From the IMG/VR virus record IMGVR_UViG_2648501392_000012: a stretch of DNA of 24,753 nucleotides; one strand, 5' to 3'. Positions 1 to 24,753 of this stretch are shown one piece after another. Position numbers and translations under genes: made by a program. The number at the start of each line of letters is the position of its first letter. Positions within the stretch are counted from its first letter, which is position 1. Below the pieces are notes generated by a model. That model did not search any database. It was not told the origin of the DNA and saw nothing but the letters and a program-made list of their open reading frames with translations. The DNA comes from a virus (taxonomy: Duplodnaviria; Heunggongvirae; Uroviricota; Caudoviricetes).

Positions 1-94
1 GACTGGCCGGCAAACCGGGTACGCGATCTGTTGCCCTGGAAAGTTGATCTGAGCTCTCAGTAAATATCAATACGGTTCTGACGAGTCGCTTACA
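1..94 (+). repeat. Left copy of an inverted, diverged repeat; encodes (reading inward, + strand, stop at 61..63) the C-terminal ~20 codons (...DWPANRVRDLLPWKVDLSSQ*) of a gene whose body lies outside the window
   Basis: Reverse complement of 1..94 aligns with 24655..24753: both start with TGTAAGCG, share AGAACCGTATTGA, and the outer ~37 nt are ~81% identical by hand alignment; the encoded peptide tails are paralogous. Confidence 0.6.
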
Positions 95-428
95 CCTGAA
101 ATACCATTTGCGCATCTGCATGGCCCATCTGGTTTGCTATAAATGCCGGGTTAGCACCAGCTGTCAGCGACCAGCAGGCATAAGTATGTCTCGACTGATA
201 TGATTTTCGATGGCGGAGTCCGGCACGTTTTATCGCTGCGTCCCACATCTGCCTTATTGAGTCAACGGTAAAATGGTCACCATAATTTTTTACATTATCA
301 TTGACGCCATTTTCACGTGCAATCTGTGCAACACAAGCTCCAGGTTGTGATGCCAGTTCCACCATACGAAGTTTGAATTCATTCGAATAGTTTTTACGAG
401 GTTCTTTTCGCCAGTCCTGTAATTCCAT
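90..428 (-). pseudogene. Truncated tyrosine-recombinase (phage integrase) C-terminal fragment; its N-terminal ~45 residues resemble an IS3-family transposase OrfA helix-turn-helix; likely chimeric remnant
   Basis: ORF-track protein: C-terminal half ...RHTYACWSLTAGANPAFIANQMGH... matches the conserved integrase box II region but stops before the catalytic Tyr; N-terminal PRKNYSNEFKLRMVELASQPGACVAQIARENGV matches the IS3-type HTH pattern (PRKxxSxEF...VARExGV). Confidence 0.5.
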
Positions 429-993
429 ACTTAGATGTCCGTCTATATCAGATGGGCGTCTAAGTTACCAATTCTCGTCTGATGGCTACATACGGCGGTC
501 AGTTTACGCTTACAAAAAGCACTATCGGCATGCACAAAAAAATCTTTAATCGTATTTCTTGTGTCATTAATTGTTTGATGTTCAGATTGTTTTCCTCGCG
601 GGCTGGCGCGCCTCAGAAAGTAAAGCTTGTTGACAGGGGTAAACGTTCGGCAATAATTTTCTGCCGCATGCGGGTGTTGCATAAAACGTGCTACGTTCCT
701 TTATCGACAGGTCAGGTCACCGCTCACCCGCCGACGAGAAAGCAACACTGACATGCTAAAGCAAAAAATAGATGAATAAGTTGAGTTGTGCATATGTAGC
801 CTGACCGTCACAAAGTATATGGTGTCTGTACCAGTAAGATGATGGCCGGACTCTTTAAAAACGAGCTGACCTGCACAATACAGGATGGACTTAGCAATGG
901 CTGCTCCTGGCACAAAGCGGACAGTGATCACCGTTCTTACGACTACTTTCTGACTTCCTTCGTGACTTGCCCTAAGCATGTTGTAGTGCGATA

Positions 994-1019
994 CTTGTAA
1001 TGACATTTGTAATTACAAG
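994..1019 (+). promoter_or_regulatory. relBE operator/promoter palindrome (CTTGTAAT-N-ATTACAAG) immediately upstream of relB
   Basis: Perfect inverted repeat CTTGTAATGACATTTGTAATTACAAG overlapping the Shine-Dalgarno AAGAGGTG 6 nt before the relB ATG; RelB-RelE autoregulation at such an operator is established. Confidence 0.55.
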
Positions 1020-1030
1020 AGGTGTAAGAC

Positions 1031-1270
1031 ATGGGTAGCATTAACCTGCGTATTGACGATGAACTTAAAGCGCGTTCTTACGCCGCGCTTGAAAAAATGG
1101 GTGTAACTCCTTCTGAAGCGCTTCGTCTCATGCTCGAGTATATCGCTGACAATGAACGCTTGCCGTTCAAACAGACACTCCTGAGTGATGAAGATGCTGA
1201 ACTTGTGGAGATAGTGAAAGAACGGCTTCGTAATCCTAAGCCAGTACGTGTGACGCTGGATGAACTCTGA
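1031..1270 (+). CDS. relB: RelB antitoxin (79 aa)
   Basis: Protein MGSINLRIDDELKARSYAALEKMGVTPSEALRLMLEYIADNERLPF... recognised as RelB; length and position match the relBE operon; stop overlaps the relE start (ATGA-type coupling). Confidence 0.93.
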   Translation: MGSINLRIDDELKARSYAALEKMGVTPSEALRLMLEYIADNERLPFKQTLLSDEDAELVEIVKERLRNPKPVRVTLDEL

Positions 1271-1557
1271 TGGCGTATTTTCTGGATTTTGACGAGCGGG
1301 CACTAAAGGAATGGCGAAAGCTGGGCTCGACGGTACGTGAACAGTTGAAAAAGAAGCTGGTTGAAGTACTTGAGTCACCCCGGATTGAAGCAAACAAGCT
1401 CCGTGGTATGCCTGATTGTTACAAGATTAAGCTCCGGTCTTCAGGCTATCGCCTTGTATACCAGGTTATAGACGAGAAAGTTGTCGTTTTCGTGATTTCT
1501 GTTGGGAAAAGAGAACGCTCGGAAGTATATAGCGAGGCGGTCAAACGCATTCTCTGA
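1270..1557 (+). CDS. relE: RelE mRNA-interferase toxin (95 aa)
   Basis: Protein MAYFLDFDERALKEWRKLGSTVREQLKKKLVEVLESPRIEANKLRGMPDCYKIKLRSSGYRLVYQVIDEKVVVFVISVGKRERSEVYSEAVKRIL recognised as RelE. Confidence 0.93.
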   Translation: MAYFLDFDERALKEWRKLGSTVREQLKKKLVEVLESPRIEANKLRGMPDCYKIKLRSSGYRLVYQVIDEKVVVFVISVGKRERSEVYSEAVKRIL

Positions 1558-1628
1558 ACCAAAGCATGACATCTCTGTTTCGCACCGAAGGTGACACTTC
1601 TGCTTTGCGTTGACAGGAGAAGCAGGCT

Positions 1629-1784
1629 ATGAAGCAGCAAAAGGCGATGTTAATCGCCCTGATCGTCATCTGTTTAACCGTCATAGTGACGGCACTGGTA
1701 ACGAGGAAAGACCTCTGCGAGGTACGAATCCGAACCGGCCAGACGGAGGTCGCTGTCTTCACAGCTTACGAACCTGAGGAGTAA
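1629..1784 (+). CDS. hokD: Hok-family small membrane toxin (51 aa), HokD/RelF-like
   Basis: Hand translation (below the 60-aa ORF-track cutoff): MKQQKAMLIALIVICLTVIVTALVTRKDLCEVRIRTGQTEVAVFTAYEPEE*; single TM helix plus conserved Hok C-terminus; 70 nt after relE. Confidence 0.85.
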   Translation: MKQQKAMLIALIVICLTVIVTALVTRKDLCEVRIRTGQTEVAVFTAYEPEE

Positions 1785-1850
1785 GAGACCCGGCGGGGGA
1801 GAAATCCCTCGCCACCTCTGATGTGGCAGGCATCCTCAACGCACCCGCAC

Positions 1851-1882
1851 TTAACCCGCTTCGGCGGGTTTTTGTTTTTATT
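1851..1882 (+). terminator. Rho-independent terminator closing the relB-relE-hokD transcript
   Basis: AACCCGC-TTCG-GCGGGTT stem-loop followed by TTTTTGTTTTTATTTT. Confidence 0.6.
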
Positions 1883-2000
1883 TTCAACGCGTTTGAAGTT
1901 CTGGACGGTGCCGGAATAGAATCAAAAATACTTAAGTAGCGCGCAGGGATAAGAGGGATGGTCCCTTAAAGGGGAGAGCTAATTATCCGGAAGGATTCTG

Positions 2001-2252
2001 ATGATGAACATCGAAGAACTGCGTAAAATTTTTTGTGAAGATGGCCTCTATGCTGTGTGCGTTGAAAATGGAAATCTTGTTAGTCATTACCGCATTATGT
2101 GTTTGCGAAAGAATGGGGCTGCGTTAATTAATTTTGTGGATGCTCGGGTCACGGACGGATTTATCTTGCGCGAAGGTGAGTTTGTCACTTCATTACAGGC
2201 ATTGAAAGAGATCGGAATAAAAGCTGGCTTTTCTGCTTTTTCAGGAGAATAA
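2001..2252 (+). CDS. rem: Rem-like small prophage protein (83 aa)
   Basis: 83-aa ORF MMNIEELRKIFCEDGLYAVCVENGNLVSHYRIM... at the position rem occupies next to hokD in Qin-type prophages; assigned from recalled sequence and context. Confidence 0.65.
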   Translation: MMNIEELRKIFCEDGLYAVCVENGNLVSHYRIMCLRKNGAALINFVDARVTDGFILREGEFVTSLQALKEIGIKAGFSAFSGE

Positions 2253-2318
2253 ACTCATCTACAATCTTGCGCGGGGCTGAACTCCCGCTGAGTAACACCG
2301 TGCCACCGGAGAAAACCG

Positions 2319-2597
2319 ATGGCACGCAACGCAAAATATTACAATTCTGATAATTCGCCCGTTCTTGCCTGCACGCACGGGCGGTATTCTCACGCATTCA
2401 AGTCTGAATGGTTCCAGCACCCTCCATGCACTGCAGAACAGGCCGAATGGCTGATTCATTCTTACCGCAGGCGCGGGTTCGAGGTTAAGAAAGCTCTCAG
2501 TCTCGACTATCGGCACTGGATAATCTCTGTCAGGCTGCCTTATTCCGAACGCCCACCACGTGCGTCCCGCACTTTCCAGCAACGGATCTGGAGGTAA
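2319..2597 (+). CDS. Hypothetical 92-aa protein immediately upstream of ydfU
   Basis: ORF with GGAG 5 nt upstream of ATG, ending 1 nt before the proposed ydfU GTG start; no recognised family; overlapped by an antisense shadow ORF. Confidence 0.35.
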   Translation: MARNAKYYNSDNSPVLACTHGRYSHAFKSEWFQHPPCTAEQAEWLIHSYRRRGFEVKKALSLDYRHWIISVRLPYSERPPRASRTFQQRIWR

Positions 2598-2598
2598 C

Positions 2599-3648
2599 GT
2601 GCGGGTATTACTTAGACCTGTTCTGGTGCCTGAGCTTGGGCTGGTGGTCCTTAAGCCGGGCCGTGAATCCATACAGATATTTCATAATCCTCGAGTGCTG
2701 GTGGAACCGGAACCAAAAAGCATGCGTAATCTGCCATCCGGAGTCGTTCCTGCCGTTCGCCAGCCGCTGGCGGAAGACAAAACATTGCTGCCGTTTTTTA
2801 GTAACGAACGGGTGATTCGTGCTGCTGGCGGCGTTGGCGCATTGTCCGACTGGCTATTACGTCATGTTACATCCTGCCAGTGGCCTAATGGCGATTACCA
2901 TCACACTGAAACAGTCATTCACCGTTATGGTACCGGCGCAATGGTGTTGTGCTGGCACTGCGACAACCAACTGCGTGACCAGACATCGGAATCACTGGAG
3001 CTGCTTGCTCAACAAAATCTGACAGCATGGGTGATTGACGTCATCCGTCACGCAATAAGCGGTACGCAGGAGCGGGAATTATCTTTGGCTGAATTATCCT
3101 GGTGGGCGGTCTGCAATCAGGTGGTGGATGCACTACCTGAGGCTGTATCGCGTCGTTCGCTGGGATTACCAGCGGAAAAAATCTGCTCGGTGTACCGCGA
3201 AAGCGACATCGTACCGGGAGAGCAGACCGCCACCAGCATATTGAAACAACGCACAAAAAATCTTGCACCGTTGCCTTACGCCCACCAGCAACAAAAATCA
3301 CCACAGGAAAAGACGGTGGTAAGCATCACCGTTGATCCAGAGTCTCCGGAATCTTTCATGAAGCTGCCTAAACGTCGCCGCTGGGTTAAGGAGAAATACA
3401 CACGTTGGGTTAAGACACAGCCGTGTGCTTGCTGCGGTATGCCAGCCGACGATCCGCATCATCTGATTGGTCACGGGCAGGGCGGAATGGGAACAAAAGC
3501 ACATGATCTCTTTGTGTTGCCTTTGTGCAGAAAGCATCACAACGAGCTGCATACGGATACAGTGGCATTTGAAGATAAGTATGGCTCCCAACTGGAGCTG
3601 ATATTTCGTTTTATCGATCGCGCGCTGGCAATTGGCGTACTGGCGTAA
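2599..3648 (+). CDS. ydfU: DUF968-family prophage protein (YdfU-like), HNH-like Cys/His C-terminal domain
   Basis: Long ORF with C-terminal CACCGMPADDPHHLIGHGQGGMGTKAHDLFVLPLCRKHHNELH motif; start placed at GTG 2599 (GGAGG 4 nt upstream, 349 aa) rather than the upstream GTG 2560 used by the ORF track. Confidence 0.75.
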   Translation: MRVLLRPVLVPELGLVVLKPGRESIQIFHNPRVLVEPEPKSMRNLPSGVVPAVRQPLAEDKTLLPFFSNERVIRAAGGVGALSDWLLRHVTSCQWPNGDYHHTETVIHRYGTGAMVLCWHCDNQLRDQTSESLELLAQQNLTAWVIDVIRHAISGTQERELSLAELSWWAVCNQVVDALPEAVSRRSLGLPAEKICSVYRESDIVPGEQTATSILKQRTKNLAPLPYAHQQQKSPQEKTVVSITVDPESPESFMKLPKRRRWVKEKYTRWVKTQPCACCGMPADDPHHLIGHGQGGMGTKAHDLFVLPLCRKHHNELHTDTVAFEDKYGSQLELIFRFIDRALAIGVLA

Positions 3649-3661
3649 GTGGAGAACGAGC

Positions 3662-4414
3662 ATGAACCTTGAAGCCTTACCAAAATATTACTCCCCAAAA
3701 TCTCCAAAATTGAGCGATGACGCTCCAGCGACAGGCACCGGTTGTTTAACAATTACGGATGTAATGGCAGCGCAGGGGATGGTGCAGTCGAAAGCACCAC
3801 TTGGGTTGGCCTTATTTCTGGCAAAAGTTGGTGTTCAGGACCCTCAGTTTGCGATTGAAGGCCTGCTAAATTACGCGATGGCACTGGATAACCCGACATT
3901 GAACAAATTGAGTGAAGAAATCCGGTTACAGATTATTCCTTACCTCGTGAGTTTTGCCTTTGCTGATTACTCCAGGTCTGCGGCAAGTAAGGCTCGCTGT
4001 GAGCATTGTTCAGGTACGGGATTTTATAATGTATTGCGCGAAGTGGTGAAACACTACAGACGCGGGGAATCTGTAATCAAGGAAGAATGGGTGAAGGAAC
4101 TATGTCAGCATTGCCATGGTAAGGGCGAAGTCAGCACAGCGTGCAGAGGGTGTAAGGGTAAAGGGATTGTTCTGGATGAAAAAAGAACCCGGTTTCATGG
4201 CGTACCGGTATATAAGATTTGTGGGCGTTGTAATGGAAACCGGTTTAGTCGTTTACCGACCACGCTGGCACGACGTCATGTCCAGAAGCTGGTACCAGAC
4301 CTGACCGATTATCAGTGGTATAAGGGGTATGCGGACGTCATTGGTAAACTGGTAACAAAGTGCTGGCAGGAAGAAGCATACGCGGAAGCGCAATTGAGGA
4401 AGGTGACGAGATAA
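3662..4414 (+). CDS. quuQ: Late-gene antitermination protein Q (250 aa)
   Basis: Multiple CxxC / CxxH zinc-binding motifs (CEHCSGTG, CQHCHGKG, CRGCKGKG, CGRCNG); sits immediately upstream of a promoter/terminator pair and the lysis genes; start at ATG 3662 with GGAG 7 nt upstream. Confidence 0.8.
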   Translation: MNLEALPKYYSPKSPKLSDDAPATGTGCLTITDVMAAQGMVQSKAPLGLALFLAKVGVQDPQFAIEGLLNYAMALDNPTLNKLSEEIRLQIIPYLVSFAFADYSRSAASKARCEHCSGTGFYNVLREVVKHYRRGESVIKEEWVKELCQHCHGKGEVSTACRGCKGKGIVLDEKRTRFHGVPVYKICGRCNGNRFSRLPTTLARRHVQKLVPDLTDYQWYKGYADVIGKLVTKCWQEEAYAEAQLRKVTR

Positions 4415-4445
4415 ATGATTTTTGCTGAAGATGGCGACATGATGT

Positions 4446-4474
4446 TTGCATTTTTCAAAAAATATGGATAAAAT
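4446..4474 (+). promoter_or_regulatory. Putative late promoter PR' (TTGCAT-17 bp-TAAAAT); the Q-utilisation site is expected here
   Basis: -35 TTGCAT 4446..4451, 17-bp spacer, -10 TAAAAT 4469..4474, about 30 nt after the Q stop and ~45 nt before a terminator. Confidence 0.5.
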
Positions 4475-4518
4475 TTTTTCAACGATGGGCTTTGTATACC
4501 CGACGTTAAGAAAAAGTA

Positions 4519-4550
4519 GAAAACCCGCTGATGAGCGGGTTTTGTGCTTT
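4519..4550 (+). terminator. tR'-like rho-independent terminator downstream of PR'
   Basis: AAACCCGC-TGATGA-GCGGGTTT stem-loop followed by a T-rich tract. Confidence 0.6.
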
Positions 4551-4835
4551 AAATGGGGCAATGGTAATGTTGAATCTCATCCCGGGACTCATGTCTGTTA
4601 ACTTATTATTTAGCTGGTGACTTGGTTATTTGCCTGATGTTTAAAATGTTTTCTTCCAGTACAATGTCCCTAAACACAATGAGTCTGCTTATTATATTAT
4701 TAGCAGAGCTATTACGGCCAAAGTACAGCATAAGCTTTTAAAGCCAATCAACCAGTCATCAAGACAGACGGGGTTATTCATAAAAACTCTCCATGTGTGA
4801 TCCGATGGGGCCTGAAATTAAAGCTTTAATATAGC

Positions 4836-5048
4836 TCATGAAAGGTAAACATTGGCAGCTGAAGGGCCACGCAGACCATTTATCCGGCAAAATTCCACGC
4901 GTAATCCGGTGGTAATTTCTTCTGCATCGCGGAGATTGAGCGCTGAAACATGAAGCTGGACATCGATACGACCATCGGATGGGGTGATAAGACCCTTGCC
5001 GCTTTTGCCGTCAAAGGTTTTGACAATTCCTGTCATTTTACGGGACAA
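4836..5048 (-). CDS. cspF: Cold-shock-protein family paralog CspF (70 aa)
   Basis: Protein [38 protein letters not shown]... is a CspA-family cold-shock domain; recognised as CspF. Confidence 0.9.
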
Positions 5049-5348
5049 AAAAATTCCTTAATACTGATAACTTGGCGCACTATACACACGTTCCTGAAGA
5101 AAGCTATAGTTTTTTGATGGGGTTGAAGATGGCTGGATGTCTAAAATAAACATTGCTTCATATGTTCAACTATGCGTTAATGATTGCGTCGGTTTGAAGA
5201 ACAGACGATATACGAAGTAGTTTACTAAAGCAGTTCTCATTTCAGGTGTTATTCACTTATTCCTTCTTTGAGTCTCTCCAATTAAGTACGAAGTCGTTTC
5301 TGTTATGCAAACCATTTATGCCGAAAGGCTCAAGTTAAGGAATGTAGA

Positions 5349-5564
5349 ATGTCAAATAAAATGACTGGTTTAGTAAAATGGTTTAACGCTGATAAAGGTT
5401 TCGGCTTTATTTCTCCTGTTGATGGTAGTAAAGATGTGTTTGTGCATTTTTCTGCGATTCAGAATGATAATTATCGAACCTTATTTGAAGGTCAAAAGGT
5501 TACCTTCTCTATAGAGAGTGGTGCTAAAGGTCCTGCAGCAGCAAATGTCATCATTACTGATTAA
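5349..5564 (+). CDS. cspB: Cold-shock protein CspB (71 aa)
   Basis: Protein [38 protein letters not shown]... with canonical RNP1/RNP2 motifs; divergent from cspF. Confidence 0.9.
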
Positions 5565-5846
5565 AATTCATCGCTCGTCTGTATACGATAACGAAGAAGG
5601 CTGATGCCTGAGTAGAGATACGGACAGAGTAGTGAATATTGGATCTCTTTAATAAAAAGTAAGGAGGTCCAATACATGAAACAATGGCTAGCATATTTGG
5701 CAAAATCTTAATCAGGAAAAGTATGCTAACCATTGTGGTGAAGTGCAGGTTTGCTGCATGAATAGTTTTACAGCAGAAGCTAACTGCTGGCATGGCAAAA
5801 CAAAGTGCGTAAGTGGATGACTCCCACAAAAAGCACCACAATCTCA

Positions 5847-5872
5847 AACCCGCTCAGGCGGGTTTTTTATTA
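5847..5872 (+). terminator. Rho-independent terminator about 280 nt downstream of cspB
   Basis: AACCCGC-TCAG-GCGGGTT followed by TTTTTTATTAT. Confidence 0.6.
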
Positions 5873-5927
5873 TCTGCTTTAAATATATTATTAAAATATA
5901 AAAAATACTTGTTACTAATAAAATCAA

Positions 5928-6098
5928 TCAGGCTACAGCTTTAAGATTTGTCTGGAATACTTTGTTGCAATGAGGGCAGATCAAAAGGGCACCTTTTTGT
6001 ACTCTTGAAAAACTGTGTTCTGACTCTTGGGTGCAGTTTGGGCAGGAACATTTAACGAGATAATTACGGCGTGATTTTGAGTTTTTACGTTCTGACAT
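5928..6098 (-). CDS. Small Cys4 zinc-ribbon protein (56 aa), possibly the Qin small protein YnfU
   Basis: MSERKNSKSRRNYLVKCSCPNCTQESEHSFSRVQKGALLICPHCNKVFQTNLKAVA; two CxxC pairs (CPNC...CPHC); AGGAAA 6 nt upstream of the internal ATG (the ORF track shows a longer 73-aa version). Confidence 0.5.
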   Translation of the reverse strand: MSERKNSKSRRNYLVKCSCPNCTQESEHSFSRVQKGALLICPHCNKVFQTNLKAVA

Positions 6099-6317
6099 AG
6101 GCTTTTCCTGTATAAATGGCCGTATACAGTACACTAAATATGAAAACATTTCTCGTATTATTATTTTATATATGACTTTCTTTCAAAATAATTACCCACA
6201 TTTTTAATGTGTATGTTTTTTTAGCGCCGTTGAGAACAACGTGTGCTGTCAAAACTACCCCGTAGACTCCGATCTTTTCAAACATATTGCACCATCCGTG
6301 TACATCGGGGTGAGGAT

Positions 6318-6533
6318 ATGAAATCAATGGATAAGTTAACAACAGGTGTTGCCTATGGCACATCGGCGGGTAATGCTGGTTTCTGGGCATTGCAGTTACT
6401 CGATAAAGTAACTCCGTCACAGTGGGCTGCAATCGGTGTGCTGGGTAGCCTGGTTTTTGGCCTGCTGACGTATCTGACAAATCTTTATTTCAAGATTAAA
6501 GAAGACAGGCGTAAGGCTGCGAGAGGAGAGTAA
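6318..6533 (+). CDS. essQ: Class II holin, phage-21 S-type (pinholin) with dual-start motif MKSM
   Basis: [71 protein letters not shown]; two TM segments and a charged C-terminus; Met1/Met4 give antiholin/holin forms as in S21. Confidence 0.85.
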
Positions 6534-6537
6534 TCCA

Positions 6538-6845
6538 ATGACTCAAGACTATGAACTGGTTGTGAAAGGAGTCCGTAATTTTGAGAATAAAGTTACGGTA
6601 ACTGTAGCCTTACAGGACAAAGAACGCTTTGACGGTGAAATTTTTGACCTGGATGTCGCCATGGACCGTGTTGAAGGAGCTGCGCTGGAGTTTTATGAGG
6701 CAGCAGCCAGAAGGAGCGTCCGGCAAGTCTTCCTGGAAGTAGCAGAAAAATTGTCAGAAAAAGTTGAGTCTTATCTGCAGCATCAGTACTCCTTTAAGAT
6801 TGAAAATCCTGCCAATAAGCACGAGCGTCCTCATCATAAATATCT

Positions 6846-6849
<4 letters not shown>
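6538..6849 (+). CDS. ydfR: YdfR-like DUF1327 protein (103 aa) between holin and endolysin
   Basis: 103-aa ORF tightly packed between holin and endolysin (4-nt overlap with the endolysin start). Confidence 0.75.
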
Positions 6850-7873
<1,024 letters not shown>

Positions 7874-8234
7874 GGTAATATTAAATCGGAACATTTACAT
7901 CGCGGAATGTAAAATTTGAATAAAAAGGACTCTTCCATGAGCCAAAATTCCTGAAATCTTAAGGGTAAGATAAAAGGTCTTAATCAGAATGACACGTTTT
8001 ATTAATAAATAAAGCTATTCTTTCATTGCTGTGTTTTTCTTTACAAAAGTAATCCTTGCTATGGGTGGTTAATCATGCGTTAATGGTGTTCTGGTTTGTT
8101 ACAAATTTATCTGAAGCAGTCATTGTTATAATTTTATTATTTGTACCTCTTGAGATTTCCTTGTTGGTTTTTCTCTCTGATATTTTTTTCGGACCATTCT
8201 GCCCAAGGGCTAATTTCTTCAAAAGGTAATAATT

Positions 8235-8447
8235 ATGTCTAATAAAATGACTGGTTTAGTGAAATGGTTTAACCCTGAAAAAGGTTTTGGTTTCATCACG
8301 CCGAAAGATGGCAGCAAAGATGTGTTTGTCCATTTCTCAGCAATTCAGAGCAACGATTTCAAAACATTAACTGAGAATCAGGAAGTTGAATTTGGTATTG
8401 AGAACGGACCTAAAGGTCCTGCCGCTGTTCATGTAGTGGCGCTTTGA
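8235..8447 (+). CDS. cspI: Cold-shock protein CspI (70 aa)
   Basis: [70 protein letters not shown]. Confidence 0.9.
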
Positions 8448-8535
8448 GGTAGACAATATTACAAACCATATTCACTTTAGATGCCCGTGTTGTCATGGTT
8501 CCCAGTATAGAACATCATCTTTTGATGTTTCTGAC

Positions 8536-8646
8536 ATGAATCCTTTCGGGGCAAAATGTATCTTTTGTAAATCAATGATGATTACATTTGATAATATTTC
8601 ACAATACTTAAATGCCAGCCGTCTGTCGTTGGATTTAAAAAAGTGA
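8536..8646 (+). CDS. Short reading frame (36 aa from ATG) that is the C-terminal half of a start-less Cys4 zinc-ribbon frame open from 8437
   Basis: Frame reads ...RCPCCHGSQYRTSSFDVSDMNPFGAKCIFCKSMMITFDNISQYLNASRLSLDLKK*; the first CxxC pair lies upstream of the only in-frame ATG; followed by a hairpin terminator. Confidence 0.3.
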   Translation: MNPFGAKCIFCKSMMITFDNISQYLNASRLSLDLKK

Positions 8647-8649
8647 AAA

Positions 8650-8677
8650 TGAAGGCTCCTTCGGGAGCTTTTTTGCT
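8650..8677 (+). terminator. Putative rho-independent terminator after the cspI / zinc-ribbon unit
   Basis: GGCTCC-TTCG-GGAGCT stem followed by TTTTTTG. Confidence 0.45.
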
Positions 8678-8718
8678 TGGTGTCTATTCGATGGATACTC
8701 ACATACTACGGTAACATC

Positions 8719-8949
8719 ATGAAAAAAATCATAGTTTTTTTTAACTCTGAACCAGCAGTGGTAGTGCCAGCGATGACTGGAGTTAACACCATCATGCGTG
8801 AATATCCAAATGGCGAAAAAACACACCTTACTGTAATGGCCGCAGGGTTTCCATCTCTGACCGGAGATCATAAAGTCATTTATGTAGCCGCGGATCGACA
8901 TGTTACTTCAGAAGAAATTCTGGAAGCAGCAATAAGGCTCTTGAGTTGA
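8719..8949 (+). CDS. Hypothetical 76-aa protein
   Basis: ORF MKKIIVFFNSEPAVVVPAMTGVNTIMREYPNGEKTHLTVMAAGFPSLTGDHKVIYVAADRHVTSEEILEAAIRLLS; weak ribosome-binding site; no recognised family. Confidence 0.35.
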   Translation: MKKIIVFFNSEPAVVVPAMTGVNTIMREYPNGEKTHLTVMAAGFPSLTGDHKVIYVAADRHVTSEEILEAAIRLLS

Positions 8950-9120
8950 TTTGATGCTATTGCATTGATAATTCAGGAAAATTCTCTTTGTCTGTTTGTG
9001 TAAAATTTAGACTATCGTATGTTGATTATTGCGATGTTTCATCTTATCTTTTACACGTTTGCACCATATAATCGACTTACTGTGTAACTGGAAAGTCATA
9101 ACAGACTAAAAGAGGAAATG

Positions 9121-9293
9121 ATGAATATTGAAGACTTAAAAACAAAAGCAGAAGCAGATATTTCTGAATATATAACAAAAAAATTATTGAACTTAAGAAA
9201 AAGACCGGGAAAGAAGTTACCAGTATTCAGTTTACCGCACGGGAAAAAATGACGGGTCTTGAAAGCTATGATGTCAAGATTAATTTAATCTGA
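9121..9293 (+). pseudogene. gnsB: gnsB/gnsA-like gene split by an apparent 1-nt frameshift
   Basis: Frame 1: MNIEDLKTKAEADISEYITKKLLNLRKRPGKK... stops at 9250..9252; a second frame continues ...KEVTSIQFTAREKMTGLESYDVKINLI* to 9293, matching the Gns C-terminus (FTAREKMTGLESYDVKI); the shift falls in an A-rich run near 9200..9215. Confidence 0.5.
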
Positions 9294-9444
9294 TGTATTC
9301 AATAATAAAATTTATCCATAAACCTCGTTTTTACGGGGTTTTGTTATATTTGAATGGTTCCGAATATCTAAATCACAATTGTTGATGGTTTTTATTAAAC
9401 CAATGCAGTCCGGCTCAGGAGTGAGAGAAGCCGGACGTTATGGT

Positions 9445-9891
9445 TTAGCGTGGTAAGATCTGTGTAGTTTTCTGGATGCTTTCAGTAATTTTCTGGATGC
9501 TTTCAGTAAATAGTAATGAGTTATCAAAGGCATAGTAATATCTTTGGTGTTCCTGGATATTTGTAACCCATCGGAAAACTCCTGCTTTAGCAAGATTTTC
9601 CCTGTATTGTTGAAATGTGATTTCTTTTGATTTCAACTTATTATAGGAGGTCTCTATAAGATGTTTGTTTCTGGAGAATTTAACATTTACAACCTTTTTG
9701 AGTCCTTTTACTAACACTATGTTGTCGTTTTCTAACACAATGTGAATATTATCTGTGGCTAAATAGTAAATATAAAGTGAGACATTGTGACGTTTTAGCT
9801 CAGAATAAAATAATTCACAGTTTAAATCTTTACGCACTTGATCGAATATTTCTTTAAAAATGGCAGCCTGAGCCATTGGTAAACCTTCCAT
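9445..9891 (-). CDS. ydfO: YdfO-like DUF1398 protein (148 aa) with an internal 7-codon tandem duplication near the C-terminus
   Basis: Protein ...[44 protein letters not shown]; assigned from recalled YdfO sequence and Qin gene order. Confidence 0.7.
9468..9509. repeat. Perfect 21-bp tandem duplication (TTTTCTGGATGCTTTCAGTAA x2) inside the ydfO-like gene
   Basis: Counted directly: 9468..9488 is identical to 9489..9509; in-frame, giving [14 protein letters not shown]. Confidence 0.9.
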
Positions 9892-10176
9892 GTGATACGA
9901 TGGCGCGTAGTTAGCATTATCGTGTTTATTGTTTCAATCTGGTCTGACCTCTTTGTGTTTTGTTGATGATTTATGTCAAATATTAAGCCTGTTTTTAATG
10001 AATAGTGTTGATTGCGTAACAAAATTGAGCCTTGCTGGCATCCAGGAGGGATATGCAACCGACAGATGTATGTAAGGTCGATGTACTCAAACTTTCATAC
10101 TTTTCCTCTTTTATGCAGTAAGATTTGAAGTAATATTTTAACCGCTAGATGACGAGCAAACGCATGGAGCGACAAA

Positions 10177-10383
10177 ATGAATAAAGAACAATCTGCTGAT
10201 GAACTCTCGTTGGATCTGATTCGTGTAAAAAATATGCTTAATAGCACCATTTCTATGAGTTACCCGGATGTTGTAATTGCATGTATAGAACATCAGGTGT
10301 CTCTGGAAGCATTCAGGGCAATTGAGGCAGCGTTGGTGAAGCACGATAAGAATTCGAAGGATTATTCCCTGGTGGTTGACTGA
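10177..10383 (+). CDS. Hypothetical 68-aa protein
   Basis: [71 protein letters not shown] with GGAG 7 nt upstream of ATG. Confidence 0.5.
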
Positions 10384-10744
10384 GCACCATAACTGCTAAT
10401 CATTCAAACTATTTCACCTGTGACAGAGTCAATATCGCATTCTGTCACTGTCAGGCTAATACAGAGCTGCAATTCAACTACTGCAATGTCCTCGTAATTA
10501 GGTGAATTTACAATATCGTCCTGTTCGGATGCCGGTTGCATTGCTGAAGATGAGGCATTTATGGTTCGCATATTTTCCCCTCATGCTCGTCAGTCCTGTG
10601 CGTAGGAAGAAACAGGACACTCACACTAATTTGTGTGGGCATGCTGTGATGTCCTTCTGAATTATTCCTATGCCATTATGTAAAGCGCTGTATCAGATGC
10701 TCATCACGGCTGTCAGGCTGTCGGGTCCTCCCGGTGGGGGCCCC

Positions 10745-10900
10745 TGCCACGGGGCGGGAGCGTCGCGGAAAAAGGCTAGTTTTTGCATTTCCATGGCGGC
10801 GGCAGCATGTTTGGTAATTTATTGATAATTAAAAGTTATTTCTCTTTTTACCTGTACAATATTTTTTTCTCCCTGTCATTAGACCAGTTTGCAATTAATT
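10745..10900 (+). other. Putative cos packaging-site region (cosN-like GC-rich core plus T-rich TTTCTC elements) upstream of the small terminase gene
   Basis: GGGGCGGGAGCGTCGCGG at 10751..10768 resembles lambda cosN (GGGCGGCGACCTCGCGGG); downstream TTATTTCTCTTTTT and TTTTTTTCTCCCTGTC resemble cosB R elements; position matches lambda organisation. Confidence 0.3.
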
Positions 10901-10947
10901 GAAATATATAAATAAACATGATTTTCACCTGCCAGATGGAGTTGCTT

Positions 10948-11475
10948 ATGTCAAATGTGAGCGGGATCGGTGATGCTTATTACTGGAGTGTTTTTAAAAT
11001 CGCTGAGGCCTTTGGGCTTCACCGGGACACAGTAAAAAAACGGCTCCTCGCGGCCAACACTCCTGTGGCTGCGACTATCAGGGGGAACCCCGTTTACGCC
11101 CTGCAGCATGTCGGGCCAGCCCTGTTTAGTGTGAAGCATGAGGCAGCAGACTCTGTTCATGATCCATCCCGTATGGAGCCGAAAGAGAGAAAGGACTGGT
11201 ACCAATCTGAAAATGAAAGGATCAAGCTGGAAAAGGAGCAGCGAAAACTCATCCCCGTTGATGAAGTAGTCATCGTCTATTCGTCCATGAGAAAGGCTGT
11301 CGTCCAGGTTCTGGAGACAATTCCGGATGTTCTTGAACGCGATTGCGCCCTGACTCCTCAGGCCGTCGGCGTTGTGCAGCAGGCCATTGATGACCTGCGA
11401 TACACTCTTCAGGAAAAATCCTACGAGGCTTGTGCTGCTGAATTAATTCCTGATGAGGAAGGAGAGAGTCTCTAG
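10948..11475 (+). CDS. Terminase small subunit (Nu1-like DNA-packaging protein)
   Basis: About 175-aa acidic protein immediately upstream of the gpA-type large terminase; N-terminal HTH-like region (YWSVFKIAEAFGLHRDTVKKRL); GGAG 7 nt before ATG 10948. Confidence 0.65.
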   Translation: MSNVSGIGDAYYWSVFKIAEAFGLHRDTVKKRLLAANTPVAATIRGNPVYALQHVGPALFSVKHEAADSVHDPSRMEPKERKDWYQSENERIKLEKEQRKLIPVDEVVIVYSSMRKAVVQVLETIPDVLERDCALTPQAVGVVQQAIDDLRYTLQEKSYEACAAELIPDEEGESL

Positions 11476-11483
11476 GAGGAATA

Positions 11484-13583
11484 ATGGGTTTTTCATCAGC
11501 CCGAAATTTGGGAAGGGACATATCGGCAGGATTTTCCCCACCACGTCGCATGCCGATTTCGGAGGCTGTTAAAAAATTCATGCGTGTTCCCAAGGGGGCT
11601 GGTAACTCGGTGCCATGGGATCCTGAACTGACACCCTACATCATTGAGCCCATGAACTGCCTGGCATCGCGTGAATACGATGCGGTGATTTTTGTTGGTC
11701 CTGCGCGAACAGGGAAGACCATTGGTCTGATCGATGGATGGATTGTCTATACCATCGTTTGCGATCCTTCGGACATGCTCGTTGTGCAGATGACCGAAGA
11801 TAAGGCCCGCGAGCATTCTAAAAAGCGCCTCGACAGAACGTTCAGAAGCAGTGCGGCGGTAAAGAAAAGAATGAGTCCACGTCGTAACGACAATAATGTC
11901 CATGATAAGACGTTCAGGGATGGCTCGTTCCTTAAAATTGGTTGGCCCTCGGTCAACATTATGTCGTCGTCGGATTACCGGTTTGTCGCCTTAACCGATT
12001 ACGACCGTTTTCCGGAGAATATCGACAGCGAGGGTGATGGTTTCTCCCTGGCCTCAAAACGTACCACCACATTTATGTCCGCCGGGATGACTCTGGTGGA
12101 GAGCTCGCCGGGACGTGACATCTGCGACAGCAAATGGCGACGTAAGTCGCCTCATGAAGCGCCACCGACGACTGGTATTCTTTCCCTTTACAATCGTGGT
12201 GACCGCCGCCGCTGGTACTGGTCATGTCCGCACTGCGGTGAATATTTTCAGCCAGCCATGGATGCCATGACCGGCTACCGTAATGAACCGGATCCCTTTA
12301 AAGCCAGTGAGGCGGCGTATCTACTTTGCCCGCACTGCAGCGGCATTATCACTGCGGAGAAAAAGCGTGAGCTCAATAGTGCAGGAGTCTGGTTGCGTGA
12401 AGGTCAGGTCATTGATCGTAACGGCAACGTTTCCGGTGAACCGCGCCGCTCCCGTATCGCCAGTTTCTGGATGGAAGGGCCAGCTGCTGCGTATCAGACC
12501 TGGGCGCAACTGGTTTACAAATTACTGACTGCAGAACAGGAGTATGAAGCGACAGGAAGCGAAGAAACACTCAGGGCGGTTATCAACACCGACTGGGGAT
12601 TGCCTTATCTTCCTCGTGCCAGCATGGAGCAACGAAAAAGTGAACTGCTTGAGCAGCGGGCAGAGCCAGTTCCTTCCCGCAGTGTGCCGGATGGCGTTAA
12701 TTTCCTTGTGGCGACAGTGGATGTGCAGGCGGGACGTCATCGCCGTTTTGTGGTTCAGGTAACGGGCTATGGCAGTCGTGGCGAACGCTGGATTATTGAT
12801 CGTTACAACATCACGCAGTCATTGCGCAGTGACTGCGACGGGGAGAGCCAGCGAATTGATCCGGCCAGCTATCCGGAAGACTGGGATGTCCTGCTGACGG
12901 ATGTTTTTCATAAAAGCTGGCCGCTGGCCTCCGATCCTTCTCAACAAATGCGACTGATGGCAATGGCGGTGGACTCCGGCGGTGAAGACGGGGTCACTGA
13001 TAATGCCTATAAATTCTGGCGTCGTTGCCGTCGTGATGGCCTTGGTAAACGTATTTACCTGTTTAAGGGTGACAGCATCCGGCGCGCAAAACTGATCAGC
13101 CGTACATTCCCTGATAACACCGGACGAACGGGCCGCCGGGCGCAGGCCGCAGGTGATGTGCCGCTCTGGCTTCTTCAGACGGATGCCCTGAAAGACCGGG
13201 TGAATAACGCGTTATGGCGTGACTCGCCAGGTCCAGGCTATGTGCATTTCCCTGACTGGCTGGGGAGCTGGTTTTACGACGAACTGACGTATGAAGAGCG
13301 GAGCAGTGACGGGAAATGGAGTAAGCCGGGTCGCGGTGCCAACGAAGCTTTTGACCTGATGGTGTATGCCGAGGCTCTGGTCATTCTGCATGGATACGAA
13401 AAGATCCGCTGGCCGGATGCACCGGAATGGGCGAGCCGGGAGACCTGGCTGGAGTGTGTCCAGGACAGTACCGAACCGTCATCCTCACCGGAACCGGTAT
13501 CCACGCCTGTTAAAAAACAAAAACGGAAGAAAACAGTAACTGACGATGTTAACCCCTGGCTGACTTCCGGAGGATGGTTATGA
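11484..13583 (+). CDS. Terminase large subunit, lambda gpA family
   Basis: 699-aa ORF; Walker A motif VGPARTGKT; AGGAGG ribosome-binding site; CxxC...CxxC segment (CPHCGEYF...CPHCSG) as in gpA. Confidence 0.9.
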   Translation: MGFSSARNLGRDISAGFSPPRRMPISEAVKKFMRVPKGAGNSVPWDPELTPYIIEPMNCLASREYDAVIFVGPARTGKTIGLIDGWIVYTIVCDPSDMLVVQMTEDKAREHSKKRLDRTFRSSAAVKKRMSPRRNDNNVHDKTFRDGSFLKIGWPSVNIMSSSDYRFVALTDYDRFPENIDSEGDGFSLASKRTTTFMSAGMTLVESSPGRDICDSKWRRKSPHEAPPTTGILSLYNRGDRRRWYWSCPHCGEYFQPAMDAMTGYRNEPDPFKASEAAYLLCPHCSGIITAEKKRELNSAGVWLREGQVIDRNGNVSGEPRRSRIASFWMEGPAAAYQTWAQLVYKLLTAEQEYEATGSEETLRAVINTDWGLPYLPRASMEQRKSELLEQRAEPVPSRSVPDGVNFLVATVDVQAGRHRRFVVQVTGYGSRGERWIIDRYNITQSLRSDCDGESQRIDPASYPEDWDVLLTDVFHKSWPLASDPSQQMRLMAMAVDSGGEDGVTDNAYKFWRRCRRDGLGKRIYLFKGDSIRRAKLISRTFPDNTGRTGRRAQAAGDVPLWLLQTDALKDRVNNALWRDSPGPGYVHFPDWLGSWFYDELTYEERSSDGKWSKPGRGANEAFDLMVYAEALVILHGYEKIRWPDAPEWASRETWLECVQDSTEPSSSPEPVSTPVKKQKRKKTVTDDVNPWLTSGGWL

Positions 13584-13792
13584 ACCAGAATGATATCGAA
13601 GCCATGATTCAGCGTTATACGGAAGCTGAAATGGCGGTGCTGGACGGAAAATCCGTCACCTTTAATGGTCAGCAGATGACCATGGAAAACTTATCTGAGA
13701 TCCGGCAGGGACGGCAGGAGTGGGAGCGCCGCCTTGCGGCTCTGATTACACGACGACGGGGGCATCCCGGGTACCGGCTGGCGAGGTTCTGA
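13574..13792 (+). CDS. Head-tail joining protein, lambda gpW-like
   Basis: 72-aa ORF between terminase and portal; C-terminal ...RRRGHPGYRLARF parallels the lambda W C-terminus (...QRRRGPAGFYV). Confidence 0.7.
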   Translation: MVMNQNDIEAMIQRYTEAEMAVLDGKSVTFNGQQMTMENLSEIRQGRQEWERRLAALITRRRGHPGYRLARF

Positions 13793-15300
13793 TGGCAATT
13801 CTTGATGATGTGATTGGCGTTTTTTCACCAGGATGGAAAGCAGCAAGGCTGCGTTCCCGTGCGGTGATCCAGGCTTATGAGGCCGTAAAAACGACGCGGA
13901 CACACAAAGCCCGACGGGAGAACCGAACTGCCGACCAGTTAAGCCAGTACGGGGCCGTGTCGTTACGTGAGCAGGCCCGTTACCTTGATAACAACCACGA
14001 TCTGGTTATTGGTGTATTTGACAAGCTGGAAGAACGGGTGGTGGGGAAAAACGGGATTATTGTCGAGCCACATCCGGTATTACGCAATGGGGCCATTGCC
14101 CGTGACCTGGCTGCGGAGATTCGCACCCGATGGAGTGAATGGTCTGTCAGCCCGGAAGTCACCGGGCAGTTTACCCGTCCGATGCTGGAACGTCTGATGC
14201 TTCGTACCTGGCTGCGCGATGGTGAGGTGTTTGCCCAGATGGTTTCCGGGCGCATAAACAGCCTGGCGCCTTCTGCCGGTGTTCATTTCTGGCTGGAGGC
14301 GCTCGAGCCGGACTTTATTCCCATGACCAGTGATGAGAGCAACAGGCTGAATCAGGGCGTGTTTGTTGATGACTGGGGGCGTCCCGAAAAATATCTGGTG
14401 TATAAAAGCCGTCCCGTATCCGGACGGCAGATGGAAACCAAAGAAGTGGATGCAGAGCGAATGCTGCATCTTAAATTTGTTCGCCGTCTGCACCAGATGC
14501 GCGGGACGTCTTTGTTGTCCGGTGTGCTGATCCGCCTCAGTGCCCTGAAAGAATATGAAGATTCTGAGCTGACTGCAGCAAGGATCGCCGCTGCTCTGGG
14601 GATGTACATCCGGAAAGGCGACGGGCAGAGCTATGAACCGGATGGTAATGGCAGAAAGGAGAATGAACGTGAGCTTACCATTCAGCCGGGCATTATTTAC
14701 GACGATCTGAAACCCGGCGAAGAAATCGGAATGGTGAAGTCGGATCGCCCCAATCCTAACCTTGAAACTTTTCGTAATGGTCAGTTGCGTGCCGTGGCGG
14801 CGGGCAGTCGTCTGAGTTTTTCCAGTACAGCGCGCAACTATAACGGCACTTACAGCGCCCAGCGTCAGGAGCTGGTTGAATCCACTGATGGCTACCTGAT
14901 CCTGCAGGACTGGTTTATTGGTGCCGTCACCCGCCCGATGTATCGTGCATGGCTGAAACAGGCTGTGGCATCCGGTGTTATCAGGCTACCCCGCGATCTT
15001 GACCGTTCTTCACTGTATACCGCGGTGTATTCCGGACCAGTGATGCCGTGGATTGACCCTGTTAAGGAGGCTGAGGCCTGGAAAATCCAGATTCGTGGTG
15101 GAGCGGCGACAGAATCAGACTGGGTACGTGCTGGTGGTCGTAATCCGGATGATGTCAAACGTCGGCGCAAGGCCGAAATTGATGAAAACCGCAAGCTGGA
15201 TCTGGTATTTGATACCGATCCGGCCAGTGATAAAGGAGGCAGTAGTGCCGCAACGAAACGACAGGAGCCGCAGCACACCGACGACCAGTCCGAAGAATAA
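13792..15300 (+). CDS. Portal protein, lambda gpB family
   Basis: 502-aa ORF from ATG 13792, overlapping the gpW stop (TGATG); size and position match lambda portal. Confidence 0.85.
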   Translation: MAILDDVIGVFSPGWKAARLRSRAVIQAYEAVKTTRTHKARRENRTADQLSQYGAVSLREQARYLDNNHDLVIGVFDKLEERVVGKNGIIVEPHPVLRNGAIARDLAAEIRTRWSEWSVSPEVTGQFTRPMLERLMLRTWLRDGEVFAQMVSGRINSLAPSAGVHFWLEALEPDFIPMTSDESNRLNQGVFVDDWGRPEKYLVYKSRPVSGRQMETKEVDAERMLHLKFVRRLHQMRGTSLLSGVLIRLSALKEYEDSELTAARIAAALGMYIRKGDGQSYEPDGNGRKENERELTIQPGIIYDDLKPGEEIGMVKSDRPNPNLETFRNGQLRAVAAGSRLSFSSTARNYNGTYSAQRQELVESTDGYLILQDWFIGAVTRPMYRAWLKQAVASGVIRLPRDLDRSSLYTAVYSGPVMPWIDPVKEAEAWKIQIRGGAATESDWVRAGGRNPDDVKRRRKAEIDENRKLDLVFDTDPASDKGGSSAATKRQEPQHTDDQSEE

Positions 15301-15313
15301 TTCCTGGTTCAGG

Positions 15314-17272
15314 ATGCAGGCTGGTCACCAGAGTGACGCGGATATTTATATTTATGACGAGATTGGTTTCTGGGGTGTTACAGCGAAGCAGTTTATCAGT
15401 GATCTGAATGCACTGGGCGATATCACCCACATTAATCTCCATATTAATTCACCGGGTGGCGATGTCTTTGAAGGCATCGCCATTTTTAATGCGCTGAAAA
15501 CACATGGTGCGTCCATTACCGTTTATGTCGACGGTGTGGCGGCGTCAATGGCGTCGGTCATTGCGATGGTAGGAAACCCGGTCATTATGCCGGAAAACAC
15601 CTTCATGATGATTCATAAACCATTTGGCTTTACGGGCGGTGATGCGGAGGACATGCGCACCTATGCCGACCTGCTCGATAAAGTTGAGGCGGTTCTGTTA
15701 CCCGCTTATGCACAGAAAACCGGGAAAACCACCGATGAAATTGCTGCCATGCTGGCGGATGAGACCTGGATGTCCGGTGCCGAATGTCTGGCACAGGGAT
15801 TTGCTGATCAGGTGACACCAGCCGTTAAGGCAATGGCATGTATTCAGTCAAAACGTACAGAGGAATTTAAAAAGATGCCGGAATCCATTCGAAATATGAT
15901 TACTCCGCCACGCAACAGTGCTCCACGCGTACAGGATGATGGACCTGCAGCCTCCCGGACGCCAGTGCAGGCAGCAGCACCCGTGGTGGATGAAAACAGC
16001 ATCCGTGCGCAGGTCTTGGCAGAGCAAAAAGCGCGTGTAAACGGTATTAATGATCTGTTTGCCATGTTTGGCGGGCGTTATCAGTCGTTGCAGACTCAGT
16101 GTCTTGCCGATCCTGAATGTTCGCTGGAGCAGGCCCGCGAAAAGCTGTTGAACGAGATGGGGCGCGAGTCCACGCCATCCAATAAAAATACCCCGGCTCA
16201 TATTTATGCCGGTAACGGTAATTTTGTGGGGGACGGGATCCGCCAGGCGCTGATGGCGCGCGCCGGGTTTGAAAAAACTGAACGTGATAATGTCTACAAC
16301 GGGATGACCCTGCGTGAATATGCCCGTATGTCACTGACTGAACGTGGTATTGGTGTTTCCAGTTATAACCCGATGCAGATGGTCGGTGCGGCGTTCACAC
16401 ACAGTACGTCTGACTTCGGTAATATTCTGCTGGATGTTGCGAACAAAGCCATTCTGCAGGGCTGGGAAGATGCCCCTGAAACCTATGAACAGTGGACGCG
16501 GAAAGGTCAGTTGTCTGATTTTAAAATTGCCCATCGTGTGGGTATGGGGGGCTTCAGTGCTCTGCGTCAGGTGCGTGAAGGGGCAGAATATAAATACGTC
16601 ACCACCGGAGATAAACAGGCCACTATTGCACTGGCGACCTATGGCGAGCTGTTCAGTATCACCCGTCAGGCCATTATCAATGATGATCTGAATATGCTGA
16701 CCGATGTCCCGATGAAGCTGGGCCGTGCGGCGAAATCCACTATTGCCGATCTGATTTATGCCATTCTGACGTCTAACCCGAAAATCTCCACAGATAATGT
16801 AAGTCTGTTCGATAAAGCGAAACATGCAAACGTACTGGAGAGCGCGGCAATGGACGTGGCATCGCTGGATAAAGCCCGCCAGTTGATGCGCGTTCAGAAA
16901 GAGGGTGAGCGTCATCTGAATATTCGTCCTGCGTTCGTACTGGTACCGACGGCGATGGAGTCTGTTGCTAACCAGGTCATTCGCTCCTCAAGTGTCAAGG
17001 GGGCTGACATTAACGCCGGTATTATTAACCCGGTGAAAGATTTTGCGACCGTTATTGCAGAGCCTCGTCTTGATGATAACAGCCAGACCACCTTCTACCT
17101 GGCTGCGTCCAAAGGCTCCGATACGATTGAAGTGGCTTATCTCAACGGTGTGGATACGCCATATATTGATCAGATGGAGGGCTTCAGTGTGGATGGCGTG
17201 ACAACGAAAGTGCGTATTGACGCTGGTGTTGCGCCAGTTGATCACCGCGGCCTGGTGAAATGTACGGCGTAA
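15314..17272 (+). CDS. Tripartite capsid gene: ClpP/S49-type prohead protease, scaffold-like linker and HK97-fold major capsid protein in one ORF
   Basis: N-terminal ...IYIYDEIGFWGVTAKQFISDLNAL...INSPGGDVFEGIAIFNALK...VDGVAASMASVIAMVG (ClpP-like); central Ala/Gln-rich linker; C-terminal ~350 aa capsid-like; start placed at the in-frame ATG just after the portal stop. Confidence 0.8.
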   Translation: MQAGHQSDADIYIYDEIGFWGVTAKQFISDLNALGDITHINLHINSPGGDVFEGIAIFNALKTHGASITVYVDGVAASMASVIAMVGNPVIMPENTFMMIHKPFGFTGGDAEDMRTYADLLDKVEAVLLPAYAQKTGKTTDEIAAMLADETWMSGAECLAQGFADQVTPAVKAMACIQSKRTEEFKKMPESIRNMITPPRNSAPRVQDDGPAASRTPVQAAAPVVDENSIRAQVLAEQKARVNGINDLFAMFGGRYQSLQTQCLADPECSLEQAREKLLNEMGRESTPSNKNTPAHIYAGNGNFVGDGIRQALMARAGFEKTERDNVYNGMTLREYARMSLTERGIGVSSYNPMQMVGAAFTHSTSDFGNILLDVANKAILQGWEDAPETYEQWTRKGQLSDFKIAHRVGMGGFSALRQVREGAEYKYVTTGDKQATIALATYGELFSITRQAIINDDLNMLTDVPMKLGRAAKSTIADLIYAILTSNPKISTDNVSLFDKAKHANVLESAAMDVASLDKARQLMRVQKEGERHLNIRPAFVLVPTAMESVANQVIRSSSVKGADINAGIINPVKDFATVIAEPRLDDNSQTTFYLAASKGSDTIEVAYLNGVDTPYIDQMEGFSVDGVTTKVRIDAGVAPVDHRGLVKCTA

Positions 17273-17292
17273 ACGTCGCAGACAACAACTCT

Positions 17293-17317
17293 GATGGCCC
17301 GTAAGGGCTTTTTTTGT
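17293..17317 (+). terminator. Rho-independent terminator after the capsid gene
   Basis: GGCCC-GTAA-GGGCT followed by TTTTTTTG. Confidence 0.55.
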
Positions 17318-17358
17318 ACCTGAAATCAGCCCCTGAACGGGGCTGTGCGGAGACAGTT

Positions 17359-17682
17359 ATGGCAAAGAATTTTGTAGAAGAAGGAAAAACGGTGGCGATT
17401 GTTGCAAGTGCAGCCATCAGCAGCGGAGATCTGGTGCAGGTGGGTGATGTTTTTGCGGTGGCGCTGACCGATATTCCACAGGGAGAAACAGGCGACGGCA
17501 TAACCGAAGGTGTGTTTATGCTGCCTAAGCTGAAAACGGATGACATGAAAACGGGTAAGAAGGTTTATCTGAAGTCAGGAAAAGTTCAGCTGACTAACAG
17601 CGGCTCTGATCCGCTGGTCGGGGTTGTCTGGGCAGATGCCGGAACCAGTGCAGAAGAAGTGCCGGTAAAACTCAATGTCTGA
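17359..17682 (+). CDS. Small head-associated protein (DUF2190-like, 107 aa)
   Basis: ORF MAKNFVEEGKTVAIVASAAISSGDLVQVGDVFAVALTDIPQGETGDG... with GGAG 6 nt upstream; sits between the capsid gene and the head-tail connectors. Confidence 0.55.
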   Translation: MAKNFVEEGKTVAIVASAAISSGDLVQVGDVFAVALTDIPQGETGDGITEGVFMLPKLKTDDMKTGKKVYLKSGKVQLTNSGSDPLVGVVWADAGTSAEEVPVKLNV

Positions 17683-17950
17683 TCCCTTTTCCCGGCTGGC
17701 AGCGCGTATGGATGCGATCACGGTCAGAAAGATGGGAAAGACAGCCTCGATTAATGATGTCGATATGACTGTGATCCCGGGAGAAACACTGGCAGAGCTG
17801 AATGCTCTGTCCGGACCTGCGGTCTCTCTGGTGGTGTTTTCTTCGGGATACCGCCCACGGCGCGGGGATCGCGTTGTTTATGACGGACAACAATGGACGG
17901 TCACACGGCATGAACGTTTTAACGGTAAGCCAATGATCTTTATTGAGTAA
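17675..17950 (+). CDS. Head-tail connector, lambda gpFII-like (91 aa)
   Basis: Shares the ...RRGD...W.V.R... pattern with the lambda FII C-terminal region (PRRGDRVVYDGQQWTVTRHE vs LRRGDTLTIGEENFWVDRV); overlaps neighbours by 8 and 1 nt. Confidence 0.55.
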   Translation: MSDPFSRLAARMDAITVRKMGKTASINDVDMTVIPGETLAELNALSGPAVSLVVFSSGYRPRRGDRVVYDGQQWTVTRHERFNGKPMIFIE

Positions 17951-17961
17951 TGAGGTGTGGG

Positions 17962-18540
17962 ATGAAGGGGCTTGAGAATGCCATCCGCAATCTGAACAGC
18001 CTTGATACCCGTATGGTGCCACAGGCCAGCGCATGGGCGATAAACCGTGTGGCACAGAAAGCGGTCTCGGTTGCCACCCGGCAGGTTGCCGGGAATACCG
18101 TTGCGGGAGATAACCAGGTGAAAGGGATCCCCCTGAAACTGGTACGTCAGCGTGTCCGGGTGTTTAAAGCCAGTCCGTCAGGAAAAATGACGGCCAGGAT
18201 CCGCGTTAACCGGGGCAATCTGCCCGCCATTAAGCTGGGGACAGCCCGGGTCAGACTGGCCCGGCGTGGTGGAAAACTGCAGTACCGTGGCAGTGTGCTG
18301 AAGGTGGGTAAATATCTTTTCCGGGATGCGTTTATTCAGCAACTGGCGAATGGTCGCTGGCATGTGATGCGACGTATTGATGGCAAAAATCGTTACCCCA
18401 TTGATGTGGTGAAAATCCCGCTGTCCGGACCGCTGACACAGGCATTTGAAGATGCCCGCGACCACATCATTGCTGCGGAAATGCCGAAACAGCTGGGGTA
18501 TGCACTGAAACAACAACTGAGGTTATGGCTGACCCGATGA
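17962..18540 (+). CDS. Minor tail protein Z (lambda gpZ-like)
   Basis: MKGLENAIRNLN... and C-terminal ...ANGRWHVMRRIDGKNRYPIDVVKIPLSGPL...LGYALKQQLR closely parallel lambda Z. Confidence 0.8.
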   Translation: MKGLENAIRNLNSLDTRMVPQASAWAINRVAQKAVSVATRQVAGNTVAGDNQVKGIPLKLVRQRVRVFKASPSGKMTARIRVNRGNLPAIKLGTARVRLARRGGKLQYRGSVLKVGKYLFRDAFIQQLANGRWHVMRRIDGKNRYPIDVVKIPLSGPLTQAFEDARDHIIAAEMPKQLGYALKQQLRLWLTR

Positions 18541-18938
18541 ACCGACATACACAAATCCGCCAGGTCGTACTGGCACGCCTTCGGGAACAGTGTGGAGACA
18601 GCGCCACGTTTTTTGACGGGCTTCCGGCATTTGTTGATGCGCAGGAACTGCCTGCCGTGGCGGTGTGGCTGAGTGATGCTCAGTACACCGGAAAAATGAC
18701 GGATGAAGATGACTGGCAGGCTGTTCTGCATATTGCTGTCTTCATCCGGGCACAGGCACCGGATTCAGAGCTGGATATGTGGATGGAGAGCACCATTTTC
18801 CCGGCCCTGAATGATGTACCAGCACTTTCCGGACTCATCGACACCCTGATCCCACTCGGTTTTAACTATCAACGTGATAATGAGATGGCCACCTGGGCGA
18901 TGGCGGAAATCACGTACCAGATCACGTACACGAATTAA
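18537..18938 (+). CDS. Tail terminator protein U (lambda gpU-like)
   Basis: ...ATFFDGLPAFVDAQELPAVAVWLSDAQYTGK...WQAVLHIAVFIRAQAPDSELDMWMESTIFPALNDVPALSGLI... parallels lambda U; start ATG 18537 overlaps the Z stop (alternative ATG 18525). Confidence 0.85.
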   Translation: MNRHTQIRQVVLARLREQCGDSATFFDGLPAFVDAQELPAVAVWLSDAQYTGKMTDEDDWQAVLHIAVFIRAQAPDSELDMWMESTIFPALNDVPALSGLIDTLIPLGFNYQRDNEMATWAMAEITYQITYTN

Positions 18939-18948
18939 GGAGGTGGTA

Positions 18949-19692
18949 ATGACCACACCAAATCCACTGGCAAAAACGAAAGGTGCGGGAACGACGTTCT
19001 GGATGTATACCGGCAAGGGCGATGCGTTTGTGAACCCTTTATCGGACACTGACTGGCTGCGTCTTGCGATGGTGAAGGATCTGCAACCTGGCGAAATGAC
19101 CGCTGATGCAGAAGATGACACTTATCTCGATGATGAAGATGCAGACTGGAAAACGACAACCCAGGGGCAGAAATCAGTCGGTGATACTTCGGCGACGCTG
19201 GCCTGGCGTCCGGGGGACAGCGGGCAGAAAAAACTGGTTCAGTTGTTCGACTCCGGTGAAGTCTGCGCGTTTCGTATCAAATATCCCAACGGTACTGTTG
19301 ATGTTTTCCGTGGCTGGCTGAGTTCACTGGGTAAAACCATTGCTTCAAAAGACGTGATGACCCGCACAGTGAAAATCAGCGGTGTGGGGCGTCCGTATCT
19401 GGCAGAGGAAGGCACTGAAACCGTGGGCGTTACCGGGCTGACGGTGGCACCGGCATCTGCCAGTGTAAAAGTGGGAGCAACCACCACGCTGACCTTTACA
19501 GTAAAACCTGACGGAGCCAGTGACAAAGCGATCAGTGTGCATTCGACAGATCCACAGACTGCCACGGTGACCCTGAACGGGCTTGTGGCCACGGTGAAAG
19601 GCGTGAAGCAGGGCAGTGTCAGCATTGTGGGCATGACTTCTGACGGCGATTTTGTGGCAGTGGCTACGGTGGCTGTCAGCGCCGCAGGTTAA
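18949..19692 (+). CDS. Major tail protein V (lambda gpV-like) with C-terminal Ig-like (Big_2) domain
   Basis: MTTPNPLAKTKGAGTTFWMYTGKGDAFVNPLSDTDWLRLAMVKDLQPGEMTA... nearly colinear with lambda V; AAGGAGG ribosome-binding site. Confidence 0.9.
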   Translation: MTTPNPLAKTKGAGTTFWMYTGKGDAFVNPLSDTDWLRLAMVKDLQPGEMTADAEDDTYLDDEDADWKTTTQGQKSVGDTSATLAWRPGDSGQKKLVQLFDSGEVCAFRIKYPNGTVDVFRGWLSSLGKTIASKDVMTRTVKISGVGRPYLAEEGTETVGVTGLTVAPASASVKVGATTTLTFTVKPDGASDKAISVHSTDPQTATVTLNGLVATVKGVKQGSVSIVGMTSDGDFVAVATVAVSAAG

Positions 19693-19711
19693 CAGGACGA
19701 TACTCATCATT

Positions 19712-19736
19712 TGCCCCGGTTATCCGGGGCTTTTTT
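19712..19736 (+). terminator. Rho-independent terminator after the major tail gene
   Basis: GCCCCGG-TTAT-CCGGGGC followed by TTTTTTG. Confidence 0.55.
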
Positions 19737-19749
19737 GCAGGTGGAGAAC

Positions 19750-20139
19750 ATGATGTTTCTGAAACAGGGCACGTTTAATTATGAAAAGCAGTCCGTGGTG
19801 CTCAGTGAGCTGTCCGGGCTGCAGAGAATTGAATATCTGGCGTTTGTTCAGCAGCGAACGGCAAAGTTTGATGCCGAAGAGGGAGAACTGCCGGAGGCTG
19901 AACGACAGATTGCTTTTCTGCGGATGGGGATGGATATCAATGCCTGGCTGGTTTCCCGCTCACTGTGGAATGCGGAACAGTCTCAGGATGTTGAGACGCT
20001 TTGCGCATCCGTTATTACAACATGGTCGTATGATGCCCTGGGAACGGGGGCGGAGATGGTTCTGTCGCTGAGCGGTATGGGAGCCATTGAGAATGCCGGG
20101 GATTTGGAGCATGAGGTGCTGACGCCGGAAAAGTCCTGA
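19750..20139 (+). CDS. Tail assembly chaperone G (lambda gpG-like)
   Basis: MMFLKQGTFNYEKQSVVLSELSGLQRIEYLAF... parallels lambda G (MFLKTESFEHNGVTVTLSELSALQRIEHLAL...). Confidence 0.85.
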   Translation: MMFLKQGTFNYEKQSVVLSELSGLQRIEYLAFVQQRTAKFDAEEGELPEAERQIAFLRMGMDINAWLVSRSLWNAEQSQDVETLCASVITTWSYDALGTGAEMVLSLSGMGAIENAGDLEHEVLTPEKS

Positions 20140-20477
20140 CGCGGGAAATGCAGTTTGTCATGCGGCTTGCCCGGGAGTTCAGGCGGGCAGACTGGCGGCG
20201 GATGCTGTCGGAAATGTCGGCCACTGAGCTTGGTGAGTGGGGCGATTATTTCCGGATGCAGAGCTTCAGTGATGTGTGGATGGATGCGCAGTTTGCCTCG
20301 CTGAAGGCATTGATCGTGAGAATGGTGTCCGGCAGCAGTGATGCTGCGGTGGCTGATTTCAGCCTTTTACCGGAAGAGAACGGGATACCGGAGCGAACGG
20401 ACGAAGAACTGATGCATCTTGGGGAAGGTATTTCCGGAGGTGTGCGTTATGGACCAGATAGCCAACCTGGTCATTGA
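20130..20477 (+). CDS. T segment of the G-T tail assembly chaperone, probably expressed only as a G-T fusion via -1 ribosomal frameshift near the end of G
   Basis: The -1 frame is open from 20115 and overlaps the last 8 codons of G; candidate slippery heptamer GGAAAAG at 20127..20133; position matches the lambda G/GT arrangement. Confidence 0.6.
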   Translation, partial: KVLTREMQFVMRLAREFRRADWRRMLSEMSATELGEWGDYFRMQSFSDVWMDAQFASLKALIVRMVSGSSDAAVADFSLLPEENGIPERTDEELMHLGEGISGGVRYGPDSQPGH

Positions 20478-23400
20478 TTTGGGGATTGATGCGGCAGAGT
20501 TTAAAAATGAAATTCCCCGTATCAAAAACCTTCTGAATCGTGCAGCCAGCGATGCAGAACGGTCTTCTGCCCGTATGCAGCGTTTTATGGAGCGTCAGAC
20601 TCAGGCCGCCCGGCAGACAACGCAGGCGGCTTCTTCGGCTGCAACAGCCGCATCCGTCCATGCGCAGACGGTGGAGAAGAACGCACAGGCTCATGAACGC
20701 ATGGCCCGCGAGGTGGAGAAAACCCGCCAGCGCATGGAGGCGCTGAGCCAGAAAATGCGCGAGGAACAGGCGCAGGCCATGGCTCTGGCGGAGGCTCAGG
20801 ATAAAGCGGCTGCTGCGTTTTATCGTCAGATTGACAGTGTGAAACAGGCCAGTGCGGGGCTGCAGGAATTACAGCGTATTCAGCAGCAGATCCGACAGGC
20901 CAGAAACAGTGGCGGGATTGGTCAGCAGGATTATCTGGCGCTGATTTCTGAGGTTACTGCGAAAACCCGTGTTCTTACACAGGCTGAGGAAGAGGCTACC
21001 CGACAGAAAGTGGCGTTTATCCGTCAGCTTAAAGAGCAGGCAACCCGCCAGAATCTTTCATCTTCTGAGTTGCTTCGTGCCAAGGCAGCCCAGCTGGGGG
21101 TAAGCAGTGCTGCAGAAGTGTATATCCGCAAAATGGAGCAGGCAGGAAAAGCCACGCATTCGCTGGGTCTGAAAAGTGCAGCAGCCCGCCAGGAGATAGG
21201 CGTTCTGATAGGTGAACTGGCCCGCGGCAATTTAGGGGCGCTGAGGGGATCCGGGATAACGCTGGCTAACCGTGCCGGATGGATAGACACACTGATGTCA
21301 CCGAAAGGCATGATGCTTGGCGGGGTTATTGGCGGTATTGCCGCGGCCGTCTATGGTCTGGGTAAAGCCTGGTATGACGGTCAGAAGGAGGGGGAAGAAT
21401 TTAACCGCCAGTTGTCGCTGACGGGGCATTATGCCGGAGTCACTGCCGGGCAGCTGTGGACGCTCAGTCGTGCTATTTCCGGGAATGGTATCACGCAACA
21501 TGCTGCAGCCGGTGCGCTGGCTCATGTGGTGGGGAGTGGTGCATTTCGTGGAAACGATATCGGTATGGTGGCGAGAGCTGCCGCACAGATGGAGCGATCG
21601 GTTAGCCAGTCGGTCAGCGATACCATAAATCAGTTTAAGCGGCTGAAGGATGATCCTGTAAATGCCGCGAAGGCTCTGGACAATGAGCTGCATTTTCTTA
21701 CTGCCACTCAGCTTGAGCAGATACGTGTCCTTGGGGATCAGGGACGGTCCAGTGAGGCTGCACGGATAGCCATGTCTGCACTGGCAGAGGAAACCGGTCG
21801 GCGTACTGCGGATATTGATAATAACCTCAATGCGCTTGGCAGTACGCTGAAGTATCTGTCTGATTTGTGGAGTCGTTTCTGGGATGCGGCCATGAATATT
21901 GGTCGTGAAGACTCGCTGGATGAACAGATTACCGCTTTACAGGAGAAAGTGTCGTGGGCGAAAAGACTCCCCTGGACGGCATCATCTTCTCAGGTTGAAT
22001 ACGATCAGCAGCGTCTTAACGATCTTCAGGAGAAAAAACGCCAGAAGGATTTGCAGGATGCAAAAGAGCAGGCAGAGCGGAATTATCAGGAGCAACAGAA
22101 ACGACGTAATGCTGAAAATGCTGCACTGAACCGGATGAATGAAACGGAAGCAGCACGACATCAGCGTGAAATTGCGCGTATTAATGCCATGCAGTACGCC
22201 GACCAGGCTGTCAGGGATGCGGCGATACAACGTGAAAATGAACGTTACGAGAAAGCCCTGGCATCCGGTAAGAAAAAAACACGCGAAACCCGTAATGATG
22301 AGGCCACCCGGTTATTGCTGCAGTACAGTCAGCAACAGGCACAGGTGGAAGGACAGATTGCTGCTGCAAGACAGTCAGCAGGCATTGCCACTGAAAAGAT
22401 GACAGAAGCGCATAAACAGCTTCTGGCTCTGCAGCAGCGCATCAGCGATCTGGACGGGAAAAAACTGACGGCAGATGAAAAGAGTGTGCTGGCCCGTAAA
22501 GATGAACTGATTCAGGCACTGACGCTGCTGGATGTAAAACAGCAGGAGCTTCAGAAACAGACGGCACTCAACGATCTGAAGAAAAAAACAATTCAGCTGA
22601 CCAGTCAACTGGCTGAAGAAGAGCGCGCTCAGCGTCAGCAACATGACCTGGATATCGCCACGGTGGGTATGGGTGATCAGCAGCGGCAGCGATATCAGGT
22701 ACAACTGAGTCTTCGCCAGAAATACCAGCAACAGCTGGAGCAGTTGAGGCGGGATAGTGAGCAGAAAGGGACATATAACACGGATGACTACAGAAAAGCC
22801 GAGCAGGCGCTGACGGAGAGCCTGAACCGACAACTGAATGAGAGTCGCCGTTACTGGCAACAGCTTGAAGTTGTGCAGGGTAACTGGAAAAACGGAGTCC
22901 TGCGTGCATTTCAGGATTTTACCGTGGATGCAGACAATACGGCAGGAATAGCAGAACAGGTGTTCTCGTCAGCCTTCAGCAACATGAGAAATGGCCTGGC
23001 AACTTTTGTCACTACCGGCAAACTCAACTTCAAATCCTTCACCTCTTCGGTGCTGTCAGATATGGCGAAAATCCTGGCGCAGGCAACCATGATGAAATCG
23101 ATAAAAGGGATTGGCAGTGTACTGGGATTTGATCTCAGCAGCCTTTCCCTGAATGCCAATGGGGGGATTTATCAGTCTGCTGATTTGGGTCGTTACAGTG
23201 GCACGGTGGTTAACCGTCCGACGTTTTTTGCTTTTGCAAAAGGCGCGGGTGTGATGGGGGAAGCTGGACCTGAAGCCATTCTGCCACTGCGTCGTGGTGC
23301 TGACGGTAAGCTGGGGGTTGTGGCGGATATTGGTGGTTCAGGTATGGCGATGTTTGCCCCGCAGTACAACATCGAGATCAATAACGATGGCACGAACGGG

Positions 23401-23514
23401 CAGATAGGTCCGGCTGCCCTGAAGGTGGTTTATGACCTTGGGAAAAAAGCGGCAGCGGACTTTATGCAACAGCAGGCCCGTGATGGTGGTCGGTTAAGTG
23501 GAGCATATCGGTAA
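20449..23514 (+). CDS. Tail tape measure protein H (lambda gpH-like), 1021 aa
   Basis: N-terminal MDQIANLVIDLGIDAAEF and C-terminal ...INNDGTNGQIGPAALKVVYDLGKKAAADFMQQQARDGGRLSGAYR parallel lambda H; long Gln/Ala-rich coiled-coil core; GGAGG ribosome-binding site. Confidence 0.9.
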   Translation: MDQIANLVIDLGIDAAEFKNEIPRIKNLLNRAASDAERSSARMQRFMERQTQAARQTTQAASSAATAASVHAQTVEKNAQAHERMAREVEKTRQRMEALSQKMREEQAQAMALAEAQDKAAAAFYRQIDSVKQASAGLQELQRIQQQIRQARNSGGIGQQDYLALISEVTAKTRVLTQAEEEATRQKVAFIRQLKEQATRQNLSSSELLRAKAAQLGVSSAAEVYIRKMEQAGKATHSLGLKSAAARQEIGVLIGELARGNLGALRGSGITLANRAGWIDTLMSPKGMMLGGVIGGIAAAVYGLGKAWYDGQKEGEEFNRQLSLTGHYAGVTAGQLWTLSRAISGNGITQHAAAGALAHVVGSGAFRGNDIGMVARAAAQMERSVSQSVSDTINQFKRLKDDPVNAAKALDNELHFLTATQLEQIRVLGDQGRSSEAARIAMSALAEETGRRTADIDNNLNALGSTLKYLSDLWSRFWDAAMNIGREDSLDEQITALQEKVSWAKRLPWTASSSQVEYDQQRLNDLQEKKRQKDLQDAKEQAERNYQEQQKRRNAENAALNRMNETEAARHQREIARINAMQYADQAVRDAAIQRENERYEKALASGKKKTRETRNDEATRLLLQYSQQQAQVEGQIAAARQSAGIATEKMTEAHKQLLALQQRISDLDGKKLTADEKSVLARKDELIQALTLLDVKQQELQKQTALNDLKKKTIQLTSQLAEEERAQRQQHDLDIATVGMGDQQRQRYQVQLSLRQKYQQQLEQLRRDSEQKGTYNTDDYRKAEQALTESLNRQLNESRRYWQQLEVVQGNWKNGVLRAFQDFTVDADNTAGIAEQVFSSAFSNMRNGLATFVTTGKLNFKSFTSSVLSDMAKILAQATMMKSIKGIGSVLGFDLSSLSLNANGGIYQSADLGRYSGTVVNRPTFFAFAKGAGVMGEAGPEAILPLRRGADGKLGVVADIGGSGMAMFAPQYNIEINNDGTNGQIGPAALKVVYDLGKKAAADFMQQQARDGGRLSGAYR

Positions 23515-23843
23515 TGGAGACGTTTCACTGGAAAGTGCGCCCGGATATGAATGTGGTATCAGAGCCGAAAGTGGTGACAGTGAAGCTGGGCGATGGTTAT
23601 GAACAGCGTCGTGCGGCGGGACTGAATAACCAGTTGTCGATTTACAGCGTGACGATACGTGTTCGTAAATGTGAACACCCATCTTTAAAAGCCTTTCTGG
23701 AACGGCACTGTGGCGTCCGCGCATTTCAGTGGACGCCACCTTATGACTGGAAGCCGATCAGGGTGGTTTGTCGTAAATGGTCGGCAAGCGTGGGGGCGTT
23801 GTGGGTAACCATAACGGCAGATTTTGAACAGGTCGTGGCATAG
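23514..23843 (+). CDS. Minor tail protein M (lambda gpM-like)
   Basis: METFHWKVRPDMNVVSEPKVVTVKLGDGYEQRRAAGLN... colinear with lambda M (MKTFRWKVKPGMDVASVPSVRKVRFGDGYSQR...). Confidence 0.9.
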   Translation: METFHWKVRPDMNVVSEPKVVTVKLGDGYEQRRAAGLNNQLSIYSVTIRVRKCEHPSLKAFLERHCGVRAFQWTPPYDWKPIRVVCRKWSASVGALWVTITADFEQVVA

Positions 23844-23852
23844 GAGTCTCTG

Positions 23853-24551
23853 ATGCAGGATATTCCACAGGAAACACATCATGAGACGACACGCCTCACT
23901 CAGTCAGCCCAGGTGGTGCTCTGGGAAATCGATCTGACAGTGGTCGGTGGAGAACGTTATTTTTTCTGTAATGAGCAGAACGATAAAGGTGAGCCGGTCA
24001 CCTGGCAGGGGCGACAGTATCAGGCGTATCCCATTCAGGGGACGGGATTTGAACTGAACGGCAAAGGCAGTGCTGCCCGTCCGACACTGACGGTTTCTAA
24101 CCTGCACGGCATGGTCACCGGGATGGCGGAAGACCTGCAGAGTCTGGTCGGAGGAACGGTGGTCCGGCGTAAGGTTTACGCCCGTTTTCTGGATGCGGTG
24201 AACTTCGTCAACGGAAACAGTGACGCCGATCCGGAGCAGGAGGTGATCAGCCGCTGGCGCATTGAGCAGTGCAGCGAACTGAGCGCGGTGAGTGCCTCTT
24301 TTGTACTGTCCACGCCGACGGAAACGGACGGCGCTGTTTTTCCGGGACGTATCATGCTGGCCAACACCTGCACCTGGACCTATCGCGGCGATGAGTGCGG
24401 TTATCACGGTCCGGCGGTCGCGGATGAATATGACCAGCCAACGTCCGATATCACGAAGGATAAATGCAGCAAATGCCTGAGCGGTTGTAAGTTCCGCAAT
24501 AACGTCGGCAACTTTGGCGGCTTCCTTTCCATTAACAAACTTTCGCAGTGA
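23853..24551 (+). CDS. Minor tail protein L (lambda gpL-like)
   Basis: MQDIPQETHHETTRLTQSAQVVLWEIDLTVVGGERYFFCNEQNDKGEPVTWQGRQYQAYPIQGTGFELNGKG... very close to lambda L, including the C-terminal Cys cluster. Confidence 0.9.
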   Translation: MQDIPQETHHETTRLTQSAQVVLWEIDLTVVGGERYFFCNEQNDKGEPVTWQGRQYQAYPIQGTGFELNGKGSAARPTLTVSNLHGMVTGMAEDLQSLVGGTVVRRKVYARFLDAVNFVNGNSDADPEQEVISRWRIEQCSELSAVSASFVLSTPTETDGAVFPGRIMLANTCTWTYRGDECGYHGPAVADEYDQPTSDITKDKCSKCLSGCKFRNNVGNFGGFLSINKLSQ

Positions 24552-24556
24552 ATCCC

Positions 24557-24682
24557 ATGACAGAGACAGAATCAGCGATTCTGGCGCACGCCCGGCGATG
24601 TGCGCCAGCAGAGTCGTGCGGCTTCGTGGTGAGAACACCGGAGGGGGAAAGATATGTAAGCGTGCAGCAAGAACCGTATTGA
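24557..24682 (+). pseudogene. Truncated tail protein K homolog (41 codons before a stop)
   Basis: MTETESAILAHARRCAPAESCGFVVRTPEGERYV matches the lambda K N-terminus, then diverges exactly where the right flank repeat begins (TGTAAGCG at 24655) and stops at 24680..24682. Confidence 0.6.
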
Positions 24683-24753
24683 CGGGGATGTGTTATTCAG
24701 TCGGCAGTGCTACGCGCCAGGGGAGCAGTTCGCCGACCCGGTTTATCGGCCAG
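24655..24753 (-). repeat. Right copy of the inverted, diverged flank repeat; encodes on the minus strand (stop at 24693..24695) the C-terminus ...WPINRVGELLPWRVALPTE* of a gene lying beyond the window
   Basis: See the left copy: same TGTAAGCG boundary, same AGAACCGTATTGA block, ~81% identity in the distal 37 nt, paralogous encoded tail. Confidence 0.6.

What the first reader, a model, noticed from the sequence alone, without database searches (positions are those of the whole stretch)
90..428. Chimeric ORF: IS3-type transposase HTH fused in-frame to an integrase C-terminal fragment lacking the catalytic Tyr
One 112-aa reading frame contains an N-terminal segment typical of IS3-family OrfA helix-turn-helix proteins and a C-terminal segment that is clearly the box II region of a tyrosine recombinase (RHTYACWSLTAGANP...QMGH), but it terminates before the conserved catalytic tyrosine. 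This looks like a scar of IS-mediated deletion through the prophage integrase, leaving the prophage unable to excise.
Basis: partly seen in the sequence, partly recalled or inferred. Interest (0 to 1): 0.4.

Follow-up and report, generated by a model that had tools for sequence, protein, structure and literature searches.

The report
Prophage integrase scar fused to IS66 fragment
The 112-codon reading frame is a real but accidental fusion of the first 46 codons of an IS66-family accessory gene to 66 codons of a broken Qin-type prophage integrase: ordinary prophage decay, seen in one E. coli lineage only.

Summary
The chimeric ORF at 90..428 (-) is real. Residues 1-46 are 100% identical to the start of TnpA, the accessory protein of ISEc23, which is an IS66-family element and not IS3. 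Residues 47-112 equal residues 326-391 of the 426-aa integrase of Qin-type prophages next to rspB.

Three separate events made it:
- **ISCro1 insertion.** This IS66-family element (right end at 93, 8-bp duplication ACCTGAAA at 94-101) landed one codon before the inferred catalytic Tyr392. Its terminal GTAAGCG supplies the stop codon.
- **ISEc23 insertion.** It landed between ydfV and flxA (end at 513, duplication AAAAAGCA at 514-521).
- **A deletion of roughly 8-16 kb.** It joined integrase codon 326 to tnpA codon 46 at 292/293, across only 2 bp of shared sequence, inside the IS and not at an IS end.

E. coli E110019 has both insertions, base for base, but not the deletion. No complete E. coli genome (0 of 5,426) and no plasmid spans the junction. 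Among 5.8 billion proteins only this sequence, found on 2 contigs, is full length.

The product keeps a cut helix-turn-helix and two of the integrase active-site residues, so it is almost certainly inert. Interest is low.

The parts
1..93 (+). Right end of an IS66-family element, ISCro1. It holds the last 63 nt of its transposase gene tnpC (stop TAA at 61-63) and the terminal inverted repeat ending ...GTCGCTTAC at 93. The contig starts inside this repeat.
   Evidence: Window 1-293 is 100% identical to E110019, where the sequence is annotated as an ISCro1-family transposase next to a truncated integrase. The end was mapped by comparison with the uninterrupted integrase of K-12 and O26. The whole element is 2,699 bp in E110019.
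94..101 (.). 8-bp target-site duplication of the ISCro1 insertion (ACCTGAAA), right-hand copy.
   Evidence: In E110019 the same 8 bp flank both ends of ISCro1 (...CCGTATACCTGAAA|GTAACCGG... and ...CGCTTAC|ACCTGAAATACC...). An 8-bp duplication is the reported rule for IS66 (PMC6778807).
94..293 (-). Fragment of the Qin-type prophage integrase (intQ allele), codons 326-391. It keeps Arg II (chimera R80) and the box II His (chimera H103). It lacks Arg I, the beta-hairpin Lys and the Tyr nucleophile.
   Evidence: Over window 91-293 the only mismatch to the K-12 intQ pseudogene and to the intact O26 integrase is at position 93, which belongs to the IS end, so the integrase fragment 94-293 is identical. 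Protein alignment. Active-site positions come from the alignment to Tn1549 Int structures and from family conservation.
292..293 (.). Deletion junction. The 2 bp (AC on the + strand, GT of the Val46 codon) are shared by both parents.
   Evidence: Three-way alignment of the window, ISEc23 of E110019 and the integrase of E110019. Integrase identity runs up to 293 and IS identity runs down to 292.
294..513 (-). 220-bp remnant of the left (tnpA-proximal) end of ISEc23, IS66 family: terminal inverted repeat (GTAAGCGTAAACTGACC... read inward from 513), leader, and tnpA codons 1-46 (291..428).
   Evidence: Window 292-1100 is 100% identical to E110019, where a complete 2,532-bp ISEc23 (tnpA-tnpB-tnpC) sits at the same site. 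The end was mapped against the uninterrupted ydfV-flxA spacer of O26.
514..521 (.). 8-bp target-site duplication of the ISEc23 insertion (AAAAAGCA), ydfV-side copy.
   Evidence: The same 8 bp flank both ends of ISEc23 in E110019 and occur once in O26.
90..428 (-). The chimeric ORF: TnpA(1-46), then Int(326-391), then a stop codon. The last Val codon (GTG) and the stop (TAA) are completed by the ISCro1 terminal sequence GTAAGCG.
   Evidence: The protein is deposited as 'integrase [Escherichia coli]' and forms a single-member cluster on 2 contigs.
701..1557 (.). Context: ydfV (701..1006, -), relB (1031..1270, +) and relE (1270..1557, +). These Qin-prophage genes anchor the locus.
   Evidence: Annotation under the 100% match in E110019 and O26.

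Best explanation
The ORF is an accidental in-frame fusion left by stepwise decay of a Qin-type lambdoid prophage integrated next to rspB.

1. **Shown.** ISCro1 (IS66 family) inserted into the integrase gene after the second base of codon 391, with an 8-bp duplication. This separated Tyr392 and the last 35 codons from the rest of the gene. The IS terminus GTAAGCG completes a Val codon and gives TAA.
2. **Shown.** ISEc23 (IS66 family) inserted about 20 bp upstream of flxA, in the ydfV-flxA spacer, with an 8-bp duplication.
3. **Junction shown, mechanism inferred.** One deletion then removed everything between integrase codon 325 and tnpA codon 47. The lost material is integrase codons 1-325, 2.31 kb of ISEc23 and, by comparison with relatives, xis, the exonuclease gene, dicB/ydfD, the immunity region and flxA. 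The total is roughly 8-16 kb, depending on what the ancestor carried. The ends share only 2 bp and both lie in A/T-rich runs. The most likely mechanism is therefore illegitimate, microhomology-type recombination rather than transposase action or homologous recombination.
4. **Inferred.** Both genes read the same way, so the 1-in-3 chance of keeping frame was met. The fused ORF keeps the tnpA start codon and leader, so it may be transcribed and translated. The product has the HTH cut within its last helix (Pfam profile positions 4-38 of 75). It keeps only Arg II and the box II His of the recombinase active site. It is expected to have no DNA-binding, transposition or recombination activity.
5. 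**Inferred.** The prophage remnant cannot excise on its own.
For: - Composition of the ORF.
- Both IS insertions mapped to the base, with 8-bp duplications. The 8-bp duplication as an IS66 rule: PMC6778807.
- E110019 carries both insertions with 0 mismatches over 293 and 809 nt, and still has the complete ISEc23 and integrase codons 1-391 with xis and exo.
- A third IS66-family junction (ISEc22) at the other end of the window is also shared with E110019.
- Order and orientation of the retained flanks match the K-12 and O26 gene order, as expected for a simple deletion.
- The window is about 12.85 kb shorter than the O26 prophages over the same span.
- 2-bp junction overlap.
- No IS-end-like sequence at the junction (PWM -7.8 bits against +25 to +35 for real ends).
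- The fusion is a singleton. 0 of 5,426 complete genomes and 0 of 72,556 plasmids span the junction. Only one full-length protein cluster exists among 5.8 billion.
- Tyr392 is present in all 10 homologues that reach it.
Against: - The mechanism of the deletion cannot be read from a single junction.
- Only a contig is available, so the 'deleted' DNA could in principle lie elsewhere in that genome.
- No reads were available to confirm the junction.
- No expression data exist. The simple scan found no sigma-70-like promoter on the minus strand upstream of 428, so even transcription is uncertain.
- The assignment of Tyr392 as the nucleophile rests on conservation. The HMMER alignment to Tn1549 Int places it one residue after the position where the deposited variants differ Y/F.
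Confidence: 0.85

Rival explanations
1. Transposase-made adjacent deletion. An IS66-family transposase would have used a real or surrogate IS end to attack a nearby target and delete the DNA in between.
For: Three IS66-family elements sit in this prophage. The integrase side of the junction reads GTAA on the minus strand, the same four bases that begin IS66-family ends.
Against: Neither side of the junction is an IS terminus. The ISEc23 breakpoint is 220 bp inside the element and the integrase breakpoint is 200 bp from the ISCro1 end. Beyond GTAA the putative surrogate end scores -7.8 bits on a matrix built from five real ends (+25 to +35 bits), and 7.5% of random positions score as well. No IS copy remains at the junction, so recombination between two IS copies is also excluded.
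Confidence: 0.08
2. Assembly artefact. The junction would be a false join made by a short-read assembler across the 220-bp ISEc23 repeat.
For: The window is a whole draft contig that begins and ends in IS66-family repeats. The 220-bp IS remnant is repeated sequence. No complete genome shows the junction.
Against: A false join is expected at the edge of, or within, shared sequence, and the integrase/tnpA join shares only 2 bp. A contig from a second assembly record (GCA_001284525.1) is identical over 8,428 nt including the junction. A 220-bp repeat can be spanned by ordinary paired reads.
Confidence: 0.04
3. A functional fusion protein, for example a truncated TnpA acting as a regulator of IS66-family transposition, or a domesticated DNA-binding protein.
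For: The ORF is intact and in frame, and it keeps the native tnpA start and leader.
Against: It is a singleton with no evolutionary spread. Frame retention has a 1-in-3 prior. The HTH match ends at profile position 38 of 75, and the integrase part lacks Arg I, Lys and Tyr. The structure prediction gave no confident fold (pLDDT 40.6), though that was a single-sequence run and is weak evidence.
Confidence: 0.02

Closest known systems
intQ, the Qin prophage integrase pseudogene of E. coli K-12 next to rspB. Intact alleles exist in O26 strains (e.g. WP_000877011.1).
   Same: Same locus (rspB side of the Qin-type prophage) and the same gene. Over window 91-293 the only mismatch is at position 93, which belongs to the IS end. 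Like K-12 intQ, it is an IS-damaged remnant.
   Different: K-12 intQ lost its N-terminus to IS2 and keeps its C-terminus with the Tyr. Here only codons 326-391 remain, cut on one side by ISCro1 and fused on the other to tnpA.
ISEc23 (IS66 family) accessory protein TnpA, 141 aa (WP_000422741.1).
   Same: Residues 1-46, the leader, the terminal inverted repeat and the 8-bp target duplication are identical to the complete element at the same site in E110019.
   Different: Codons 47-141 of tnpA, all of tnpB and the transposase gene tnpC are gone. The remnant cannot transpose by itself.
The Qin-type prophage of E. coli E110019 (NZ_CP035751.1).
   Same: It shares all three IS66-family insertion junctions with the window (ISCro1 in int, ISEc23 before flxA, ISEc22 after the minor tail protein L gene) at 100% identity.
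   Different: E110019 lacks the int-tnpA deletion. It has its own rearrangement instead: two inverted IS3 copies flanking an inverted segment.
Other truncated or fused TnpA variants in the protein database, e.g. P0096, a TnpA N-terminus fused to a TnpC C-terminus.
   Same: The same TnpA start is followed by unrelated sequence after an internal break, which shows that such accidents are common for this IS.
   Different: Different partners and breakpoints. None carries integrase sequence.

Membership tests
IS66-family accessory protein TnpA | Sequence match to the curated TnpA models or to a TnpA from a complete element | tested here: met
   46/46 identity to the TnpA of a complete ISEc23. NCBIfam IS66_access_TnpA gives E 2.4e-16, but 59.9 bits against a cut-off of 150, because only 42 residues match. 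It is a fragment of a member, not a full member.
IS66-family accessory protein TnpA | Lies just inside an IS66-type terminal inverted repeat (GTAAGCG...) that is flanked by an 8-bp target duplication | tested here: met
   End at 513, duplication AAAAAGCA at 514-521. The 8-bp rule is from PMC6778807.
IS66-family accessory protein TnpA | Followed by tnpB and the DDE transposase gene tnpC in the same element | tested here: not met
   Integrase sequence follows codon 46. tnpB and tnpC are present in E110019 and absent here.
   The only shared feature is the broad Pfam HTH_Tnp_1 model. The specific models and the identical full-length relative are IS66. The flanking inverted repeat is IS66-type.
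Tyrosine recombinase / phage integrase | Catalytic domain match (Pfam PF00589) | tested here: inconclusive
   27.1 bits, exactly the gathering score. Only profile positions 102-162 of 172 are covered.
Tyrosine recombinase / phage integrase | Complete active site: Arg I, Lys, His/x-x-Arg II, His/Trp and the Tyr nucleophile | tested here: not met
   Only Arg II (R80) and His (H103) are present. Arg I (R230 of the intact protein, aligned to the position where the deposited Tn1549 Int variants differ R/K) lies in the deleted part. Tyr392 is cut off by ISCro1.
Tyrosine recombinase / phage integrase | N-terminal arm-binding and core-binding domains | tested here: not met
   Residues 1-325 of the 426-aa protein are absent.

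The most novel reading that the evidence does not exclude
The fused ORF is expressed from the retained tnpA leader, and the 112-aa product acts on the several IS66-family elements in the same genome, for example as a truncated-TnpA inhibitor or modulator of transposition. A weaker variant is that the A/T-rich stretch around tnpA codons 46-50 is a recurrent breakpoint in this IS: several database variants diverge there, and one diverges exactly after Val46.
Probability: 0.02. Interest if true: 0.35.

Novelty: already known. Interest (0 to 1): 0.07.

Why it matters
It matters little beyond annotation. The protein is deposited as 'integrase', but it is a non-functional fusion pseudogene and should be flagged as one.

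The locus is a clean, base-resolved example of how a lambdoid prophage is locked in and worn down. One IS cuts the integrase one codon before its nucleophile. A later deletion removes the excision, recombination, immunity and cell-killing genes (dicB, ydfD in relatives). The relBE and hokD toxin-antitoxin genes, Q, and the lysis, head and tail genes stay.

The shared IS junctions also mark the source strain as a close relative of E110019, which could serve as a lineage marker.

Tried and rejected
1. **IS3 OrfA identity for the N-terminus.** Rejected. The specific models and an identical full-length relative are IS66 TnpA.
2. **Surrogate IS66 end at the junction.** GTAA is noted on the integrase side. 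A position weight matrix from five real ends gave -7.8 bits, and 7.5% of 95,388 random positions do as well. Rejected.
3. **Homologous recombination between IS copies.** Rejected. No IS copy lies at the junction and the overlap is 2 bp.
4. **Inversion rather than deletion.** Rejected. Both retained flanks keep the order and orientation seen in K-12 and O26.
5. **A natural protein family with this architecture.** Rejected. The search of 5.8 billion proteins found only the query itself at full length.
6. **Structure prediction of the chimera.** Mean pLDDT was 40.6 from a single sequence, which is uninformative. No fold search was attempted.
7. **Promoter and terminator scan.** Nothing was found on the minus strand upstream of the ORF, which is uninformative for IS66 promoters.
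8. **Han et al. 2001 on IS679/IS66 (PMC95320).** The paper is not held in the library. What I say about tnpA-tnpB-tnpC organisation beyond the annotations rests on my own knowledge.
9. **Rfam scan.** It found only two cspA thermoregulators far from the feature.

Full report
**The observation**

The minus strand of window 90..428 carries an ATG-started ORF of 112 codons. Pfam finds two non-overlapping matches: HTH_Tnp_1 at residues 11-45 (E 4.4e-08) and Phage_integrase at residues 50-109 (profile positions 102-162 of 172, E 4.2e-06, exactly at the gathering score). NCBIfam's best hits for the N-terminal part are the two IS66 TnpA models (E 2.4e-16 and 4.7e-10). No IS3 model appears. The 'IS3-type' label is not. 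It arises because IS3 OrfA and IS66 TnpA share the broad Pfam model.

**The two parents**

A megablast of window 1-1100 against 5,426 complete E. coli genomes found no genome holding the whole stretch. It did find a 100% match for 292-1100 in E. coli E110019. There the sequence is the tnpA end of a complete ISEc23 (tnpA-tnpB-tnpC, IS66 family) lying next to ydfV and relB.

Window 1-293 is also 100% identical to E110019, but about 10 kb away. At that place an ISCro1 (IS66 family) abuts a C-terminally truncated tyrosine recombinase gene next to rspB. The same integrase is the intQ pseudogene of K-12. It is intact, at 426 aa, in O26 strain RM10386.

At the protein level, residues 1-46 of the ORF equal TnpA 1-46 (46/46). 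Residues 47-112 equal Int 326-391.

**Mapping to the base**

| Feature | Window position | Evidence |
|---|---|---|
| Integrase identity runs up to | 293 | |
| IS identity runs down to | 292 | |
| Shared bases at the join | 2 bp: AC, the GT of the Val46 codon | |
| ISEc23 end (GTAAGCGTAAACTG... read inward) | 513 | |
| ISEc23 duplication AAAAAGCA | 514-521 | |
| ISCro1 end (...GTCGCTTAC) | 93 | |
| ISCro1 duplication ACCTGAAA | 94-101 | |

- The ISEc23 duplication AAAAAGCA flanks both ends of the complete 2,532-bp element in E110019 and occurs once in O26. The site is about 20 bp upstream of the flxA start codon.
- The ISCro1 duplication ACCTGAAA flanks both ends of the 2,699-bp element in E110019.
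- An 8-bp duplication is the reported rule for IS66 (PMC6778807).
- Read on the coding strand, the intact gene has GTA TTT CAG GTA TAC GG (V F Q V Y G). The window has GTA TTT CAG GTG TAA GC.
- The IS therefore entered after the second base of Val391. Its terminal GTAAGCG completes a Val codon and supplies the stop, immediately before the Tyr codon.

**The catalytic tyrosine**

Tyr392 lies in the motif MGHADAQMVFQVYGKWM. It is the only Tyr after the box II His. It is present in all 10 homologues that reach that column, which are 56-98% identical to the intact protein.

The closest solved relative is Tn1549 Int (6emy, 6emz, 6en0; E about 1e-8). The three deposited variants differ at two positions. 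The R/K position aligns with Arg230 of the intact integrase. The Y/F position aligns one residue before Tyr392. From memory, these are the R225K and Y379F active-site variants.

The one-residue offset means that calling Tyr392 the nucleophile is an inference from conservation, not from the alignment. Either way the chimera ends at Val391 and has no Tyr. It also lacks Arg I and everything N-terminal of residue 326. It keeps Arg II (R80) and the box II His (H103).

**History**

E110019 shares the ISCro1 junction, the ISEc23 junction and a third IS66-family junction: ISEc22 after the minor tail protein L gene, at window 24656-24753. There are no mismatches at any of the three. The source strain is therefore a close relative, and all three insertions predate the deletion.

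E110019 still has the whole ISEc23 and integrase codons 1-391 with xis and the exonuclease gene. The retained flanks in the window keep the K-12 and O26 order and orientation: rspB side, int(-)..., ydfV(-), relB(+). The event is therefore a simple deletion.

Compared with O26 prophages, the window is about 12.85 kb shorter over the same span. In O26 the corresponding interval holds the following:
- flxA and ydfW
- an IS fragment
- replication and immunity genes
- ydfA, dicB and ydfD
- the exonuclease gene and xis
- most of int

Depending on what the ancestor carried, the loss was about 8-16 kb, including 2.31 kb of ISEc23. This is my estimate.

**Mechanism of the deletion**

Neither breakpoint is an IS terminus. 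No IS copy remains at the join. The overlap is 2 bp, between two A/T-rich runs.

The integrase side reads GTAA, the first four bases of IS66-family ends, so I tested a surrogate-end model. A weight matrix from five real ends scores the site at -7.8 bits, against +25 to +35 for real ends. Of 95,388 control positions, 7.5% score as well or better. The model is rejected.

The best-supported mechanism is illegitimate, microhomology-type recombination. This is an inference from the junction anatomy. Keeping frame had a prior of 1 in 3, since both genes read the same way.

**Distribution**

- A junction-spanning query (window 225-360) is covered at 80% or more in 0 of 5,426 complete E. coli genomes and 0 of 72,556 plasmids. 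Every match covers only one half.
- Among 5.8 billion non-redundant proteins, the only full-length hit is the identical sequence (P0001, one member, 2 contigs). Its longest contig is 24,753 bp, the length of this window. All other hits cover only the integrase half (at most 65%) or the TnpA half (at most 45%).
- The second contig (GCA_001284525.1) is identical to the window over 8,428 nt.
- This is a private scar of one lineage, not a protein family.

**Function**

- The HTH_Tnp_1 match stops at profile position 38 of 75.
- By comparison with the full TnpA (...GVNDNV|IFKWLRLWQ...), the cut falls a few residues into what I take to be the last helix of the HTH. That helix assignment is my inference.
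- The recombinase part has two of the active-site residues and no DNA-binding domains.
- A single-sequence AlphaFold run gave pLDDT 40.6, which is uninformative.
- No minus-strand promoter-like site was found upstream of the ORF by the simple scan. The leader is identical to that of the intact IS, and ydfV reads toward the ORF, so transcription is possible but unproven.
- The most likely state is an inert pseudogene product or none at all.
- The prophage remnant has lost int and, by inference from the gene order in relatives, xis, so it cannot excise by itself. It keeps relBE, hokD, rem, ydfU, the Q-like antiterminator, and the lysis, head and tail genes.

**Verdict**

The IS family was wrong. 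The loss of the Tyr has a different cause: a direct IS insertion. The deletion ends in an IS but does not look IS-made. This is ordinary prophage decay of a well-known kind, already deposited (and mis-named 'integrase'). Interest is low.

Noticed in passing
window 24656-24753: The window ends in the terminal repeat of a third IS66-family element, ISEc22 (GTAAGCGTGCAGCAAGAACCGTATTGAC...). It is inserted just after the minor tail protein L gene. The junction is shared at 100% with E110019 and with O39:NM F8704-2. The contig is therefore bounded by IS66-family repeats at both ends, which explains the contig breaks.
   Followed up: partly
L001 2183-3396 and L003 10405-11618 (E. coli E110019): In E110019 two inverted IS3 copies flank the relBE-Q-csp segment of the same prophage. 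That segment is inverted relative to K-12, O26 and the window. This is an IS3-mediated inversion in the sister lineage.
   Followed up: partly
L004 13242-16199 (O26 RM10386); hits H26, H28-H30: ISCro1-type IS66 elements sit in or near the int-xis module of Qin-type prophages at several different positions in different strains: in xis in O26, and near int at other offsets in four further genomes. This suggests repeated independent hits on this module.
   Followed up: no
proteins P0024-P0036, P0096, P0108: Many deposited variants of this TnpA diverge from the canonical sequence between codons 46 and 50, where the DNA has T4 and A3 runs. Most look like frameshifts and could be sequencing errors. 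P0026 diverges exactly after Val46. P0096 is an in-frame fusion of a TnpA N-terminus to a TnpC C-terminus.
   Followed up: partly
window 5188-5580 and 8090-8474 (+): Two full-length matches to the Rfam cspA thermoregulator (158.8 and 115.7 bits). They lie at or upstream of prophage-borne cold-shock genes of the kind called cspB and cspI in relatives.
   Followed up: no
intact integrase L004:16234-17514, residues 356-392: This integrase family has Tyr where the His of the usual H-x-x-R motif is expected (YQSRH). Its conserved C-terminal Tyr is 10 residues after the box II His, where the Y/F variant position of Tn1549 Int is 9 after its own. As I recall, 9 is also the more usual spacing in tyrosine recombinases.
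   Followed up: partly
window 1031-1784: relB-relE and hokD, two toxin-antitoxin modules, lie directly beside the deletion and are retained. The neighbouring early genes that are toxic in relatives (dicB, ydfD) are gone.
   Followed up: no

What the first reader, a model, noticed from the sequence alone, without database searches (positions are those of the whole stretch)
5565..5872. About 280-nt structured 3' extension of cspB carrying a strong SD with a 10-codon micro-ORF, ending at a terminator
cspB stops at 5564 but the first convincing terminator is at 5847..5872. In between there is a near-consensus Shine-Dalgarno (TAAGGAGGT) 7 nt before an ATG that opens a 10-codon frame (MKQWLAYLAKS*), followed by further sequence with hairpin potential. 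This could be a 3'UTR-derived small RNA, a tiny peptide, or an unannotated regulatory element.
Basis: seen in the sequence. Interest (0 to 1): 0.4.

Follow-up and report, generated by a model that had tools for sequence, protein, structure and literature searches.

The report
Conserved structured RNA after cspB
The stretch after the cold-shock gene cspB in E. coli K-12 is not a tiny-peptide gene but a folded, non-coding RNA tail, whose core is an undescribed four-armed RNA fold that follows cspB-type genes across enterobacteria and probably controls the fate of the cold-shock message.

Summary
The window is the Qin prophage of E. coli K-12.

The peptide reading fails.
- The SD is the 3' arm of a 15-bp hairpin (-18.3 kcal/mol).
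- All six substitutions seen in the frame are nonsynonymous or nonsense.
- The SD-ATG unit is absent from all non-Qin lineages.
- Published Term-seq puts the dominant RNA 3' end at 5677/5679, inside the AUG.

What is conserved is RNA structure.
- A hairpin with a K-turn-like loop (5566-5637) follows the stop codon.
- A second hairpin (5681-5736) leads into a four-way junction (5732-5842).
- Loop AAGCUAA and junction AAAGUGCGUAAG are nearly invariant.

In 201 of 202 copies with enough upstream sequence, the junction lies 110-180 nt after a cspB-like gene, in Escherichia, Kluyvera, Kosakonia, Phytobacter, Pseudescherichia, Enterobacter, Superficieibacter, Raoultella, a phage-plasmid and phages. 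Compensatory changes support every helix, 1-2-nt indels exclude coding, and Rfam 15 has no match.

My best reading is a cis-acting 3'-UTR processing and stability module. The structure is well supported; the function is inferred.

The parts
5349..5564 (+). cspB coding sequence (context). The element is always attached to a gene of this class.
   Evidence: ORF list. RefSeq annotation of identical K-12 DNA. The Rfam cspA thermoregulator hit covers 5188-5580 only.
5566..5637 (+). HpA: a long hairpin directly after the stop codon. Its conserved core is 5577-5625. Its internal loop reads AC-GAA-GA-AGG (5591-5600) opposite CCU-GA-GU (5607-5613), which fits the K-turn consensus.
   Evidence: MFE fold. 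RNAalifold on 12 lineages predicts 14 pairs, 9 with compensatory double changes. The two GA dinucleotides are invariant in all 12 rows of alignment A6. The K-turn assignment is my reading of that pattern and is not structurally tested. HpA is absent from PHB10-type copies.
5637..5674 (+). HpSD: a 15-bp hairpin specific to the Qin-type E. coli lineage. Its 3' arm is the 'Shine-Dalgarno' UAAGGAGGU (5660-5668).
   Evidence: It folds at -18.3 kcal/mol, z = -7.5, with 0 of 200 shuffles as good. The natural variant GAGGTCC to GAGATCC turns a U.G into a U-A pair. It is absent in E. coli variant L066, Cyrano, PHB10, Kluyvera and the others.
5676..5711 (+). 11-codon frame MKQWLAYLAKS plus stop. Judged non-coding.
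   Evidence: Across 81 Qin-type copies, 6 distinct substitutions were seen. All are nonsynonymous or nonsense: L5P, K10I, S11T, A9V, S11P and W4stop. The frame is not conserved outside this group. I found no entry in the Stringer et al. sORF supplement (weak negative).
5677..5679 (+). Dominant in vivo RNA 3' ends, at K-12 1641226 and 1641224 on the minus strand. They lie in the 6-nt single-stranded linker 5675-5680 between HpSD and HpB.
   Evidence: Adams et al. 2021 (PMC7815308), Supplementary file 1. Read counts are 604,404 (LB OD 0.4), 1,233,565 (LB OD 2.0) and 2,464,295 (M63). The cspB 5'-UTR end scores 56,963.
5681..5736 (+). HpB: a hairpin with core 5689-5698 paired to about 5719-5728. 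Its outer 7 bp (ACAAUGG 5681-5687 with CCAUUGU 5730-5736) use the first 5 nt of the P1 5' arm. This is the alternative pairing 'ALT'.
   Evidence: MFE fold. Helix 1. ALT covaries: ACAAU/AUUGU in E. coli, ACAUC/GAUGU in Kluyvera and ACAAC/GUUGU in Superficieibacter. In register, 86.5% of cells pair, against 21-54% when slid.
5732..5842 (+). X: a four-way junction ('cloverleaf').
- P1: 5732-5740 with 5834-5842
- P2: 5743-5748 with 5754-5759
- P3: 5771-5776 with 5784-5789, loop AAGCUAA at 5777-5783
- P4: 5813-5816 with 5824-5827
- Near-invariant junction AAAGUGCGUAAG at 5802-5813
   Evidence: RNAalifold finds the same fold independently, as does the single-sequence MFE. Among 39 distinct sequences, 96.6% of cells pair against 22-54% when slid. 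Eight pairs have double changes, and the covariation score is 0.214 against 0.108, reached by 0 of 500 shuffles. The covariance-model hit in the window is 5730-5845, 126 bits, a single copy. The loop and junction stay conserved when homologues are collected with an anchor placed elsewhere.
5846..5872 (.). Intrinsic terminator hairpin plus U tract, apparently used from both sides.
   Evidence: Terminator scan and fold. A Term-seq 3' end of the convergent ynfU transcript lies at K-12 1641060(+), which is window 5843. No curated 3' end is listed in the cspB direction. The terminator is present after X in E. coli, Cyrano and Superficieibacter only.
5928..6098 (-). ynfU, a convergent zinc-ribbon small protein gene (context). 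It is a frequent but not obligatory neighbour of the element.
   Evidence: Annotation. Neighbourhoods in other genera.

Best explanation
**What it is.** The 308 nt between the cspB stop codon and the terminator are a non-coding, modular, highly structured 3' UTR. Its conserved core is an RNA family that Rfam does not hold and that travels with cspB-class cold-shock genes in Enterobacteriaceae. The core has two parts:
- a hairpin with a K-turn-like loop right after the stop codon (HpA);
- further down, a hairpin (HpB) leading into a four-way junction (X) with near-invariant loop and junction sequences.

The SD, ATG and 11-codon frame lie in a variable spacer between these modules. There the 'SD' is simply one arm of a lineage-specific 15-bp hairpin.

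**How I think it works.**
1. (Inferred) Transcripts from the cspB promoter run through the UTR towards the terminator at 5846-5872.
2. (The 3' end is shown; how it arises is inferred) The RNA is cut in the 6-nt single-stranded linker 5675-5680, or is degraded from the 3' side back to it.
3. (Inferred) The cspB message is left capped by HpA and HpSD, which block 3' exonucleases.
4. (Inferred) The HpB-X domain is the conserved cis determinant that sets whether and how fast this happens. It would act either as a binding platform for a protein or RNase, or as a temperature-sensitive fold. The basis for the second idea is that nucleotides 5732-5736 can pair either with the flank of HpB or with the 3' arm of P1, at nearly equal predicted energy.

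Overall, the structure and its linkage to csp genes are shown. The effect on mRNA fate is inferred.
For: **Identity and annotation**
- The window is K-12 Qin and the region is unannotated.
- Rfam finds only the cspA 5' thermoregulator at the gathering threshold. Only sub-threshold, terminator-driven hits appear at E <= 10. ARAGORN finds no tRNA.

**Fold**
- The whole tail has z = -6.6.

**Homologues**
- The 3' half recurs at 82% identity in phage-plasmid Cyrano and 75% in phage PHB10, each time after an otherwise divergent csp gene.
- Pattern and covariance-model searches add Kluyvera, Kosakonia, Phytobacter, Pseudescherichia, Enterobacter, Superficieibacter and Raoultella.
- Of 202 copies with enough upstream sequence, 201 have a csp C-terminus 110-180 nt upstream on the same strand. 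The one exception carries an IS3 insertion.

**Covariation**
- A1: 92.4% of cells paired, 11 pairs with double changes.
- A5: 39 distinct sequences, 96.6% paired, covariation score reached by 0 of 500 shuffles.
- RNAalifold predicts the same helices unaided.
- HpA: 9 of 14 pairs are compensatory.

**Strand**
- There are 51 G.U cells against 8 A.C cells, which points to the csp sense strand.

**Not coding**
- Indels of 1-2 nt separate lineages.
- The internal AUG at 5758 becomes ACG, AUA or CAC in other copies.

**In vivo 3' end**
- Term-seq places a strong 3' end at 5677/5679, 3-5 nt after HpSD.

**Alternative pairing**
- It covaries.
- The two conformers differ by 0.5 kcal/mol in K-12, and by 0-2.5 kcal/mol in most lineages.
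Against: - No experiment links the element to mRNA stability, processing or temperature.
- The Term-seq data are from 37 C only, when cspB is poorly expressed.
- Those data cannot tell cleavage from trimming or termination.
- The curated list holds no 3' end at the terminator in the cspB direction. Transcription through X in K-12 is therefore not demonstrated by the data I could read.
- Covariation comes from about five clades of fairly close relatives, so the number of independent events is small. No R-scape-type test was possible.
- The modules are separable. PHB10-type copies lack HpA, and E. coli variant L066 lacks HpSD and HpB.
- In Pseudescherichia, Enterobacter and Raoultella, X sits about 60 nt upstream of a ynfN-like gene with no terminator. 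That fits a leader role as well as a 3'-UTR role.
- Invariant junction sequences suggest a specific ligand or partner that a plain 'stability hairpin' model does not explain.
- Conformer energies are nearest-neighbour predictions only.
Confidence: 0.5

Rival explanations
1. The SD-ATG unit drives translation of an 11-residue peptide (or a regulatory micro-ORF) from the cspB 3' region.
For: - There is a perfect 9-nt SD with ideal 7-nt spacing to an ATG.
- The 11-codon length is kept in most Qin-type variants.
Against: - The SD is fully paired in a 15-bp, -18.3 kcal/mol hairpin.
- All 6 substitutions in the frame change or truncate the peptide, and none is synonymous. SD variants weaken the SD but keep or improve the pairing.
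- The unit is absent from L066, Cyrano, PHB10 and all other genera, while the flanking RNA structures persist.
- The main RNA 3' end lies within the AUG.
- Nothing was found at these coordinates in the Stringer et al. sORF supplement.
- The motif alone is within chance, with 7 of 100 shuffles reaching the observed count.
Confidence: 0.06
2. HpB-X plus the terminator (about 5680-5871, some 190 nt) is released by cleavage at 5677-5679. It then acts in trans as a 3'-UTR-derived small RNA, using AAGCUAA and/or AAAGUGCGUAAG as seed.
For: - A 3' end lies exactly in the linker upstream.
- In E. coli, Cyrano and Superficieibacter, a good terminator with a U6 tail follows.
- Two near-invariant single-stranded motifs exist.
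- A 5'-terminal hairpin would stabilise such a product.
Against: - There is no curated Term-seq 3' end at the terminator in the cspB direction in three conditions.
- The terminator is not conserved in the PHB10, Kluyvera, Kosakonia or Pseudescherichia lineages.
- The fold is far more elaborate than known Hfq-dependent sRNAs.
- No paper in the searchable library links cspB to RIL-seq partners.
Confidence: 0.2
3. X is a cis-regulatory leader (riboswitch-like or thermosensor) for the gene that follows it. It controls read-through or translation of ynfN-like cold-shock genes.
For: - In Pseudescherichia, two Enterobacter MAGs and Raoultella, a 75-aa ynfN-like gene starts about 60 nt after X on the same strand, with no terminator.
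- Mutually exclusive pairings with covariation exist.
- Junction nucleotides are invariant, as in ligand-binding RNAs.
Against: - In E. coli, Kluyvera, Superficieibacter, PHB10 and Kosakonia, the next gene is convergent (ynfU).
- X tracks the csp gene in 201 of 202 copies, not ynfN. The cspI-ynfQ-ynfR-ynfN cluster in this same window has no X.
- The alternative pairing does not touch a terminator or an RBS.
Confidence: 0.12
4. The conservation reflects a protein-coding gene on the minus strand (phage PhiR42_1 annotates a hypothetical CDS there), or merely recent horizontal transfer with no function.
For: - A 97-aa TTG-initiated ORF spans 5554-5847 on the minus strand.
- A CDS is annotated in PV340562.
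- Many copies are nearly identical prophage DNA.
Against: - Lineages differ by 1- and 2-nt indels inside X, which break any frame on either strand.
- G.U cells outnumber A.C cells 51 to 8, which fits an RNA on the plus strand.
- Compensatory double changes occur in all helices.
- The element is kept at 75-82% identity next to csp genes that are themselves only 66-82% identical in protein.
Confidence: 0.03

Closest known systems
cspA thermoregulator (Rfam RF01766), the 5'-UTR thermosensor of cspA-family mRNAs
   Same: It is a cis-acting structured RNA in the same mRNAs, and it works through alternative conformations. It is present upstream of cspB and cspI in this window.
   Different: That element covers the 5' UTR and coding start (5188-5580). 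The element here lies after the stop codon and has no sequence or structural similarity to it. It is present after cspB-type genes but not after cspI.
3'-UTR-derived small RNAs released by processing (the CpxQ, SroC, SdhX type). This comparison rests on my own knowledge.
   Same: The element lies at the 3' end of an mRNA and shares its terminator. An RNA end in a single-stranded linker could mark the release site.
   Different: The fold is much larger and branched. No 3' end at the terminator appears in curated Term-seq. The terminator is not conserved across lineages. Hfq dependence is unknown.
Protective 3'-terminal stem-loops of bacterial mRNAs, including ProQ-bound 3' ends such as cspE. 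This comparison rests on my own knowledge.
   Same: Stable hairpins (HpA, HpSD) sit just upstream of the observed 3' end of a csp message. The position fits arrest of 3' exonucleases.
   Different: Protection does not explain a four-way junction with invariant loop and junction sequences downstream of that end. Nor does it explain the K-turn-like loop.
tRNA-like cloverleaf structures
   Same: It is a four-way junction closed by a long helix. One arm has a 6-bp stem with a 7-nt loop.
   Different: ARAGORN finds nothing. The junction strands are 11 and 23 nt long, there is no T-loop or D-loop consensus, and there is no CCA end. The observed RNA end is 2 nt before HpB, not at P1.
Riboswitch aptamers built on a four-way junction with a K-turn (for example SAM-I). 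This comparison rests on my own knowledge.
   Same: It combines a multi-helix junction, invariant junction nucleotides, a K-turn-like motif nearby and an alternative pairing.
   Different: There is no Rfam match even at E <= 10. The element lies in a 3' UTR in E. coli. No expression platform is evident and no ligand is suggested.

Membership tests
Any Rfam 15 family | Covariance-model score at or above the family's gathering threshold | tested here: not met
   Only RF01766 (cspA thermoregulator) hits the window, at 5188-5580 and 8090-8474. In 5540-5930 at E <= 10, the best hits score 22 bits or less against gathering scores of 35-140. They sit on the terminator.
tRNA / tRNA-like | Cloverleaf with canonical arm sizes and conserved D- and T-loop nucleotides | tested here: not met
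   ARAGORN finds 0 genes in the window. The topology is a four-way junction, but the junction strands are 11 and 23 nt and the loops lack tRNA consensus.
Small protein gene (sORF) | Accessible ribosome-binding site | tested here: not met
   The SD at 5660-5668 is fully paired in a 15-bp hairpin at -18.3 kcal/mol, z = -7.5.
Small protein gene (sORF) | Purifying selection on the peptide and conservation in relatives | tested here: not met
   All 6 of 6 substitutions are nonsynonymous or nonsense. The unit is absent outside Qin-type E. coli.
Small protein gene (sORF) | Ribosome initiation signal in vivo | tested here: inconclusive
   The held supplement of Stringer et al. has no entry at these coordinates or with this peptide. 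Raw profiles could not be inspected.
3'-UTR-derived sRNA | Discrete RNA whose 3' end is the mRNA's terminator | tested here: not met
   Curated Term-seq at 37 C in three conditions lists no minus-strand end near K-12 1641031-36. It lists only the opposite-strand end at 1641060. Cold conditions were not available.
3'-UTR-derived sRNA | 5' end made by processing or an internal promoter | tested here: inconclusive
   The 3' ends at 5677/5679 in the linker are compatible with a cut. No plus-strand promoter-like site lies between 5111 and 6164. No 5'-end data could be retrieved.
3'-UTR-derived sRNA | Hfq or ProQ binding and trans targets | not testable with these tools
   This needs co-immunoprecipitation or RIL-seq data. 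None were found in the library.
K-turn motif (in HpA) | Canonical stem, 3-nt bulge, then tandem G.A / A.G pairs | tested here: met
   The pattern AC-GAA-GA-AGG opposite CCU-GA-GU lies at 5591-5613. Both GA dinucleotides are invariant in 12 of 12 lineages, while the bulge and the 3b/3n position vary. This is a sequence-pattern match only. The kinked geometry is not tested.
Intrinsic (Rho-independent) terminator | GC-rich hairpin followed by a U tract | tested here: met
   The stem at 5846-5865 has 8 pairs, 5 of them G-C, followed by TTTTTTATT. It folds at -12.8 kcal/mol. In vivo use is shown only for the convergent ynfU transcript.
Riboswitch / RNA switch | Conserved aptamer-like junction plus mutually exclusive pairings linked to an expression platform | tested here: inconclusive
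   The junction and invariant nucleotides are present. An alternative pairing with covariation and near-equal energy is present. No link to a terminator, an RBS or a ligand was found.

The most novel reading that the evidence does not exclude
HpA and HpB-X together form one compactly folded RNA. In this reading, a K-turn bends HpA onto the four-way junction. The fold works as a new class of sensor in the 3' UTR of cold-shock messages. It would switch between two pairings in response to temperature, or to a specific protein or ligand, and so direct site-specific cleavage and the lifetime of the csp mRNA. That would be a riboswitch- or thermosensor-like device acting from the 3' end rather than the 5' end.
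Probability: 0.15. Interest if true: 0.8.

Novelty: new member of a known kind. Interest (0 to 1): 0.55.

Why it matters
E. coli K-12 is the best-annotated bacterium, and the cold-shock response is a textbook case of post-transcriptional control. Yet that control has been studied almost entirely through the 5' UTRs of csp mRNAs.

A conserved, branched RNA fold in the 3' UTR of cspB-class genes, with a strong in vivo RNA end beside it, would add a second control point. It would also give a directly testable handle on an open question: how csp messages are stabilised in the cold and removed afterwards. Conserved structured 3'-UTR elements are rarely described in bacteria.

The work also removes a tempting but unsupported small-protein candidate.

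Tried and rejected
**Literature**
- Full-text searches returned nothing relevant. Queries combined cspB with ynfU, 3' UTR, Hfq, RIL-seq, mRNA stability, tRNA-like and structured-RNA terms.

**Supplement look-ups**
- TERMITe 2025: no hit.
- Cappable-seq 2016: no hit, though the files may be truncated.
- PIRT-seq: only a gene list.
- Weaver 2019 preprint, Dar & Sorek 2018 and Choe 2022: no supplements held.
- Thomason 2015: not held.
- As a result, no 5'-end data, cold-shock data or nuclease-mutant data could be read.

**Searches that added little**
- The search for related loci with a CspB alignment returned only near-identical Qin-type loci and added no diversity.
- Most genome-collection hits to the first pattern were chance matches in unrelated phyla. 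They were discarded after the covariance-model search.

**Ideas considered and dropped**
- RNase P cleavage at the base of HpB. The main 3' end at 5679 is 2 nt before the first base pair at 5681, not adjacent to it. An earlier notebook entry that said 'immediately 5'' was a one-base counting error.
- An RNase E consensus at the site. There is no U at +2.
- A second micro-ORF inside X (ATG at 5758, MNSFTAEANC...). Its start codon is lost or frameshifted in several lineages.
- Loop-loop pairing between the P3 and P4 loops. It is not conserved in E. coli.
- CsrA GGA motifs. They are not conserved.
Full report
**Where we are.** The window is 100% identical to the Qin cryptic prophage of E. coli K-12 MG1655, read on the reverse strand (K-12 coordinate = 1646903 - window coordinate). 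The local gene order is:
- quuQ/ydfT (+)
- ynfS (-)
- cspF (-, 4836-5048)
- cspB (+, 5349-5564)
- the region in question
- ynfU (-, 5928-6098)
- essQ (+)

Neither NC_000913.3 nor a PGAP re-annotation places any feature between cspB and ynfU. The 316-nt region is present at 80% coverage or more in 1,622 of 5,426 complete E. coli genomes.

**Checking the observation.** All the described features are present.
- The stop codon is at 5562-5564.
- TAAGGAGGT is at 5660-5668, with a 7-nt spacer.
- The ATG is at 5676-5678. The frame has 11 codons (MKQWLAYLAKS) and runs to TAA at 5709-5711.
- A GC-rich hairpin at 5846-5865 is followed by T6ATT.

The tail is strongly structured. It folds at -105.2 kcal/mol over 314 nt, with z = -6.6. 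The SD-ATG motif by itself is not beyond chance: there are two matches in the window against 0.37 expected, and 7 of 100 shuffles reach two.

**Anatomy in K-12.**
- HpA spans 5566-5637.
- HpSD spans 5637-5674. It is a 15-bp stem whose 3' arm is UAAGGAGGUCCAAUA. It folds at -18.3 kcal/mol with z = -7.5.
- A 6-nt linker, CAUGAA, spans 5675-5680.
- HpB spans 5681-5736.
- X is a four-way junction at 5732-5842.
  - P1: 5732-5740 with 5834-5842
  - P2: 5743-5748 with 5754-5759
  - P3: 5771-5776 with 5784-5789, loop AAGCUAA
  - P4: 5813-5816 with 5824-5827
- The terminator spans 5846-5872.

**The micro-ORF does not behave like a gene.**
- Its SD is fully base-paired.
- Among 81 Qin-type copies from viral, genome and metagenome collections, the frame carries six distinct substitutions. 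All are nonsynonymous or nonsense: L5P, K10I, S11T, A9V, S11P and W4stop.
- SD variants either improve the hairpin (GAGGTCC to GAGATCC turns U.G into U-A) or weaken the SD (TAAGGCGGT).
- An E. coli variant (L066/L068) has lost HpSD, the frame and HpB, but keeps HpA and X.
- Cyrano, PHB10, Kluyvera, Kosakonia and the other lineages have unrelated spacers with no SD-ATG.
- The held supplement of a combined ribosome-profiling sORF study lists nothing at these coordinates. This is weak evidence.

**In vivo RNA ends.** I used Supplementary file 1 of Adams et al. 2021 (eLife, PMC7815308), which reports Term-seq of MG1655 at 37 C.
- It lists strong 'orphan' 3' ends on the cspB strand.
- The end at 1641226 scores 604,404 in LB OD 0.4.
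- The end at 1641224 scores 1,233,565 in LB OD 2.0 and 2,464,295 in M63.
- These map to window 5677 and 5679, which are the U of the AUG and the A just after it.
- I checked the register of the printed 61-mers on sgrS.
- The 3' end in the cspB 5' UTR scores 56,963 on the same strand.
- Minus-strand counts in that table run on a higher scale than plus-strand counts, with a floor of about 23,469 against about 850. They should therefore be compared only within a strand.
- No curated end is listed at the terminator in the cspB direction.
- The opposite strand has one at 1641060, which is window 5843. The hairpin therefore terminates the convergent ynfU transcript.

The dominant RNA species at 37 C thus ends 3-5 nt after HpSD and cannot encode the peptide.

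**What is conserved.** BLAST found the 3' half of the region (about 5730-5872) in two other settings.
- It occurs at 82% identity in the phage-plasmid Cyrano and related plasmids. There it follows an unannotated csp gene.
- It occurs at 75% identity in phage PHB10, again after a csp gene.

A pattern built on two conserved motifs, and then a covariance model (R1), recovered more copies. These were in E. coli prophages, E. ruysiae, Kluyvera (three species), Kosakonia, Phytobacter, Pseudescherichia, Enterobacter, Superficieibacter and Raoultella. The window has a single copy at 5730-5845 (126 bits), and none follows cspI.

Of 214 occurrences in the fetched DNA, 202 have enough upstream sequence to judge. 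Of these, 201 have the C-terminus of a csp gene 110-180 nt upstream on the same strand. The exception carries an IS3 insertion at the 5' edge of X.

**Structure and covariation.**
- RNAalifold on 20 distinct sequences predicts HpB and P1-P4 without guidance.
- On that alignment, 92.4% of cells pair, against 21-56% for slid controls. Eleven pairs show changes on both sides.
- On 39 distinct sequences aligned to the model, 96.6% of cells pair. Eight pairs show double changes. The covariation score is 0.214 against 0.108 for shuffles, and 0 of 500 shuffles reach it. This alignment is fitted to the model, which favours the structure.
- G.U cells outnumber A.C cells 51 to 8, which fits an RNA on the csp sense strand.
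- Lineages differ by 1- and 2-nt indels within X, which excludes coding on either strand.

The first pattern forced AAGCTAA and AAGTGCGTAAG to be present. I therefore repeated the collection in metagenomes with an anchor on P2 only. Among 38 variants, the P3 loop and the J3/4 motif remain nearly invariant (exceptions: AAGCGAG and AAACUAA loops). The internal AUG at 5758 is replaced by ACG, AUA or CAC.

HpA is independently supported, with 9 of 14 predicted pairs carrying compensatory changes in 12 lineages. Its internal loop reads AC-GAW-GA-NGG opposite CCU-GA-GU, and both GA steps are invariant. From my knowledge of the K-turn consensus (Kt-7: C-GAA-GA-A opposite GA), this looks like a K-turn. 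That is a pattern match, not a structural test. PHB10-type copies lack HpA.

**An alternative pairing.** In the K-12 MFE, the outer part of HpB (ACAAUGG with CCAUUGU) uses the first five nucleotides of the P1 5' arm. The upstream flank covaries with that arm:
- ACAAU/AUUGU in E. coli;
- ACAUC/GAUGU in Kluyvera and Phytobacter;
- AUAUC/GAUGU, with a U.G, in Pseudescherichia, Enterobacter and Kosakonia;
- ACAAC/GUUGU in Superficieibacter;
- one A.A mismatch in the PHB10 type.

In register, 86.5% of cells pair in 31 contexts, against 21-54% when slid. The conformers with full P1 and with the extended HpB differ by 0.5 kcal/mol in K-12 at 37 C, and by 0-2.5 kcal/mol in most lineages. Either the two helices alternate, or P1 is shorter than drawn and stacks on HpB. 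Prediction alone cannot decide.

**Neighbourhood.** The module is a divergent cspF/H-like gene, then the cspB-like gene, then the element. One of two things follows:
- a convergent ynfU-like zinc-ribbon gene, in E. coli, Kluyvera, Superficieibacter, PHB10/Enterobacter and Kosakonia;
- a 75-aa ynfN-like gene on the same strand about 60 nt after X with no terminator, in Pseudescherichia, two Enterobacter MAGs and Raoultella.

A canonical terminator follows X only in E. coli, Cyrano and Superficieibacter. The element therefore belongs to the csp transcript, not to a particular downstream gene or terminator.

**Interpretation.** The evidence shows a new, conserved, non-coding RNA structure tied to cspB-class genes. 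The SD/ATG is a by-product of a lineage-specific hairpin.

For function, I commit to a cis-acting processing and stability module.
1. The message is cut in, or trimmed back to, the linker at 5675-5680.
2. It keeps HpA and HpSD as 3' protection.
3. The conserved HpB-X domain governs that step, perhaps in a temperature-dependent way or through a bound factor.

Only the structures, the linkage to csp genes and the 3' end are shown. The rest is inference.

The main rivals are a released trans-acting RNA and a leader for ynfN-like genes. The first is weakened by the lack of a 3' end at the terminator and by the non-conserved terminator. The second is contradicted by the convergent neighbours in most lineages.

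**Comparison with known families.**
- No Rfam family matches.
- The element is not a tRNA.
- It is distinct from the cspA 5' thermoregulator, which ends at 5580.
- It resembles processed 3'-UTR sRNAs, protective 3' hairpins and junction-type aptamers in single respects only.

**Limits.**
- Covariation rests on about five clades.
- All in vivo data are from 37 C.
- I could not retrieve 5'-end data, cold-shock data, nuclease-mutant data or Hfq/ProQ binding data.

Noticed in passing
window 4520-4547 (+ strand): A symmetric hairpin, AAAACCCGCTGATGAGCGGGTTTT, lies about 110-130 nt downstream of the quuQ/ydfT (Q antiterminator) stop. It carries a Term-seq 3' end at K-12 1642356(-), which is window 4547, in all three conditions (55,000-123,000 reads). 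This looks like the tR'-type terminator of a short late-leader RNA, analogous to lambda 6S RNA. On the other strand it would also end the cspF-ynfS transcript.
   Followed up: partly
window 8720-8949 (+ strand): ynfN is annotated as 51 aa, starting at an internal Met. The K-12 sequence has an intact frame from ATG 8720 (MKKIIVFFNSEP...). Homologues in Pseudescherichia, Enterobacter, Kosakonia, Raoultella and Kluyvera are 75 aa and start MIKVLVFFN. The true ynfN product is probably about 76 aa.
   Followed up: partly
window 8090-8474 and 8235-8949: cspI has a cspA-type 5' thermoregulator (Rfam, 115.7 bits). It is followed directly by ynfQ, ynfR and ynfN on the same strand, but has no copy of the cspB-type 3' element.
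   Followed up: yes
window 5843-5872, both strands: The cspB-side terminator is used in vivo by the convergent ynfU transcript (Term-seq 3' end at window 5843 on the minus strand). No end is listed for the cspB direction.
   Followed up: partly
L230:4490-4560 (Raoultella lignicola); L312 and L281 (metagenomes): Tandem octamer expansions, (GCCTGAAA)n or (GCATGAAA)n, lie inside junction J2/3 of the four-way junction. In L281 and L312 the conserved J3/4 motif is also decayed. These are probably degenerating copies.
   Followed up: no
L004:2631-2846 (phage Cyrano, OV696614): A complete cspB-like gene with a cspA-type 5' UTR is unannotated in the deposited record. It lies between hicB and dnaE. The conserved 3' element follows it and ends at a terminator abutting the dnaE stop.
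   Followed up: partly
L105:2920-2975; E. coli genomes H1-H5: Insertion sequences have landed in or at the edge of the region. IS3 lies exactly at the 5' boundary of the four-way junction in L105. IS1 or IS200 lie within the cspB-ynfU interval in several clinical E. coli genomes.
   Followed up: no
window 5758-5820 (+ strand): A second short frame starts at an ATG inside P2/J2-3 (MNSFTAEANCWHGKTKCVSG). In several genera it reads M(N/K)SLKAEANCL. The start codon is ACG, ATA or CAC in other copies, and the frame is shifted in Cyrano and one Enterobacter MAG, so it is not a conserved gene.
   Followed up: yes
window 5887-5915 (- strand): A promoter-like site (GTAACA-17-AATAAT, 9 of 12 matches) in the ynfU 3' region points into the terminator and antisense to the four-way junction. 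It is a consensus match only.
   Followed up: no
window 5269 (+ strand): The Term-seq 3' end at K-12 1641634(-) lies in the cspB 5' UTR. Adams et al. 2021 classify it as upstream of the ORF and Rho-dependent. This is already published and is not part of this finding.
   Followed up: yes

Follow-up and report, generated by a model that had tools for sequence, protein, structure and literature searches.

A putative zinc-ribbon gene of a Qin-like prophage, ynfU, and its linkage to cold-shock genes in Enterobacteriaceae

Identity, translation and expression signals of ynfU

The window, by which we mean the whole 24,753-nucleotide stretch of viral DNA analysed here, carries a 56-aa gene on its minus strand between the cold-shock gene cspB and a holin gene. 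A sequence-only reading had described this gene as a zinc-ribbon gene with two CxxC pairs (CPNC and CPHC), a basic N-terminus and a ribosome-binding site of its own, and had raised the possibility that it is YnfU of the Qin prophage. All of this is borne out by the features listed below, by the RefSeq CDS coordinates and by the comparisons that follow. The same reading placed the gene antisense to all of its neighbors, which is right for cspB and essD and wrong for cspF, which lies two genes away on the same strand. The features of the locus, in window coordinates, are as follows.

4836-5048, minus strand: cspF, from the open reading frame and annotation; the third member of the cspF/cspB/ynfU cassette
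5188-5580, plus strand: cspB (CDS 5349-5564) with its cspA-type thermoregulator 5'UTR, from the open reading frame and Rfam RF01766 (158.8 bits against a gathering threshold of 78)
5846-5865, no strand assigned: GC-rich hairpin AAACCCGC-TCAG-GCGGGTTT, flanked by A and T runs, from the terminator scan
5928-6098, minus strand: ynfU CDS, from the open reading frame, RefSeq, PF23499/NF038384, conservation, dN/dS and the AF2 model
6106-6109, minus strand: Shine-Dalgarno sequence AGGA, 7 nt before the ynfU ATG
6126-6154, minus strand: candidate cross-genus promoter, with a -10-like TACTGT (6131-6126), a weak -35-like GAGAAA (6154-6149) and a 17-nt spacer
6157-6186, minus strand: alternative sigma-70-like promoter TTGAAA-18-AATAAT, from a consensus scan (10 of 12 matches)
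6318-6533, plus strand: essD (holin), the first lysis-cassette gene, divergent from ynfU; context, not part of the ynfU unit

The open reading frame starts at an ATG at 6098, ends at 5928 and encodes MSERKNSKSRRNYLVKCSCPNCTQESEHSFSRVQKGALLICPHCNKVFQTNLKAVA (56 aa plus stop). Its coordinates and strand are exactly those of the RefSeq CDS of ynfU (b4776), which has the product name 'putative zinc-binding protein YnfU' (WP_211180497.1). The surrounding 701 bp (5700-6400) are 100% identical to Escherichia coli K-12 MG1655 and likewise to many other strains; among the 5,426 complete E. coli genomes, 1,662 contain a match to this stretch, in almost every case just once. Homology searches led to a dedicated small-protein family, for which Pfam PF23499 (YnfU) scores 107.3 bits against a cut-off of 27 (E = 3.5e-31; residues 1-49 on model positions 1-49 of 49) and NCBIfam NF038384 scores 79.4 bits against a cut-off of 36 (E = 1.1e-22; model positions 1-51 of 52). 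The protein exceeds these curated cut-offs over the full model length and is identical to the type member of the family (K-12 b4776, Qin). Like the family, it is a stand-alone protein within the range of 50-60 aa, and its two CPxC knuckles, 18 residues apart, enclose S-E-H-S-F and R-V-Q-K-G. Length, knuckles and SEHSF block are equal to those of the known gene, there is no difference at the gene level, and we regard the identity of the open reading frame as ynfU as practically beyond doubt. The gene is already known. Its description dates from 2019, RefSeq annotates it, Pfam and NCBIfam each devote a family to it, and there are several independent validations of its translation.

Weaver et al. 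2019 (bioRxiv 10.1101/511675) detected ynfU by Ribo-RET, the profiling of stalled initiation complexes, and confirmed the protein by western blotting of a chromosomal SPA-tag fusion, in which it reached the highest level among their newly found small proteins. In their data the gene was well expressed at 37 °C in LB; they also pointed out the two CPXC zinc knuckles and reported a 'moderate match' in modelling to the zinc domain of PA0128. The gene was re-detected genetically by PIRT-seq, and in RiboReport it has full Ribo-seq coverage and a TIS peak. These published K-12 data make ynfU a real, translated gene and supply the translation signal on which the sequence-only reading had made its proposal depend. 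Our own comparisons agree indirectly, through the dN/dS of 0.11 and the conservation of the Shine-Dalgarno sequence and of the start codon. Other papers mention ynfU only as a Qin gene still to be studied or as a possible metal-binding protein. In the searchable literature we found detection and motif only, and no study of the function, metal content or binding partners of YnfU.

An alignment of 49 upstream regions from different genera shows almost no variation in the CAGGA that precedes the ATG. In the same alignment, the -10-like hexamer (-33 to -28 of the ATG) has the family consensus TAtgGT with invariant T, A, G and T, and the weak -35-like hexamer contains one invariant G. We infer from this pattern that the conserved block is a sigma-70-type promoter with a short leader (predicted 5'UTR of ~20 nt). 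The best site of the promoter scan in the region is TTGAAA-18-AATAAT, which would give ynfU a 5'UTR of ~50 nt; it is specific to the Escherichia lineage and is not conserved as such in other genera. Alternative sigma factors were considered by comparing the block by eye with the sigma-32, sigma-E, sigma-54 and sigma-S consensus sequences, none of which fitted convincingly. In genomic SELEX, Shimada et al. 2017 (PMC5493296) had located RNAP-sigma32 and RNAP-sigmaE peaks in the 'essQ-cspB' spacer, for which no gene was then annotated. By approximate mapping from K-12 coordinates these peaks lie near window positions 5855 and 5997, and ynfU lies within the spacer; neither the sigma-32 nor the sigma-E consensus matched the conserved block upstream of ynfU.

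Conservation 5' of the ATG extends across genera for only ~70 nt. A conserved RNA element at this position, considered on account of a VYGxRP extension shared by database homologs, was rejected when RNAalifold predicted 0 base pairs for the 49 upstream regions. No conserved pairing was found by RNAalifold in the 90 nt upstream of ynfU, the E. coli hairpin CTGTATA...TATACAG shows no covariation in other genera, and Rfam gave no match on ynfU, though it matched cspB and the downstream csp gene. Some 70 conserved nucleotides with no predicted pairs point to a promoter plus a Shine-Dalgarno sequence, not to a riboswitch or thermometer. The 'VYGxRP' N-terminal extensions themselves are spurious and arise because annotations start at an upstream in-frame ATG at 6149, which gives a 73-aa open reading frame (added part 6099-6149, minus strand) without conservation outside Escherichia. 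This 73-aa long form is used by some phage and metagenome annotations, and it overlaps the conserved promoter block.

On the other side of the gene, the hairpin at 5846-5865 is the predicted intrinsic terminator of cspB on the plus strand and probably also terminates ynfU on the minus strand, in which case it would be bidirectional. The same AAAAACCCGC...GCGGGTTTT hairpin separates ynfU from a convergent csp gene in Escherichia, Citrobacter, Raoultella/Klebsiella and Superficieibacter loci.

Conservation, selection and fold of YnfU

A pattern scan with one genome per species gave 80 loci, which belong to Enterobacteriaceae save for a few records with non-enterobacterial labels that we take to be contamination. 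The homologous open reading frame is intact in all 80 loci (51-60 aa), with an aligned ATG start in 78 and GTG in 2. In the ynfU frame the median of the pairwise dN/dS values is 0.11; the complementary antisense frame has 0.25 and the remaining four have ~1-2. Most of the variability falls on third codon positions. Such features are far from what chance would give, and the gene is under strong purifying selection in its own frame.

All 80 species-level loci keep C19, C22, C41 and C44 unchanged, as the proposal of a zinc ribbon had demanded of its homologs. The Cys4 description of the earlier reading holds for these four CxxC cysteines and misses a fifth, C17, in the total count. C17 is kept in 77 of 80 close homologs and is absent from distant members, and therefore is not a required ligand. 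Among 75 column-comparable sequences, the further invariant residues are R4, K5, N12, L14, P20, S26-E27-H28-S29, R32, K35, G36, L39 and P42. The best conserved block lies between the knuckles, with SEHS present in all 80 loci (SEHSF in 75, SEHSY in 5), and the segment after C44 is variable among family members. The family is small: an exhaustive profile search of 1.84 billion representative proteins returned only 33 members. The most distant of these lack C17 and keep CPxC-x3-S-x-H-S-x2-[RK][VI]-x5-L[IL]-CPxC-x2-[LI][FY]; the signature of the family is His28 with the serines on either side of it.

YnfU has a net charge of about +6.6, a pI of 9.6 (9.4-10.0 across the family) and a mass of 6.4 kDa, with 6 Lys/Arg among its first 16 residues and its knuckles at residues 19-22 (CPNC) and 41-44 (CPHC). 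Five cysteines and two histidines occur in its 56 residues, and no hydrophobic or membrane segment is present. The AF2 model (pLDDT 75.8) has four strands and one short helix in a zinc-ribbon topology. Searches by structure and by sequence found no informative remote relatives, and the predicted fold appears to be that of a generic zinc ribbon.

A similar size and CxxC...CxxC topology is found in the N-terminal zinc ribbon of PhnA/YjdM (PF08274; PA0128, PDB 2AKL), to which 16 of 25 YnfU family members gave weak matches. YnfU falls short of that family, with 22.4 bits against a cut-off of 30.8 and a PDB profile E-value of 0.7-5, and it is without the C-terminal PhnA domain of PhnA/YjdM. Matches to ribosomal and ribosome-associated zinc ribbons (eL42/L44e, eL37, bL33 and the small Zn-finger protein 9o17_AZ of the Methanosarcina acetivorans 70S ribosome) are not statistically significant, and this resemblance may serve as a lead, not as evidence of membership.

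Genomic surroundings of ynfU

A gene for a cold-shock domain (CSD) protein lies within 1.2 kb of ynfU in 57 of the 80 loci, and two such genes do so in 32. The commonest layout (25 of 80 loci) is that of the window, with a convergent cspB-like gene next to ynfU and a divergent cspF-like gene beyond it. A cspB-like gene adjoins ynfU in most of the 57 csp-linked loci, and a cspF-like gene accompanies it in 36 of the 80, as summed over the layout classes. The csp gene can be convergent, divergent or tandem upstream, and these several arrangements imply that the linkage has outlived rearrangement. When loci were clustered by their outer flanks, 28 distinct contexts resulted, and ynfU was csp-adjacent in 21 of them and accompanied by lysis genes in only 3. 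Genomes of 4.6 Mb carry about nine csp genes, from which we roughly estimate a chance expectation of ~0.4 csp genes over all 80 intervals together.

Of 14 loci tested, 13 have the Rfam cspA thermoregulator on the cspB-like neighbor. The cspF/cspB/ynfU cassette is AT-rich, with 35-40% GC compared with 46-52% in the flanking phage genes of the window, and occurs in at least 21 flank contexts, on plasmids and in a few phages. It is a recurrent cassette, chromosomal in most Enterobacteriaceae. We found no statement of the ynfU-csp linkage in the searchable literature. The linkage turns an 'uncharacterised prophage small protein' into a testable hypothesis on RNA chaperoning or translation and does not by itself establish function. 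Nor does linkage to a thermoregulated csp gene, strong as it is, amount to membership of a CspA-type regulon; ynfU has no cspA-like structured 5'UTR.

Two further observations concern the csp genes of the window. A second Rfam cspA thermoregulator match at 8090-8474 on the plus strand (115.7 bits against a gathering threshold of 78) belongs to a cspI-like gene downstream of the lysis cassette; both this match and that at 5188-5580 are full-length, and the prophage has at least three csp genes. Just beyond cspF lies a 29-aa open reading frame (4692-4781, minus strand), annotated in K-12 as hypothetical protein WP_120795389.1, for which tblastn gave matches beside the cassette in 7 of the 80 loci, all of them from Escherichia or Citrobacter.

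The framing of the gene as part of a prophage late region proved too narrow. Homologs of the Qin-type lysis proteins, the only lysis proteins used as probes, lie within 5 kb of ynfU in only 10 of the 80 species-level loci, compared with 57 of 80 for a CSD gene. In the called-gene neighborhoods of Klebsiella, Enterobacter and Lelliottia the neighbors are metabolic or housekeeping genes, not phage genes, and the distant members of the family are lone chromosomal genes, all without a csp neighbor. Only 8 of 50,697 phage records carry ynfU. They include Qin-like Escherichia phages such as HannyBb, a Klebsiella phage with a 59%-identical copy that is divergent beside a different holin, and phage PHB10, in which ynfU occurs together with a csp pair; plasmid records with ynfU number 10. 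We conclude that ynfU is no component of the phage lysis or late machinery. In lambdoid Qin-like prophages the cassette is cargo (a moron) in the slot between Q and the holin gene, a well-known lambdoid cargo site. It resembles other lambdoid morons of the Q-to-holin interval as an AT-rich insert with a putative promoter and terminator of its own; unlike them, it is found in chromosomes, independently of phages, more often than in phages.

Taken as a whole, the window does not come from K-12: only 510-9954 aligns to MG1655 (98.8%). The remainder (1-509 and 9955-24753) contains large open reading frames, for example at 11484-13583, 15053-17272 and 20419-23514, and the annotations of its best genome matches name a terminase large subunit, a ClpP-like protease/capsid fusion and a tape measure. 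Whereas Qin of K-12 is a remnant, the prophage of the window is a fuller Qin-like element and possibly intact. About 100 nt downstream of its Q-type antiterminator gene ydfT (3662-4414) there is a GC hairpin at 4520-4543, a perfect palindrome with A and T runs (AAAACCCGC-TCATCA-GCGGGTTTT), which lies at the position expected for the late terminator tR'. Q must override tR' before transcription gets to cspF, cspB, ynfU and the holin gene.

Two phage contexts differ in what is annotated or found beside ynfU. In the HannyBb deposit (L089, PP925841), the region 3200-6168 shows ~20 tiny 'hypothetical' open reading frames and misses cspB and cspF. The region aligns with window positions 4357-9095 at 96.6%, with ynfU annotated as the 73-aa long form, and it contains no tRNAs or tandem repeats; we therefore rejected the run of tiny open reading frames as an unusual feature and regard it as an annotation artefact over the same cspF/cspB region. 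In a Superficieibacter prophage context, an Rfam match to the STnc100 sRNA (L037, 4740-4869, minus strand; 68 bits against a gathering threshold of 47), which has no counterpart among the Rfam matches of the window, lies just upstream of the ynfU homolog, with a holin-like gene on its far side.

Candidate functions of YnfU

In the explanation that we favor, ynfU would be expressed from its own promoter and Shine-Dalgarno sequence and would have its hairpin terminator in common with convergent cspB. YnfU would have a flexible N-terminal tail rich in Lys/Arg and, after it, a single zinc ribbon. One structural Zn2+ is expected at C19/C22 and C41/C44, and the invariant S-E-H-S / R-V-Q-K-G segment would form an exposed hairpin-helix, probably the functional surface. 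The basic tail and the ribbon together would bind nucleic acid, with RNA or the ribosome as the probable target, and would act in the physiological setting of the CspA-type RNA chaperones. That YnfU may bind nucleic acid had already been suggested from its letters, and it is plausible. Prophages would carry the cassette as cargo, with a function outside the lysis and late machinery. As a whole, from ynfU and the csp cassette to a nucleic-acid binder, we rate this explanation slightly above even. Its mechanistic part, nucleic-acid binding in relation to Csp proteins, is tentative, and on balance we would not expect it to hold. Against a Csp-related mechanism stand the abundance of YnfU at 37 °C, set against the cold induction of cspB, and the lack of a cspA-like leader on ynfU. 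Expression at 37 °C together with the absence of a cspA-like 5'UTR or Rfam match means that cold-shock co-regulation is not indicated. A csp neighbor is also absent in 23 of the 80 loci, and the linkage could reflect mere co-mobility of small AT-rich islets.

Several other functions can be weighed against the same observations. YnfU might be a small protein-binding regulator whose zinc ribbon docks on a larger protein, such as a chaperone, RNA polymerase or an enzyme; one version of this would be a minimal DNL-type (Tim15/Hep1-like) Hsp70 escort. We think this adaptor role unlikely. It draws on a weak Tim15-like pattern, given that the DNL-type zinc finger (Tim15/Zim17/Hep1; PF05180) aligns with YnfU at both knuckles and at an S-x-H...KG..LI segment, and the score of 13.5 bits against the required 27, with no DNL after C44, places YnfU outside that family. 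A role in late gene expression, which the sequence-only reading had suggested, has been weakened by the finding that most family members are not in prophages. In this role YnfU would adjust the expression of holin and endolysin, or its promoter would do so by firing against the late transcript that Q antiterminates. The position of ynfU is suggestive in this respect: it lies divergent beside the holin and antisense to the late transcript in Qin-like phages including HannyBb, and it takes the same position in the unrelated Klebsiella phage with a different holin. Zinc-finger late activators exist, and Ogr/Delta of P2 offers a precedent. However, the Cys spacing of YnfU is x2-x18-x2 as against x2-x22-x4 in Ogr/Delta, and Ogr_Delta is absent among the Pfam matches listed. 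Qin-type lysis genes are near in only 10 of 80 loci, and only 8 of the 50,697 phage records have ynfU. Its neighbors in Klebsiella, Enterobacter, Lelliottia and the distant members are metabolic genes, and the Q-to-holin slot is well known for receiving cargo. Strong purifying selection in non-phage contexts argues for a phage-independent function, and we consider regulation of late genes or lysis very unlikely.

The occurrence of ynfU as cargo in prophages, on plasmids (the 10 records) and in variable chromosomal islets would also fit a defence, exclusion or toxin-type gene, with YnfU either protecting its host against other phages or serving as a toxic or addiction peptide, and Qin of K-12 has toxin systems nearby, including relBE, hokD and gnsB. 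Yet PADLOC gave no match to YnfU at E <= 1, and PHROGs gave only weak matches to families of unknown function. No conserved antitoxin-type partner gene was seen, YnfU accumulates to high levels in healthy cells, and it lacks a hydrophobic or membrane segment. Such a role has, in our view, an even lower probability. Least probable of all is a role in metal handling, with the small YnfU serving as zinc buffer, sensor or chaperone. The presence of five Cys and two His among only 56 residues would suit this role, and both annotation and literature describe YnfU only as 'zinc-binding'. However, zinc ribbons normally have one structural Cys4 site, at which metal is not exchanged, and neither C17 nor H43 is conserved across the family at large. 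No zinc-homeostasis genes lie near ynfU in the contexts examined (Klebsiella, Enterobacter, Lelliottia and the distant members), and a silver-nanoparticle evolution study yielded just one low-frequency intergenic polymorphism in the ynfU/cspB interval.

Within the favored explanation, a more specific proposal comes from functional analogy. Lin28 and plant cold-shock domain proteins fuse a CSD and CCHC retroviral-type knuckles in one polypeptide. In the ynfU loci, a CSD and a Cys-rich zinc module are likewise found together, here on adjacent genes (57 of 80 loci); unlike the Lin28-type fusions, YnfU is a separately encoded Cys4 zinc ribbon, often on the opposite strand. YnfU might be a dedicated partner of accessory CspB/CspF-type proteins on RNA or the ribosome, and so a split bacterial analogue of the eukaryotic binders that combine a CSD with zinc knuckles. 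We regard this partnership as quite unlikely, below the adaptor role in probability and above the regulation of late genes. If it were true, the cassette would be a mobile functional unit spread by prophages and plasmids among Enterobacteriaceae.

A minor observation on the content of the cassette comes from Lelliottia, in which a YnaE-family gene lies directly upstream of ynfU (L006-L008, 5506-5740) and the csp gene is convergent downstream. This gene is a paralog of the cold-shock-induced ydfK/ynaE of Qin and Rac, a hint that the cassette may be accompanied by other small genes associated with cold shock.

Follow-up and report, generated by a model that had tools for sequence, protein, structure and literature searches.

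The window, that is, the whole 24,753-nt stretch of DNA that was analysed, carries behind the cold shock gene cspI a reading frame of 70 codons, which is closed upstream by a TAG (8434-8436) and runs open from 8437 to a TGA at 8644-8646. This frame is +1 relative to that of cspI and overlaps the last three cspI codons. It encodes the cysteine motifs HFRCPCCHGSQYRTS and GAKCIFCK, and the only ATG, GTG or TTG that the list of open reading frames gives for it is the ATG at 8536, which would yield a 36-aa product without the first cysteine cluster. A second ATG (8481-8483) lies one base off the frame and opens an ORF of nine codons, MPVLSWFPV and a stop. The main features had been described in the original prediction, which reported a zinc-ribbon frame open from 8437, with its only in-frame ATG after the first CxxC pair, an out-of-frame ATG at 8481 and a hairpin terminator behind the stop, and direct reading and folding of the DNA confirmed each of these features (Table 1). 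The start-less frame is, in fact, the already described Escherichia coli gene ynfQ, and nothing in it is broken. It is a real and intact gene because translation, as placed by comparative evidence, begins at the rare codon ATT.

Table 1. Coordinates, strand and source of the features at and near the ynfQ locus
Feature	Position in window	Strand	Source or remark
ynfU, 56-aa CxxC...CxxC 'putative zinc-binding protein'	5931-6098	-	PF23499
cspA-type thermoregulator mRNA element	8090-8474	+	Rfam RF01766
cspI, first cistron, 70-aa cold shock protein	8235-8447	+	ORF list, RefSeq, NCBIfam Csp models
TGAGG, cspI stop TGA overlapping ynfQ Shine-Dalgarno GAGG	8445-8449	+	8 nt from AGG to start
ATT initiation codon of ynfQ	8458-8460	+	First codon of RefSeq CDS WP_071524604.1
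ynfQ CDS, 62 aa, YmcF-like family	8458-8646	+	RefSeq WP_071524604.1, Pfam PF23641
ynfQ Cys9 and Cys12 codons	8482-8493	+	Translation
Internal in-frame ATG, Met27 of ynfQ, not a conserved start	8536-8538	+	ORF list, 80-locus comparison
ynfQ Cys34 and Cys37 codons	8557-8568	+	Translation
ynfR, 21 aa	8649-8714	+	RefSeq annotation
Intrinsic terminator (predicted), 9-bp stem and UUCG loop, then T6 tract	8651-8678	+	Folding
ynfN, intact 76-codon ORF	8719-8949	+	T-run ending at 8735

A 521-nt stretch around the gene (8200-8720) has matches in 2,145 of the 5,426 complete E. coli genomes, and 1,575 records match it at 99% identity or above. It differs from K-12 MG1655 at a single position, a synonymous one in cspI, so that ynfQ is identical in the two. 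The K-12 record shows cspI, ynfQ, ynfR and ynfN as consecutive CDSs over this stretch, and the ynfQ product is labelled 'cold-shock protein' there and 'cold shock small protein YmcF' in other records. Given the genome matches, the identity with K-12 and the clear purifying selection on the frame across Enterobacteriaceae, the ynfQ frame is, as judged from the sequences compared, neither a chance frame nor a sequencing error. The gene was described in 2017 by D'Lima et al. (J Proteome Res 16:3722). Their proteomics of cold-shocked cells reportedly found YmcF and YnfQ to be cold-shock-induced microproteins, and mutagenesis is said to have mapped the ATT start codon of each. A full-text search of other literature for a stated ATT start of ynfQ found none. 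Elsewhere, ynfQ is listed as a cold-shock-induced gene of the Qin prophage (PMC11228462; PMC11551758).

The name ynfQ has been used twice. The 'ynfQ' of VanOrsdel 2018 is a different, 37-aa ORF between ydfJ and ydfK (PMC6001520), which is now called ynfT and lies at about 13899-14012 in K-12 coordinates. The data on that ORF were therefore rejected as evidence for the cspI-linked ynfQ, although the YnfR result of the study is still relevant: tagged YnfR (YnfR-SPA) could be seen in cells, and its level went up strongly upon cold shock (PMC6001520). The clash between ynfQ and ynfT could mislead text mining.

Only positions 510-9954 of the window are colinear with the Qin prophage of K-12, at 98.8% identity. 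From about 10.9 kb onwards there are large lambdoid ORFs (699, 526, 739 and 1031 aa) that presumably encode terminase, portal and tail proteins; nothing colinear with them is present in the K-12 stretch used for comparison. Thus, the window represents a more complete Qin-like prophage of another strain. The cassette, with the ynfQ ORF or a relative of it, also turned up in nine phages that have been sequenced, among them Tritos, 2H10, mEp460_ev081 and HannyBb. The ORF is unannotated in six of the nine matching phage records (H32-H35, H37 and H39), presumably because gene callers disallow ATT starts.

The cspI-ynfQ transcript

The unit consists, in order, of a cspA-type thermosensor leader, cspI, a 10-nt spacer with a Shine-Dalgarno sequence, the AUU-started ynfQ and an intrinsic terminator. 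The leader was recognized by the Rfam model RF01766 (score 115.7 bits, gathering score 78, E 1.5e-30; positions 1-428 of the model), whose match spans the cspI 5' leader and coding region together with the ribosome-binding site and start codon of ynfQ. This model covers the whole cspA mRNA, and its terminal terminator hairpin is without a counterpart in the match. ynfQ sits between the csp stop codon and the terminator and is, in effect, inserted there.

The terminator hairpin, GAAGGCUCC-UUCG-GGAGCUUUU, occupies 8651-8672 and its T6 tract 8669-8674. The predicted folding energy is -12.4 kcal/mol (z = -2.56), and one of 200 shuffled sequences folds as well. A GC-rich hairpin followed by a U tract, as in Rho-independent terminators, is thus predicted from folding at this site. 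A promoter/terminator scanner reported this hairpin on the minus strand only; the plus-strand terminator was confirmed by folding. Among 80 related loci, 50 have a hairpin and T-run 0-9 nt after the stop codon of the YmcF-like gene, and the hairpin sequences are unrelated. Because the position of the terminator is kept despite unrelated sequences, the arrangement of csp, ymcF-like gene and terminator is a conserved design. In most loci, the stop codon of csp is found 12-13 nt ahead of the YmcF-like start.

The presence of this hairpin after the ynfQ stop, and the conservation of its position, bear out the earlier proposal of a terminator common to cspI and the zinc-ribbon frame. The accompanying idea that the unit was once expressed falls short, as it is expressed now: cspI, ynfQ and ynfN were co-regulated in RNA-seq (PMC11228462). 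Induction by AZT amounted to 6.5-fold for cspI, 5.9-fold for ynfQ and 5.8-fold for ynfN, and the dependence on LexA and SspA was closely similar for cspI and ynfQ and broadly similar for ynfN (PMC11228462). Butanol co-represses cspG, cspH, cspI, ymcF and ynfQ (PMC11728337). Cold-shock induction of ynfQ is indicated indirectly, by its place on the cspI transcript behind a cspA-type thermoregulator and by the label 'cold shock induced' that it carries in PMC11228462.

The csp promoter and leader region also contains a conserved ATCATGCGTTAATG box, which lies at about 8066-8085 in the window. This box is kept upstream of YmcF-like genes even where there is no csp ORF (L017-L025, L040, L076 and L080). 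YmcF-like genes without csp therefore seem to keep the cold-shock leader.

Directly downstream, ynfR begins 3 nt beyond the ynfQ stop codon, and the terminator hairpin is formed by its codons 1-8. It occurs only in loci of the E. coli/Shigella type (L002-L006, including that of E. ruysiae and that of a contig labelled Veillonella). A ribosome that translates ynfR, or that terminates at the end of ynfQ, would cover the 5' arm of the hairpin, so that read-through into ynfN and gnsB could be under the control of translation or of Csp antitermination. The K-12 copy of ynfN has one T fewer in a T-run (ending at 8735 in the window) and is marked as frameshifted by PGAP.

Start codon of ynfQ

The start codon was compared in 80 loci, one genome per species, by direct reading of the DNA, and in ten further loci from other genera, 90 loci altogether. 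The codon homologous to 8458 is ATT in 60, ATG in 16 and ATC in 4 of the 80 loci, and ATT in 4 and ATG in 6 of the ten others, so that all 90 have ATT, ATC or ATG at this position. From this codon on, the entropy at the three codon positions is 0.43, 0.28 and 1.24 bits (77 distinct sequences). The three-base periodicity of conservation begins exactly at the 8458 codon; upstream of it, the variable position tracks the csp frame. An AGG precedes the homologous start in all 80 loci, at a distance of 8 nt in 73 and of 7 nt in 7, with zero entropy at positions -11 and -9 from the start, and shares bases with the csp stop codon (T[GA]AGG). The ATT at 8458 is also at the position where the annotated YmcF and YnfQ start, the ATT start being, on comparative evidence, a trait of this family. 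On these grounds, ynfQ translation is placed at ATT 8458.

The comparison with homologous loci, which had been suggested as a way of finding the start, thus located it at the equivalent of 8458, where the coding signal begins. Between the two explanations that the original prediction had left standing, it favoured the non-canonical start, which agrees with RefSeq and with all 90 loci, over a 1-nt indel with an ancestral ATG at 8481. According to the latter, an indel near 8478-8485 had separated this ATG from a frame that is no longer translated. The absence of any ATG, GTG or TTG upstream of the first cysteine pair and the displacement of ATG 8481 by just one base agree with such a history. 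However, ATG 8481 is a by-product of the codons AGA-TGC for Arg8-Cys9, where other loci have CGN or AGG for Arg8, and an out-of-frame ATG of this type is found in 27 of the 80 loci because it is formed only where Arg8 is AGA or CGA. Initiation there would delete Cys9, the first cysteine of the CxxC pair, and codons 1-8, which lie upstream, are under purifying selection. The same sequence occurs, moreover, in K-12 and in more than 1,500 genomes, and the family is 62 aa long across many genera. The comparative data on the start codon, on selection and on the frequency of the 8481-type ATG refute the pseudogene, which retains hardly any probability.

The 36-aa peptide from ATG 8536, with the upstream cysteine pair untranslated, is a very improbable product, although this ATG is the sole canonical start in the frame and the piece matches the C-terminal half of PF23641 with 44.9 bits. 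Met27 is found in only 4 of the 80 loci, residue 27 being mostly Lys or Arg elsewhere, whereas residues 6-20, HFRCPCCHGSQYRTS, are the best-conserved part of the family, and variation confined to third positions begins 26 codons upstream of ATG 8536. The converse pattern, a conserved 36-aa form with an unconserved upstream CxxC, had been named as the finding that would count against the zinc-ribbon frame; the upstream CxxC is invariant or nearly so. Family conservation and the rarity of Met27 rule out the 36-aa product as the conserved form. A minor isoform may arise from this internal start in Qin-type alleles.

Initiation at another near-cognate codon was also considered, in particular at the second ATT (8470, codon 5), which would give 58 aa. 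Codon 5 is ATT, ATC or ATA in 71 of the 80 loci, as such a start would need, but it is CTC (Leu) in nine ymcF loci of the E. coli group, and the substitution by ATG is found at codon 1 and never at codon 5. A start at 8470 is further disfavoured because the conserved AGG, at 19-20 nt, would be too far away. The 80-locus comparison of codon 5 rules it out, and the chance that it is used as the start is very small.

Finally, YnfQ could be made as a C-terminal extension of CspI, by programmed frameshift or by read-through of the stop codon. The overlap of the ynfQ frame with the last three cspI codons would allow this, and in many loci the frame is open for 29-94 codons upstream into csp. In many others, however, in-frame stops occur 3-7 codons upstream, and the csp stop is at -13 in most loci and at -12, in frame, in the Kosakonia group. 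An adjacent csp is missing altogether from 34 of the 90 loci. The varying frame relation and the frequent absence of csp rule out the fusion, and its probability is negligible. Taken as a whole, the observations are best explained, with high confidence, by a functional and already described ynfQ of a Qin-type lambdoid prophage, which is the second cistron after cspI and has its AUU start at 8458.

Three enterobacterial csp/ymcF-like loci (L003, L053 and L077) were found in contigs labelled Veillonella parvula MAG, Mucilaginibacter MAG and Chryseobacterium. YnfQ of L003 is identical to that of the window, and L053 and L077 are of other enterobacterial types; these labels are probably due to mis-binning or contamination.

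The YnfQ protein

YnfQ scores 109.9 bits with the Pfam family PF23641 (YmcF-like; cut-off 27), its residues 1-62 aligning with profile positions 1-62 of 62, and the family motifs HFRCPCCHGSQYRTS and GAKCIFCK are all present. A database search returned 131 homologues, mostly of exactly 62 aa. Among their names is 'cold shock small protein YmcF', and the genera represented include Escherichia, Citrobacter, Salmonella, Klebsiella, Raoultella, Kosakonia, Yokenella, Leclercia and Enterobacter. Among 28 diverse members, C9, P10, C12, G14, S15, Q16, R18, S20 and C37 are invariant, and H6, R8, C11, H13, Y17 and C34 are conserved in at least 90%. The NCBIfam model NF047912 (ECs_2282 family putative zinc-binding protein) was rejected as an assignment, with 17.8 bits against a cut-off of 37.

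An AF2 model from the 28-sequence alignment has a mean pLDDT of 73.5, with 86-90 over residues 11-40 and less than 50 after residue 55. In it, the Cys-knuckle region has short strands (7-8, 17-19 and 32-34), and a poorly conserved helix (44-60) forms the C-terminal part. Two CxxC knuckles, CPCC and CIFC, lie within the short-strand region of this model, as is characteristic of zinc ribbons, and the earlier reading of the frame as a Cys4 protein with two knuckles is upheld by C9-P-C-C12 and C34-I-F-C37. A Foldseek search of the PDB with the model gave no significant match (best E 0.52, TM about 0.38). The best matches, none of them significant, were all zinc ribbons, namely the TFIIE-alpha finger, archaeal and eukaryotic ribosomal zinc-ribbon proteins, NrdR and the N-domain of MqsA. 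Similarly, a PDB sequence search with YnfQ gave nothing significant and found no relative.

The sequence CPCCHGSQY (within YnfQ residues 6-18, window 8473-8511) resembles the Rieske box II sequence CPCHGSQY of cytochrome b6f iron-sulfur subunits. This resemblance was the best match in a PDB profile search, over 14 residues with an E of 0.04.

The N-terminal part of YnfQ, about 40 residues, most likely forms two Cys knuckles that hold one predicted metal ion, and this metal is probably zinc. In a 2026 review, YnfQ is modelled as a rubredoxin-like miniprotein, and iron, as in rubredoxin, may be the alternative to zinc (PMC13348028). The family may also have an Fe or Fe-S ligand set, as it conserves five cysteines and two histidines, which is more than a Cys4 zinc site needs. 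YnfQ thus looks like a single-metal Cys4 knuckle protein, which matched no solved family significantly. Like the Cys4 zinc-ribbon and rubredoxin-knuckle miniproteins, such as the TFIIE-alpha finger, the N-terminal ribbon of NrdR and the N-domain of MqsA, it has two CxxC knuckles, here 21 residues apart. Unlike them, it has the extra conserved residues Cys11, His6 and His13 and the C-terminal helix.

The closest known counterpart of YnfQ is YmcF, the E. coli K-12 paralogue encoded downstream of cspG, with which it shares 63-66% identity. Both proteins are 62 aa long and have the same Cys/His pattern. Both genes have an ATT start, which a 10-nt spacer sets apart from the csp stop codon, and in both this stop codon overlaps the Shine-Dalgarno sequence; the ymcF locus (L056) also has a terminator directly after the gene. 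In contrast to ymcF, ynfQ lies in the moron region of a lambdoid prophage, between the lysis genes and the terminase, and is followed by ynfR and ynfN, both of which the ymcF locus lacks.

The same prophage contains a second small metal-knuckle gene, ynfU, next to the csp genes cspB and cspF. Like YnfQ, YnfU is small, is predicted to bind metal and has csp genes as neighbours; unlike YnfQ, it belongs to another Pfam family and has a canonical ATG start. No similarity was detectable when the sequences of the two were compared. In Shimwellia blattae (L089), a gene of the YnfU family directly adjoins a YmcF-like gene and csp.

Start codon and csp adjacency

The start codons of the YmcF-like genes are not distributed evenly with respect to csp. 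Fifty-six loci have an adjacent csp. ATT or ATC is the start in 55 of them, behind an intact csp that ends 12-13 nt upstream, and ATG in one. Without an adjacent csp, it is ATG in 21 of 34 loci and ATT in 13. The csp-less loci with ATG belong to Klebsiella/Raoultella, Enterobacter/Leclercia/Silvania, Kluyvera and K. quasipneumoniae. Those with ATT belong to Pseudescherichia, Atlantibacter, Shimwellia and one locus of C. freundii; Pseudescherichia, Atlantibacter and the C. freundii locus are exceptions to the coupling proposed below. The sole ATG locus with an adjacent csp is that of C. sedlakii (L011), where a degenerate csp is fused in frame.

In this C. sedlakii locus (1297-1686), the fused csp has KEF for KWF and VPS for VHF, and the ATG of the YmcF-like ORF is at the usual start position. 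In three Klebsiella/Raoultella loci (L028, L041 and L046), a csp pseudogene lies about 300 nt upstream of the YmcF-like gene. These remnants are frame-broken (for example, ...WFYLKWF...DVFV...AVVNVVA), and the YmcF-like gene is kept, with an ATG start.

The association between start codon and csp adjacency gives a Fisher p of 1e-10 for raw loci and of about 0.01-0.04 at the lineage level, both uncorrected for phylogeny, and it rests on about 4-5 independent evolutionary events. It is the only point of this analysis that may be new, and it suggests that the weak ynfQ start depends on translational coupling to csp.

The classic AUU-started genes of E. coli are infC, which encodes IF3, and pcnB. 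As compared with these, the AUU start of ynfQ alternates with AUC in relatives and, as in infC, the preceding cistron ends a few nucleotides before it; the thrS-infC junction has been modelled as UAA GGU AUU (PMC3592434). The likeness to infC is in the AUU codon itself, control by IF3 being known for genes of the infC type. In contrast to infC, ynfQ is cold-induced and codes for a small protein unrelated to translation factors.

An AUU start on a cold-induced gene is counter-intuitive, because mRNAs with an AUU start are translated poorly and are weak competitors, above all in vitro at low temperature (PMC5499595). For second cistrons close behind a stop codon, on the other hand, about half of the initiations come from re-initiating ribosomes (PMC3592434). 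In view of these two results, the weak codon may, through coupling, either be tolerated or even set a low ratio of YnfQ to Csp. At least part of the initiation at AUU would then come from ribosomes that finish the heavily translated csp cistron and re-initiate 10 nt downstream, with the Shine-Dalgarno sequence overlapping the csp stop. The weak start would hold YnfQ far below CspI, and YnfQ synthesis would possibly be sensitive to IF3 during cold adaptation. Where csp decays or is lost, selection would change the start to AUG, as may have happened in Klebsiella/Raoultella, Enterobacter/Leclercia/Silvania, Kluyvera and the C. sedlakii fusion. As a joint reading, that AUU or AUC is kept by coupling to csp, that this fixes a low YnfQ:Csp ratio and that the start turns to AUG on decay or loss of csp is a tentative proposal, possible but somewhat doubtful.

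In cold-exposed cells, YnfQ, whose gene neighbours that of a Csp RNA chaperone, would bind a metal and be a putative partner of nucleic acid or of the machinery for translation or transcription. For annotation, ynfQ is an example of the real genes that are missed by ORF finders limited to ATG, GTG and TTG. The relation between start codon and csp context offers a small, cheap and testable way into the question why AUU starts persist in a few genes of bacteria.

Follow-up and report, generated by a model that had tools for sequence, protein, structure and literature searches.

An In-Frame 21-bp Tandem Repeat of Variable Copy Number in a Prophage DUF1398 Gene of Escherichia coli

A 21-bp segment near the 3′-end of a DUF1398 (YdfO/YbcV-like) gene occurs twice in tandem in the 24,753-nt stretch of viral DNA analyzed here (IMG/VR record IMGVR_UViG_2648501392_000012; hereafter, the window). 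Very probably, the site is a heritable in-frame 21-bp VNTR: a one-copy ancestor would have undergone a single duplication, and the two-copy allele would then have spread, had a flank exchanged and been expanded to three copies, with a change in the protein tail that is most likely neutral. The main evidence is the distribution of one-, two- and three-copy alleles among public genomes and their linkage to flanking haplotypes.

The DUF1398 Gene and its Prophage

The gene lies on the minus strand at positions 9445–9876 and encodes 143 amino acids from an ATG at 9876, a product identical to RefSeq WP_000035576.1. An in-frame upstream ATG at 9891 would yield 148 amino acids (ORF 9445–9891). A GGAAGG motif is placed 7 nt before the ATG at 9876 and no such motif precedes the one at 9891, so that the 143-aa start is the more likely of the two; in other genomes, RefSeq annotates the identical allele from this second ATG (WP_000035576.1, 143 aa). 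The product matches Pfam PF07166 (DUF1398) over the complete profile (positions 1–119 of 119; 147.7 bits against a cut-off of 22, E = 2e-43), and phmmer aligns its residues 1–138 with YdfO (PDB 2HH8; E = 8e-67), the only one of its relatives whose structure has been solved. Sequence and fold alike place the gene in the DUF1398/YdfO family.

The gene order is cspI-ymcF-ynfR-ynfN-gnsB, followed by the DUF1398 gene on the opposite strand, a ynfO-like gene, DUF1441 and terminase. Farther upstream are relBE, hokD, an antiterminator gene, cspF/cspB and a lysis cassette, and downstream are portal, capsid and tail genes. These surroundings are those of a Qin-type lambdoid prophage, in which the DUF1398 gene is an accessory gene between the lysis/cold-shock module and the terminase genes. 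None of the complete genomes matched the whole window at 100%. The prophage of O157 strain 493/89 is collinear with the window only from 510 to 21953; it differs between the ynfO-like gene and the terminase (10791–11580), and identity downstream falls to 95.8%, differences typical of lambdoid module mosaicism. In other genomes, the two-copy allele adjoins at least three different DUF1441/terminase variants, and also IS66 insertions.

Several other features of this region were observed. First, gnsB (9118–9290, plus strand) is frameshifted in the window, where a run of seven A at about 9176–9182 stands against eight in 20 of the 20 other aligned loci; the shift truncates GnsB after 44 amino acids (MMNIEDL...HGKK), and either the source strain truly has a pseudogene here or the homopolymer was misread in sequencing. 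Second, the DUF1398 gene contains another 21-bp tandem repeat at 9702–9743 (minus strand), which is imperfect (Tandem Repeats Finder, 2.0 copies, 85% match) and maps to two adjacent β-strands (E43-48 and E53-56) in the AlphaFold2 model; it could stem from an early duplication within the gene or be a chance effect of a β-hairpin. Third, ATCTGGTCTGACCTCTT at 9937–9953 (plus strand) is exactly the PdhR box sequence given for the ybcV/ybcW intergenic region of K-12 (PMC7660256). This predicted box is located between the DUF1398 gene, whose first ATG is 46 nt downstream of it, and the divergent ynfO-like gene, and suggests that the DUF1398 gene may be under pyruvate-sensing control by the host here, too. 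Fourth, the cspA thermoregulator RNA (RF01766) has two full-length matches on the plus strand, at 5188–5580 and 8090–8474 (158.8 and 115.7 bits), which presumably serve cspB and cspI, the cold-shock genes of the prophage, as 5′ leaders; no RNA family in the Rfam scan overlaps the 21-bp repeat. The promoter/terminator scan returned only the gnsB terminator at 9320–9341, and promoter-like sites were no commoner than in shuffled sequences.

The family goes by conflicting names in databases, namely ‘head protein’ (PHROG 413, and lambda in RefSeq), ‘putative envelope protein’, ‘YbcV’ and ‘DUF1398’. The product does match phrog_413 (‘head protein’) with an E-value of 4.5e-80. The labels ‘head protein’ and ‘putative envelope protein’ are nevertheless unsupported, as the gene runs opposite to the flanking genes and its fold has no match to a structural protein. 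A Foldseek search of the PDB gave no match besides 2HH8 at E ≤ 0.001, and the defence models of PADLOC-DB gave weak partial matches only (REase_II, E = 2.3e-4, 18.6 bits; Csx23, E = 6.8e-3). No function has been assigned to any member of the DUF1398 family (PMC4077768; PMC7660256; PMC8711792). As for expression, ydfO is induced by ionic liquid and its overexpression is reported to raise resistance to oxidative stress (PMC4077768), ydfO is differentially expressed upon induction of DicC (PMC11430063), and ybcV mRNA is down 10-fold in a pdhR mutant (PMC7660256). A literature search found no mention of the repeat DNA or its peptide. Protein searches also return dozens of ENA contigs of about 3,500 bp (proteins P0032–P0067 and others), which encode YdfO variants of 180–210 amino acids, 75–90% identical, with scrambled, frameshifted tails. 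These contigs seem to stem from error-prone assembly of a single cloned ydfO plasmid and not to reflect natural diversity, and they inflate the apparent diversity of the family in such searches.

Structure of the Repeat

By direct string comparison, positions 9468–9488 and 9489–9509 of the window are identical without a single mismatch, both being TTTTCTGGATGCTTTCAGTAA. Tandem Repeats Finder reports an array at 9464–9509 with a period of 21, 2.2 copies and a score of 85, in which the extra 0.2 copy is a partial match (GTAG/GTAA) on the left side. Given the base composition of the window, the expected number of perfect 21-bp tandem duplications in 24.7 kb is about 6.5e-9, so that the duplication is not a product of chance. 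It is in frame and adds seven residues near the 3′-end of the minus-strand ORF 9445–9891. The copy nearer the start codon (9489–9509, minus strand) comes first in the protein as TESIQKI, its TES ending the last β-strand, LLFTES; the copy nearer the stop codon (9468–9488, minus strand; coding-strand unit TTACTGAAAGCATCCAGAAAA, identical to 9489–9509) comes second as TESIQKT. The coding strand across the array runs from TTA CTA TTT into ACT GAA AGC, ATC CAG AAA, passes through ATT into the same six codons again, and continues with ACT ACA CAG ATC, TTA CCA CGC and the stop codon TAA. In the 148-aa ORF the copies start at residues 129 and 136, which correspond to residues 124 and 131 of the 143-aa, RefSeq-style protein. 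The boundaries of the unit are unambiguous: the left flank ends in G where the unit has A, and the right flank starts with A where the unit has T. Since the flanking bases continue the unit on neither side, junctional microhomology is absent.

The earlier note on this DNA had described a perfect in-frame duplication close to the C-terminus of a ydfO-like gene, and its coordinates, sequence and reading are all borne out by string identity and by the PF07166 and 2HH8 matches.

Copy Number among Strains

A 551-bp two-copy query spanning the repeat was compared with 5,426 complete E. coli genomes, in which the two-copy allele was found in 34 records at ≥99% identity (33 of them individually tabulated). 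Besides soil and water isolates, these strains include some from humans, cattle, pigs and a rat, and their countries of origin are Germany, India, Japan, Australia, Switzerland, China and the USA. The next-best matches covered 530 bp at 96.2% identity, or exactly 530/551, and hence are the identical sequence less one unit, the alignment gap of the one-copy alleles being placed at 9468–9488. The corresponding one-copy query matched about 399 records at ≥99%. Two copies are thus carried by about 8–9% of this allele family (about 8% of complete-genome records), and exact matches in IMG/VR comprised four contigs with at least two copies and 40 with one. Exact protein look-up placed the two-copy protein on at least 999 contigs and the one-copy protein on at least 1,000, counts that are lower bounds and are not used as a frequency ratio.

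A three-copy protein was first built synthetically, and public data proved to contain it as WP_126690689.1, from E. coli (UniRef n = 12). Its DNA was found at two loci, in draft genomes, with three perfect units and flanks identical to the two-copy haplotype. A synthetic three-copy DNA query never gave a full-length match as first hit in the 5,426 complete genomes, a search in which BLAST splits the alignments and identity bands are uninformative. The one-, two- and three-copy alleles, otherwise identical, encode 136 (WP_000035577.1), 143 (WP_000035576.1) and 150 (WP_126690689.1) amino acids, and copy number therefore accounts for the three lengths in which RefSeq holds this one DUF1398 protein. 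Within the best 120 protein clusters, the duplication occurs in two, both of this allele family, and YbcV-type and K-12-YdfO-type proteins lack it. Variation in length between strains, which the earlier note had only expected, is thus a fact.

The same records bear on whether the second copy is an artefact of assembly or sequencing, absent from the real genome, as that note had considered. For the allele this reading is effectively refuted and keeps next to no probability: the two copies recur in 33–34 independently assembled complete genomes, in the four IMG/VR contigs, on at least 999 contigs at the protein level and in RefSeq WP_000035576.1, and a 42-bp repeat is much shorter than a sequencing read and does not confuse assemblers. 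No evidence in its favour was found beyond the private gnsB variant of the window (A7 versus A8), which shows that small errors in the source sequence are possible. The second copy is accordingly real.

Haplotypes and the Origin of the Duplication

Copy number was compared with flanking haplotype in 77 sequences, that is, 76 loci and the window, at four marker SNPs on the left of the repeat (7918, 8682, 8963 and 9133) and three on the right (9913, 10024 and 10119). The typed set is a convenience sample of top BLAST hits and IMG/VR contigs, and the SNPs are few. Haplotypes are given below as left and right states separated by a hyphen. One-copy alleles carry either AATA on the left with AAT or TAT on the right, or AGCG (AGTG in one case) with TGA. 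Alleles with two or three copies carry GGCG (22 fully typed, and two partially typed as ?GCG) with TGA or AAT. The distinguishing G at 7918, 1.5 kb away from the repeat, occurs in every typed allele with at least two copies and in no typed one-copy allele, and among the 77 sequences no one-copy allele is GGCG. The remaining left markers (8682 G, 8963 C and 9133 G, the last within gnsB) are common to all alleles with two or more copies and to the one-copy AGCG haplotype. On the right, the window has 9913 A, 10024 A and 10119 T; GGCG-AAT, its own form, is the majority form of the two-copy allele, and GGCG-TGA is that of ST865/ST866 (100% match), NCTC9064, 14EC007 and EA2. The AATA-type flank is in the majority among one-copy alleles. 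Across the complete genomes, no two-copy allele stands on a T/A-type flank, and the flank combination of the majority two-copy form is found in no one-copy allele.

This distribution of markers points to one old origin of the duplication, which would have spread by descent. Frequent, recurrent change in copy number was not seen, as two or more copies are confined to GGCG and neither revertants nor independent gains appeared. One-copy alleles on the C/G flank had been candidates for revertants by contraction and were rejected, since they are typed AGCG, not GGCG, and resemble the ancestor. Rare contraction revertants or independent duplications could occur in draft genomes outside the typed sample. 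The linkage to haplotype and the absence of observed revertants nevertheless imply that the rate of copy-number change is low on the timescale of E. coli diversification.

It is accordingly very unlikely that the site is a mutational hot spot, at which replication slippage would have given rise to the duplication repeatedly, and recently, in strains independent of one another. The markers 7918 G and GCG are present in each of the 22 fully typed alleles that have at least two copies, one-copy GGCG alleles are wanting, the common AATA-type flank bears two copies in none of the complete genomes, the other types among the best 120 protein clusters (YbcV and K-12 YdfO) are without the duplication, and the one-copy sequence offers no microhomology that would favour repeated slippage. 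These points outweigh the three-copy allele, which does show that a two-copy array can change further, and the expectation that an allele with perfect repeats is less stable than a one-copy allele.

The mixed flanks raise another possibility, that a misaligned, unequal crossover joined two different prophage alleles and produced the duplication itself, in which case the flanks of two lineages in the majority two-copy allele would be accounted for. Among the first 72 loci typed, every allele with at least two copies was indeed a GGCG-AAT chimera and no one-copy allele was chimeric, and the complete genomes likewise hold no chimeric one-copy allele. The non-chimeric GGCG-TGA two-copy alleles of ST865/ST866, NCTC9064, 14EC007 and EA2, however, essentially refute this origin, and it was rejected as highly improbable. 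Their existence implies that the duplication took place on an unrecombined descendant of AGCG-TGA and that the exchange of the flank was a separate, later event. As both right flanks occur on two-copy alleles, the breakpoint of this recombination lies between 9133 and 9913 (about 780 bp) and the event followed the duplication. The mosaic protein P0002 (WP_415809251.1) combines the two-copy C-terminus with 10 substitutions between residues 4 and 84, its loci being GGCG, and represents a further recombination inside the gene.

Under the favoured reading of a single origin, the history would be as follows. The ancestral state would be one copy on AGCG-TGA. A blunt 21-bp tandem duplication would have occurred once, in the AGCG-TGA sub-lineage marked by 7918 G, and the two-copy allele would have spread through many E. 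coli lineages via descent, prophage transfer or recombination. The right flank would have been exchanged from TGA to AAT, giving the form of the window, recombination within the gene would have generated the mosaic protein, and at least one expansion to three perfect copies would have occurred on the GGCG-AAT background. Replication slippage is the usual explanation for tandem duplications of this kind. The founding junction has no microhomology, and a signature of slippage is thus missing there. A pair of perfect copies, once formed, can gain or lose units through slipped-strand mispairing or unequal sister-strand exchange. The expansion to three copies would presumably have proceeded by slipped-strand mispairing or unequal exchange between the perfect repeats, and instability between such repeats is expected to yield just what is observed, three-copy alleles on the haplotype of the two-copy allele.

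Age of the Duplication

From the perfect identity of the two copies, the earlier note had concluded that the duplication is recent. At the level of strains this conclusion is not supported, since the two-copy allele is common by descent to strains from many hosts and several continents, and it is further weakened by the confinement to one linked haplotype, by at least two later recombination events and by the later expansion to three copies. One- and two-copy alleles show no difference over the 530 shared bases of the gene region, and the flanking haplotypes differ at four sites in about 1.55 kb. At this flank divergence, two 21-bp copies should differ at only about 0.05 sites, so that their perfect identity is nearly uninformative on age: the duplication may be young or as old as the split of the haplotypes. 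The pattern of shared haplotypes shows that the duplication predates the dispersal of this prophage sub-lineage; only against the divergence among ybcV, ydfO and the lambda gene can it be called ‘recent’. At low divergence, to argue from a perfect repeat to a recent event is therefore unsafe, as this duplication would predate at least two recombinations and a further expansion.

Effect on the Protein

AlphaFold2 models of the two- and one-copy proteins were built from a 30-sequence alignment. The two-copy model has a mean pLDDT of 86.8, its last strand being LLFTES at 121–126, and pLDDT is <50 at residues 130–143; the one-copy model has a mean pLDDT of 89.7, identical secondary structure to residue 126 and pLDDT <50 at 130–136. 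In Foldseek, the two-copy model matches 2HH8 with E = 2.8e-18, TM-scores of 0.81/0.90 and an rmsd of 1.7 Å over 126 columns at 77% identity, the 2HH8 model compared comprising 127 residues of a 149-residue construct. In the alignment, distant homologues end at about residue 127–134, and several of them stop 4–8 residues past the conserved TE motif. The first copy would thus still complete the last β-strand, LLFTES, and the second would lengthen a low-confidence C-terminal tail from 7 to 14 residues. DSSP assigns a helix to residues 128–138 of the two-copy model, but with pLDDT <50 there it is not to be trusted, and the tail is probably flexible. The earlier note had thought of a predicted helix that the duplication might alter; as modelled, the extra residues fall not within a confident helix but in the tail of pLDDT <50 past the last confident β-strand.

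Judging from these models, the polymorphism in copy number is most likely neutral or nearly so. As 21 bp are seven codons, the one-, two- and three-copy alleles all keep the reading frame and the stop codon, unlike a phase-variation switch. The duplicated segment includes the conserved TE-x-I motif at the edge of the domain, and an effect on whatever the tail contacts is therefore possible. The length variants could also be under selection, in that a tail of 7, 14 or 21 residues would tune what the DUF1398 protein does or binds, and the two-copy allele would have spread as advantageous. Compatible with such selection are the conserved motif within the duplicated block, the regulation of relatives (ydfO by ionic liquid, with an oxidative-stress phenotype, PMC4077768; ybcV by pdhR, PMC7660256), and the fact that the two-copy allele makes up about 8–9% of the allele family in diverse hosts and survived recombination of both flanks. 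We nonetheless regard it as unlikely. Distant homologues lack the region, of pLDDT <50, to which the extra residues belong, no function is on record for any family member (PMC4077768; PMC7660256; PMC8711792), and the locus is not one of phase variation, every copy number being in frame. Hitch-hiking or drift of a prophage lineage would, moreover, be expected to give just such a frequency (about 8%) and such tight linkage to one haplotype. There is a slim chance that the tail is a functional interaction element whose TESIQK(I/T) heptads, in a tail of 7, 14 or 21 residues, tune activity, and that the allele reached its frequency of about 8% by selection and not by hitch-hiking. If this were true, the site would act as a ‘length dial’, slow and in frame, for a prophage accessory protein with stress-responsive relatives. 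The variants hint that the C-terminal tail of DUF1398 proteins tolerates 7–14 extra residues, and they say nothing new on the role of these proteins.

Comparison with Known Systems

The repeat is an ordinary, small in-frame VNTR, and all three protein lengths are already in RefSeq. With one, two or three 21-bp units distinguishable by PCR sizing, it can serve to mark a single sub-lineage of Qin-type lambdoid prophages, and its practical value is modest. The E. coli that carry the sub-lineage so marked are diverse, commensal as well as pathogenic, and among them are a sorbitol-fermenting O157 strain, ETEC and EPEC.

Among the relatives of the gene, YdfO of the K-12 Qin prophage (2HH8, solved by NMR as Northeast Structural Genomics target ER251) has the same Pfam family and fold, and according to annotations its gene occupies the same genomic position beside gnsB and a ynfO-like gene. 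It contains a single TESIQK block, in contrast to the two found here, and its DNA is about 85% identical to this gene. YbcV of DLP12 and an ORF near the right end of lambda (J02459.1/NC_001416.1, 47061–47527) share about 92% DNA identity over most of the gene, which places the present allele nearer to ybcV than to ydfO. They also share the DUF1398 domain and the location between lysis genes and cos/terminase, and the PdhR box sequence upstream of K-12 ybcV is kept exactly at 9937–9953 of the window (PMC7660256). Both have one repeat unit, with the tail TESIQNTTQIFPR, and a DNA search of phage records returned no two-copy repeat.

As a class, the site is comparable to the MLVA-type VNTR loci of E. 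coli, at which head-to-tail repeats vary in copy number between strains and in-gene units that are multiples of three keep the frame. The present repeat is likewise head to tail, variable in copy number and in frame. It differs in that only one to three copies were observed and that it appears to change slowly, its copy number tracking the flanking haplotype, and it is therefore a lineage marker rather than a fast clock.

Follow-up and report, generated by a model that had tools for sequence, protein, structure and literature searches.

Organization of the locus

The stretch of DNA analysed here (24.7 kb, or 24,753 nucleotides in full; hereafter referred to as the window) is the late-gene and head-gene segment of a lambdoid prophage of E. 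coli. It contains a gap of 564 bp that runs from the stop codon of a 68-residue YbcW-like open reading frame (ORF), which ends at position 10383 and is itself preceded by a DUF1398 (YbcV-like) gene, to the start codon of the small terminase subunit (TerS; ATG at 10948). On the 3′ side of the gap, family matches identified a DUF1441 TerS, a large terminase subunit (TerL) of the lambda gpA family, a lambda-family portal protein and a fusion of a ClpP-type protease with the capsid protein. All four ORFs are full length and match their families strongly. The fusion is a single ORF of 739 residues (15053–17272) in which a ClpP-type protease domain is joined to a major capsid domain, as has been described for Gifsy-2-type heads. 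The two terminase genes are as follows:

10948–11475, + strand: TerS, DUF1441
11484–13583, + strand: TerL, 699 residues, lambda gpA family (ATPase and endonuclease; PF05876, 4e-80; PF20454, 2e-86)

The start of TerS is likely to be the conserved ATG at 10948, which is preceded by GGAG at 10938–10941. A 185-residue ORF call begins instead at an ATG at 10918, where nearly all relatives have CTG. The window carries minority alleles at two positions, T at 10849 and A at 10918, where most of the 71 related sequences (see below) have C; it is the A at 10918 that gives rise to the upstream in-frame ATG and hence to the longer ORF call.

Three ORFs of 51–55 residues lie within the gap, none of which has a Pfam match. 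Only near-identical relatives have two of these ORFs intact, and the remaining one overlaps the conserved DNA described below. All three were ruled out as genes, being without family matches and not conserved independently of the DNA; the preliminary description of this DNA had called a stretch of about 560 bp here non-coding. Scans of 9900–11100 returned no Rfam family and no terminator, and promoter-like sites occurred there at chance level. Of 5,426 complete E. coli genomes, 624 contain at least 80% of the segment 10384–11475.

The cosQ–cosN segment

The GC fraction peaks at 0.83 in 10720–10759 and falls to 0.20–0.30 across 10800–10920. A GC-rich block (10750–10768, in which the string GGGGCGGGAGCGTCGCGG occupies 10751–10768) is thus followed, inside the gap 5′ of TerS, by the A/T-rich section that the preliminary description had noted. 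The block had been likened to lambda cosN with substitutions in the 12-nt cohesive end, and alignment with lambda bore this out, placing both cosQ and cosN with the contexts of the two nicks kept:

10723–10729, + strand: cosQ (GGGTCCT), packaging-termination signal, the same heptamer as at the homologous position in lambda
10750–10765, + strand: cosN core, CG-GGGCGGGAGCGT-CG, aligned with lambda ACG-GGGCGGCGACCT-CGC
10751/10752 (top strand) and 10763/10764 (bottom strand): predicted nicks, from the cosN alignment
10752–10763, + strand: predicted 12-nt 5′ cohesive end GGGCGGGAGCGT, from the lambda alignment and the ends of the cdtI and Tritos records

Written out, lambda reads GGGTCCT-N23-GGGCGGCGACCT-CGCGGG and the window GGGTCCT-N22-GGGCGGGAGCGT-CGCGGA. 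The distance from the end of cosQ to the top-strand nick is thus 22 nt in the window compared with 23 nt in lambda, within the range of about 20–25 bp taken here for a lambda-like cos, and the nick and the TerS start are 197 bp apart, compared with 191 bp in lambda. The cohesive end's left half, GGGCGG, is the same in both, and the CG dinucleotides that flank the two nick positions, 12 bp apart, are kept. Substitutions relative to lambda occur at positions 7, 8, 9 and 11 of the cohesive end only, and a single difference, at position 7, separates it from the cohesive end of Gifsy-1 (GGGCGGCAGCGT). The rotational symmetry of cosN extends over 8 of 16 positions in the window and 10 of 16 in lambda.

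In lambda-like cosN sites the CG dinucleotides flanking the nicks are conserved; natural variation affects positions 7–12, and the left half and the CG flanks, like cosQ, are maintained (PMC4669245). For Gifsy-1, differences from lambda have been reported at positions 8, 9 and 11 of the cohesive end (PMC4669245). As judged by alignment, the four substitutions of the window fall in the change-tolerant right half of cosN, in agreement with the published pattern of variation, and the GC-rich block is the positional homologue of lambda cosQ–cosN, far beyond what chance would give. The exact 12-mer GGGCGGGAGCGT was found in no searchable paper in a phage context.

Departures from this plan were observed among the more distant relatives. 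In Gifsy-2 (locus L091 of our comparison set), Fels-1 (L092) and loci L089, L008, L096, L098 and L100, the cosQ position reads AAAGGTACTCC, not CGGGTCCTCC; in the literature, cosQ has been described as having no apparent natural variation. The cosN region of VT1-Sakai (L094, about 570–585) reads GGGCGGGCGGGCGCGG, one base short of the expected length, and that of Gifsy-2 (L091, about 600–613) has GGTGGCTTCGGGCT between a conserved CCACG and CGCGGG. These two cosN regions may be defective or variant cos sites.

Architecture of cosB

The DNA between cosN and TerS (cosB) was aligned across the window, relatives whose TerS proteins are 83, 75, 67, 63, 61 and 56% identical to that of the window, and Fels-1, Gifsy-2, VT1-Sakai, LLS and lambda, with MAFFT used for the I1 match. 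A common plan is apparent, in which CGCGG, an A tract, GGC and a T tract are followed by a CATG-N10-CATG-like element and an IHF-type sequence. In the window, the following elements were assigned:

10764–10791, + strand: I2-like spacer CGCGGAAAAAGGCTAGTTTTTGCATTTC with A5 and T5 tracts, kept in all relatives with a DUF1441 TerS
10792–10809 (bp 41–58 from the nick), + strand: R3-equivalent CATG-GCGGCGGCAG-CATG, aligned with R3 of the relatives
10815–10827, − strand: I1-equivalent predicted IHF site TATCAATAAATTA, perfect match to WATCAANNNNTTR
10850–10858, + strand: R2-position element ACCTGTACA with palindromic core TGTACA, provisional; the relatives have an inverted R2 at bp ~92–103
10871–10888, + strand: R1-position element CCCTGTCATTAGACCAGT, identical in the 83% relative
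10926–10935, + strand: fourth R-like element CACCTGCCAG, just 5′ of the TerS ribosome-binding site

The I2 segment of lambda is likewise AT-rich, with poly-dA/dT tracts (PMC4856287). The predicted IHF site, which lies between cosN and TerS as in a lambda-like cosB, is the only perfect match to WATCAANNNNTTR in the whole 24.7-kb window, and in the MAFFT alignment it falls opposite the lambda I1 segment TAACTTAATGTTT. The I1-like sequence occurs a second time after the R1-position element, at 10887–10905. The CATG-GCGGCGGCAG-CATG element at 10792–10809 is, from its position in the alignment, the candidate primary binding site of TerS.

In most relatives the R3-position sequence recurs twice, inverted at bp ~92–103 and direct at bp ~117–126, and the resulting layout of direct R3, inverted R2 and direct R1 is significant across the relatives (combined Fisher p=4.6e-8). 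An equivalent recurrence of the R3-position sequence 3′ in the window did not reach significance (p=0.22 for the R3-position element versus the R2 and R1 elements; p=1.0 in the 83% relative). In the window, the R2, R1 and fourth positions are instead occupied by CCTG(Y)(N)CA elements, which resemble one another and are unlike the R3-position element. The R2-position element is kept as ATCTGCACA in the 83% relative, the R1-position element aligns with Providencia R1 (GCTGTCACCTCAA), and the fourth R-like element is kept in both the 83% and the 89% relatives. In the closer TerS subfamily, an inverted R-like copy is also found at bp ~174–187, by the ribosome-binding site of terS; it occurs in Providencia, in Trabulsiella and in the relatives with 75, 67, 63 and 61% TerS identity. 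Overall, cosB of the window is only modestly richer in repeats than shuffled sequences, with 37 repeat pairs compared with 20 ± 9 and with 13 of 300 shuffles reaching 37. The assignment of TerS sites within this cosB is provisional. The fourth R-like element could couple TerS binding to the expression of terS.

The preliminary description had placed TTTCTC-containing repeats where lambda has its R elements. Two copies do lie near the R2 and R1 positions, one at 10839–10844, 5′ of the R2-position element, and one at 10866–10871, abutting the R1-position element. As a conserved repeat core, however, TTTCTC was rejected: the window has 23 copies of it, its register does not match that of the CCTGT cores, and it is only partly kept in the 83% relative.

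Two other arrangements were observed in this region. In Trabulsiella guamensis (L008, 636–790), a tandem duplication of ~78 bp in cosB covers the R3-like element, the IHF-like sequence and the inverted repeat. The 89% relative (L095, JGI Ga0207655_1000690, 560–960) encodes a TerS 89% identical to that of the window, followed by TerL, and has no recognisable cosQ or cosN 5′ of TerS; its homology to the window starts at TTAGACCAG, inside cosB, a part of the R1-position element that it still retains.

The terminase and its recognition helix

TerL is 24% identical to lambda gpA over 627 residues (E=3e-22). The type of terminase predicts the type of genome end, and terminases of the gpA family are cos enzymes (PMC12315714). 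TerS shows no significant similarity to lambda Nu1 by BLASTP (E=4.6), and hhalign gave a weak match only, over the helix-turn-helix. Searching the PDB with the TerS sequence returned nothing meaningful, and fold comparison alone was informative; the N terminus of TerS is predicted to be a winged helix (wHTH fold). The specificity classes of lambda and phage 21 are marked by a Nu1-like TerS and matching R sequences in cosB; the window has a DUF1441 TerS and a cosB without similarity to the lambda R sites.

Across the family, the repeat sequence at the R3 position, which in the window is the central 10 bp of the CATG-N10-CATG element, changes together with the recognition helix of TerS:

Helix HRDTVKKRL (window): R3-position sequence GCGGCGGCAG
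Helix DRK[AS]V[KR]RRL: R3-position sequence GGGACACCAC
Helix DRATVRK: R3-position sequence GCATCATCAG
Helix NRGTVKKRL: R3-position sequence CTGTCAGCAG
Helix HRQTV..: R3-position sequence CATCATCAT

A scan of genome contigs for TerS returned two loci only. A contig binned in a Veillonella parvula metagenome-assembled genome (L007, JAGZPX010000007.1) encodes a TerS 100% identical to that of the window and in all likelihood represents an E. coli prophage assigned to the wrong bin.

Deposited genome ends and closest known systems

A megablast search of the gap against phage records showed that the records of two phages are linearised exactly at the predicted nick. Position 1 of the phage cdtI record (AB285204 / NC_009514) corresponds to 10752 of the window, and the linear Tritos record (OV696610) ends at the equivalent of 10751 and begins with the 12 nt GGGCGGGAGCGT. 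By this correspondence, the site in the window is the element that defines the deposited ends of cdtI and Tritos, whether these ends were mapped or assigned by analogy with lambda. Together with the adjacent gpA-family TerL, this coincidence supports the proposal of a cos site. A metagenome scan yielded 39 contigs with a window-type cos, none of which ends at the nick; the IMG/VR matches are prophage regions and hence uninformative on physical ends.

The two phages are also the closest relatives of the window in this region. They have the same 12-nt end and the same cosQ, their TerS proteins are 99.4% identical to that of the window, and the DNA from the nick to TerS is 97.6–98.6% identical, with a few point differences, among them the T at 10849 and the A at 10918 of the window. 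Leftwards of cosQ the relationship is mosaic, and Tritos has one additional copy of CTGTCAGG just 5′ of cosQ.

Lambda, by contrast, has a Nu1 TerS in place of a DUF1441 TerS; its cosB is unrelated in sequence to that of the window, which shows no similarity to the lambda R sites, and it lacks the fourth R-like element by the TerS ribosome-binding site. Of the Gifsy phages named for comparison in the preliminary description, Gifsy-1 has a cohesive end (GGGCGGCAGCGT) one base different from that of the window, and its cosQ is also GGGTCCT. However, its TerS is of the Nu1 type, its head genes are phage-21-like and its cosB is unrelated. Membership of Gifsy-1 in the DUF1441 group was ruled out on the basis of this TerS and these head genes; only its cosN is close.

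A third set, comprising mEp213/LLS, mEp460, Fels-1, Gifsy-2 and VT1-Sakai, shares with the window a DUF1441 TerS and the fused protease–capsid module, the spacer of CGCGG, A tract, GGC and T tract, and the R3-I1-R2-R1 layout with matching distances, as far as the provisional R assignments in the window go. A cosN identical to that of the window is carried by the mEp460-type prophage of E. coli C5 and by many IMG/VR contigs. The TerS proteins of the set are, however, only ~33–42% identical to that of the window, and the R repeats differ from those of the window, being CATCATCAT in Fels-1, VT1 and LLS and TCGACACTGAA in Gifsy-2. LLS has the cohesive end GGGCGGCGCGCT, and several members of the set have AGGTACTCC at the cosQ position.

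Conservation and modular exchange

Conservation was assessed over 71 distinct upstream sequences from 80 IMG/VR loci with near-identical TerS. These are near-invariant from about 10720 (cosQ) rightwards and mosaic leftwards, and cosQ forms the left edge of a conserved island that is common to the mosaic relatives. A cosQ–cosN island of 38–70 bp is shared by phages that are otherwise unrelated in the region; in E. coli genomes and phage records it spans 10722–10791, or even only 10748–10785, with differing sequence on both sides. Within the island, variation falls in the palindromic stretch between cosQ and cosN.

An identical 24-nt cosN segment (GGGCGGGAGCGTCGCGGAAAAAGG) is present in more than 120 IMG/VR contigs, where at least four cosB/TerS modules come after it: that of the window (~38 contigs), the mEp460 type (~64), a third (~18) and a fourth (1). 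The joint at which these modules have been exchanged lies at ~10785–10787 of the window, about 34–36 bp to the right of the nick. Loci L103, L189, L193 and L132 illustrate an identical cosQ–cosN with different cosB/TerS modules in prophages of E. coli, and the TerS proteins of the other modules are ~42% identical to that of the window.

Since an identical cosN occurs with at least four cosB/TerS modules, packaging specificity would lie in cosB and TerS and not in the cohesive end. By analogy with lambda and phage 21, cosN would thus be generic and the cosB/TerS pair would carry the specificity. The preliminary description had ascribed the packaging specificity of this phage family to the site with the altered cohesive end, and had suggested a difference from both lambda and phage 21. 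The location in the cohesive end is not supported; the difference is, since TerS belongs to DUF1441 and not to the Nu1 family. The class represented by the window very probably differs in packaging specificity from lambda, phage 21 and Gifsy-1, which all have Nu1-type TerS proteins, and very probably also from the mEp213, mEp460, Fels-1 and Gifsy-2 groups.

Further repeats were noted, mostly to the left of cosQ. The hexamer CTGTCA is locally enriched, with 5 of the 22 copies in the window located in 10421–10878 (~12 copies are expected for the whole window); the region concerned includes 10417–10455, 10448–10457, 10710–10719 and 10873–10878. The sequence CTGTCAGGCT is repeated exactly at 10448 and 10710, and an imperfect hairpin at 10417–10455 folds better than shuffled sequences (z=−2.4). 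Lambda 47946–48090 and the first part of this region are 87% identical, and the motif is therefore not tied to the DUF1441 type of TerS.

Model and alternative explanations

The homology and spacing of cosQ and cosN, the coincidence with deposited genome ends, the families of the adjacent terminase subunits, the IHF consensus and the repeat layout common to the family together indicate a cos site at 10723–10947, belonging to a lambdoid E. coli prophage of the cdtI/Tritos type, a reading that we hold with high confidence and from which we infer its use in this prophage. Against it count the 39 metagenome contigs of which none ends at the nick, the R3-position element of the window and of the 83% relative, which is not significantly similar to the R2- and R1-position elements, and the lack of significant similarity between TerS and Nu1. 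During lytic growth, the N-terminal winged-helix domain of TerS would bind cosB (about 10792–10935), assisted by an IHF-induced bend at 10815–10827 and by the A/T-tract spacer, with the R sites presumably among the elements listed above. TerS on cosB would anchor the gpA-family TerL on cosN, where it is predicted to nick the top strand at 10751/10752 and the bottom strand at 10763/10764, generating 12-nt 5′ cohesive ends (GGGCGGGAGCGT). Packaging would then proceed rightwards, with the terminase genes entering first, and would stop at the next cos on the concatemer, for which cosQ (10723–10729) and cosN would be required.

The strongest competing explanation is that the site is a genuine cos by descent and is now an unused relic, the prophage being defective or not inducible. 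Many lambdoid prophages of E. coli are defective, and both minority alleles of the window, 10849 T and 10918 A, lie inside cosB. Decay of this kind is nevertheless unlikely: the head and terminase ORFs (TerS, TerL, portal and protease–capsid) are full length, and cosQ, cosN, the IHF site and the candidate R elements are intact and 97–98% identical to those of cdtI and Tritos.

We consider it very unlikely that the site is a cos whose cut positions or overhang depart from the 12 nt of lambda, for example through shifted nicks or an overhang of 10–11 nt. The CG-N12-CG context is kept exactly, the cdtI and Tritos records follow the precise 12-nt convention, and the LLS record, from a phage with a DUF1441/gpA-type terminase, annotates a 12-nt 5′ extension (PMC12315714). 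These observations outweigh the limited identity of TerL to gpA (24%), the distance of 22 rather than 23 nt from cosQ to the nick, and the oddities of cosN in related prophages, where VT1-Sakai is one base shorter and Gifsy-2 divergent.

That the GC-rich block is not a cos at all, and is instead a pac site, a terminator, a hairpin with a regulatory role or a piece of a small gene, is hardly credible: hypothetical ORFs are annotated across the block in the HannyBb and mEp460 records, a 51-residue ORF (10670–10825) spans it and it contains an 8-bp palindrome (GGGGCCCC), but the region has no terminator-like sites and no Rfam match, the ORFs are without family matches and show no conservation beyond that of the DNA, the palindromic stretch separating cosQ from cosN is the part of the island that varies, and, in place of the headful-type terminase and lack of fixed cohesive ends expected of a pac phage, the site is homologous to cosN and the TerL belongs to the gpA family, whose members are cos enzymes (PMC12315714).

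Implications

The site interpreted here as cos is already known, being an ordinary member of the well-described family of lambda-like cos sites. Its position fixes the ends of the virion genome and the direction of packaging for a prophage type that is found in 624 of 5,426 E. coli genomes, and is of use in annotating prophages, in linearising assemblies and in predicting which helper phages are able to mobilise cos-bearing satellites. The understanding of packaging is unchanged, since the site fits the established lambda model and the known variation of the right half of cosN.

A further reading joins three elements: that the DUF1441 lambdoids comprise several specificity classes built on one cosN, that the cosB of the window is atypical within them, and that the fourth R-like element, overlapping the ribosome-binding region of terS, couples TerS binding to terS expression. 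The atypical character of cosB may lie in its R3-position CATG-N10-CATG element, which is unrelated to the CCTG(Y)(N)CA elements. None of the three is described in the searchable open literature, and we put the combination forward only tentatively, as a possibility that we consider somewhat doubtful. The occurrence of one cosN with several cosB/TerS modules provides a natural set for the study of TerS–cosB specificity in the little-studied DUF1441 family.

Follow-up and report, generated by a model that had tools for sequence, protein, structure and literature searches.

The tripartite capsid gene of Gifsy-2 was reportedly first characterized in 2010, in a study by Effantin et al. in Virology. 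In HK97, the delta segment of the capsid protein is removed by a co-encapsidated serine protease, and the head is stabilized by covalent crosslinks. The combination of a non-lambda head with a lambda-like tail is standard for the Gifsy-2/cdtI/mEp460/mEp213 lineage (PMC12315714, PMC6471424), and the Gifsy-2 decoration protein is trimeric and located at the 3-fold axes (PMC8538268). The literature searched, which included papers citing the original Gifsy-2 study, yielded no usable processing data.

Here we analyze a fusion of protease, scaffold-like, and capsid domains encoded in a 24,753-nucleotide stretch of DNA from a virus of the Caudoviricetes (IMG/VR record IMGVR_UViG_2648501392_000012), which is referred to in full as the window.

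RESULTS

The gene is a member of a known fusion family

The protein scored 981.8 bits against NCBIfam NF045540 (cutoff, 475), with aa 32 to 674 aligned to profile positions 2 to 651 of 652, and matched PHROG 133 from end to end (aa 1 to 652 against profile positions 12 to 667 of 668). Together with the Pfam matches described below, such agreement is well above what chance would give. Against NF045541, the model of fusions with an S78 protease, it reached 397 bits, which is under the cutoff of 525. The protein was 99.5% identical to mEp460 gp05. At the DNA level, the gene was 99.4 to 99.6% identical to the mEp460 records, 98.5 to 98.7% identical to cdtI, HannyBb, Ayreon, and phi458, and 100% identical to loci in two Escherichia coli chromosomes. 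It was detected in 2,125 of 5,426 complete E. coli genomes (~39%), where PGAP names it as a fusion. Full-length fusions of about 670 to 690 aa numbered in the thousands and occurred in Escherichia, Shigella, Salmonella, Citrobacter, and Kosakonia, while more distant fusions were found in a Klebsiella phage (74% amino acid identity) and a Pseudomonas phage (56%). Given this frequency and the fact that standard annotation already recognizes it by name, the gene is ordinary, an intact member of a known fusion family whose architecture had been described before.

The open frame probably starts at an upstream GTG

The first-pass annotation had described a single gene of 652 codons without an internal stop. 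The continuity of the frame was borne out, as ATG 15314 and the stop at 17270-17272 lie in one open frame, and this ATG is the start annotated in the mEp460 GenBank record. The length probably needs revision, to 675 codons from GTG 15245. The features concerned are as follows.

15314..17272, plus strand: open frame of the first-pass annotation, with an ATG start and 652 codons plus the stop at 17270-17272
15245..17272, plus strand: most likely full coding sequence of the ClpP-like prohead protease/scaffold/major capsid fusion, 675 codons, 73.5 kDa
15233..15239, plus strand: Shine-Dalgarno (SD) sequence AAGGAGG, read directly, 5 nt before GTG 15245

Upstream of ATG 15314 the reading frame is open as far as 15044, and no ribosome-binding site was found before this ATG. 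The SD sequence and the upstream start are kept in the phages mEp460, 1720a-02, Klebsiella Kp4865-4, and Pseudomonas CF165a, with the same spacing in the first three and in the form GGAGG-N5-ATG in CF165a. The position equivalent to ATG 15314 is not a start codon in either Gifsy-2 or the Pseudomonas phage. An SW(F/Y) motif encoded 5' of 15314 is kept at the amino acid level in relatives, and the PGAP start for the 100%-identical locus is at the position of 15245. Based on the conservation of the SD sequence and start, the SW(F/Y) motif, and the PGAP start, translation more likely begins at GTG 15245 than at ATG 15314, and the coding sequence would then overlap the 3' end of the portal gene at 15245-15300 (56 nt, in another frame). 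As the 675-aa form is favored by the conserved SD-GTG, its numbering is used below unless the 652-codon open reading frame (ORF) is named.

The N-terminal domain is related to ClpP

15314..15829, plus strand: ClpP-type (MEROPS S14-like) head-maturation protease domain, aa 24 to 195
15545-15547, 15614-15616, and 15761-15763, plus strand: predicted catalytic residues Ser101, His124, and Glu173, respectively, from alignment to ClpP

A ClpP/S49-like protease had been proposed for the N-terminal region. The domain search did find a protease signature there, with CLP_protease (PF00574) matching aa 23 to 168 of the 652-codon ORF (E value of 6.5e-36) and NCBIfam NF045542 (Clp_rel_HeadMat) scoring 216 bits (cutoff, 120), so that the ClpP part of the proposal stands. 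S49, a relative of S14/ClpP within the same clan, was rejected: SppA_dom scored 22.3 bits (cutoff, 155), Peptidase_S49 was not among the Pfam matches, and lambda C gave no BLAST match. TIGR00493, the model of bona fide ClpP, gave 58.6 bits, below its cutoff of 308.6. By these profile scores, the protein belongs with the ClpP-related head-maturation proteases rather than with ClpP itself.

A sequence search of the PDB with the whole protein produced 107 matches, and the 60 that were listed were all ClpP, with E values for ClpP reaching 1e-15. The Ser of GxAASM and the His of MIHxP aligned to the catalytic residues of ClpP, and both (Ser101 and His124) were invariant in alignments of the family. 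The Asp that forms the third triad residue in ClpP and MEROPS S14 was not found; instead, Glu173 (xETWMS) lay opposite the triad Asp in both PDB alignments examined. This Glu was kept in all six aligned ClpP-type fusions, and ETW was the majority consensus in an 88-sequence alignment. By alignment, the Glu at the predicted third triad position is a conservative acid-for-acid swap.

A hinge, a variable linker, and a helical segment precede the capsid domain

15830..15910, plus strand: conserved hinge after the protease, AMACIQSKRTEEFKKMPESIRNMITPP, aa 196 to 222, from sequence conservation
15911..15988, plus strand: variable Ala/Pro-rich low-complexity linker, aa 223 to 248, from composition and low conservation
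15989..16198, plus strand: scaffold-like (delta-domain-like) segment of three helices, aa 249 to 318, from an AF2 model
16199..17269, plus strand: HK97-fold major capsid protein domain, aa 319 to 675, 38.9 kDa, from Pfam, AF2, and Foldseek

Identity across the hinge was 100% to 1720a-02, 78% to the Klebsiella phage, 67% to Gifsy-2, and 41% to the Pseudomonas phage. The linker that follows contained indels and was just 24 to 36% identical in relatives that retained 60 to 90% identity in the domains on either side. An Ala/Gln-rich linker had been reported, of which the richness in Ala was correct and that in Gln was not; the measured composition of aa 223 to 248 (Ala, 23%; Pro, 15%; Val, 15%; Gln, 8%) makes it Ala/Pro-rich.

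A full-length AlphaFold model, computed from a 20-sequence alignment in which all sequences were at least 75% identical, had a mean pLDDT of 34.6 and was discarded without a fold search; in this low-confidence model, aa 220 to 249 had no predicted secondary structure. The second AF2 run, on the scaffold plus capsid with 88 diverse sequences, gave a mean pLDDT of 94.1. Helices were modeled at residues 2 to 25, 32 to 40, and 46 to 59 (model numbering) with a pLDDT of 94 to 98, and the pLDDT dipped to 66 to 72 at model residues 61 to 80, after the scaffold helices. In this model, the flexible stretch at about aa 309 to 328 is the predicted maturation-cleavage region. The conserved helical segment after the linker is the actual scaffold candidate, and its function as a scaffold is one that we infer by analogy. 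The same segment adjoins the capsid domain on its N-terminal side whether the fused protease is of the ClpP or the S78 type, and also in relatives of 400 to 470 aa that have no protease. In the protease-less relatives it thus travels with the capsid domain, as the HK97 delta domain does.

The C-terminal domain has the HK97 fold

The proposal of an HK97-fold capsid domain was upheld by several lines of evidence. Phage_capsid_4 (PF25209) matched aa 354 to 649 of the 652-codon ORF (E value of 1.9e-54), and a profile of the capsid domain matched solved capsid structures in the PDB, namely, 8rkc/8rkx (Mu GpT domain; E value of 8e-10) and 9jod (E value of 1e-6); these relatives were found with the capsid-domain profile and were not among the matches listed for the whole-protein search. 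The confident AF2 model gave 360 Foldseek matches to the PDB at an E value of ≤0.001, with encapsulins and phage capsid proteins at a probability of 1.00, and the 50 matches listed of these 360 were all encapsulin or phage capsid HK97-fold proteins or engineered cages. Free-standing homologs (P0221 and P0228) begin at the equivalent of aa 315 to 317, placing the boundary of the capsid domain at about aa 316, with which the dip in pLDDT agrees independently.

The gene lies between portal and decoration genes in a Qin-site prophage

13792..15300, plus strand: lambda-family portal gene, directly upstream (PF05136, E value of 7.6e-82; 64% identical to the Gifsy-2 portal)
17359..17682, plus strand: head decoration (cement) gene, directly downstream (PF09956 Phage_cement_2, E value of 4.3e-20; PHROG 122, "head decoration")
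17296..17316, plus strand: putative terminator, a terminator-like hairpin GGCCC-GTAA-GGGCT with a T-run after the stop

The gene belongs to the late operon of a lambdoid prophage that resembles mEp460 and occupies the Qin site of E. coli. The decoration protein was 62% identical to Gifsy-2 STM1034, and the mEp460 annotation has a rho-independent terminator at the place equivalent to the hairpin.

DISCUSSION

Proposed assembly pathway

We consider it highly probable that the gene encodes a member of the NF045540 fusion family, of the Gifsy-2 tripartite type, in an mEp460-like prophage at Qin, and that its product acts by a mechanism analogous to those of described systems. The mechanism is drawn by analogy from Gifsy-2, HK97, and lambda, from which we infer the processing, the cleavage site, the activation of the protease, and the role of the scaffold. 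Initiation at GTG 15245 would yield a single polypeptide of ~73.5 kDa. The C-terminal HK97-fold domain would build the procapsid shell around the portal, with the helical delta-like segment (aa 249 to 318) serving as an internal scaffold and the flexible Ala/Pro linker anchoring the ClpP-like protease domain of each subunit within the shell. Once assembly is complete, crowding may activate the protease (predicted Ser101/His124/Glu173), which would remove and degrade roughly the first 310 to 325 residues. The capsid protein of ~39 kDa that is left would expand on DNA packaging, and the product of the adjacent decoration gene would stabilize the expanded capsid.

Alternative readings

Expression could instead be nested as in lambda C/Nu3, with an internal in-frame start giving scaffold-capsid or capsid-only products, so that only a minority of subunits would carry the protease. 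Lambda C/Nu3 works exactly so (lambda annotation), and one protease per subunit (~415 per T=7 head) is far above HK97 or lambda. There is also a conserved Met after the protease domain (KKMPESIRN, aa 211), and in Gifsy-2 and the Pseudomonas phage an AGGAG lies before its equivalent at a spacing of 9 nt. However, no SD sequence was found before this Met in the window, 1720a-02, or the Klebsiella phage, and when in-frame ATG, GTG, and TTG codons with an SD sequence were scanned in five relatives, none was conserved. Furthermore, the interior load of 415 × 34.6 kDa (~14 MDa, a rough estimate) would fit a lambda-sized procapsid, and a 1:1 stoichiometry of protease to capsid is therefore physically possible. 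We regard the nested arrangement as unlikely.

A more complex expression of the fusion, for example by internal initiation after the protease or by rare slippage from the portal frame into the open frame that overlaps it at 15044-15300, appears very unlikely. If it did occur, it could tune the ratio of protease to capsid or leave a small number of capsid subunits attached to the portal. No support was found for either event, as SD plus start was unconserved and the junctions of database chimeras were randomly placed. A programmed frameshift from portal to fusion had been suggested by at least ten such chimeras of 1,159 aa and was rejected because their junctions all differ, each lying elsewhere in the overlap.

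The gene might also be a decaying relic in a cryptic prophage, without a present function in capsid assembly. The tail gene K of this Qin-site prophage is cut by an IS66-family element at about 24655, and in a sister strain the lysis region is also interrupted, by an IS3 element. Nevertheless, the fusion ORF is intact, as are the neighboring head and tail genes up to L in the window; across the late region (11580-24655), DNA identity to phage mEp460 is 96.3%, and for the fusion gene, as noted above, 99.4 to 99.6%; and the predicted catalytic residues and the invariant residues are all retained. This makes decay of the gene highly improbable, although this copy may never be used in infectious virions, since K is cut by the IS66-family element. 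The question of a relic concerns the status of this copy and not the identity of the gene.

Finally, an artifactual fusion, in which a frameshift arising in sequencing or assembly, or a lost stop codon, would have merged a protease gene with a distinct capsid gene, has next to no probability and is excluded by the conservation of the fused frame across genera: indel chimeras around the gene do exist publicly (portal-protease-capsid proteins of 1,159 aa and others joined to terminase or tail domains), but the frame is uninterrupted in seven independently sequenced loci at 56 to 100% protein identity (the window, E. coli NZ_CP050998, mEp460, 1720a-02, Klebsiella, Gifsy-2, and Pseudomonas), reaches a query coverage of 80% or more in 1,988 of the complete E. 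coli genomes, recurs in large database clusters (P0014, 8,230 members; P0105, 3,481 members), and is the architecture on which the curated models NF045540 and PHROG 133 were built, while among the 148 cluster representatives nearest in the capsid domain, 81 have a ClpP domain in the same chain (a further 32 are of the S78 fusion type).

Significance

As a discovery, the gene has little value, given the Gifsy-2 precedent, its own NCBIfam and PHROG families, and its place among the commonest E. coli prophage genes. The practical value is in annotation, as names and starts in phage records are inconsistent: the product is variously called "head maturation protease," "protease/scaffold," "Nu3," "protease C," or "major head protein," among others, and the annotated lengths vary between 652, 675, and 707 aa. 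Because shell, scaffold, and maturation protease come from one gene, the family is an attractive minimal system, an appeal already recognized in the literature.

Comparison with known systems

Alignment to the Gifsy-2 capsid gene gave 70% identity over 669 aa, with the same Pfam architecture and the same position between portal and decoration genes, in agreement with the first-pass assignment to the Gifsy-2 tripartite type. Gifsy-2 STM1034.3n (NC_010393, 22471-24561) has the same order of ClpP-like protease, linker/scaffold, and capsid domain, and Gifsy-2 likewise has a lambda-family portal gene upstream, overlapped by the start, and a decoration gene downstream, followed by Z-U-V-G-T-H-M-L. 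The Gifsy-2 protein is longer (696 aa versus 675 aa), with a longer, unrelated N-terminal extension, and its linker is Gln/Pro-rich, whereas that of the window protein is Ala/Pro-rich. The protease halves are just 63% identical and the capsid halves 83%.

The first-pass annotation had further taken a Gifsy-2 head with a lambda-like tail to indicate a mosaic phage. This contrast is false, since Gifsy-2 carries the same lambda-like tail and the tail genes of the window are mostly nearer to Gifsy-2 than to lambda. All late genes, head and tail, are collinear with Gifsy-2 at 40 to 72% amino acid identity. The tail module is of the lambda type, with homologs of Z, U, V, G, T, H, and M in lambda order. 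The lambda slippery heptamer GGGAAAG was not present at the G/T junction. Identity to Gifsy-2 versus lambda was 68% versus 54% for V, 63% versus 25% for H, 55% versus 33% for G, 52% versus 38% for T, 61% versus 54% for M, 53% versus 53% for U, and 43% versus 50% for Z, the only tail gene for which lambda was nearer. The head module is not of the lambda type, as BLAST found homologs of A (TerL; 24%) and B (portal; 23%) alone, both of them distant members of the lambda family, and gave no match in the window for lambda nu1, W, C, Nu3, D, E, FI, or FII. The contrast drawn earlier with the separate C, Nu3, and E genes of lambda therefore holds; by BLAST, neither the fusion nor the decoration protein resembled lambda C, Nu3, E, or D. 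A non-lambda head with a lambda-like tail is not particular to this prophage.

The genes of mEp460 gp05, cdtI gp05 (98.6% DNA identity), and the NF045540-named proteins of E. coli prophages are essentially the same gene as that in the window; the mEp460 and cdtI records use the ATG-equivalent start and PGAP the upstream GTG, and otherwise the product names alone differ. The S78 fusions (NF045541; e.g., Rhodobacter phage RcFrancesLouise gp10) likewise carry their protease in one chain with a homologous scaffold-like segment and a PF25209 capsid domain, but their N-terminal protease belongs to the unrelated HK97/S78 family.

HK97 gp5 similarly has an HK97-fold shell domain and an N-terminal helical scaffold-like segment in one chain. 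Its protease, gp4, is encoded by a separate S78 gene, whereas the window has a ClpP/S14-type protease in the same chain, and where HK97 uses crosslinks, a decoration gene is present in the window. The C/Nu3/E/D system of lambda shares the logic of a protease tethered to the scaffold and a capsid stabilized by a decoration protein, and its TerL and portal are in the same Pfam families as those of the window. Lambda makes three separate products with an S49 protease, in contrast to the single chain with an S14-type protease encoded here.

Reading frame and start codon

The plus-strand frame that carries protease and capsid is open from 15044 to 17272, and the 652-residue chain from ATG 15314 to the stop is uninterrupted, exactly as the first-pass annotation had claimed. 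The single-frame fusion in the window is real, far beyond chance. In an annotated, 100% identical E. coli locus (NZ_CP050998), the coding sequence starts 69 nt upstream of this ATG, at GTG 15245. A perfect AAGGAGG (15233-15239) lies 5 nt ahead of the GTG, and no ribosome-binding site was found upstream of ATG 15314. The Shine-Dalgarno (SD) sequence and start at 15245 are kept in mEp460, in the Stx-type phage 1720a-02 (77% DNA identity) and in Klebsiella phage Kp4865-4, and the equivalent in Pseudomonas phage CF165a is GGAGG-N5-ATG. Among the relatives compared, Gifsy-2 and the Pseudomonas phage lack any start codon where the window has ATG 15314, and an SW(F/Y) motif encoded 5' of this ATG is conserved at the protein level. 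From these sequence features, the gene most likely comprises 675 codons (15245-17272, 73.5 kDa) and overlaps the final 56 nt of the portal gene. Residue numbers follow the 675-residue chain; subtracting 23 gives the first-pass numbering.

Nested expression from an internal in-frame start, as in lambda C/Nu3, is very improbable: the Met that follows the protease domain is preceded by an SD-like AGGAG only in Gifsy-2 and the Pseudomonas phage, and a search of five relatives turned up no conserved in-frame start with an SD ahead of it. A programmed frameshift from the portal frame into the fusion frame was considered since at least 10 database proteins of 1,159 residues, ~99% identical to the window, join portal, ClpP protease and capsid. 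It was rejected, as their junctions are scattered, each different, across a 256-nt overlap (15044-15300); such varied positions point to independent 1-nt deletions or assembly errors, not to slippage at a defined site. This overlap of the portal 3' end with the open fusion frame is unusually long. In other database chimeras, the partner of the fusion is a terminase, tape-measure, L or J domain. Finally, an artefactual protease-capsid fusion is excluded, because the uninterrupted frame is shared by seven independently sequenced loci (56-100% identity) and by thousands of genomes.

Family and distribution

PHROG 133 matches the protein end to end, and the curated NCBIfam model NF045540 is passed with 981.8 bits (cutoff, 475). 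At the DNA level, the gene shares 99.4-99.6% identity with mEp460 records, 98.5-98.7% with cdtI, HannyBb, Ayreon and phi458, and ~77% with Stx-converting phages. Of 5,426 complete E. coli genomes, 2,125 carry it, under the PGAP name [quoted passage not shown] Full-length fusions of ~670-690 residues are plentiful in Escherichia, Shigella, Salmonella, Citrobacter and Kosakonia and also occur in Klebsiella (74% amino acid identity) and Pseudomonas (56%) phages. The proposed kinship with the Gifsy-2 tripartite gene was borne out by NC_010393 22471-24561 (696 residues, 70% identical over 669 residues, identical Pfam architecture). The fusion architecture, rightly spotted in the first-pass annotation, is already well known; we refine its start codon, its protease family and the claim of mosaicism. 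Public phage records present an annotation-consistency problem, giving the gene at least eight product names (including "head-tail preconnector protein Nu3," "head-tail preconnector protease C" and "Major head protein") and product lengths of 652, 675 or 707 residues.

Domain organization of the fusion protein

The domains, all on the plus strand, are as follows.
Residues 24-195, +, ClpP-type protease domain (NF045542, PF00574, ClpP structure matches)
Residues 196-222, +, conserved hinge
Residues 223-248, +, variable low-complexity linker (composition, low identity in relatives)
Residues 249-318, +, conserved helical segment (AlphaFold model)
Residues 319-675, +, capsid domain (Pfam, Foldseek, profile matches)

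The protease had been described as ClpP/S49-like, of which the ClpP half holds: PF00574 matched residues 23-168 of the 652-residue chain (E=6.5e-36), NF045542 ("head maturation protease, ClpP-related") scored 216 bits (cutoff, 120), and matches to solved ClpP structures reached E=1e-15. S49 membership was rejected, given an SppA score of 22 bits (cutoff, 155) and no BLAST match between lambda C and the window protease. In the alignments, Ser101 (GVAASMAS) and His124 (MIHKP) fell opposite the catalytic Ser and His of ClpP. The triad Asp position was occupied by Glu173 (15761-15763; Glu150 in the 652-residue numbering; motif xETWMS), which was retained in 6 of 6 aligned ClpP-type fusions, a set spanning E. 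coli to Pseudomonas; ETW was the majority consensus in an 88-sequence alignment, and the adjoining Asp172 was not conserved. Glu173 is predicted to replace the ClpP Asp as the third triad residue.

The linker is 23% Ala, 15% Pro, 15% Val and 8% Gln, and shows 24-36% identity with indels, compared with 60-90% for the flanking domains in the same relatives. An AlphaFold model of residues 249-675, built from 88 diverse sequences (mean pLDDT, 94.1; pTM, 0.80), has three helices in 249-318 and then a confidence dip at ~309-328 before the capsid domain. A capsid-domain search returned 10,631 cluster representatives (50% identity, E<=1e-3), and the nearest 148 were assigned to architecture classes.

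Architecture of the nearest 148 capsid-domain representatives
ClpP-like domain within the same chain: 81
Different N-terminal domain, Peptidase_S78 (HK97-type protease): 32
Short N-terminal extension only: 24
Other long N-terminal region (>250 residues): 4
Bare capsid proteins or fragments: 7

In each of the three classes with a fusion or an extension, the 249-318 segment could be detected directly N-terminal of the capsid domain. In protease-less proteins of 400-470 residues it forms the N-terminal extension, with the same topology as the HK97 delta domain. The survey thus makes residues 249-318 a candidate delta-like scaffold module. Since two free-standing homologues (P0221 and P0228) start at the equivalent of residues 315-317, coinciding with the flexible stretch in the model, maturation cleavage is placed at ~305-330, and the capsid protein remaining would be ~39 kDa. 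Elsewhere the PF25209 scaffold-plus-capsid lineage is fused to the unrelated S78 protease (NCBIfam NF045541), as in Rhodobacter phage RcFrancesLouise gp10 (L008); given such fusions in 32 of the 148, this capsid family is joined to two different protease families, and delta-capsid and bare capsid forms exist too.

The HK97-fold capsid domain in frame with the protease was found as proposed (PF25209, residues 354-649 of the 652-residue chain, E=1.9e-54), along with a weaker Mu-like gpT match. The 249-675 model had 360 Foldseek matches in the PDB at E<=0.001, and each of the 50 listed was an HK97-fold encapsulin shell, a capsid protein of a phage or virus, or an engineered cage. A sequence profile of the capsid domain matched solved Mu-GpT-type capsid proteins (8rkc/8rkx, E=8e-10; 9jod, E=1e-6). 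The gene is also mosaic within itself. Up to residue ~390 (window ~16400-16450) its nearest relative is 1720a-02 (protease 90%, versus 63% for Gifsy-2), and from there to the end it is Gifsy-2 (often 90-100% per 30-residue segment, versus 40-80% for 1720a-02). This switch implies an earlier recombination with its breakpoint in the capsid domain.

Proposed assembly

The adjacent gene has a part in this proposal.
17359-17682, +, decoration gene (PF09956, PHROG 122)

On the model of Gifsy-2, HK97 and lambda, the HK97-fold domain would bring fusion chains together on the portal, with the delta-like helices and tethered protease facing the procapsid interior. Crowding would switch on the protease, the N-terminal 310-325 residues would be degraded and lost, and packaging would expand the shell, which the decoration protein would cement. 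The Gifsy-2 head is T=7. If the same applies here, one protease per subunit would put roughly 415 x 34.6 kDa, or ~14 MDa, inside the shell, an amount that a lambda-sized procapsid could accommodate on a rough estimate of volume. According to a passage of PMC8538268, Gifsy-2 carries decoration protein trimers on its 3-fold axes.

Prophage context

The window is 100% identical over 636-6622 and 99.9% over 6618-24753 to the Qin-site prophage of NZ_CP050998, whose IS3 element, at the position of window ~6620, is absent from the window; its late region is 96.3% identical to mEp460. A lambda-K-like tail gene (C40 peptidase; ~24557-24753) is truncated after ~33 codons, at ~24655, by an IS66-family (ISEc22-like) element beginning near 24656, so the prophage is probably defective; the fusion gene itself is intact. 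Between the antiterminator and terminase genes, ~4500-10500 is low in GC (33-44%, versus 52-56% in the late operon) and holds Qin-type cargo, including, by correspondence with the annotated identical locus, cspF, cspB, lysis genes, cspI, ynfN and gnsB. A short GC hairpin with a T-run (17296-17316), annotated in mEp460 as a rho-independent terminator, lies immediately past the fusion stop, ahead of the decoration gene; its position is odd, as it separates two proteins required in similar amounts, and it is presumably read through under Q antitermination.

Comparison with Gifsy-2 and lambda

Late proteins of the window were each compared with their Gifsy-2 and lambda counterparts.

Amino acid identity (%) of window late proteins to Gifsy-2; to lambda
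TerS: 40; no match
TerL/A: 72; 24
W-like: 49; no match
Portal/B: 64; 23
Fusion: 70; no match (C, Nu3, E)
Decoration: 62; no match (D)
91-residue ORF: 45; no match
Z: 43; 50
U: 53; 53
V: 68; 54
G: 55; 33
T: 52; 38
H: 63; 25
M: 61; 54

Among the window proteins tested, BLAST detected no counterpart of lambda FI or FII. The 91-residue ORF (17675-17950) is called a "DNA breaking-rejoining protein" by PGAP and a "minor tail protein" both by PHROG 153 and in the mEp460 record. It had no Pfam or NCBIfam match, and its position after the decoration gene and before Z suggests that it may be a head-tail joining (FII-like) protein.

Gene order among the Gifsy-2 matches was identical throughout. The first-pass annotation had read a Gifsy-2 head with a lambda tail as making this phage mosaic; the tail is indeed lambda-like, but the Gifsy-2 tail is lambda-like as well, and the contrast stands only in an older, lineage-wide sense. 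Gifsy-2 is cited, in a passage of PMC6471424, as an example of head and tail modules that differ in origin, and the head-plus-tail combination of the window is standard for the Gifsy-2-type lineage and already in the literature.

What the first reader, a model, noticed from the sequence alone, without database searches (positions are those of the whole stretch)
20112..20148. G-T programmed -1 frameshift site with a non-canonical slippery heptamer
The T reading frame has no independent ribosome-binding site and is open in the -1 frame across the last 8 codons of G, as in lambda where G-T is made by -1 frameshifting. The only slippery candidate in the overlap is GGAAAAG (20127..20133; zero-frame codons GAA-AAG shifting to GGA-AAA), which deviates from the lambda G GGA AAG motif and from the X XXY YYZ rule at the P-site codon.
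Basis: partly seen in the sequence, partly recalled or inferred. Interest (0 to 1): 0.45.

Follow-up and report, generated by a model that had tools for sequence, protein, structure and literature searches.

The report
Lambda-type G-T tail chaperone frameshift site
This is the ordinary ribosomal frameshift site that lets a lambda-like prophage make a fused G-T tail-assembly protein. Its "odd" slippery sequence GGAAAAG is the commonest form in this phage family and is already annotated as such in phage N15.

Summary
G (19750..20139) and the T frame (-1, open 20115..20477) overlap by 22 nt. G_GAA_AAG (20127..20133) is the only in-frame slip-prone motif in that overlap. Pfam confirms lambda G and T domains.

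The site is positionally homologous to lambda's G_GGA_AAG: the spacing to the T motif LARE is the same. Among 27 diverged lineages from many Enterobacterales genera, 21 carry GGAAAAG and only 3 carry lambda's GGGAAAG.

Heptamer positions 1, 2, 4, 5 and 6 are invariant. Positions 1 and 4 are synonymous third-codon positions of G, so selection acts on the RNA and not on the protein. The T-frame ATG at 20148 is not conserved and has no usable Shine-Dalgarno sequence.

I found no conserved downstream RNA structure. A GAGG lies 10 nt upstream in this clade.

GGAAAAG is already annotated as the -1 slippery sequence in phage N15 and phage LLS, so the kind is known. What is not settled is its efficiency. 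In vitro work used this same heptamer as the "unfavourable" control. Public annotation of this clade still calls T a free-standing 109-aa ORF.

The parts
19750..20139 (+). Gene G, the tail assembly chaperone (129 aa; alternative ATG at 19753). This is the zero frame of the frameshift.
   Evidence: Pfam Phage_TAC_2 E=2e-39. SD-like GGTGGAG lies upstream. PGAP names it gpG.
20113..20118 (+). SD-like GAGGTG. Its GAGG core ends 10 nt before the heptamer, which is dnaX-like spacing. Candidate upstream stimulator (inferred).
   Evidence: GAGG is kept in the clade even where 20117 varies T/C. The same position is GAGG in Gifsy-2, L017, L018 and L016. An SD-like core is present in 10 of 27 lineages against an 11% background. 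It is not family-wide.
20112..20114 (+). TGA in the -1 (T) frame. This is the upstream limit of the window in which the shift can occur.
20127..20133 (+). Slippery heptamer G_GAA_AAG. tRNA-Glu sits on the P-site codon GAA and tRNA-Lys on the A-site codon AAG; they re-pair to GGA and AAA.
   Evidence: It is the only slip-prone motif in the overlap. It is homologous to lambda G_GGA_AAG. Positions 1, 2, 4, 5 and 6 are invariant in 27 of 27 lineages. The same heptamer is annotated as the slippery site in N15 and LLS.
20137..20139 (+). G stop codon TGA, one codon after the heptamer. This is the downstream limit of the shift window.
   Evidence: Across the family the stop lies 0, 1 or 5 codons after the heptamer.
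20133..20477 (+). T segment, read in the -1 frame after the shift (114 aa plus stop). The predicted G-T fusion is 242 aa.
   Evidence: Pfam Phage_tail_T E=5e-15. The fusion carries both domains.
20148..20150 (+). ATG that databases use as the start of a free-standing 109-aa T. Probably not the main route to T.
   Evidence: PGAP and mEp460 annotation use it. There is no spaced SD. The ATG is present only in this clade and in one Edwardsiella lineage; elsewhere the codon is Leu or Arg.
20449..23514 (+). Gene H, the tape measure protein (1021 aa). It is the downstream neighbour that defines the V-G-T-H gene order.
   Evidence: Pfam TMP_2, Tape_meas_lam_C and TMP_4.

Best explanation
Most ribosomes translating G terminate at 20137 and make the 129-aa chaperone G. 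A small fraction slip back one nucleotide on G_GAA_AAG (20127-20133) and read on through the T frame. The product is a 242-aa G-T fusion with the junction ...LTPEK|VLTREMQF...

By homology with lambda, the G part binds the tape measure H and the T part recruits the major tail protein V.

In the slip, the A-site tRNA-Lys moves from AAG to AAA, where pairing is fully cognate. The P-site tRNA-Glu moves from GAA to GGA. It keeps the first and third pairs and puts a G.U pair in the middle.

The overlap, the homology and the nucleotide-level conservation are shown here. The two-tRNA re-pairing, the size of the shifted fraction (probably a few percent or less) and a helper role for the GAGG 10 nt upstream are inferred.
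For: - Gene order and domains: the order is Z-U-V-G-T-H, with Pfam G and T domains. The fusion carries both domains.
- Homology of the site: the T frame reads GKV and then 10 residues to LARE, in both lambda and this phage.
- Spread: 21 of 27 lineages, with T only 42-66% identical, carry GGAAAAG at this place while the flanks diverge. Gifsy-2, whose G is 55% identical, shares an identical 20-nt block around it.
- Synonymous-site conservation: heptamer positions 1 and 4 are third positions of G codons, yet they are invariant at 2.0 bits. Other third positions upstream carry 0.01-0.69 bits.
- Preceding codon: it encodes P, A, L, V or M but always ends in G. Glu is always GAA although GAG makes up 46% of Glu codons in these genes.
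- Confinement of the shift: across the family the T frame opens as late as -3 and G stops as early as +8, which confines the shift to the heptamer.
- No alternative start: no start codon lies in the T frame upstream of the heptamer in any lineage.
- Viability: viable phages carry this heptamer, including mEp460, Ayreon, phi458, cdtI, N15 and phi80.
- Prior annotation: N15 and LLS records annotate it as the slippery site.
- Same re-pairing elsewhere: GAA to GGA re-pairing through G.U has been proposed for the actinophage motif GGGGGAA (PMC10885494).
Against: - No fusion protein has been observed for this clade, and the 242-aa sequence is absent from a 15-billion protein collection.
- In a reconstituted E. 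coli system, AUG_GAA_AAG gave mainly zero-frame product and was used as the "unfavourable for slippage" control against G_GGA_AAG (PMC6924986).
- The A_AAG tetramer alone gives about 0.15% in vivo without a strong stimulator (PMC4066793).
- I found no conserved downstream structure.
- The SD-like element is present in only about a third of lineages.
- The same in-frame heptamer occurs in two ordinary genes of the window.
- Two lineages have G_GCA_AAA, where P-site re-pairing is poor.
Confidence: 0.82

Rival explanations
1. T is made on its own from the ATG at 20148, as databases annotate it. Ribosomes terminating at the G stop 8 nt upstream would re-initiate there, and no frameshift would be needed.
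For: The ATG is in the T frame 8 nt after the G stop. PGAP and the phage records annotate a 109-aa T, which is found on more than 1000 contigs.
Against: - There is no spaced SD.
- The ATG is absent in 25 of 27 lineages, including the close relatives Gifsy-2 and Fels-1, where the codon is Leu.
- In lambda the function needs G and T joined in one chain (Atkins review PMC5009743).
- Independent initiation would not explain the invariance of the heptamer at synonymous sites.
Confidence: 0.06
2. The shift is a single-tRNA slip of tRNA-Lys on A_AAG. The P-site codon and the first G of the heptamer play no part in re-pairing.
For: A_AAG is the best tetramer in E. coli (PMC4066793). All family variants keep A_AAR, while the P-site codon varies among GAA, GGA, AAA, CCA and GCA. 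G_GCA_AAA lineages exist.
Against: Heptamer position 1 is G in 27 of 27 lineages although it is a synonymous site of five different amino acids. This fits a need for the G:C36 pair after the shift, because tRNA-Glu, tRNA-Gly and tRNA-Ala all have C36. Tetramers need a strong stimulator, and none is conserved here.
Confidence: 0.1
3. The site is a decayed lambda-type heptamer (GGGAAAG mutated to GGAAAAG) in a defective prophage, and it no longer works.
For: The two heptamers differ by one nucleotide. The in vitro data show lower slipperiness.
Against: The same sequence is present in plaque-forming or inducible phages and in 1846 of 5426 complete E. coli genomes. It is the majority state across genera and lies on most branches of the T tree. 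There is no polymorphism from -9 to +38 among 63 distinct alleles.
Confidence: 0.02

Closest known systems
Phage lambda G / G-T programmed -1 frameshift (Levin, Hendrix and Casjens 1993; as cited in PMC5009743 and PMC3296357)
   Same: The gene order V-G-T-H and the Pfam families are the same. The slip site sits at the homologous codon, 13 codons before LARE in T. The A-site codon is AAG, read by tRNA-Lys. The G stop follows a few codons later, and no downstream structure is evident.
   Different: Lambda has G_GGA_AAG, which is canonical, with tRNA-Gly in the P site. Here the motif is G_GAA_AAG with tRNA-Glu in the P site and a central G.U after the shift. The proteins are only about 33-39% identical. 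Lambda's roughly 4% shift is measured; here the frequency is unknown.
Phage N15 genes 14/15, and phage LLS genes 11/12
   Same: The heptamer GGAAAAG is identical and lies at the homologous position. In N15 it is annotated "slippery sequence for -1 translational frameshift". In LLS it is annotated as a joined CDS with the site named.
   Different: T is about 44% identical. In those phages the G stop is 5 codons after the heptamer rather than 1, there is no SD-like GAGG upstream, and there is no ATG early in the T frame.
E. coli dnaX -1 frameshift signal
   Same: The A-site codon AAG is read by the single tRNA-Lys. An SD-like element lies about 10 nt upstream of the heptamer (GAGG at 20113-20116).
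   Different: dnaX has a canonical A_AAA_AAG plus a strong downstream stem-loop and shifts about half the time. No such stem-loop was found here.
Actinophage tail chaperone motif G_GGG_GAA (PRFect "fivetwo", PMC10885494)
   Same: The same near-cognate re-pairing applies: tRNA-Glu moves from GAA to GGA through a G.U pair.
   Different: There the Glu codon is in the A site. Here it is in the P site, and the A site is a fully slippery Lys codon.

Membership tests
Lambda-type tail assembly chaperone G/G-T with -1 frameshift | Two overlapping ORFs lie between the major tail protein gene and the tape measure gene, with the second ORF in the -1 frame. | tested here: met
   V is 18949-19692, G is 19750-20139, the T frame is 20115-20477 and H is 20449-23514.
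Lambda-type tail assembly chaperone G/G-T with -1 frameshift | Sequence homology of both parts to lambda G and T. | tested here: met
   Phage_TAC_2 at 2e-39 and Phage_tail_T at 5e-15. The alignment with lambda and Gifsy-2 T has 37 invariant columns.
Lambda-type tail assembly chaperone G/G-T with -1 frameshift | The downstream ORF lacks its own conserved start codon and ribosome-binding site. | tested here: met
   The ATG at 20148 has no spaced SD and is absent in 25 of 27 lineages.
Lambda-type tail assembly chaperone G/G-T with -1 frameshift | A slip-prone sequence lies in the overlap and is conserved at the nucleotide level. | tested here: met
   Heptamer positions 1, 2, 4, 5 and 6 are invariant in 27 of 27 lineages, including synonymous sites.
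Lambda-type tail assembly chaperone G/G-T with -1 frameshift | A fusion protein is made at a low, fixed ratio and is needed for tail assembly. | not testable with these tools
   This needs an immunoblot, mass spectrometry or genetics. The fusion sequence is not in the public protein collection.
Canonical X_XXY_YYZ tandem-slippage heptamer | The first three bases are identical, so the P-site tRNA re-pairs with a mismatch only at the wobble position. | tested here: not met
   The motif is G_GAA. After the shift the P-site codon is GGA, which gives a second-position G.U with the tRNA-Glu anticodon (the same point is made in PMC6924986).
Canonical X_XXY_YYZ tandem-slippage heptamer | The A-site codon re-pairs cognately (YYZ to YYY). 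| tested here: met
   A_AAG moves to AAA, and both codons are read by the single E. coli tRNA-Lys.
dnaX-type tripartite signal | An upstream SD-like element about 10 nt before the heptamer. | tested here: inconclusive
   GAGG lies at 20113-20116 with a 10-nt spacer. It is conserved in this clade and in some relatives, but in only 10 of 27 lineages.
dnaX-type tripartite signal | A stable stem-loop 5-8 nt downstream of the heptamer. | tested here: not met
   The window fold has z = -1.28. The 27 lineages have mean z about 0 for +8..+70. The alifold consensus is empty near the site.

The most novel reading that the evidence does not exclude
G_GAA_AAG, not lambda's G_GGA_AAG, would be the ancestral and prevailing G-T shift site of lambda-like siphophages of Enterobacterales. 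It would work as a true two-tRNA slip in which the P-site tRNA-Glu tolerates a central G.U pair.

If so, a heptamer class that X_XXY_YYZ-based screens exclude by design, and that in vitro work treats as a non-slippery control, would be a widespread, selected recoding signal in vivo. It might set a lower G-T:G ratio than lambda's, or depend on helper elements such as the upstream GAGG. It might also depend on the s2U34 modification shared by both slipping tRNAs.
Probability: 0.45. Interest if true: 0.4.

Novelty: new member of a known kind. Interest (0 to 1): 0.27.

Why it matters
For this window it matters mainly for annotation. The 109-aa "tail assembly protein T" called in thousands of E. 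coli genomes is most likely the C-terminal half of a 242-aa G-T fusion.

More broadly, the family survey shows that the textbook lambda heptamer is the exception. A heptamer that breaks the X_XXY_YYZ rule at the P site is the rule here, and it is conserved at synonymous sites.

This gives frameshifting researchers a natural, abundant test case for how much P-site mismatch a bacterial -1 signal tolerates. It also shows that motif-based genome screens restricted to canonical heptamers miss real sites. None of this is a new mechanism.

Tried and rejected
- Downstream stimulatory structure. The single-sequence fold of 20134-20260 gave z = -1.28. Per-lineage folds of +8..+50, +8..+70 and +8..+100 gave mean z about 0 at +8..+70, with only scattered low values. 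RNAalifold on 27 lineages found no helix near the site. A GCCAG...CTGGC hairpin seen in N15-like lineages is 70% paired with weak covariation and does not form in this window.
- Transcriptional slippage. I rejected this on established knowledge: a run of four A is too short.
- Other slip sites in the overlap. None exist.
- Upstream start in the T frame. None exists in any lineage.
- Literature. Full-text searches for GGAAAAG with frameshift, tail and phage terms found no paper describing this site in G-T genes. Xu et al. 2004 (Mol Cell), which may list it, is not held.
- Viral-contig scan. It returned only near-identical copies (98-100% T identity), useful for within-clade polymorphism but not for diversity.

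Full report
**What is there.** The window is a lambdoid E. coli prophage of the mEp460 / cdtI / Ayreon / phi458 type. Seventeen phage records match 19700-20500 at 97.5-99.8% identity, and 1846 of 5426 complete E. coli genomes carry this DNA.

Pfam places the genes in lambda order:
- Z at 17950-18540
- U at 18525-18938
- V with a Big_2 domain at 18949-19692
- G at 19750-20139 (Phage_TAC_2, 2e-39)
- the T frame (Phage_tail_T, 5e-15)
- the tape measure H at 20449-23514

**Checking the observation.** The G frame ends ...CCG GAA AAG TCC TGA, with the stop at 20137. The -1 frame has a TGA at 20112-20114 and is then open to 20477.

The overlap is 22 nt. In it the only junction that fits a Z_ZZN tetramer is A_AAG, and no X_XXY_YYZ heptamer exists.

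The ATG at 20148 has only GGGAA abutting it, while G and H have well-spaced GGAG-type sites.

The heptamer by itself is not remarkable. It occurs 11 times in the window (4.5 expected). It is in the same phase in a DUF968 gene (3306) and a DUF1441 gene (11229), where the -1 frame closes after 9-10 codons.

**Homology with the proven lambda site.** In lambda/434 the T frame reads C-GKV-FDGELSFALK-LARE. Here it reads A-GKV-LTREMQFVMR-LARE, with identical spacing. The two heptamers occupy the same codons and differ only at heptamer position 3: GGGAAAG in lambda and GGAAAAG here.

Gifsy-2, whose G is only 55% identical, shares an identical 20-nt block TGACGCCGGAAAAGTCCTGA set in diverged flanks. 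It has no ATG early in its T frame.

**Family survey.** A scan of one genome per species with a T alignment gave 68 loci. Together with phage records they fall into 27 lineages that differ by 10% or more in the 143 nt downstream. The heptamers at this position are:

| Heptamer | Lineages |
|---|---|
| GGAAAAG | 21 |
| GGGAAAG | 3 |
| GGCAAAA followed by TAG | 2 |
| GGGAAAA followed by TAG | 1 |

- The GGAAAAG lineages come from Escherichia, Salmonella, Citrobacter, Kosakonia, Kluyvera, Atlantibacter, Klebsiella, Enterobacter, Trabulsiella, Yokenella, Sodalis, Providencia, Phytobacter and others, and include N15 and phi80.
- The GGGAAAG lineages are lambda, an E. albertii prophage and an Edwardsiella prophage.
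- Sakai-type Stx phages have A_AAA_AAG and a Vibrio phage has C_CCA_AAA at the same place.

A rough neighbour-joining tree of T, without bootstrap, puts GGAAAAG on most branches and GGGAAAG on two separate ones.

**Evidence that the RNA is under selection.** In an anchored, ungapped comparison of the 27 lineages, heptamer positions 1, 2, 4, 5 and 6 are invariant. Third positions of the upstream G codons carry 0.01-0.69 bits.

- Position 1 is itself a third position. The codon there is CCG, GCG, CTG, TTG, GTG or ATG, which is five different amino acids, always ending in G. G-ending codons make up only 33-55% for those amino acids in the same genes.
- Treating lineages as independent gives 1e-11. 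Counting one event per codon type gives about 0.013.
- Glu is always GAA although GAG is 46% of Glu codons. Lys is AAG in 24 of 27 lineages although AAG is 36% of Lys codons.
- The T-frame codons GGA AAA are not translated as such, because the fusion reads E-K from the zero frame. The conservation therefore cannot be protein-level in that frame.
- Across the family the T frame opens as late as -3 and G stops as early as +8, so a positionally conserved shift must lie in the heptamer.
- Within the window's own clade, 63 distinct G-T alleles show no polymorphism from -9 to +38.

**Mechanism.** The A-site tRNA-Lys moves from AAG to AAA. AAG is the codon known to be the most shift-prone in E. coli (PMC4066793).

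The P-site tRNA-Glu moves from GAA to GGA. The invariant G at position 1 preserves the pair with C36, and the middle pair becomes G.U. tRNA-Gly, tRNA-Glu and tRNA-Ala, which read the P-site codons seen in the family, all have C36 (established knowledge). This fits the invariance of position 1 and argues for a two-tRNA slip rather than a pure tetramer slip.

The same GAA-to-GGA re-pairing has been proposed for the actinophage motif GGGGGAA (PMC10885494).

**Stimulators.**
- No downstream structure is supported.
- A GAGG lies 10 nt upstream in this clade, at 20113-20116. It is retained when the next base varies.
- The same position is GAGG in Gifsy-2 and several other lineages. SD-like cores occur in 10 of 27 lineages against an 11% background (p about 5e-4, lineages not independent, acidic tails inflate GA content).
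- I treat this as a plausible clade-level helper, not as shown.

**Efficiency.** This is the open point. Peng et al. used AUG_GAA_AAG as the "unfavourable" control against G_GGA_AAG and saw mainly zero-frame product (PMC6924986). A_AAG alone gives about 0.15% in vivo and up to 5.6% with a strong pseudoknot (PMC4066793). Lambda shifts about 4% of the time (PMC3296357). The yield here may be lower than lambda's, but that has not been measured.

**Comparison with what is known.** The N15 record carries a misc_feature "slippery sequence for -1 translational frameshift" on GGAAAAG. The phage LLS record names "minus-one programmed translational frameshift site GGAAAAG" with a joined CDS. The kind is therefore known to phage annotators.

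For this clade, every record I opened annotates T as a separate ORF from ATG 20148. The 109-aa T is on more than 1000 contigs, while the 242-aa fusion is absent from the protein collection.

Sharma et al. searched only canonical heptamers, so their screen would have missed this cluster. I found no paper in the held library that discusses this heptamer in G-T genes, and Xu et al. 2004 is not held.

**Verdict.** This is a real, ordinary G-T frameshift site and a new member of a known kind. The non-canonical heptamer is the family norm. Interest is modest. It rests on the gap between the heptamer's strong natural conservation and its reputation as non-slippery, and on a widespread annotation error.

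Noticed in passing
window 19713-19738 (+): A GC-rich hairpin (GCCCCGG TTAT CCGGGGC) followed by TTTTTT lies between V and G. It is annotated as a rho-independent terminator in mEp460, Ayreon and N15 at the same place. It would lower transcription of G-T-H relative to the abundant major tail protein.
   Followed up: partly
window 3306-3312 and 11229-11235 (+): The same heptamer occurs in the same G_GAA_AAG phase inside a DUF968/HNH-like gene and a DUF1441 gene. The -1 frame closes after 9-10 codons. GGAAAAG is also over-represented in the window (11 against 4.5 expected).
   Followed up: partly
L014, L016, L046, L026, L062 (position 1501 in each): Some lineages place a stop codon directly after the motif: G_GCA_AAA_TAG, G_GGA_AAA_TAG and G_GAA_AAG_TAG. 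In G_GCA_AAA the P-site tRNA-Ala can hardly re-pair. This suggests a P-site slip of tRNA-Lys with a stop codon waiting in the A site.
   Followed up: no
L015, L018, L019, L021, L029, L074, L075 (heptamer +12..+18 with +39..+45): N15-like lineages can form a 7-bp stem (CGCCAGU / ACUGGCG) starting 4-5 nt after the heptamer. Over all 27 lineages it is 70% paired with weak covariation, and it does not form in the window clade.
   Followed up: partly
L049-L061 (genome-contig hits): Identical lambda-type G-T sequences turn up on short, low-coverage contigs of assemblies labelled Kitasatospora, Oceanobacillus, Neobacillus, Pseudomonas, Shewanella, Leeuwenhoekiella, Enterococcus and others. This is most likely lambda DNA contamination of those assemblies.
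   Followed up: no
window 15053-17272 (+): A long ORF that PGAP names [quoted passage not shown] in the identical E. coli prophage. The head module is therefore not lambda-like even though the tail module is.
   Followed up: no
window 20148-20477 (+), public annotation: T is annotated as a free-standing 109-aa protein in RefSeq/PGAP and most phage records of this clade (cluster of 1148 members, more than 1000 contigs). No joined G-T CDS exists for it in the protein collection.
   Followed up: yes
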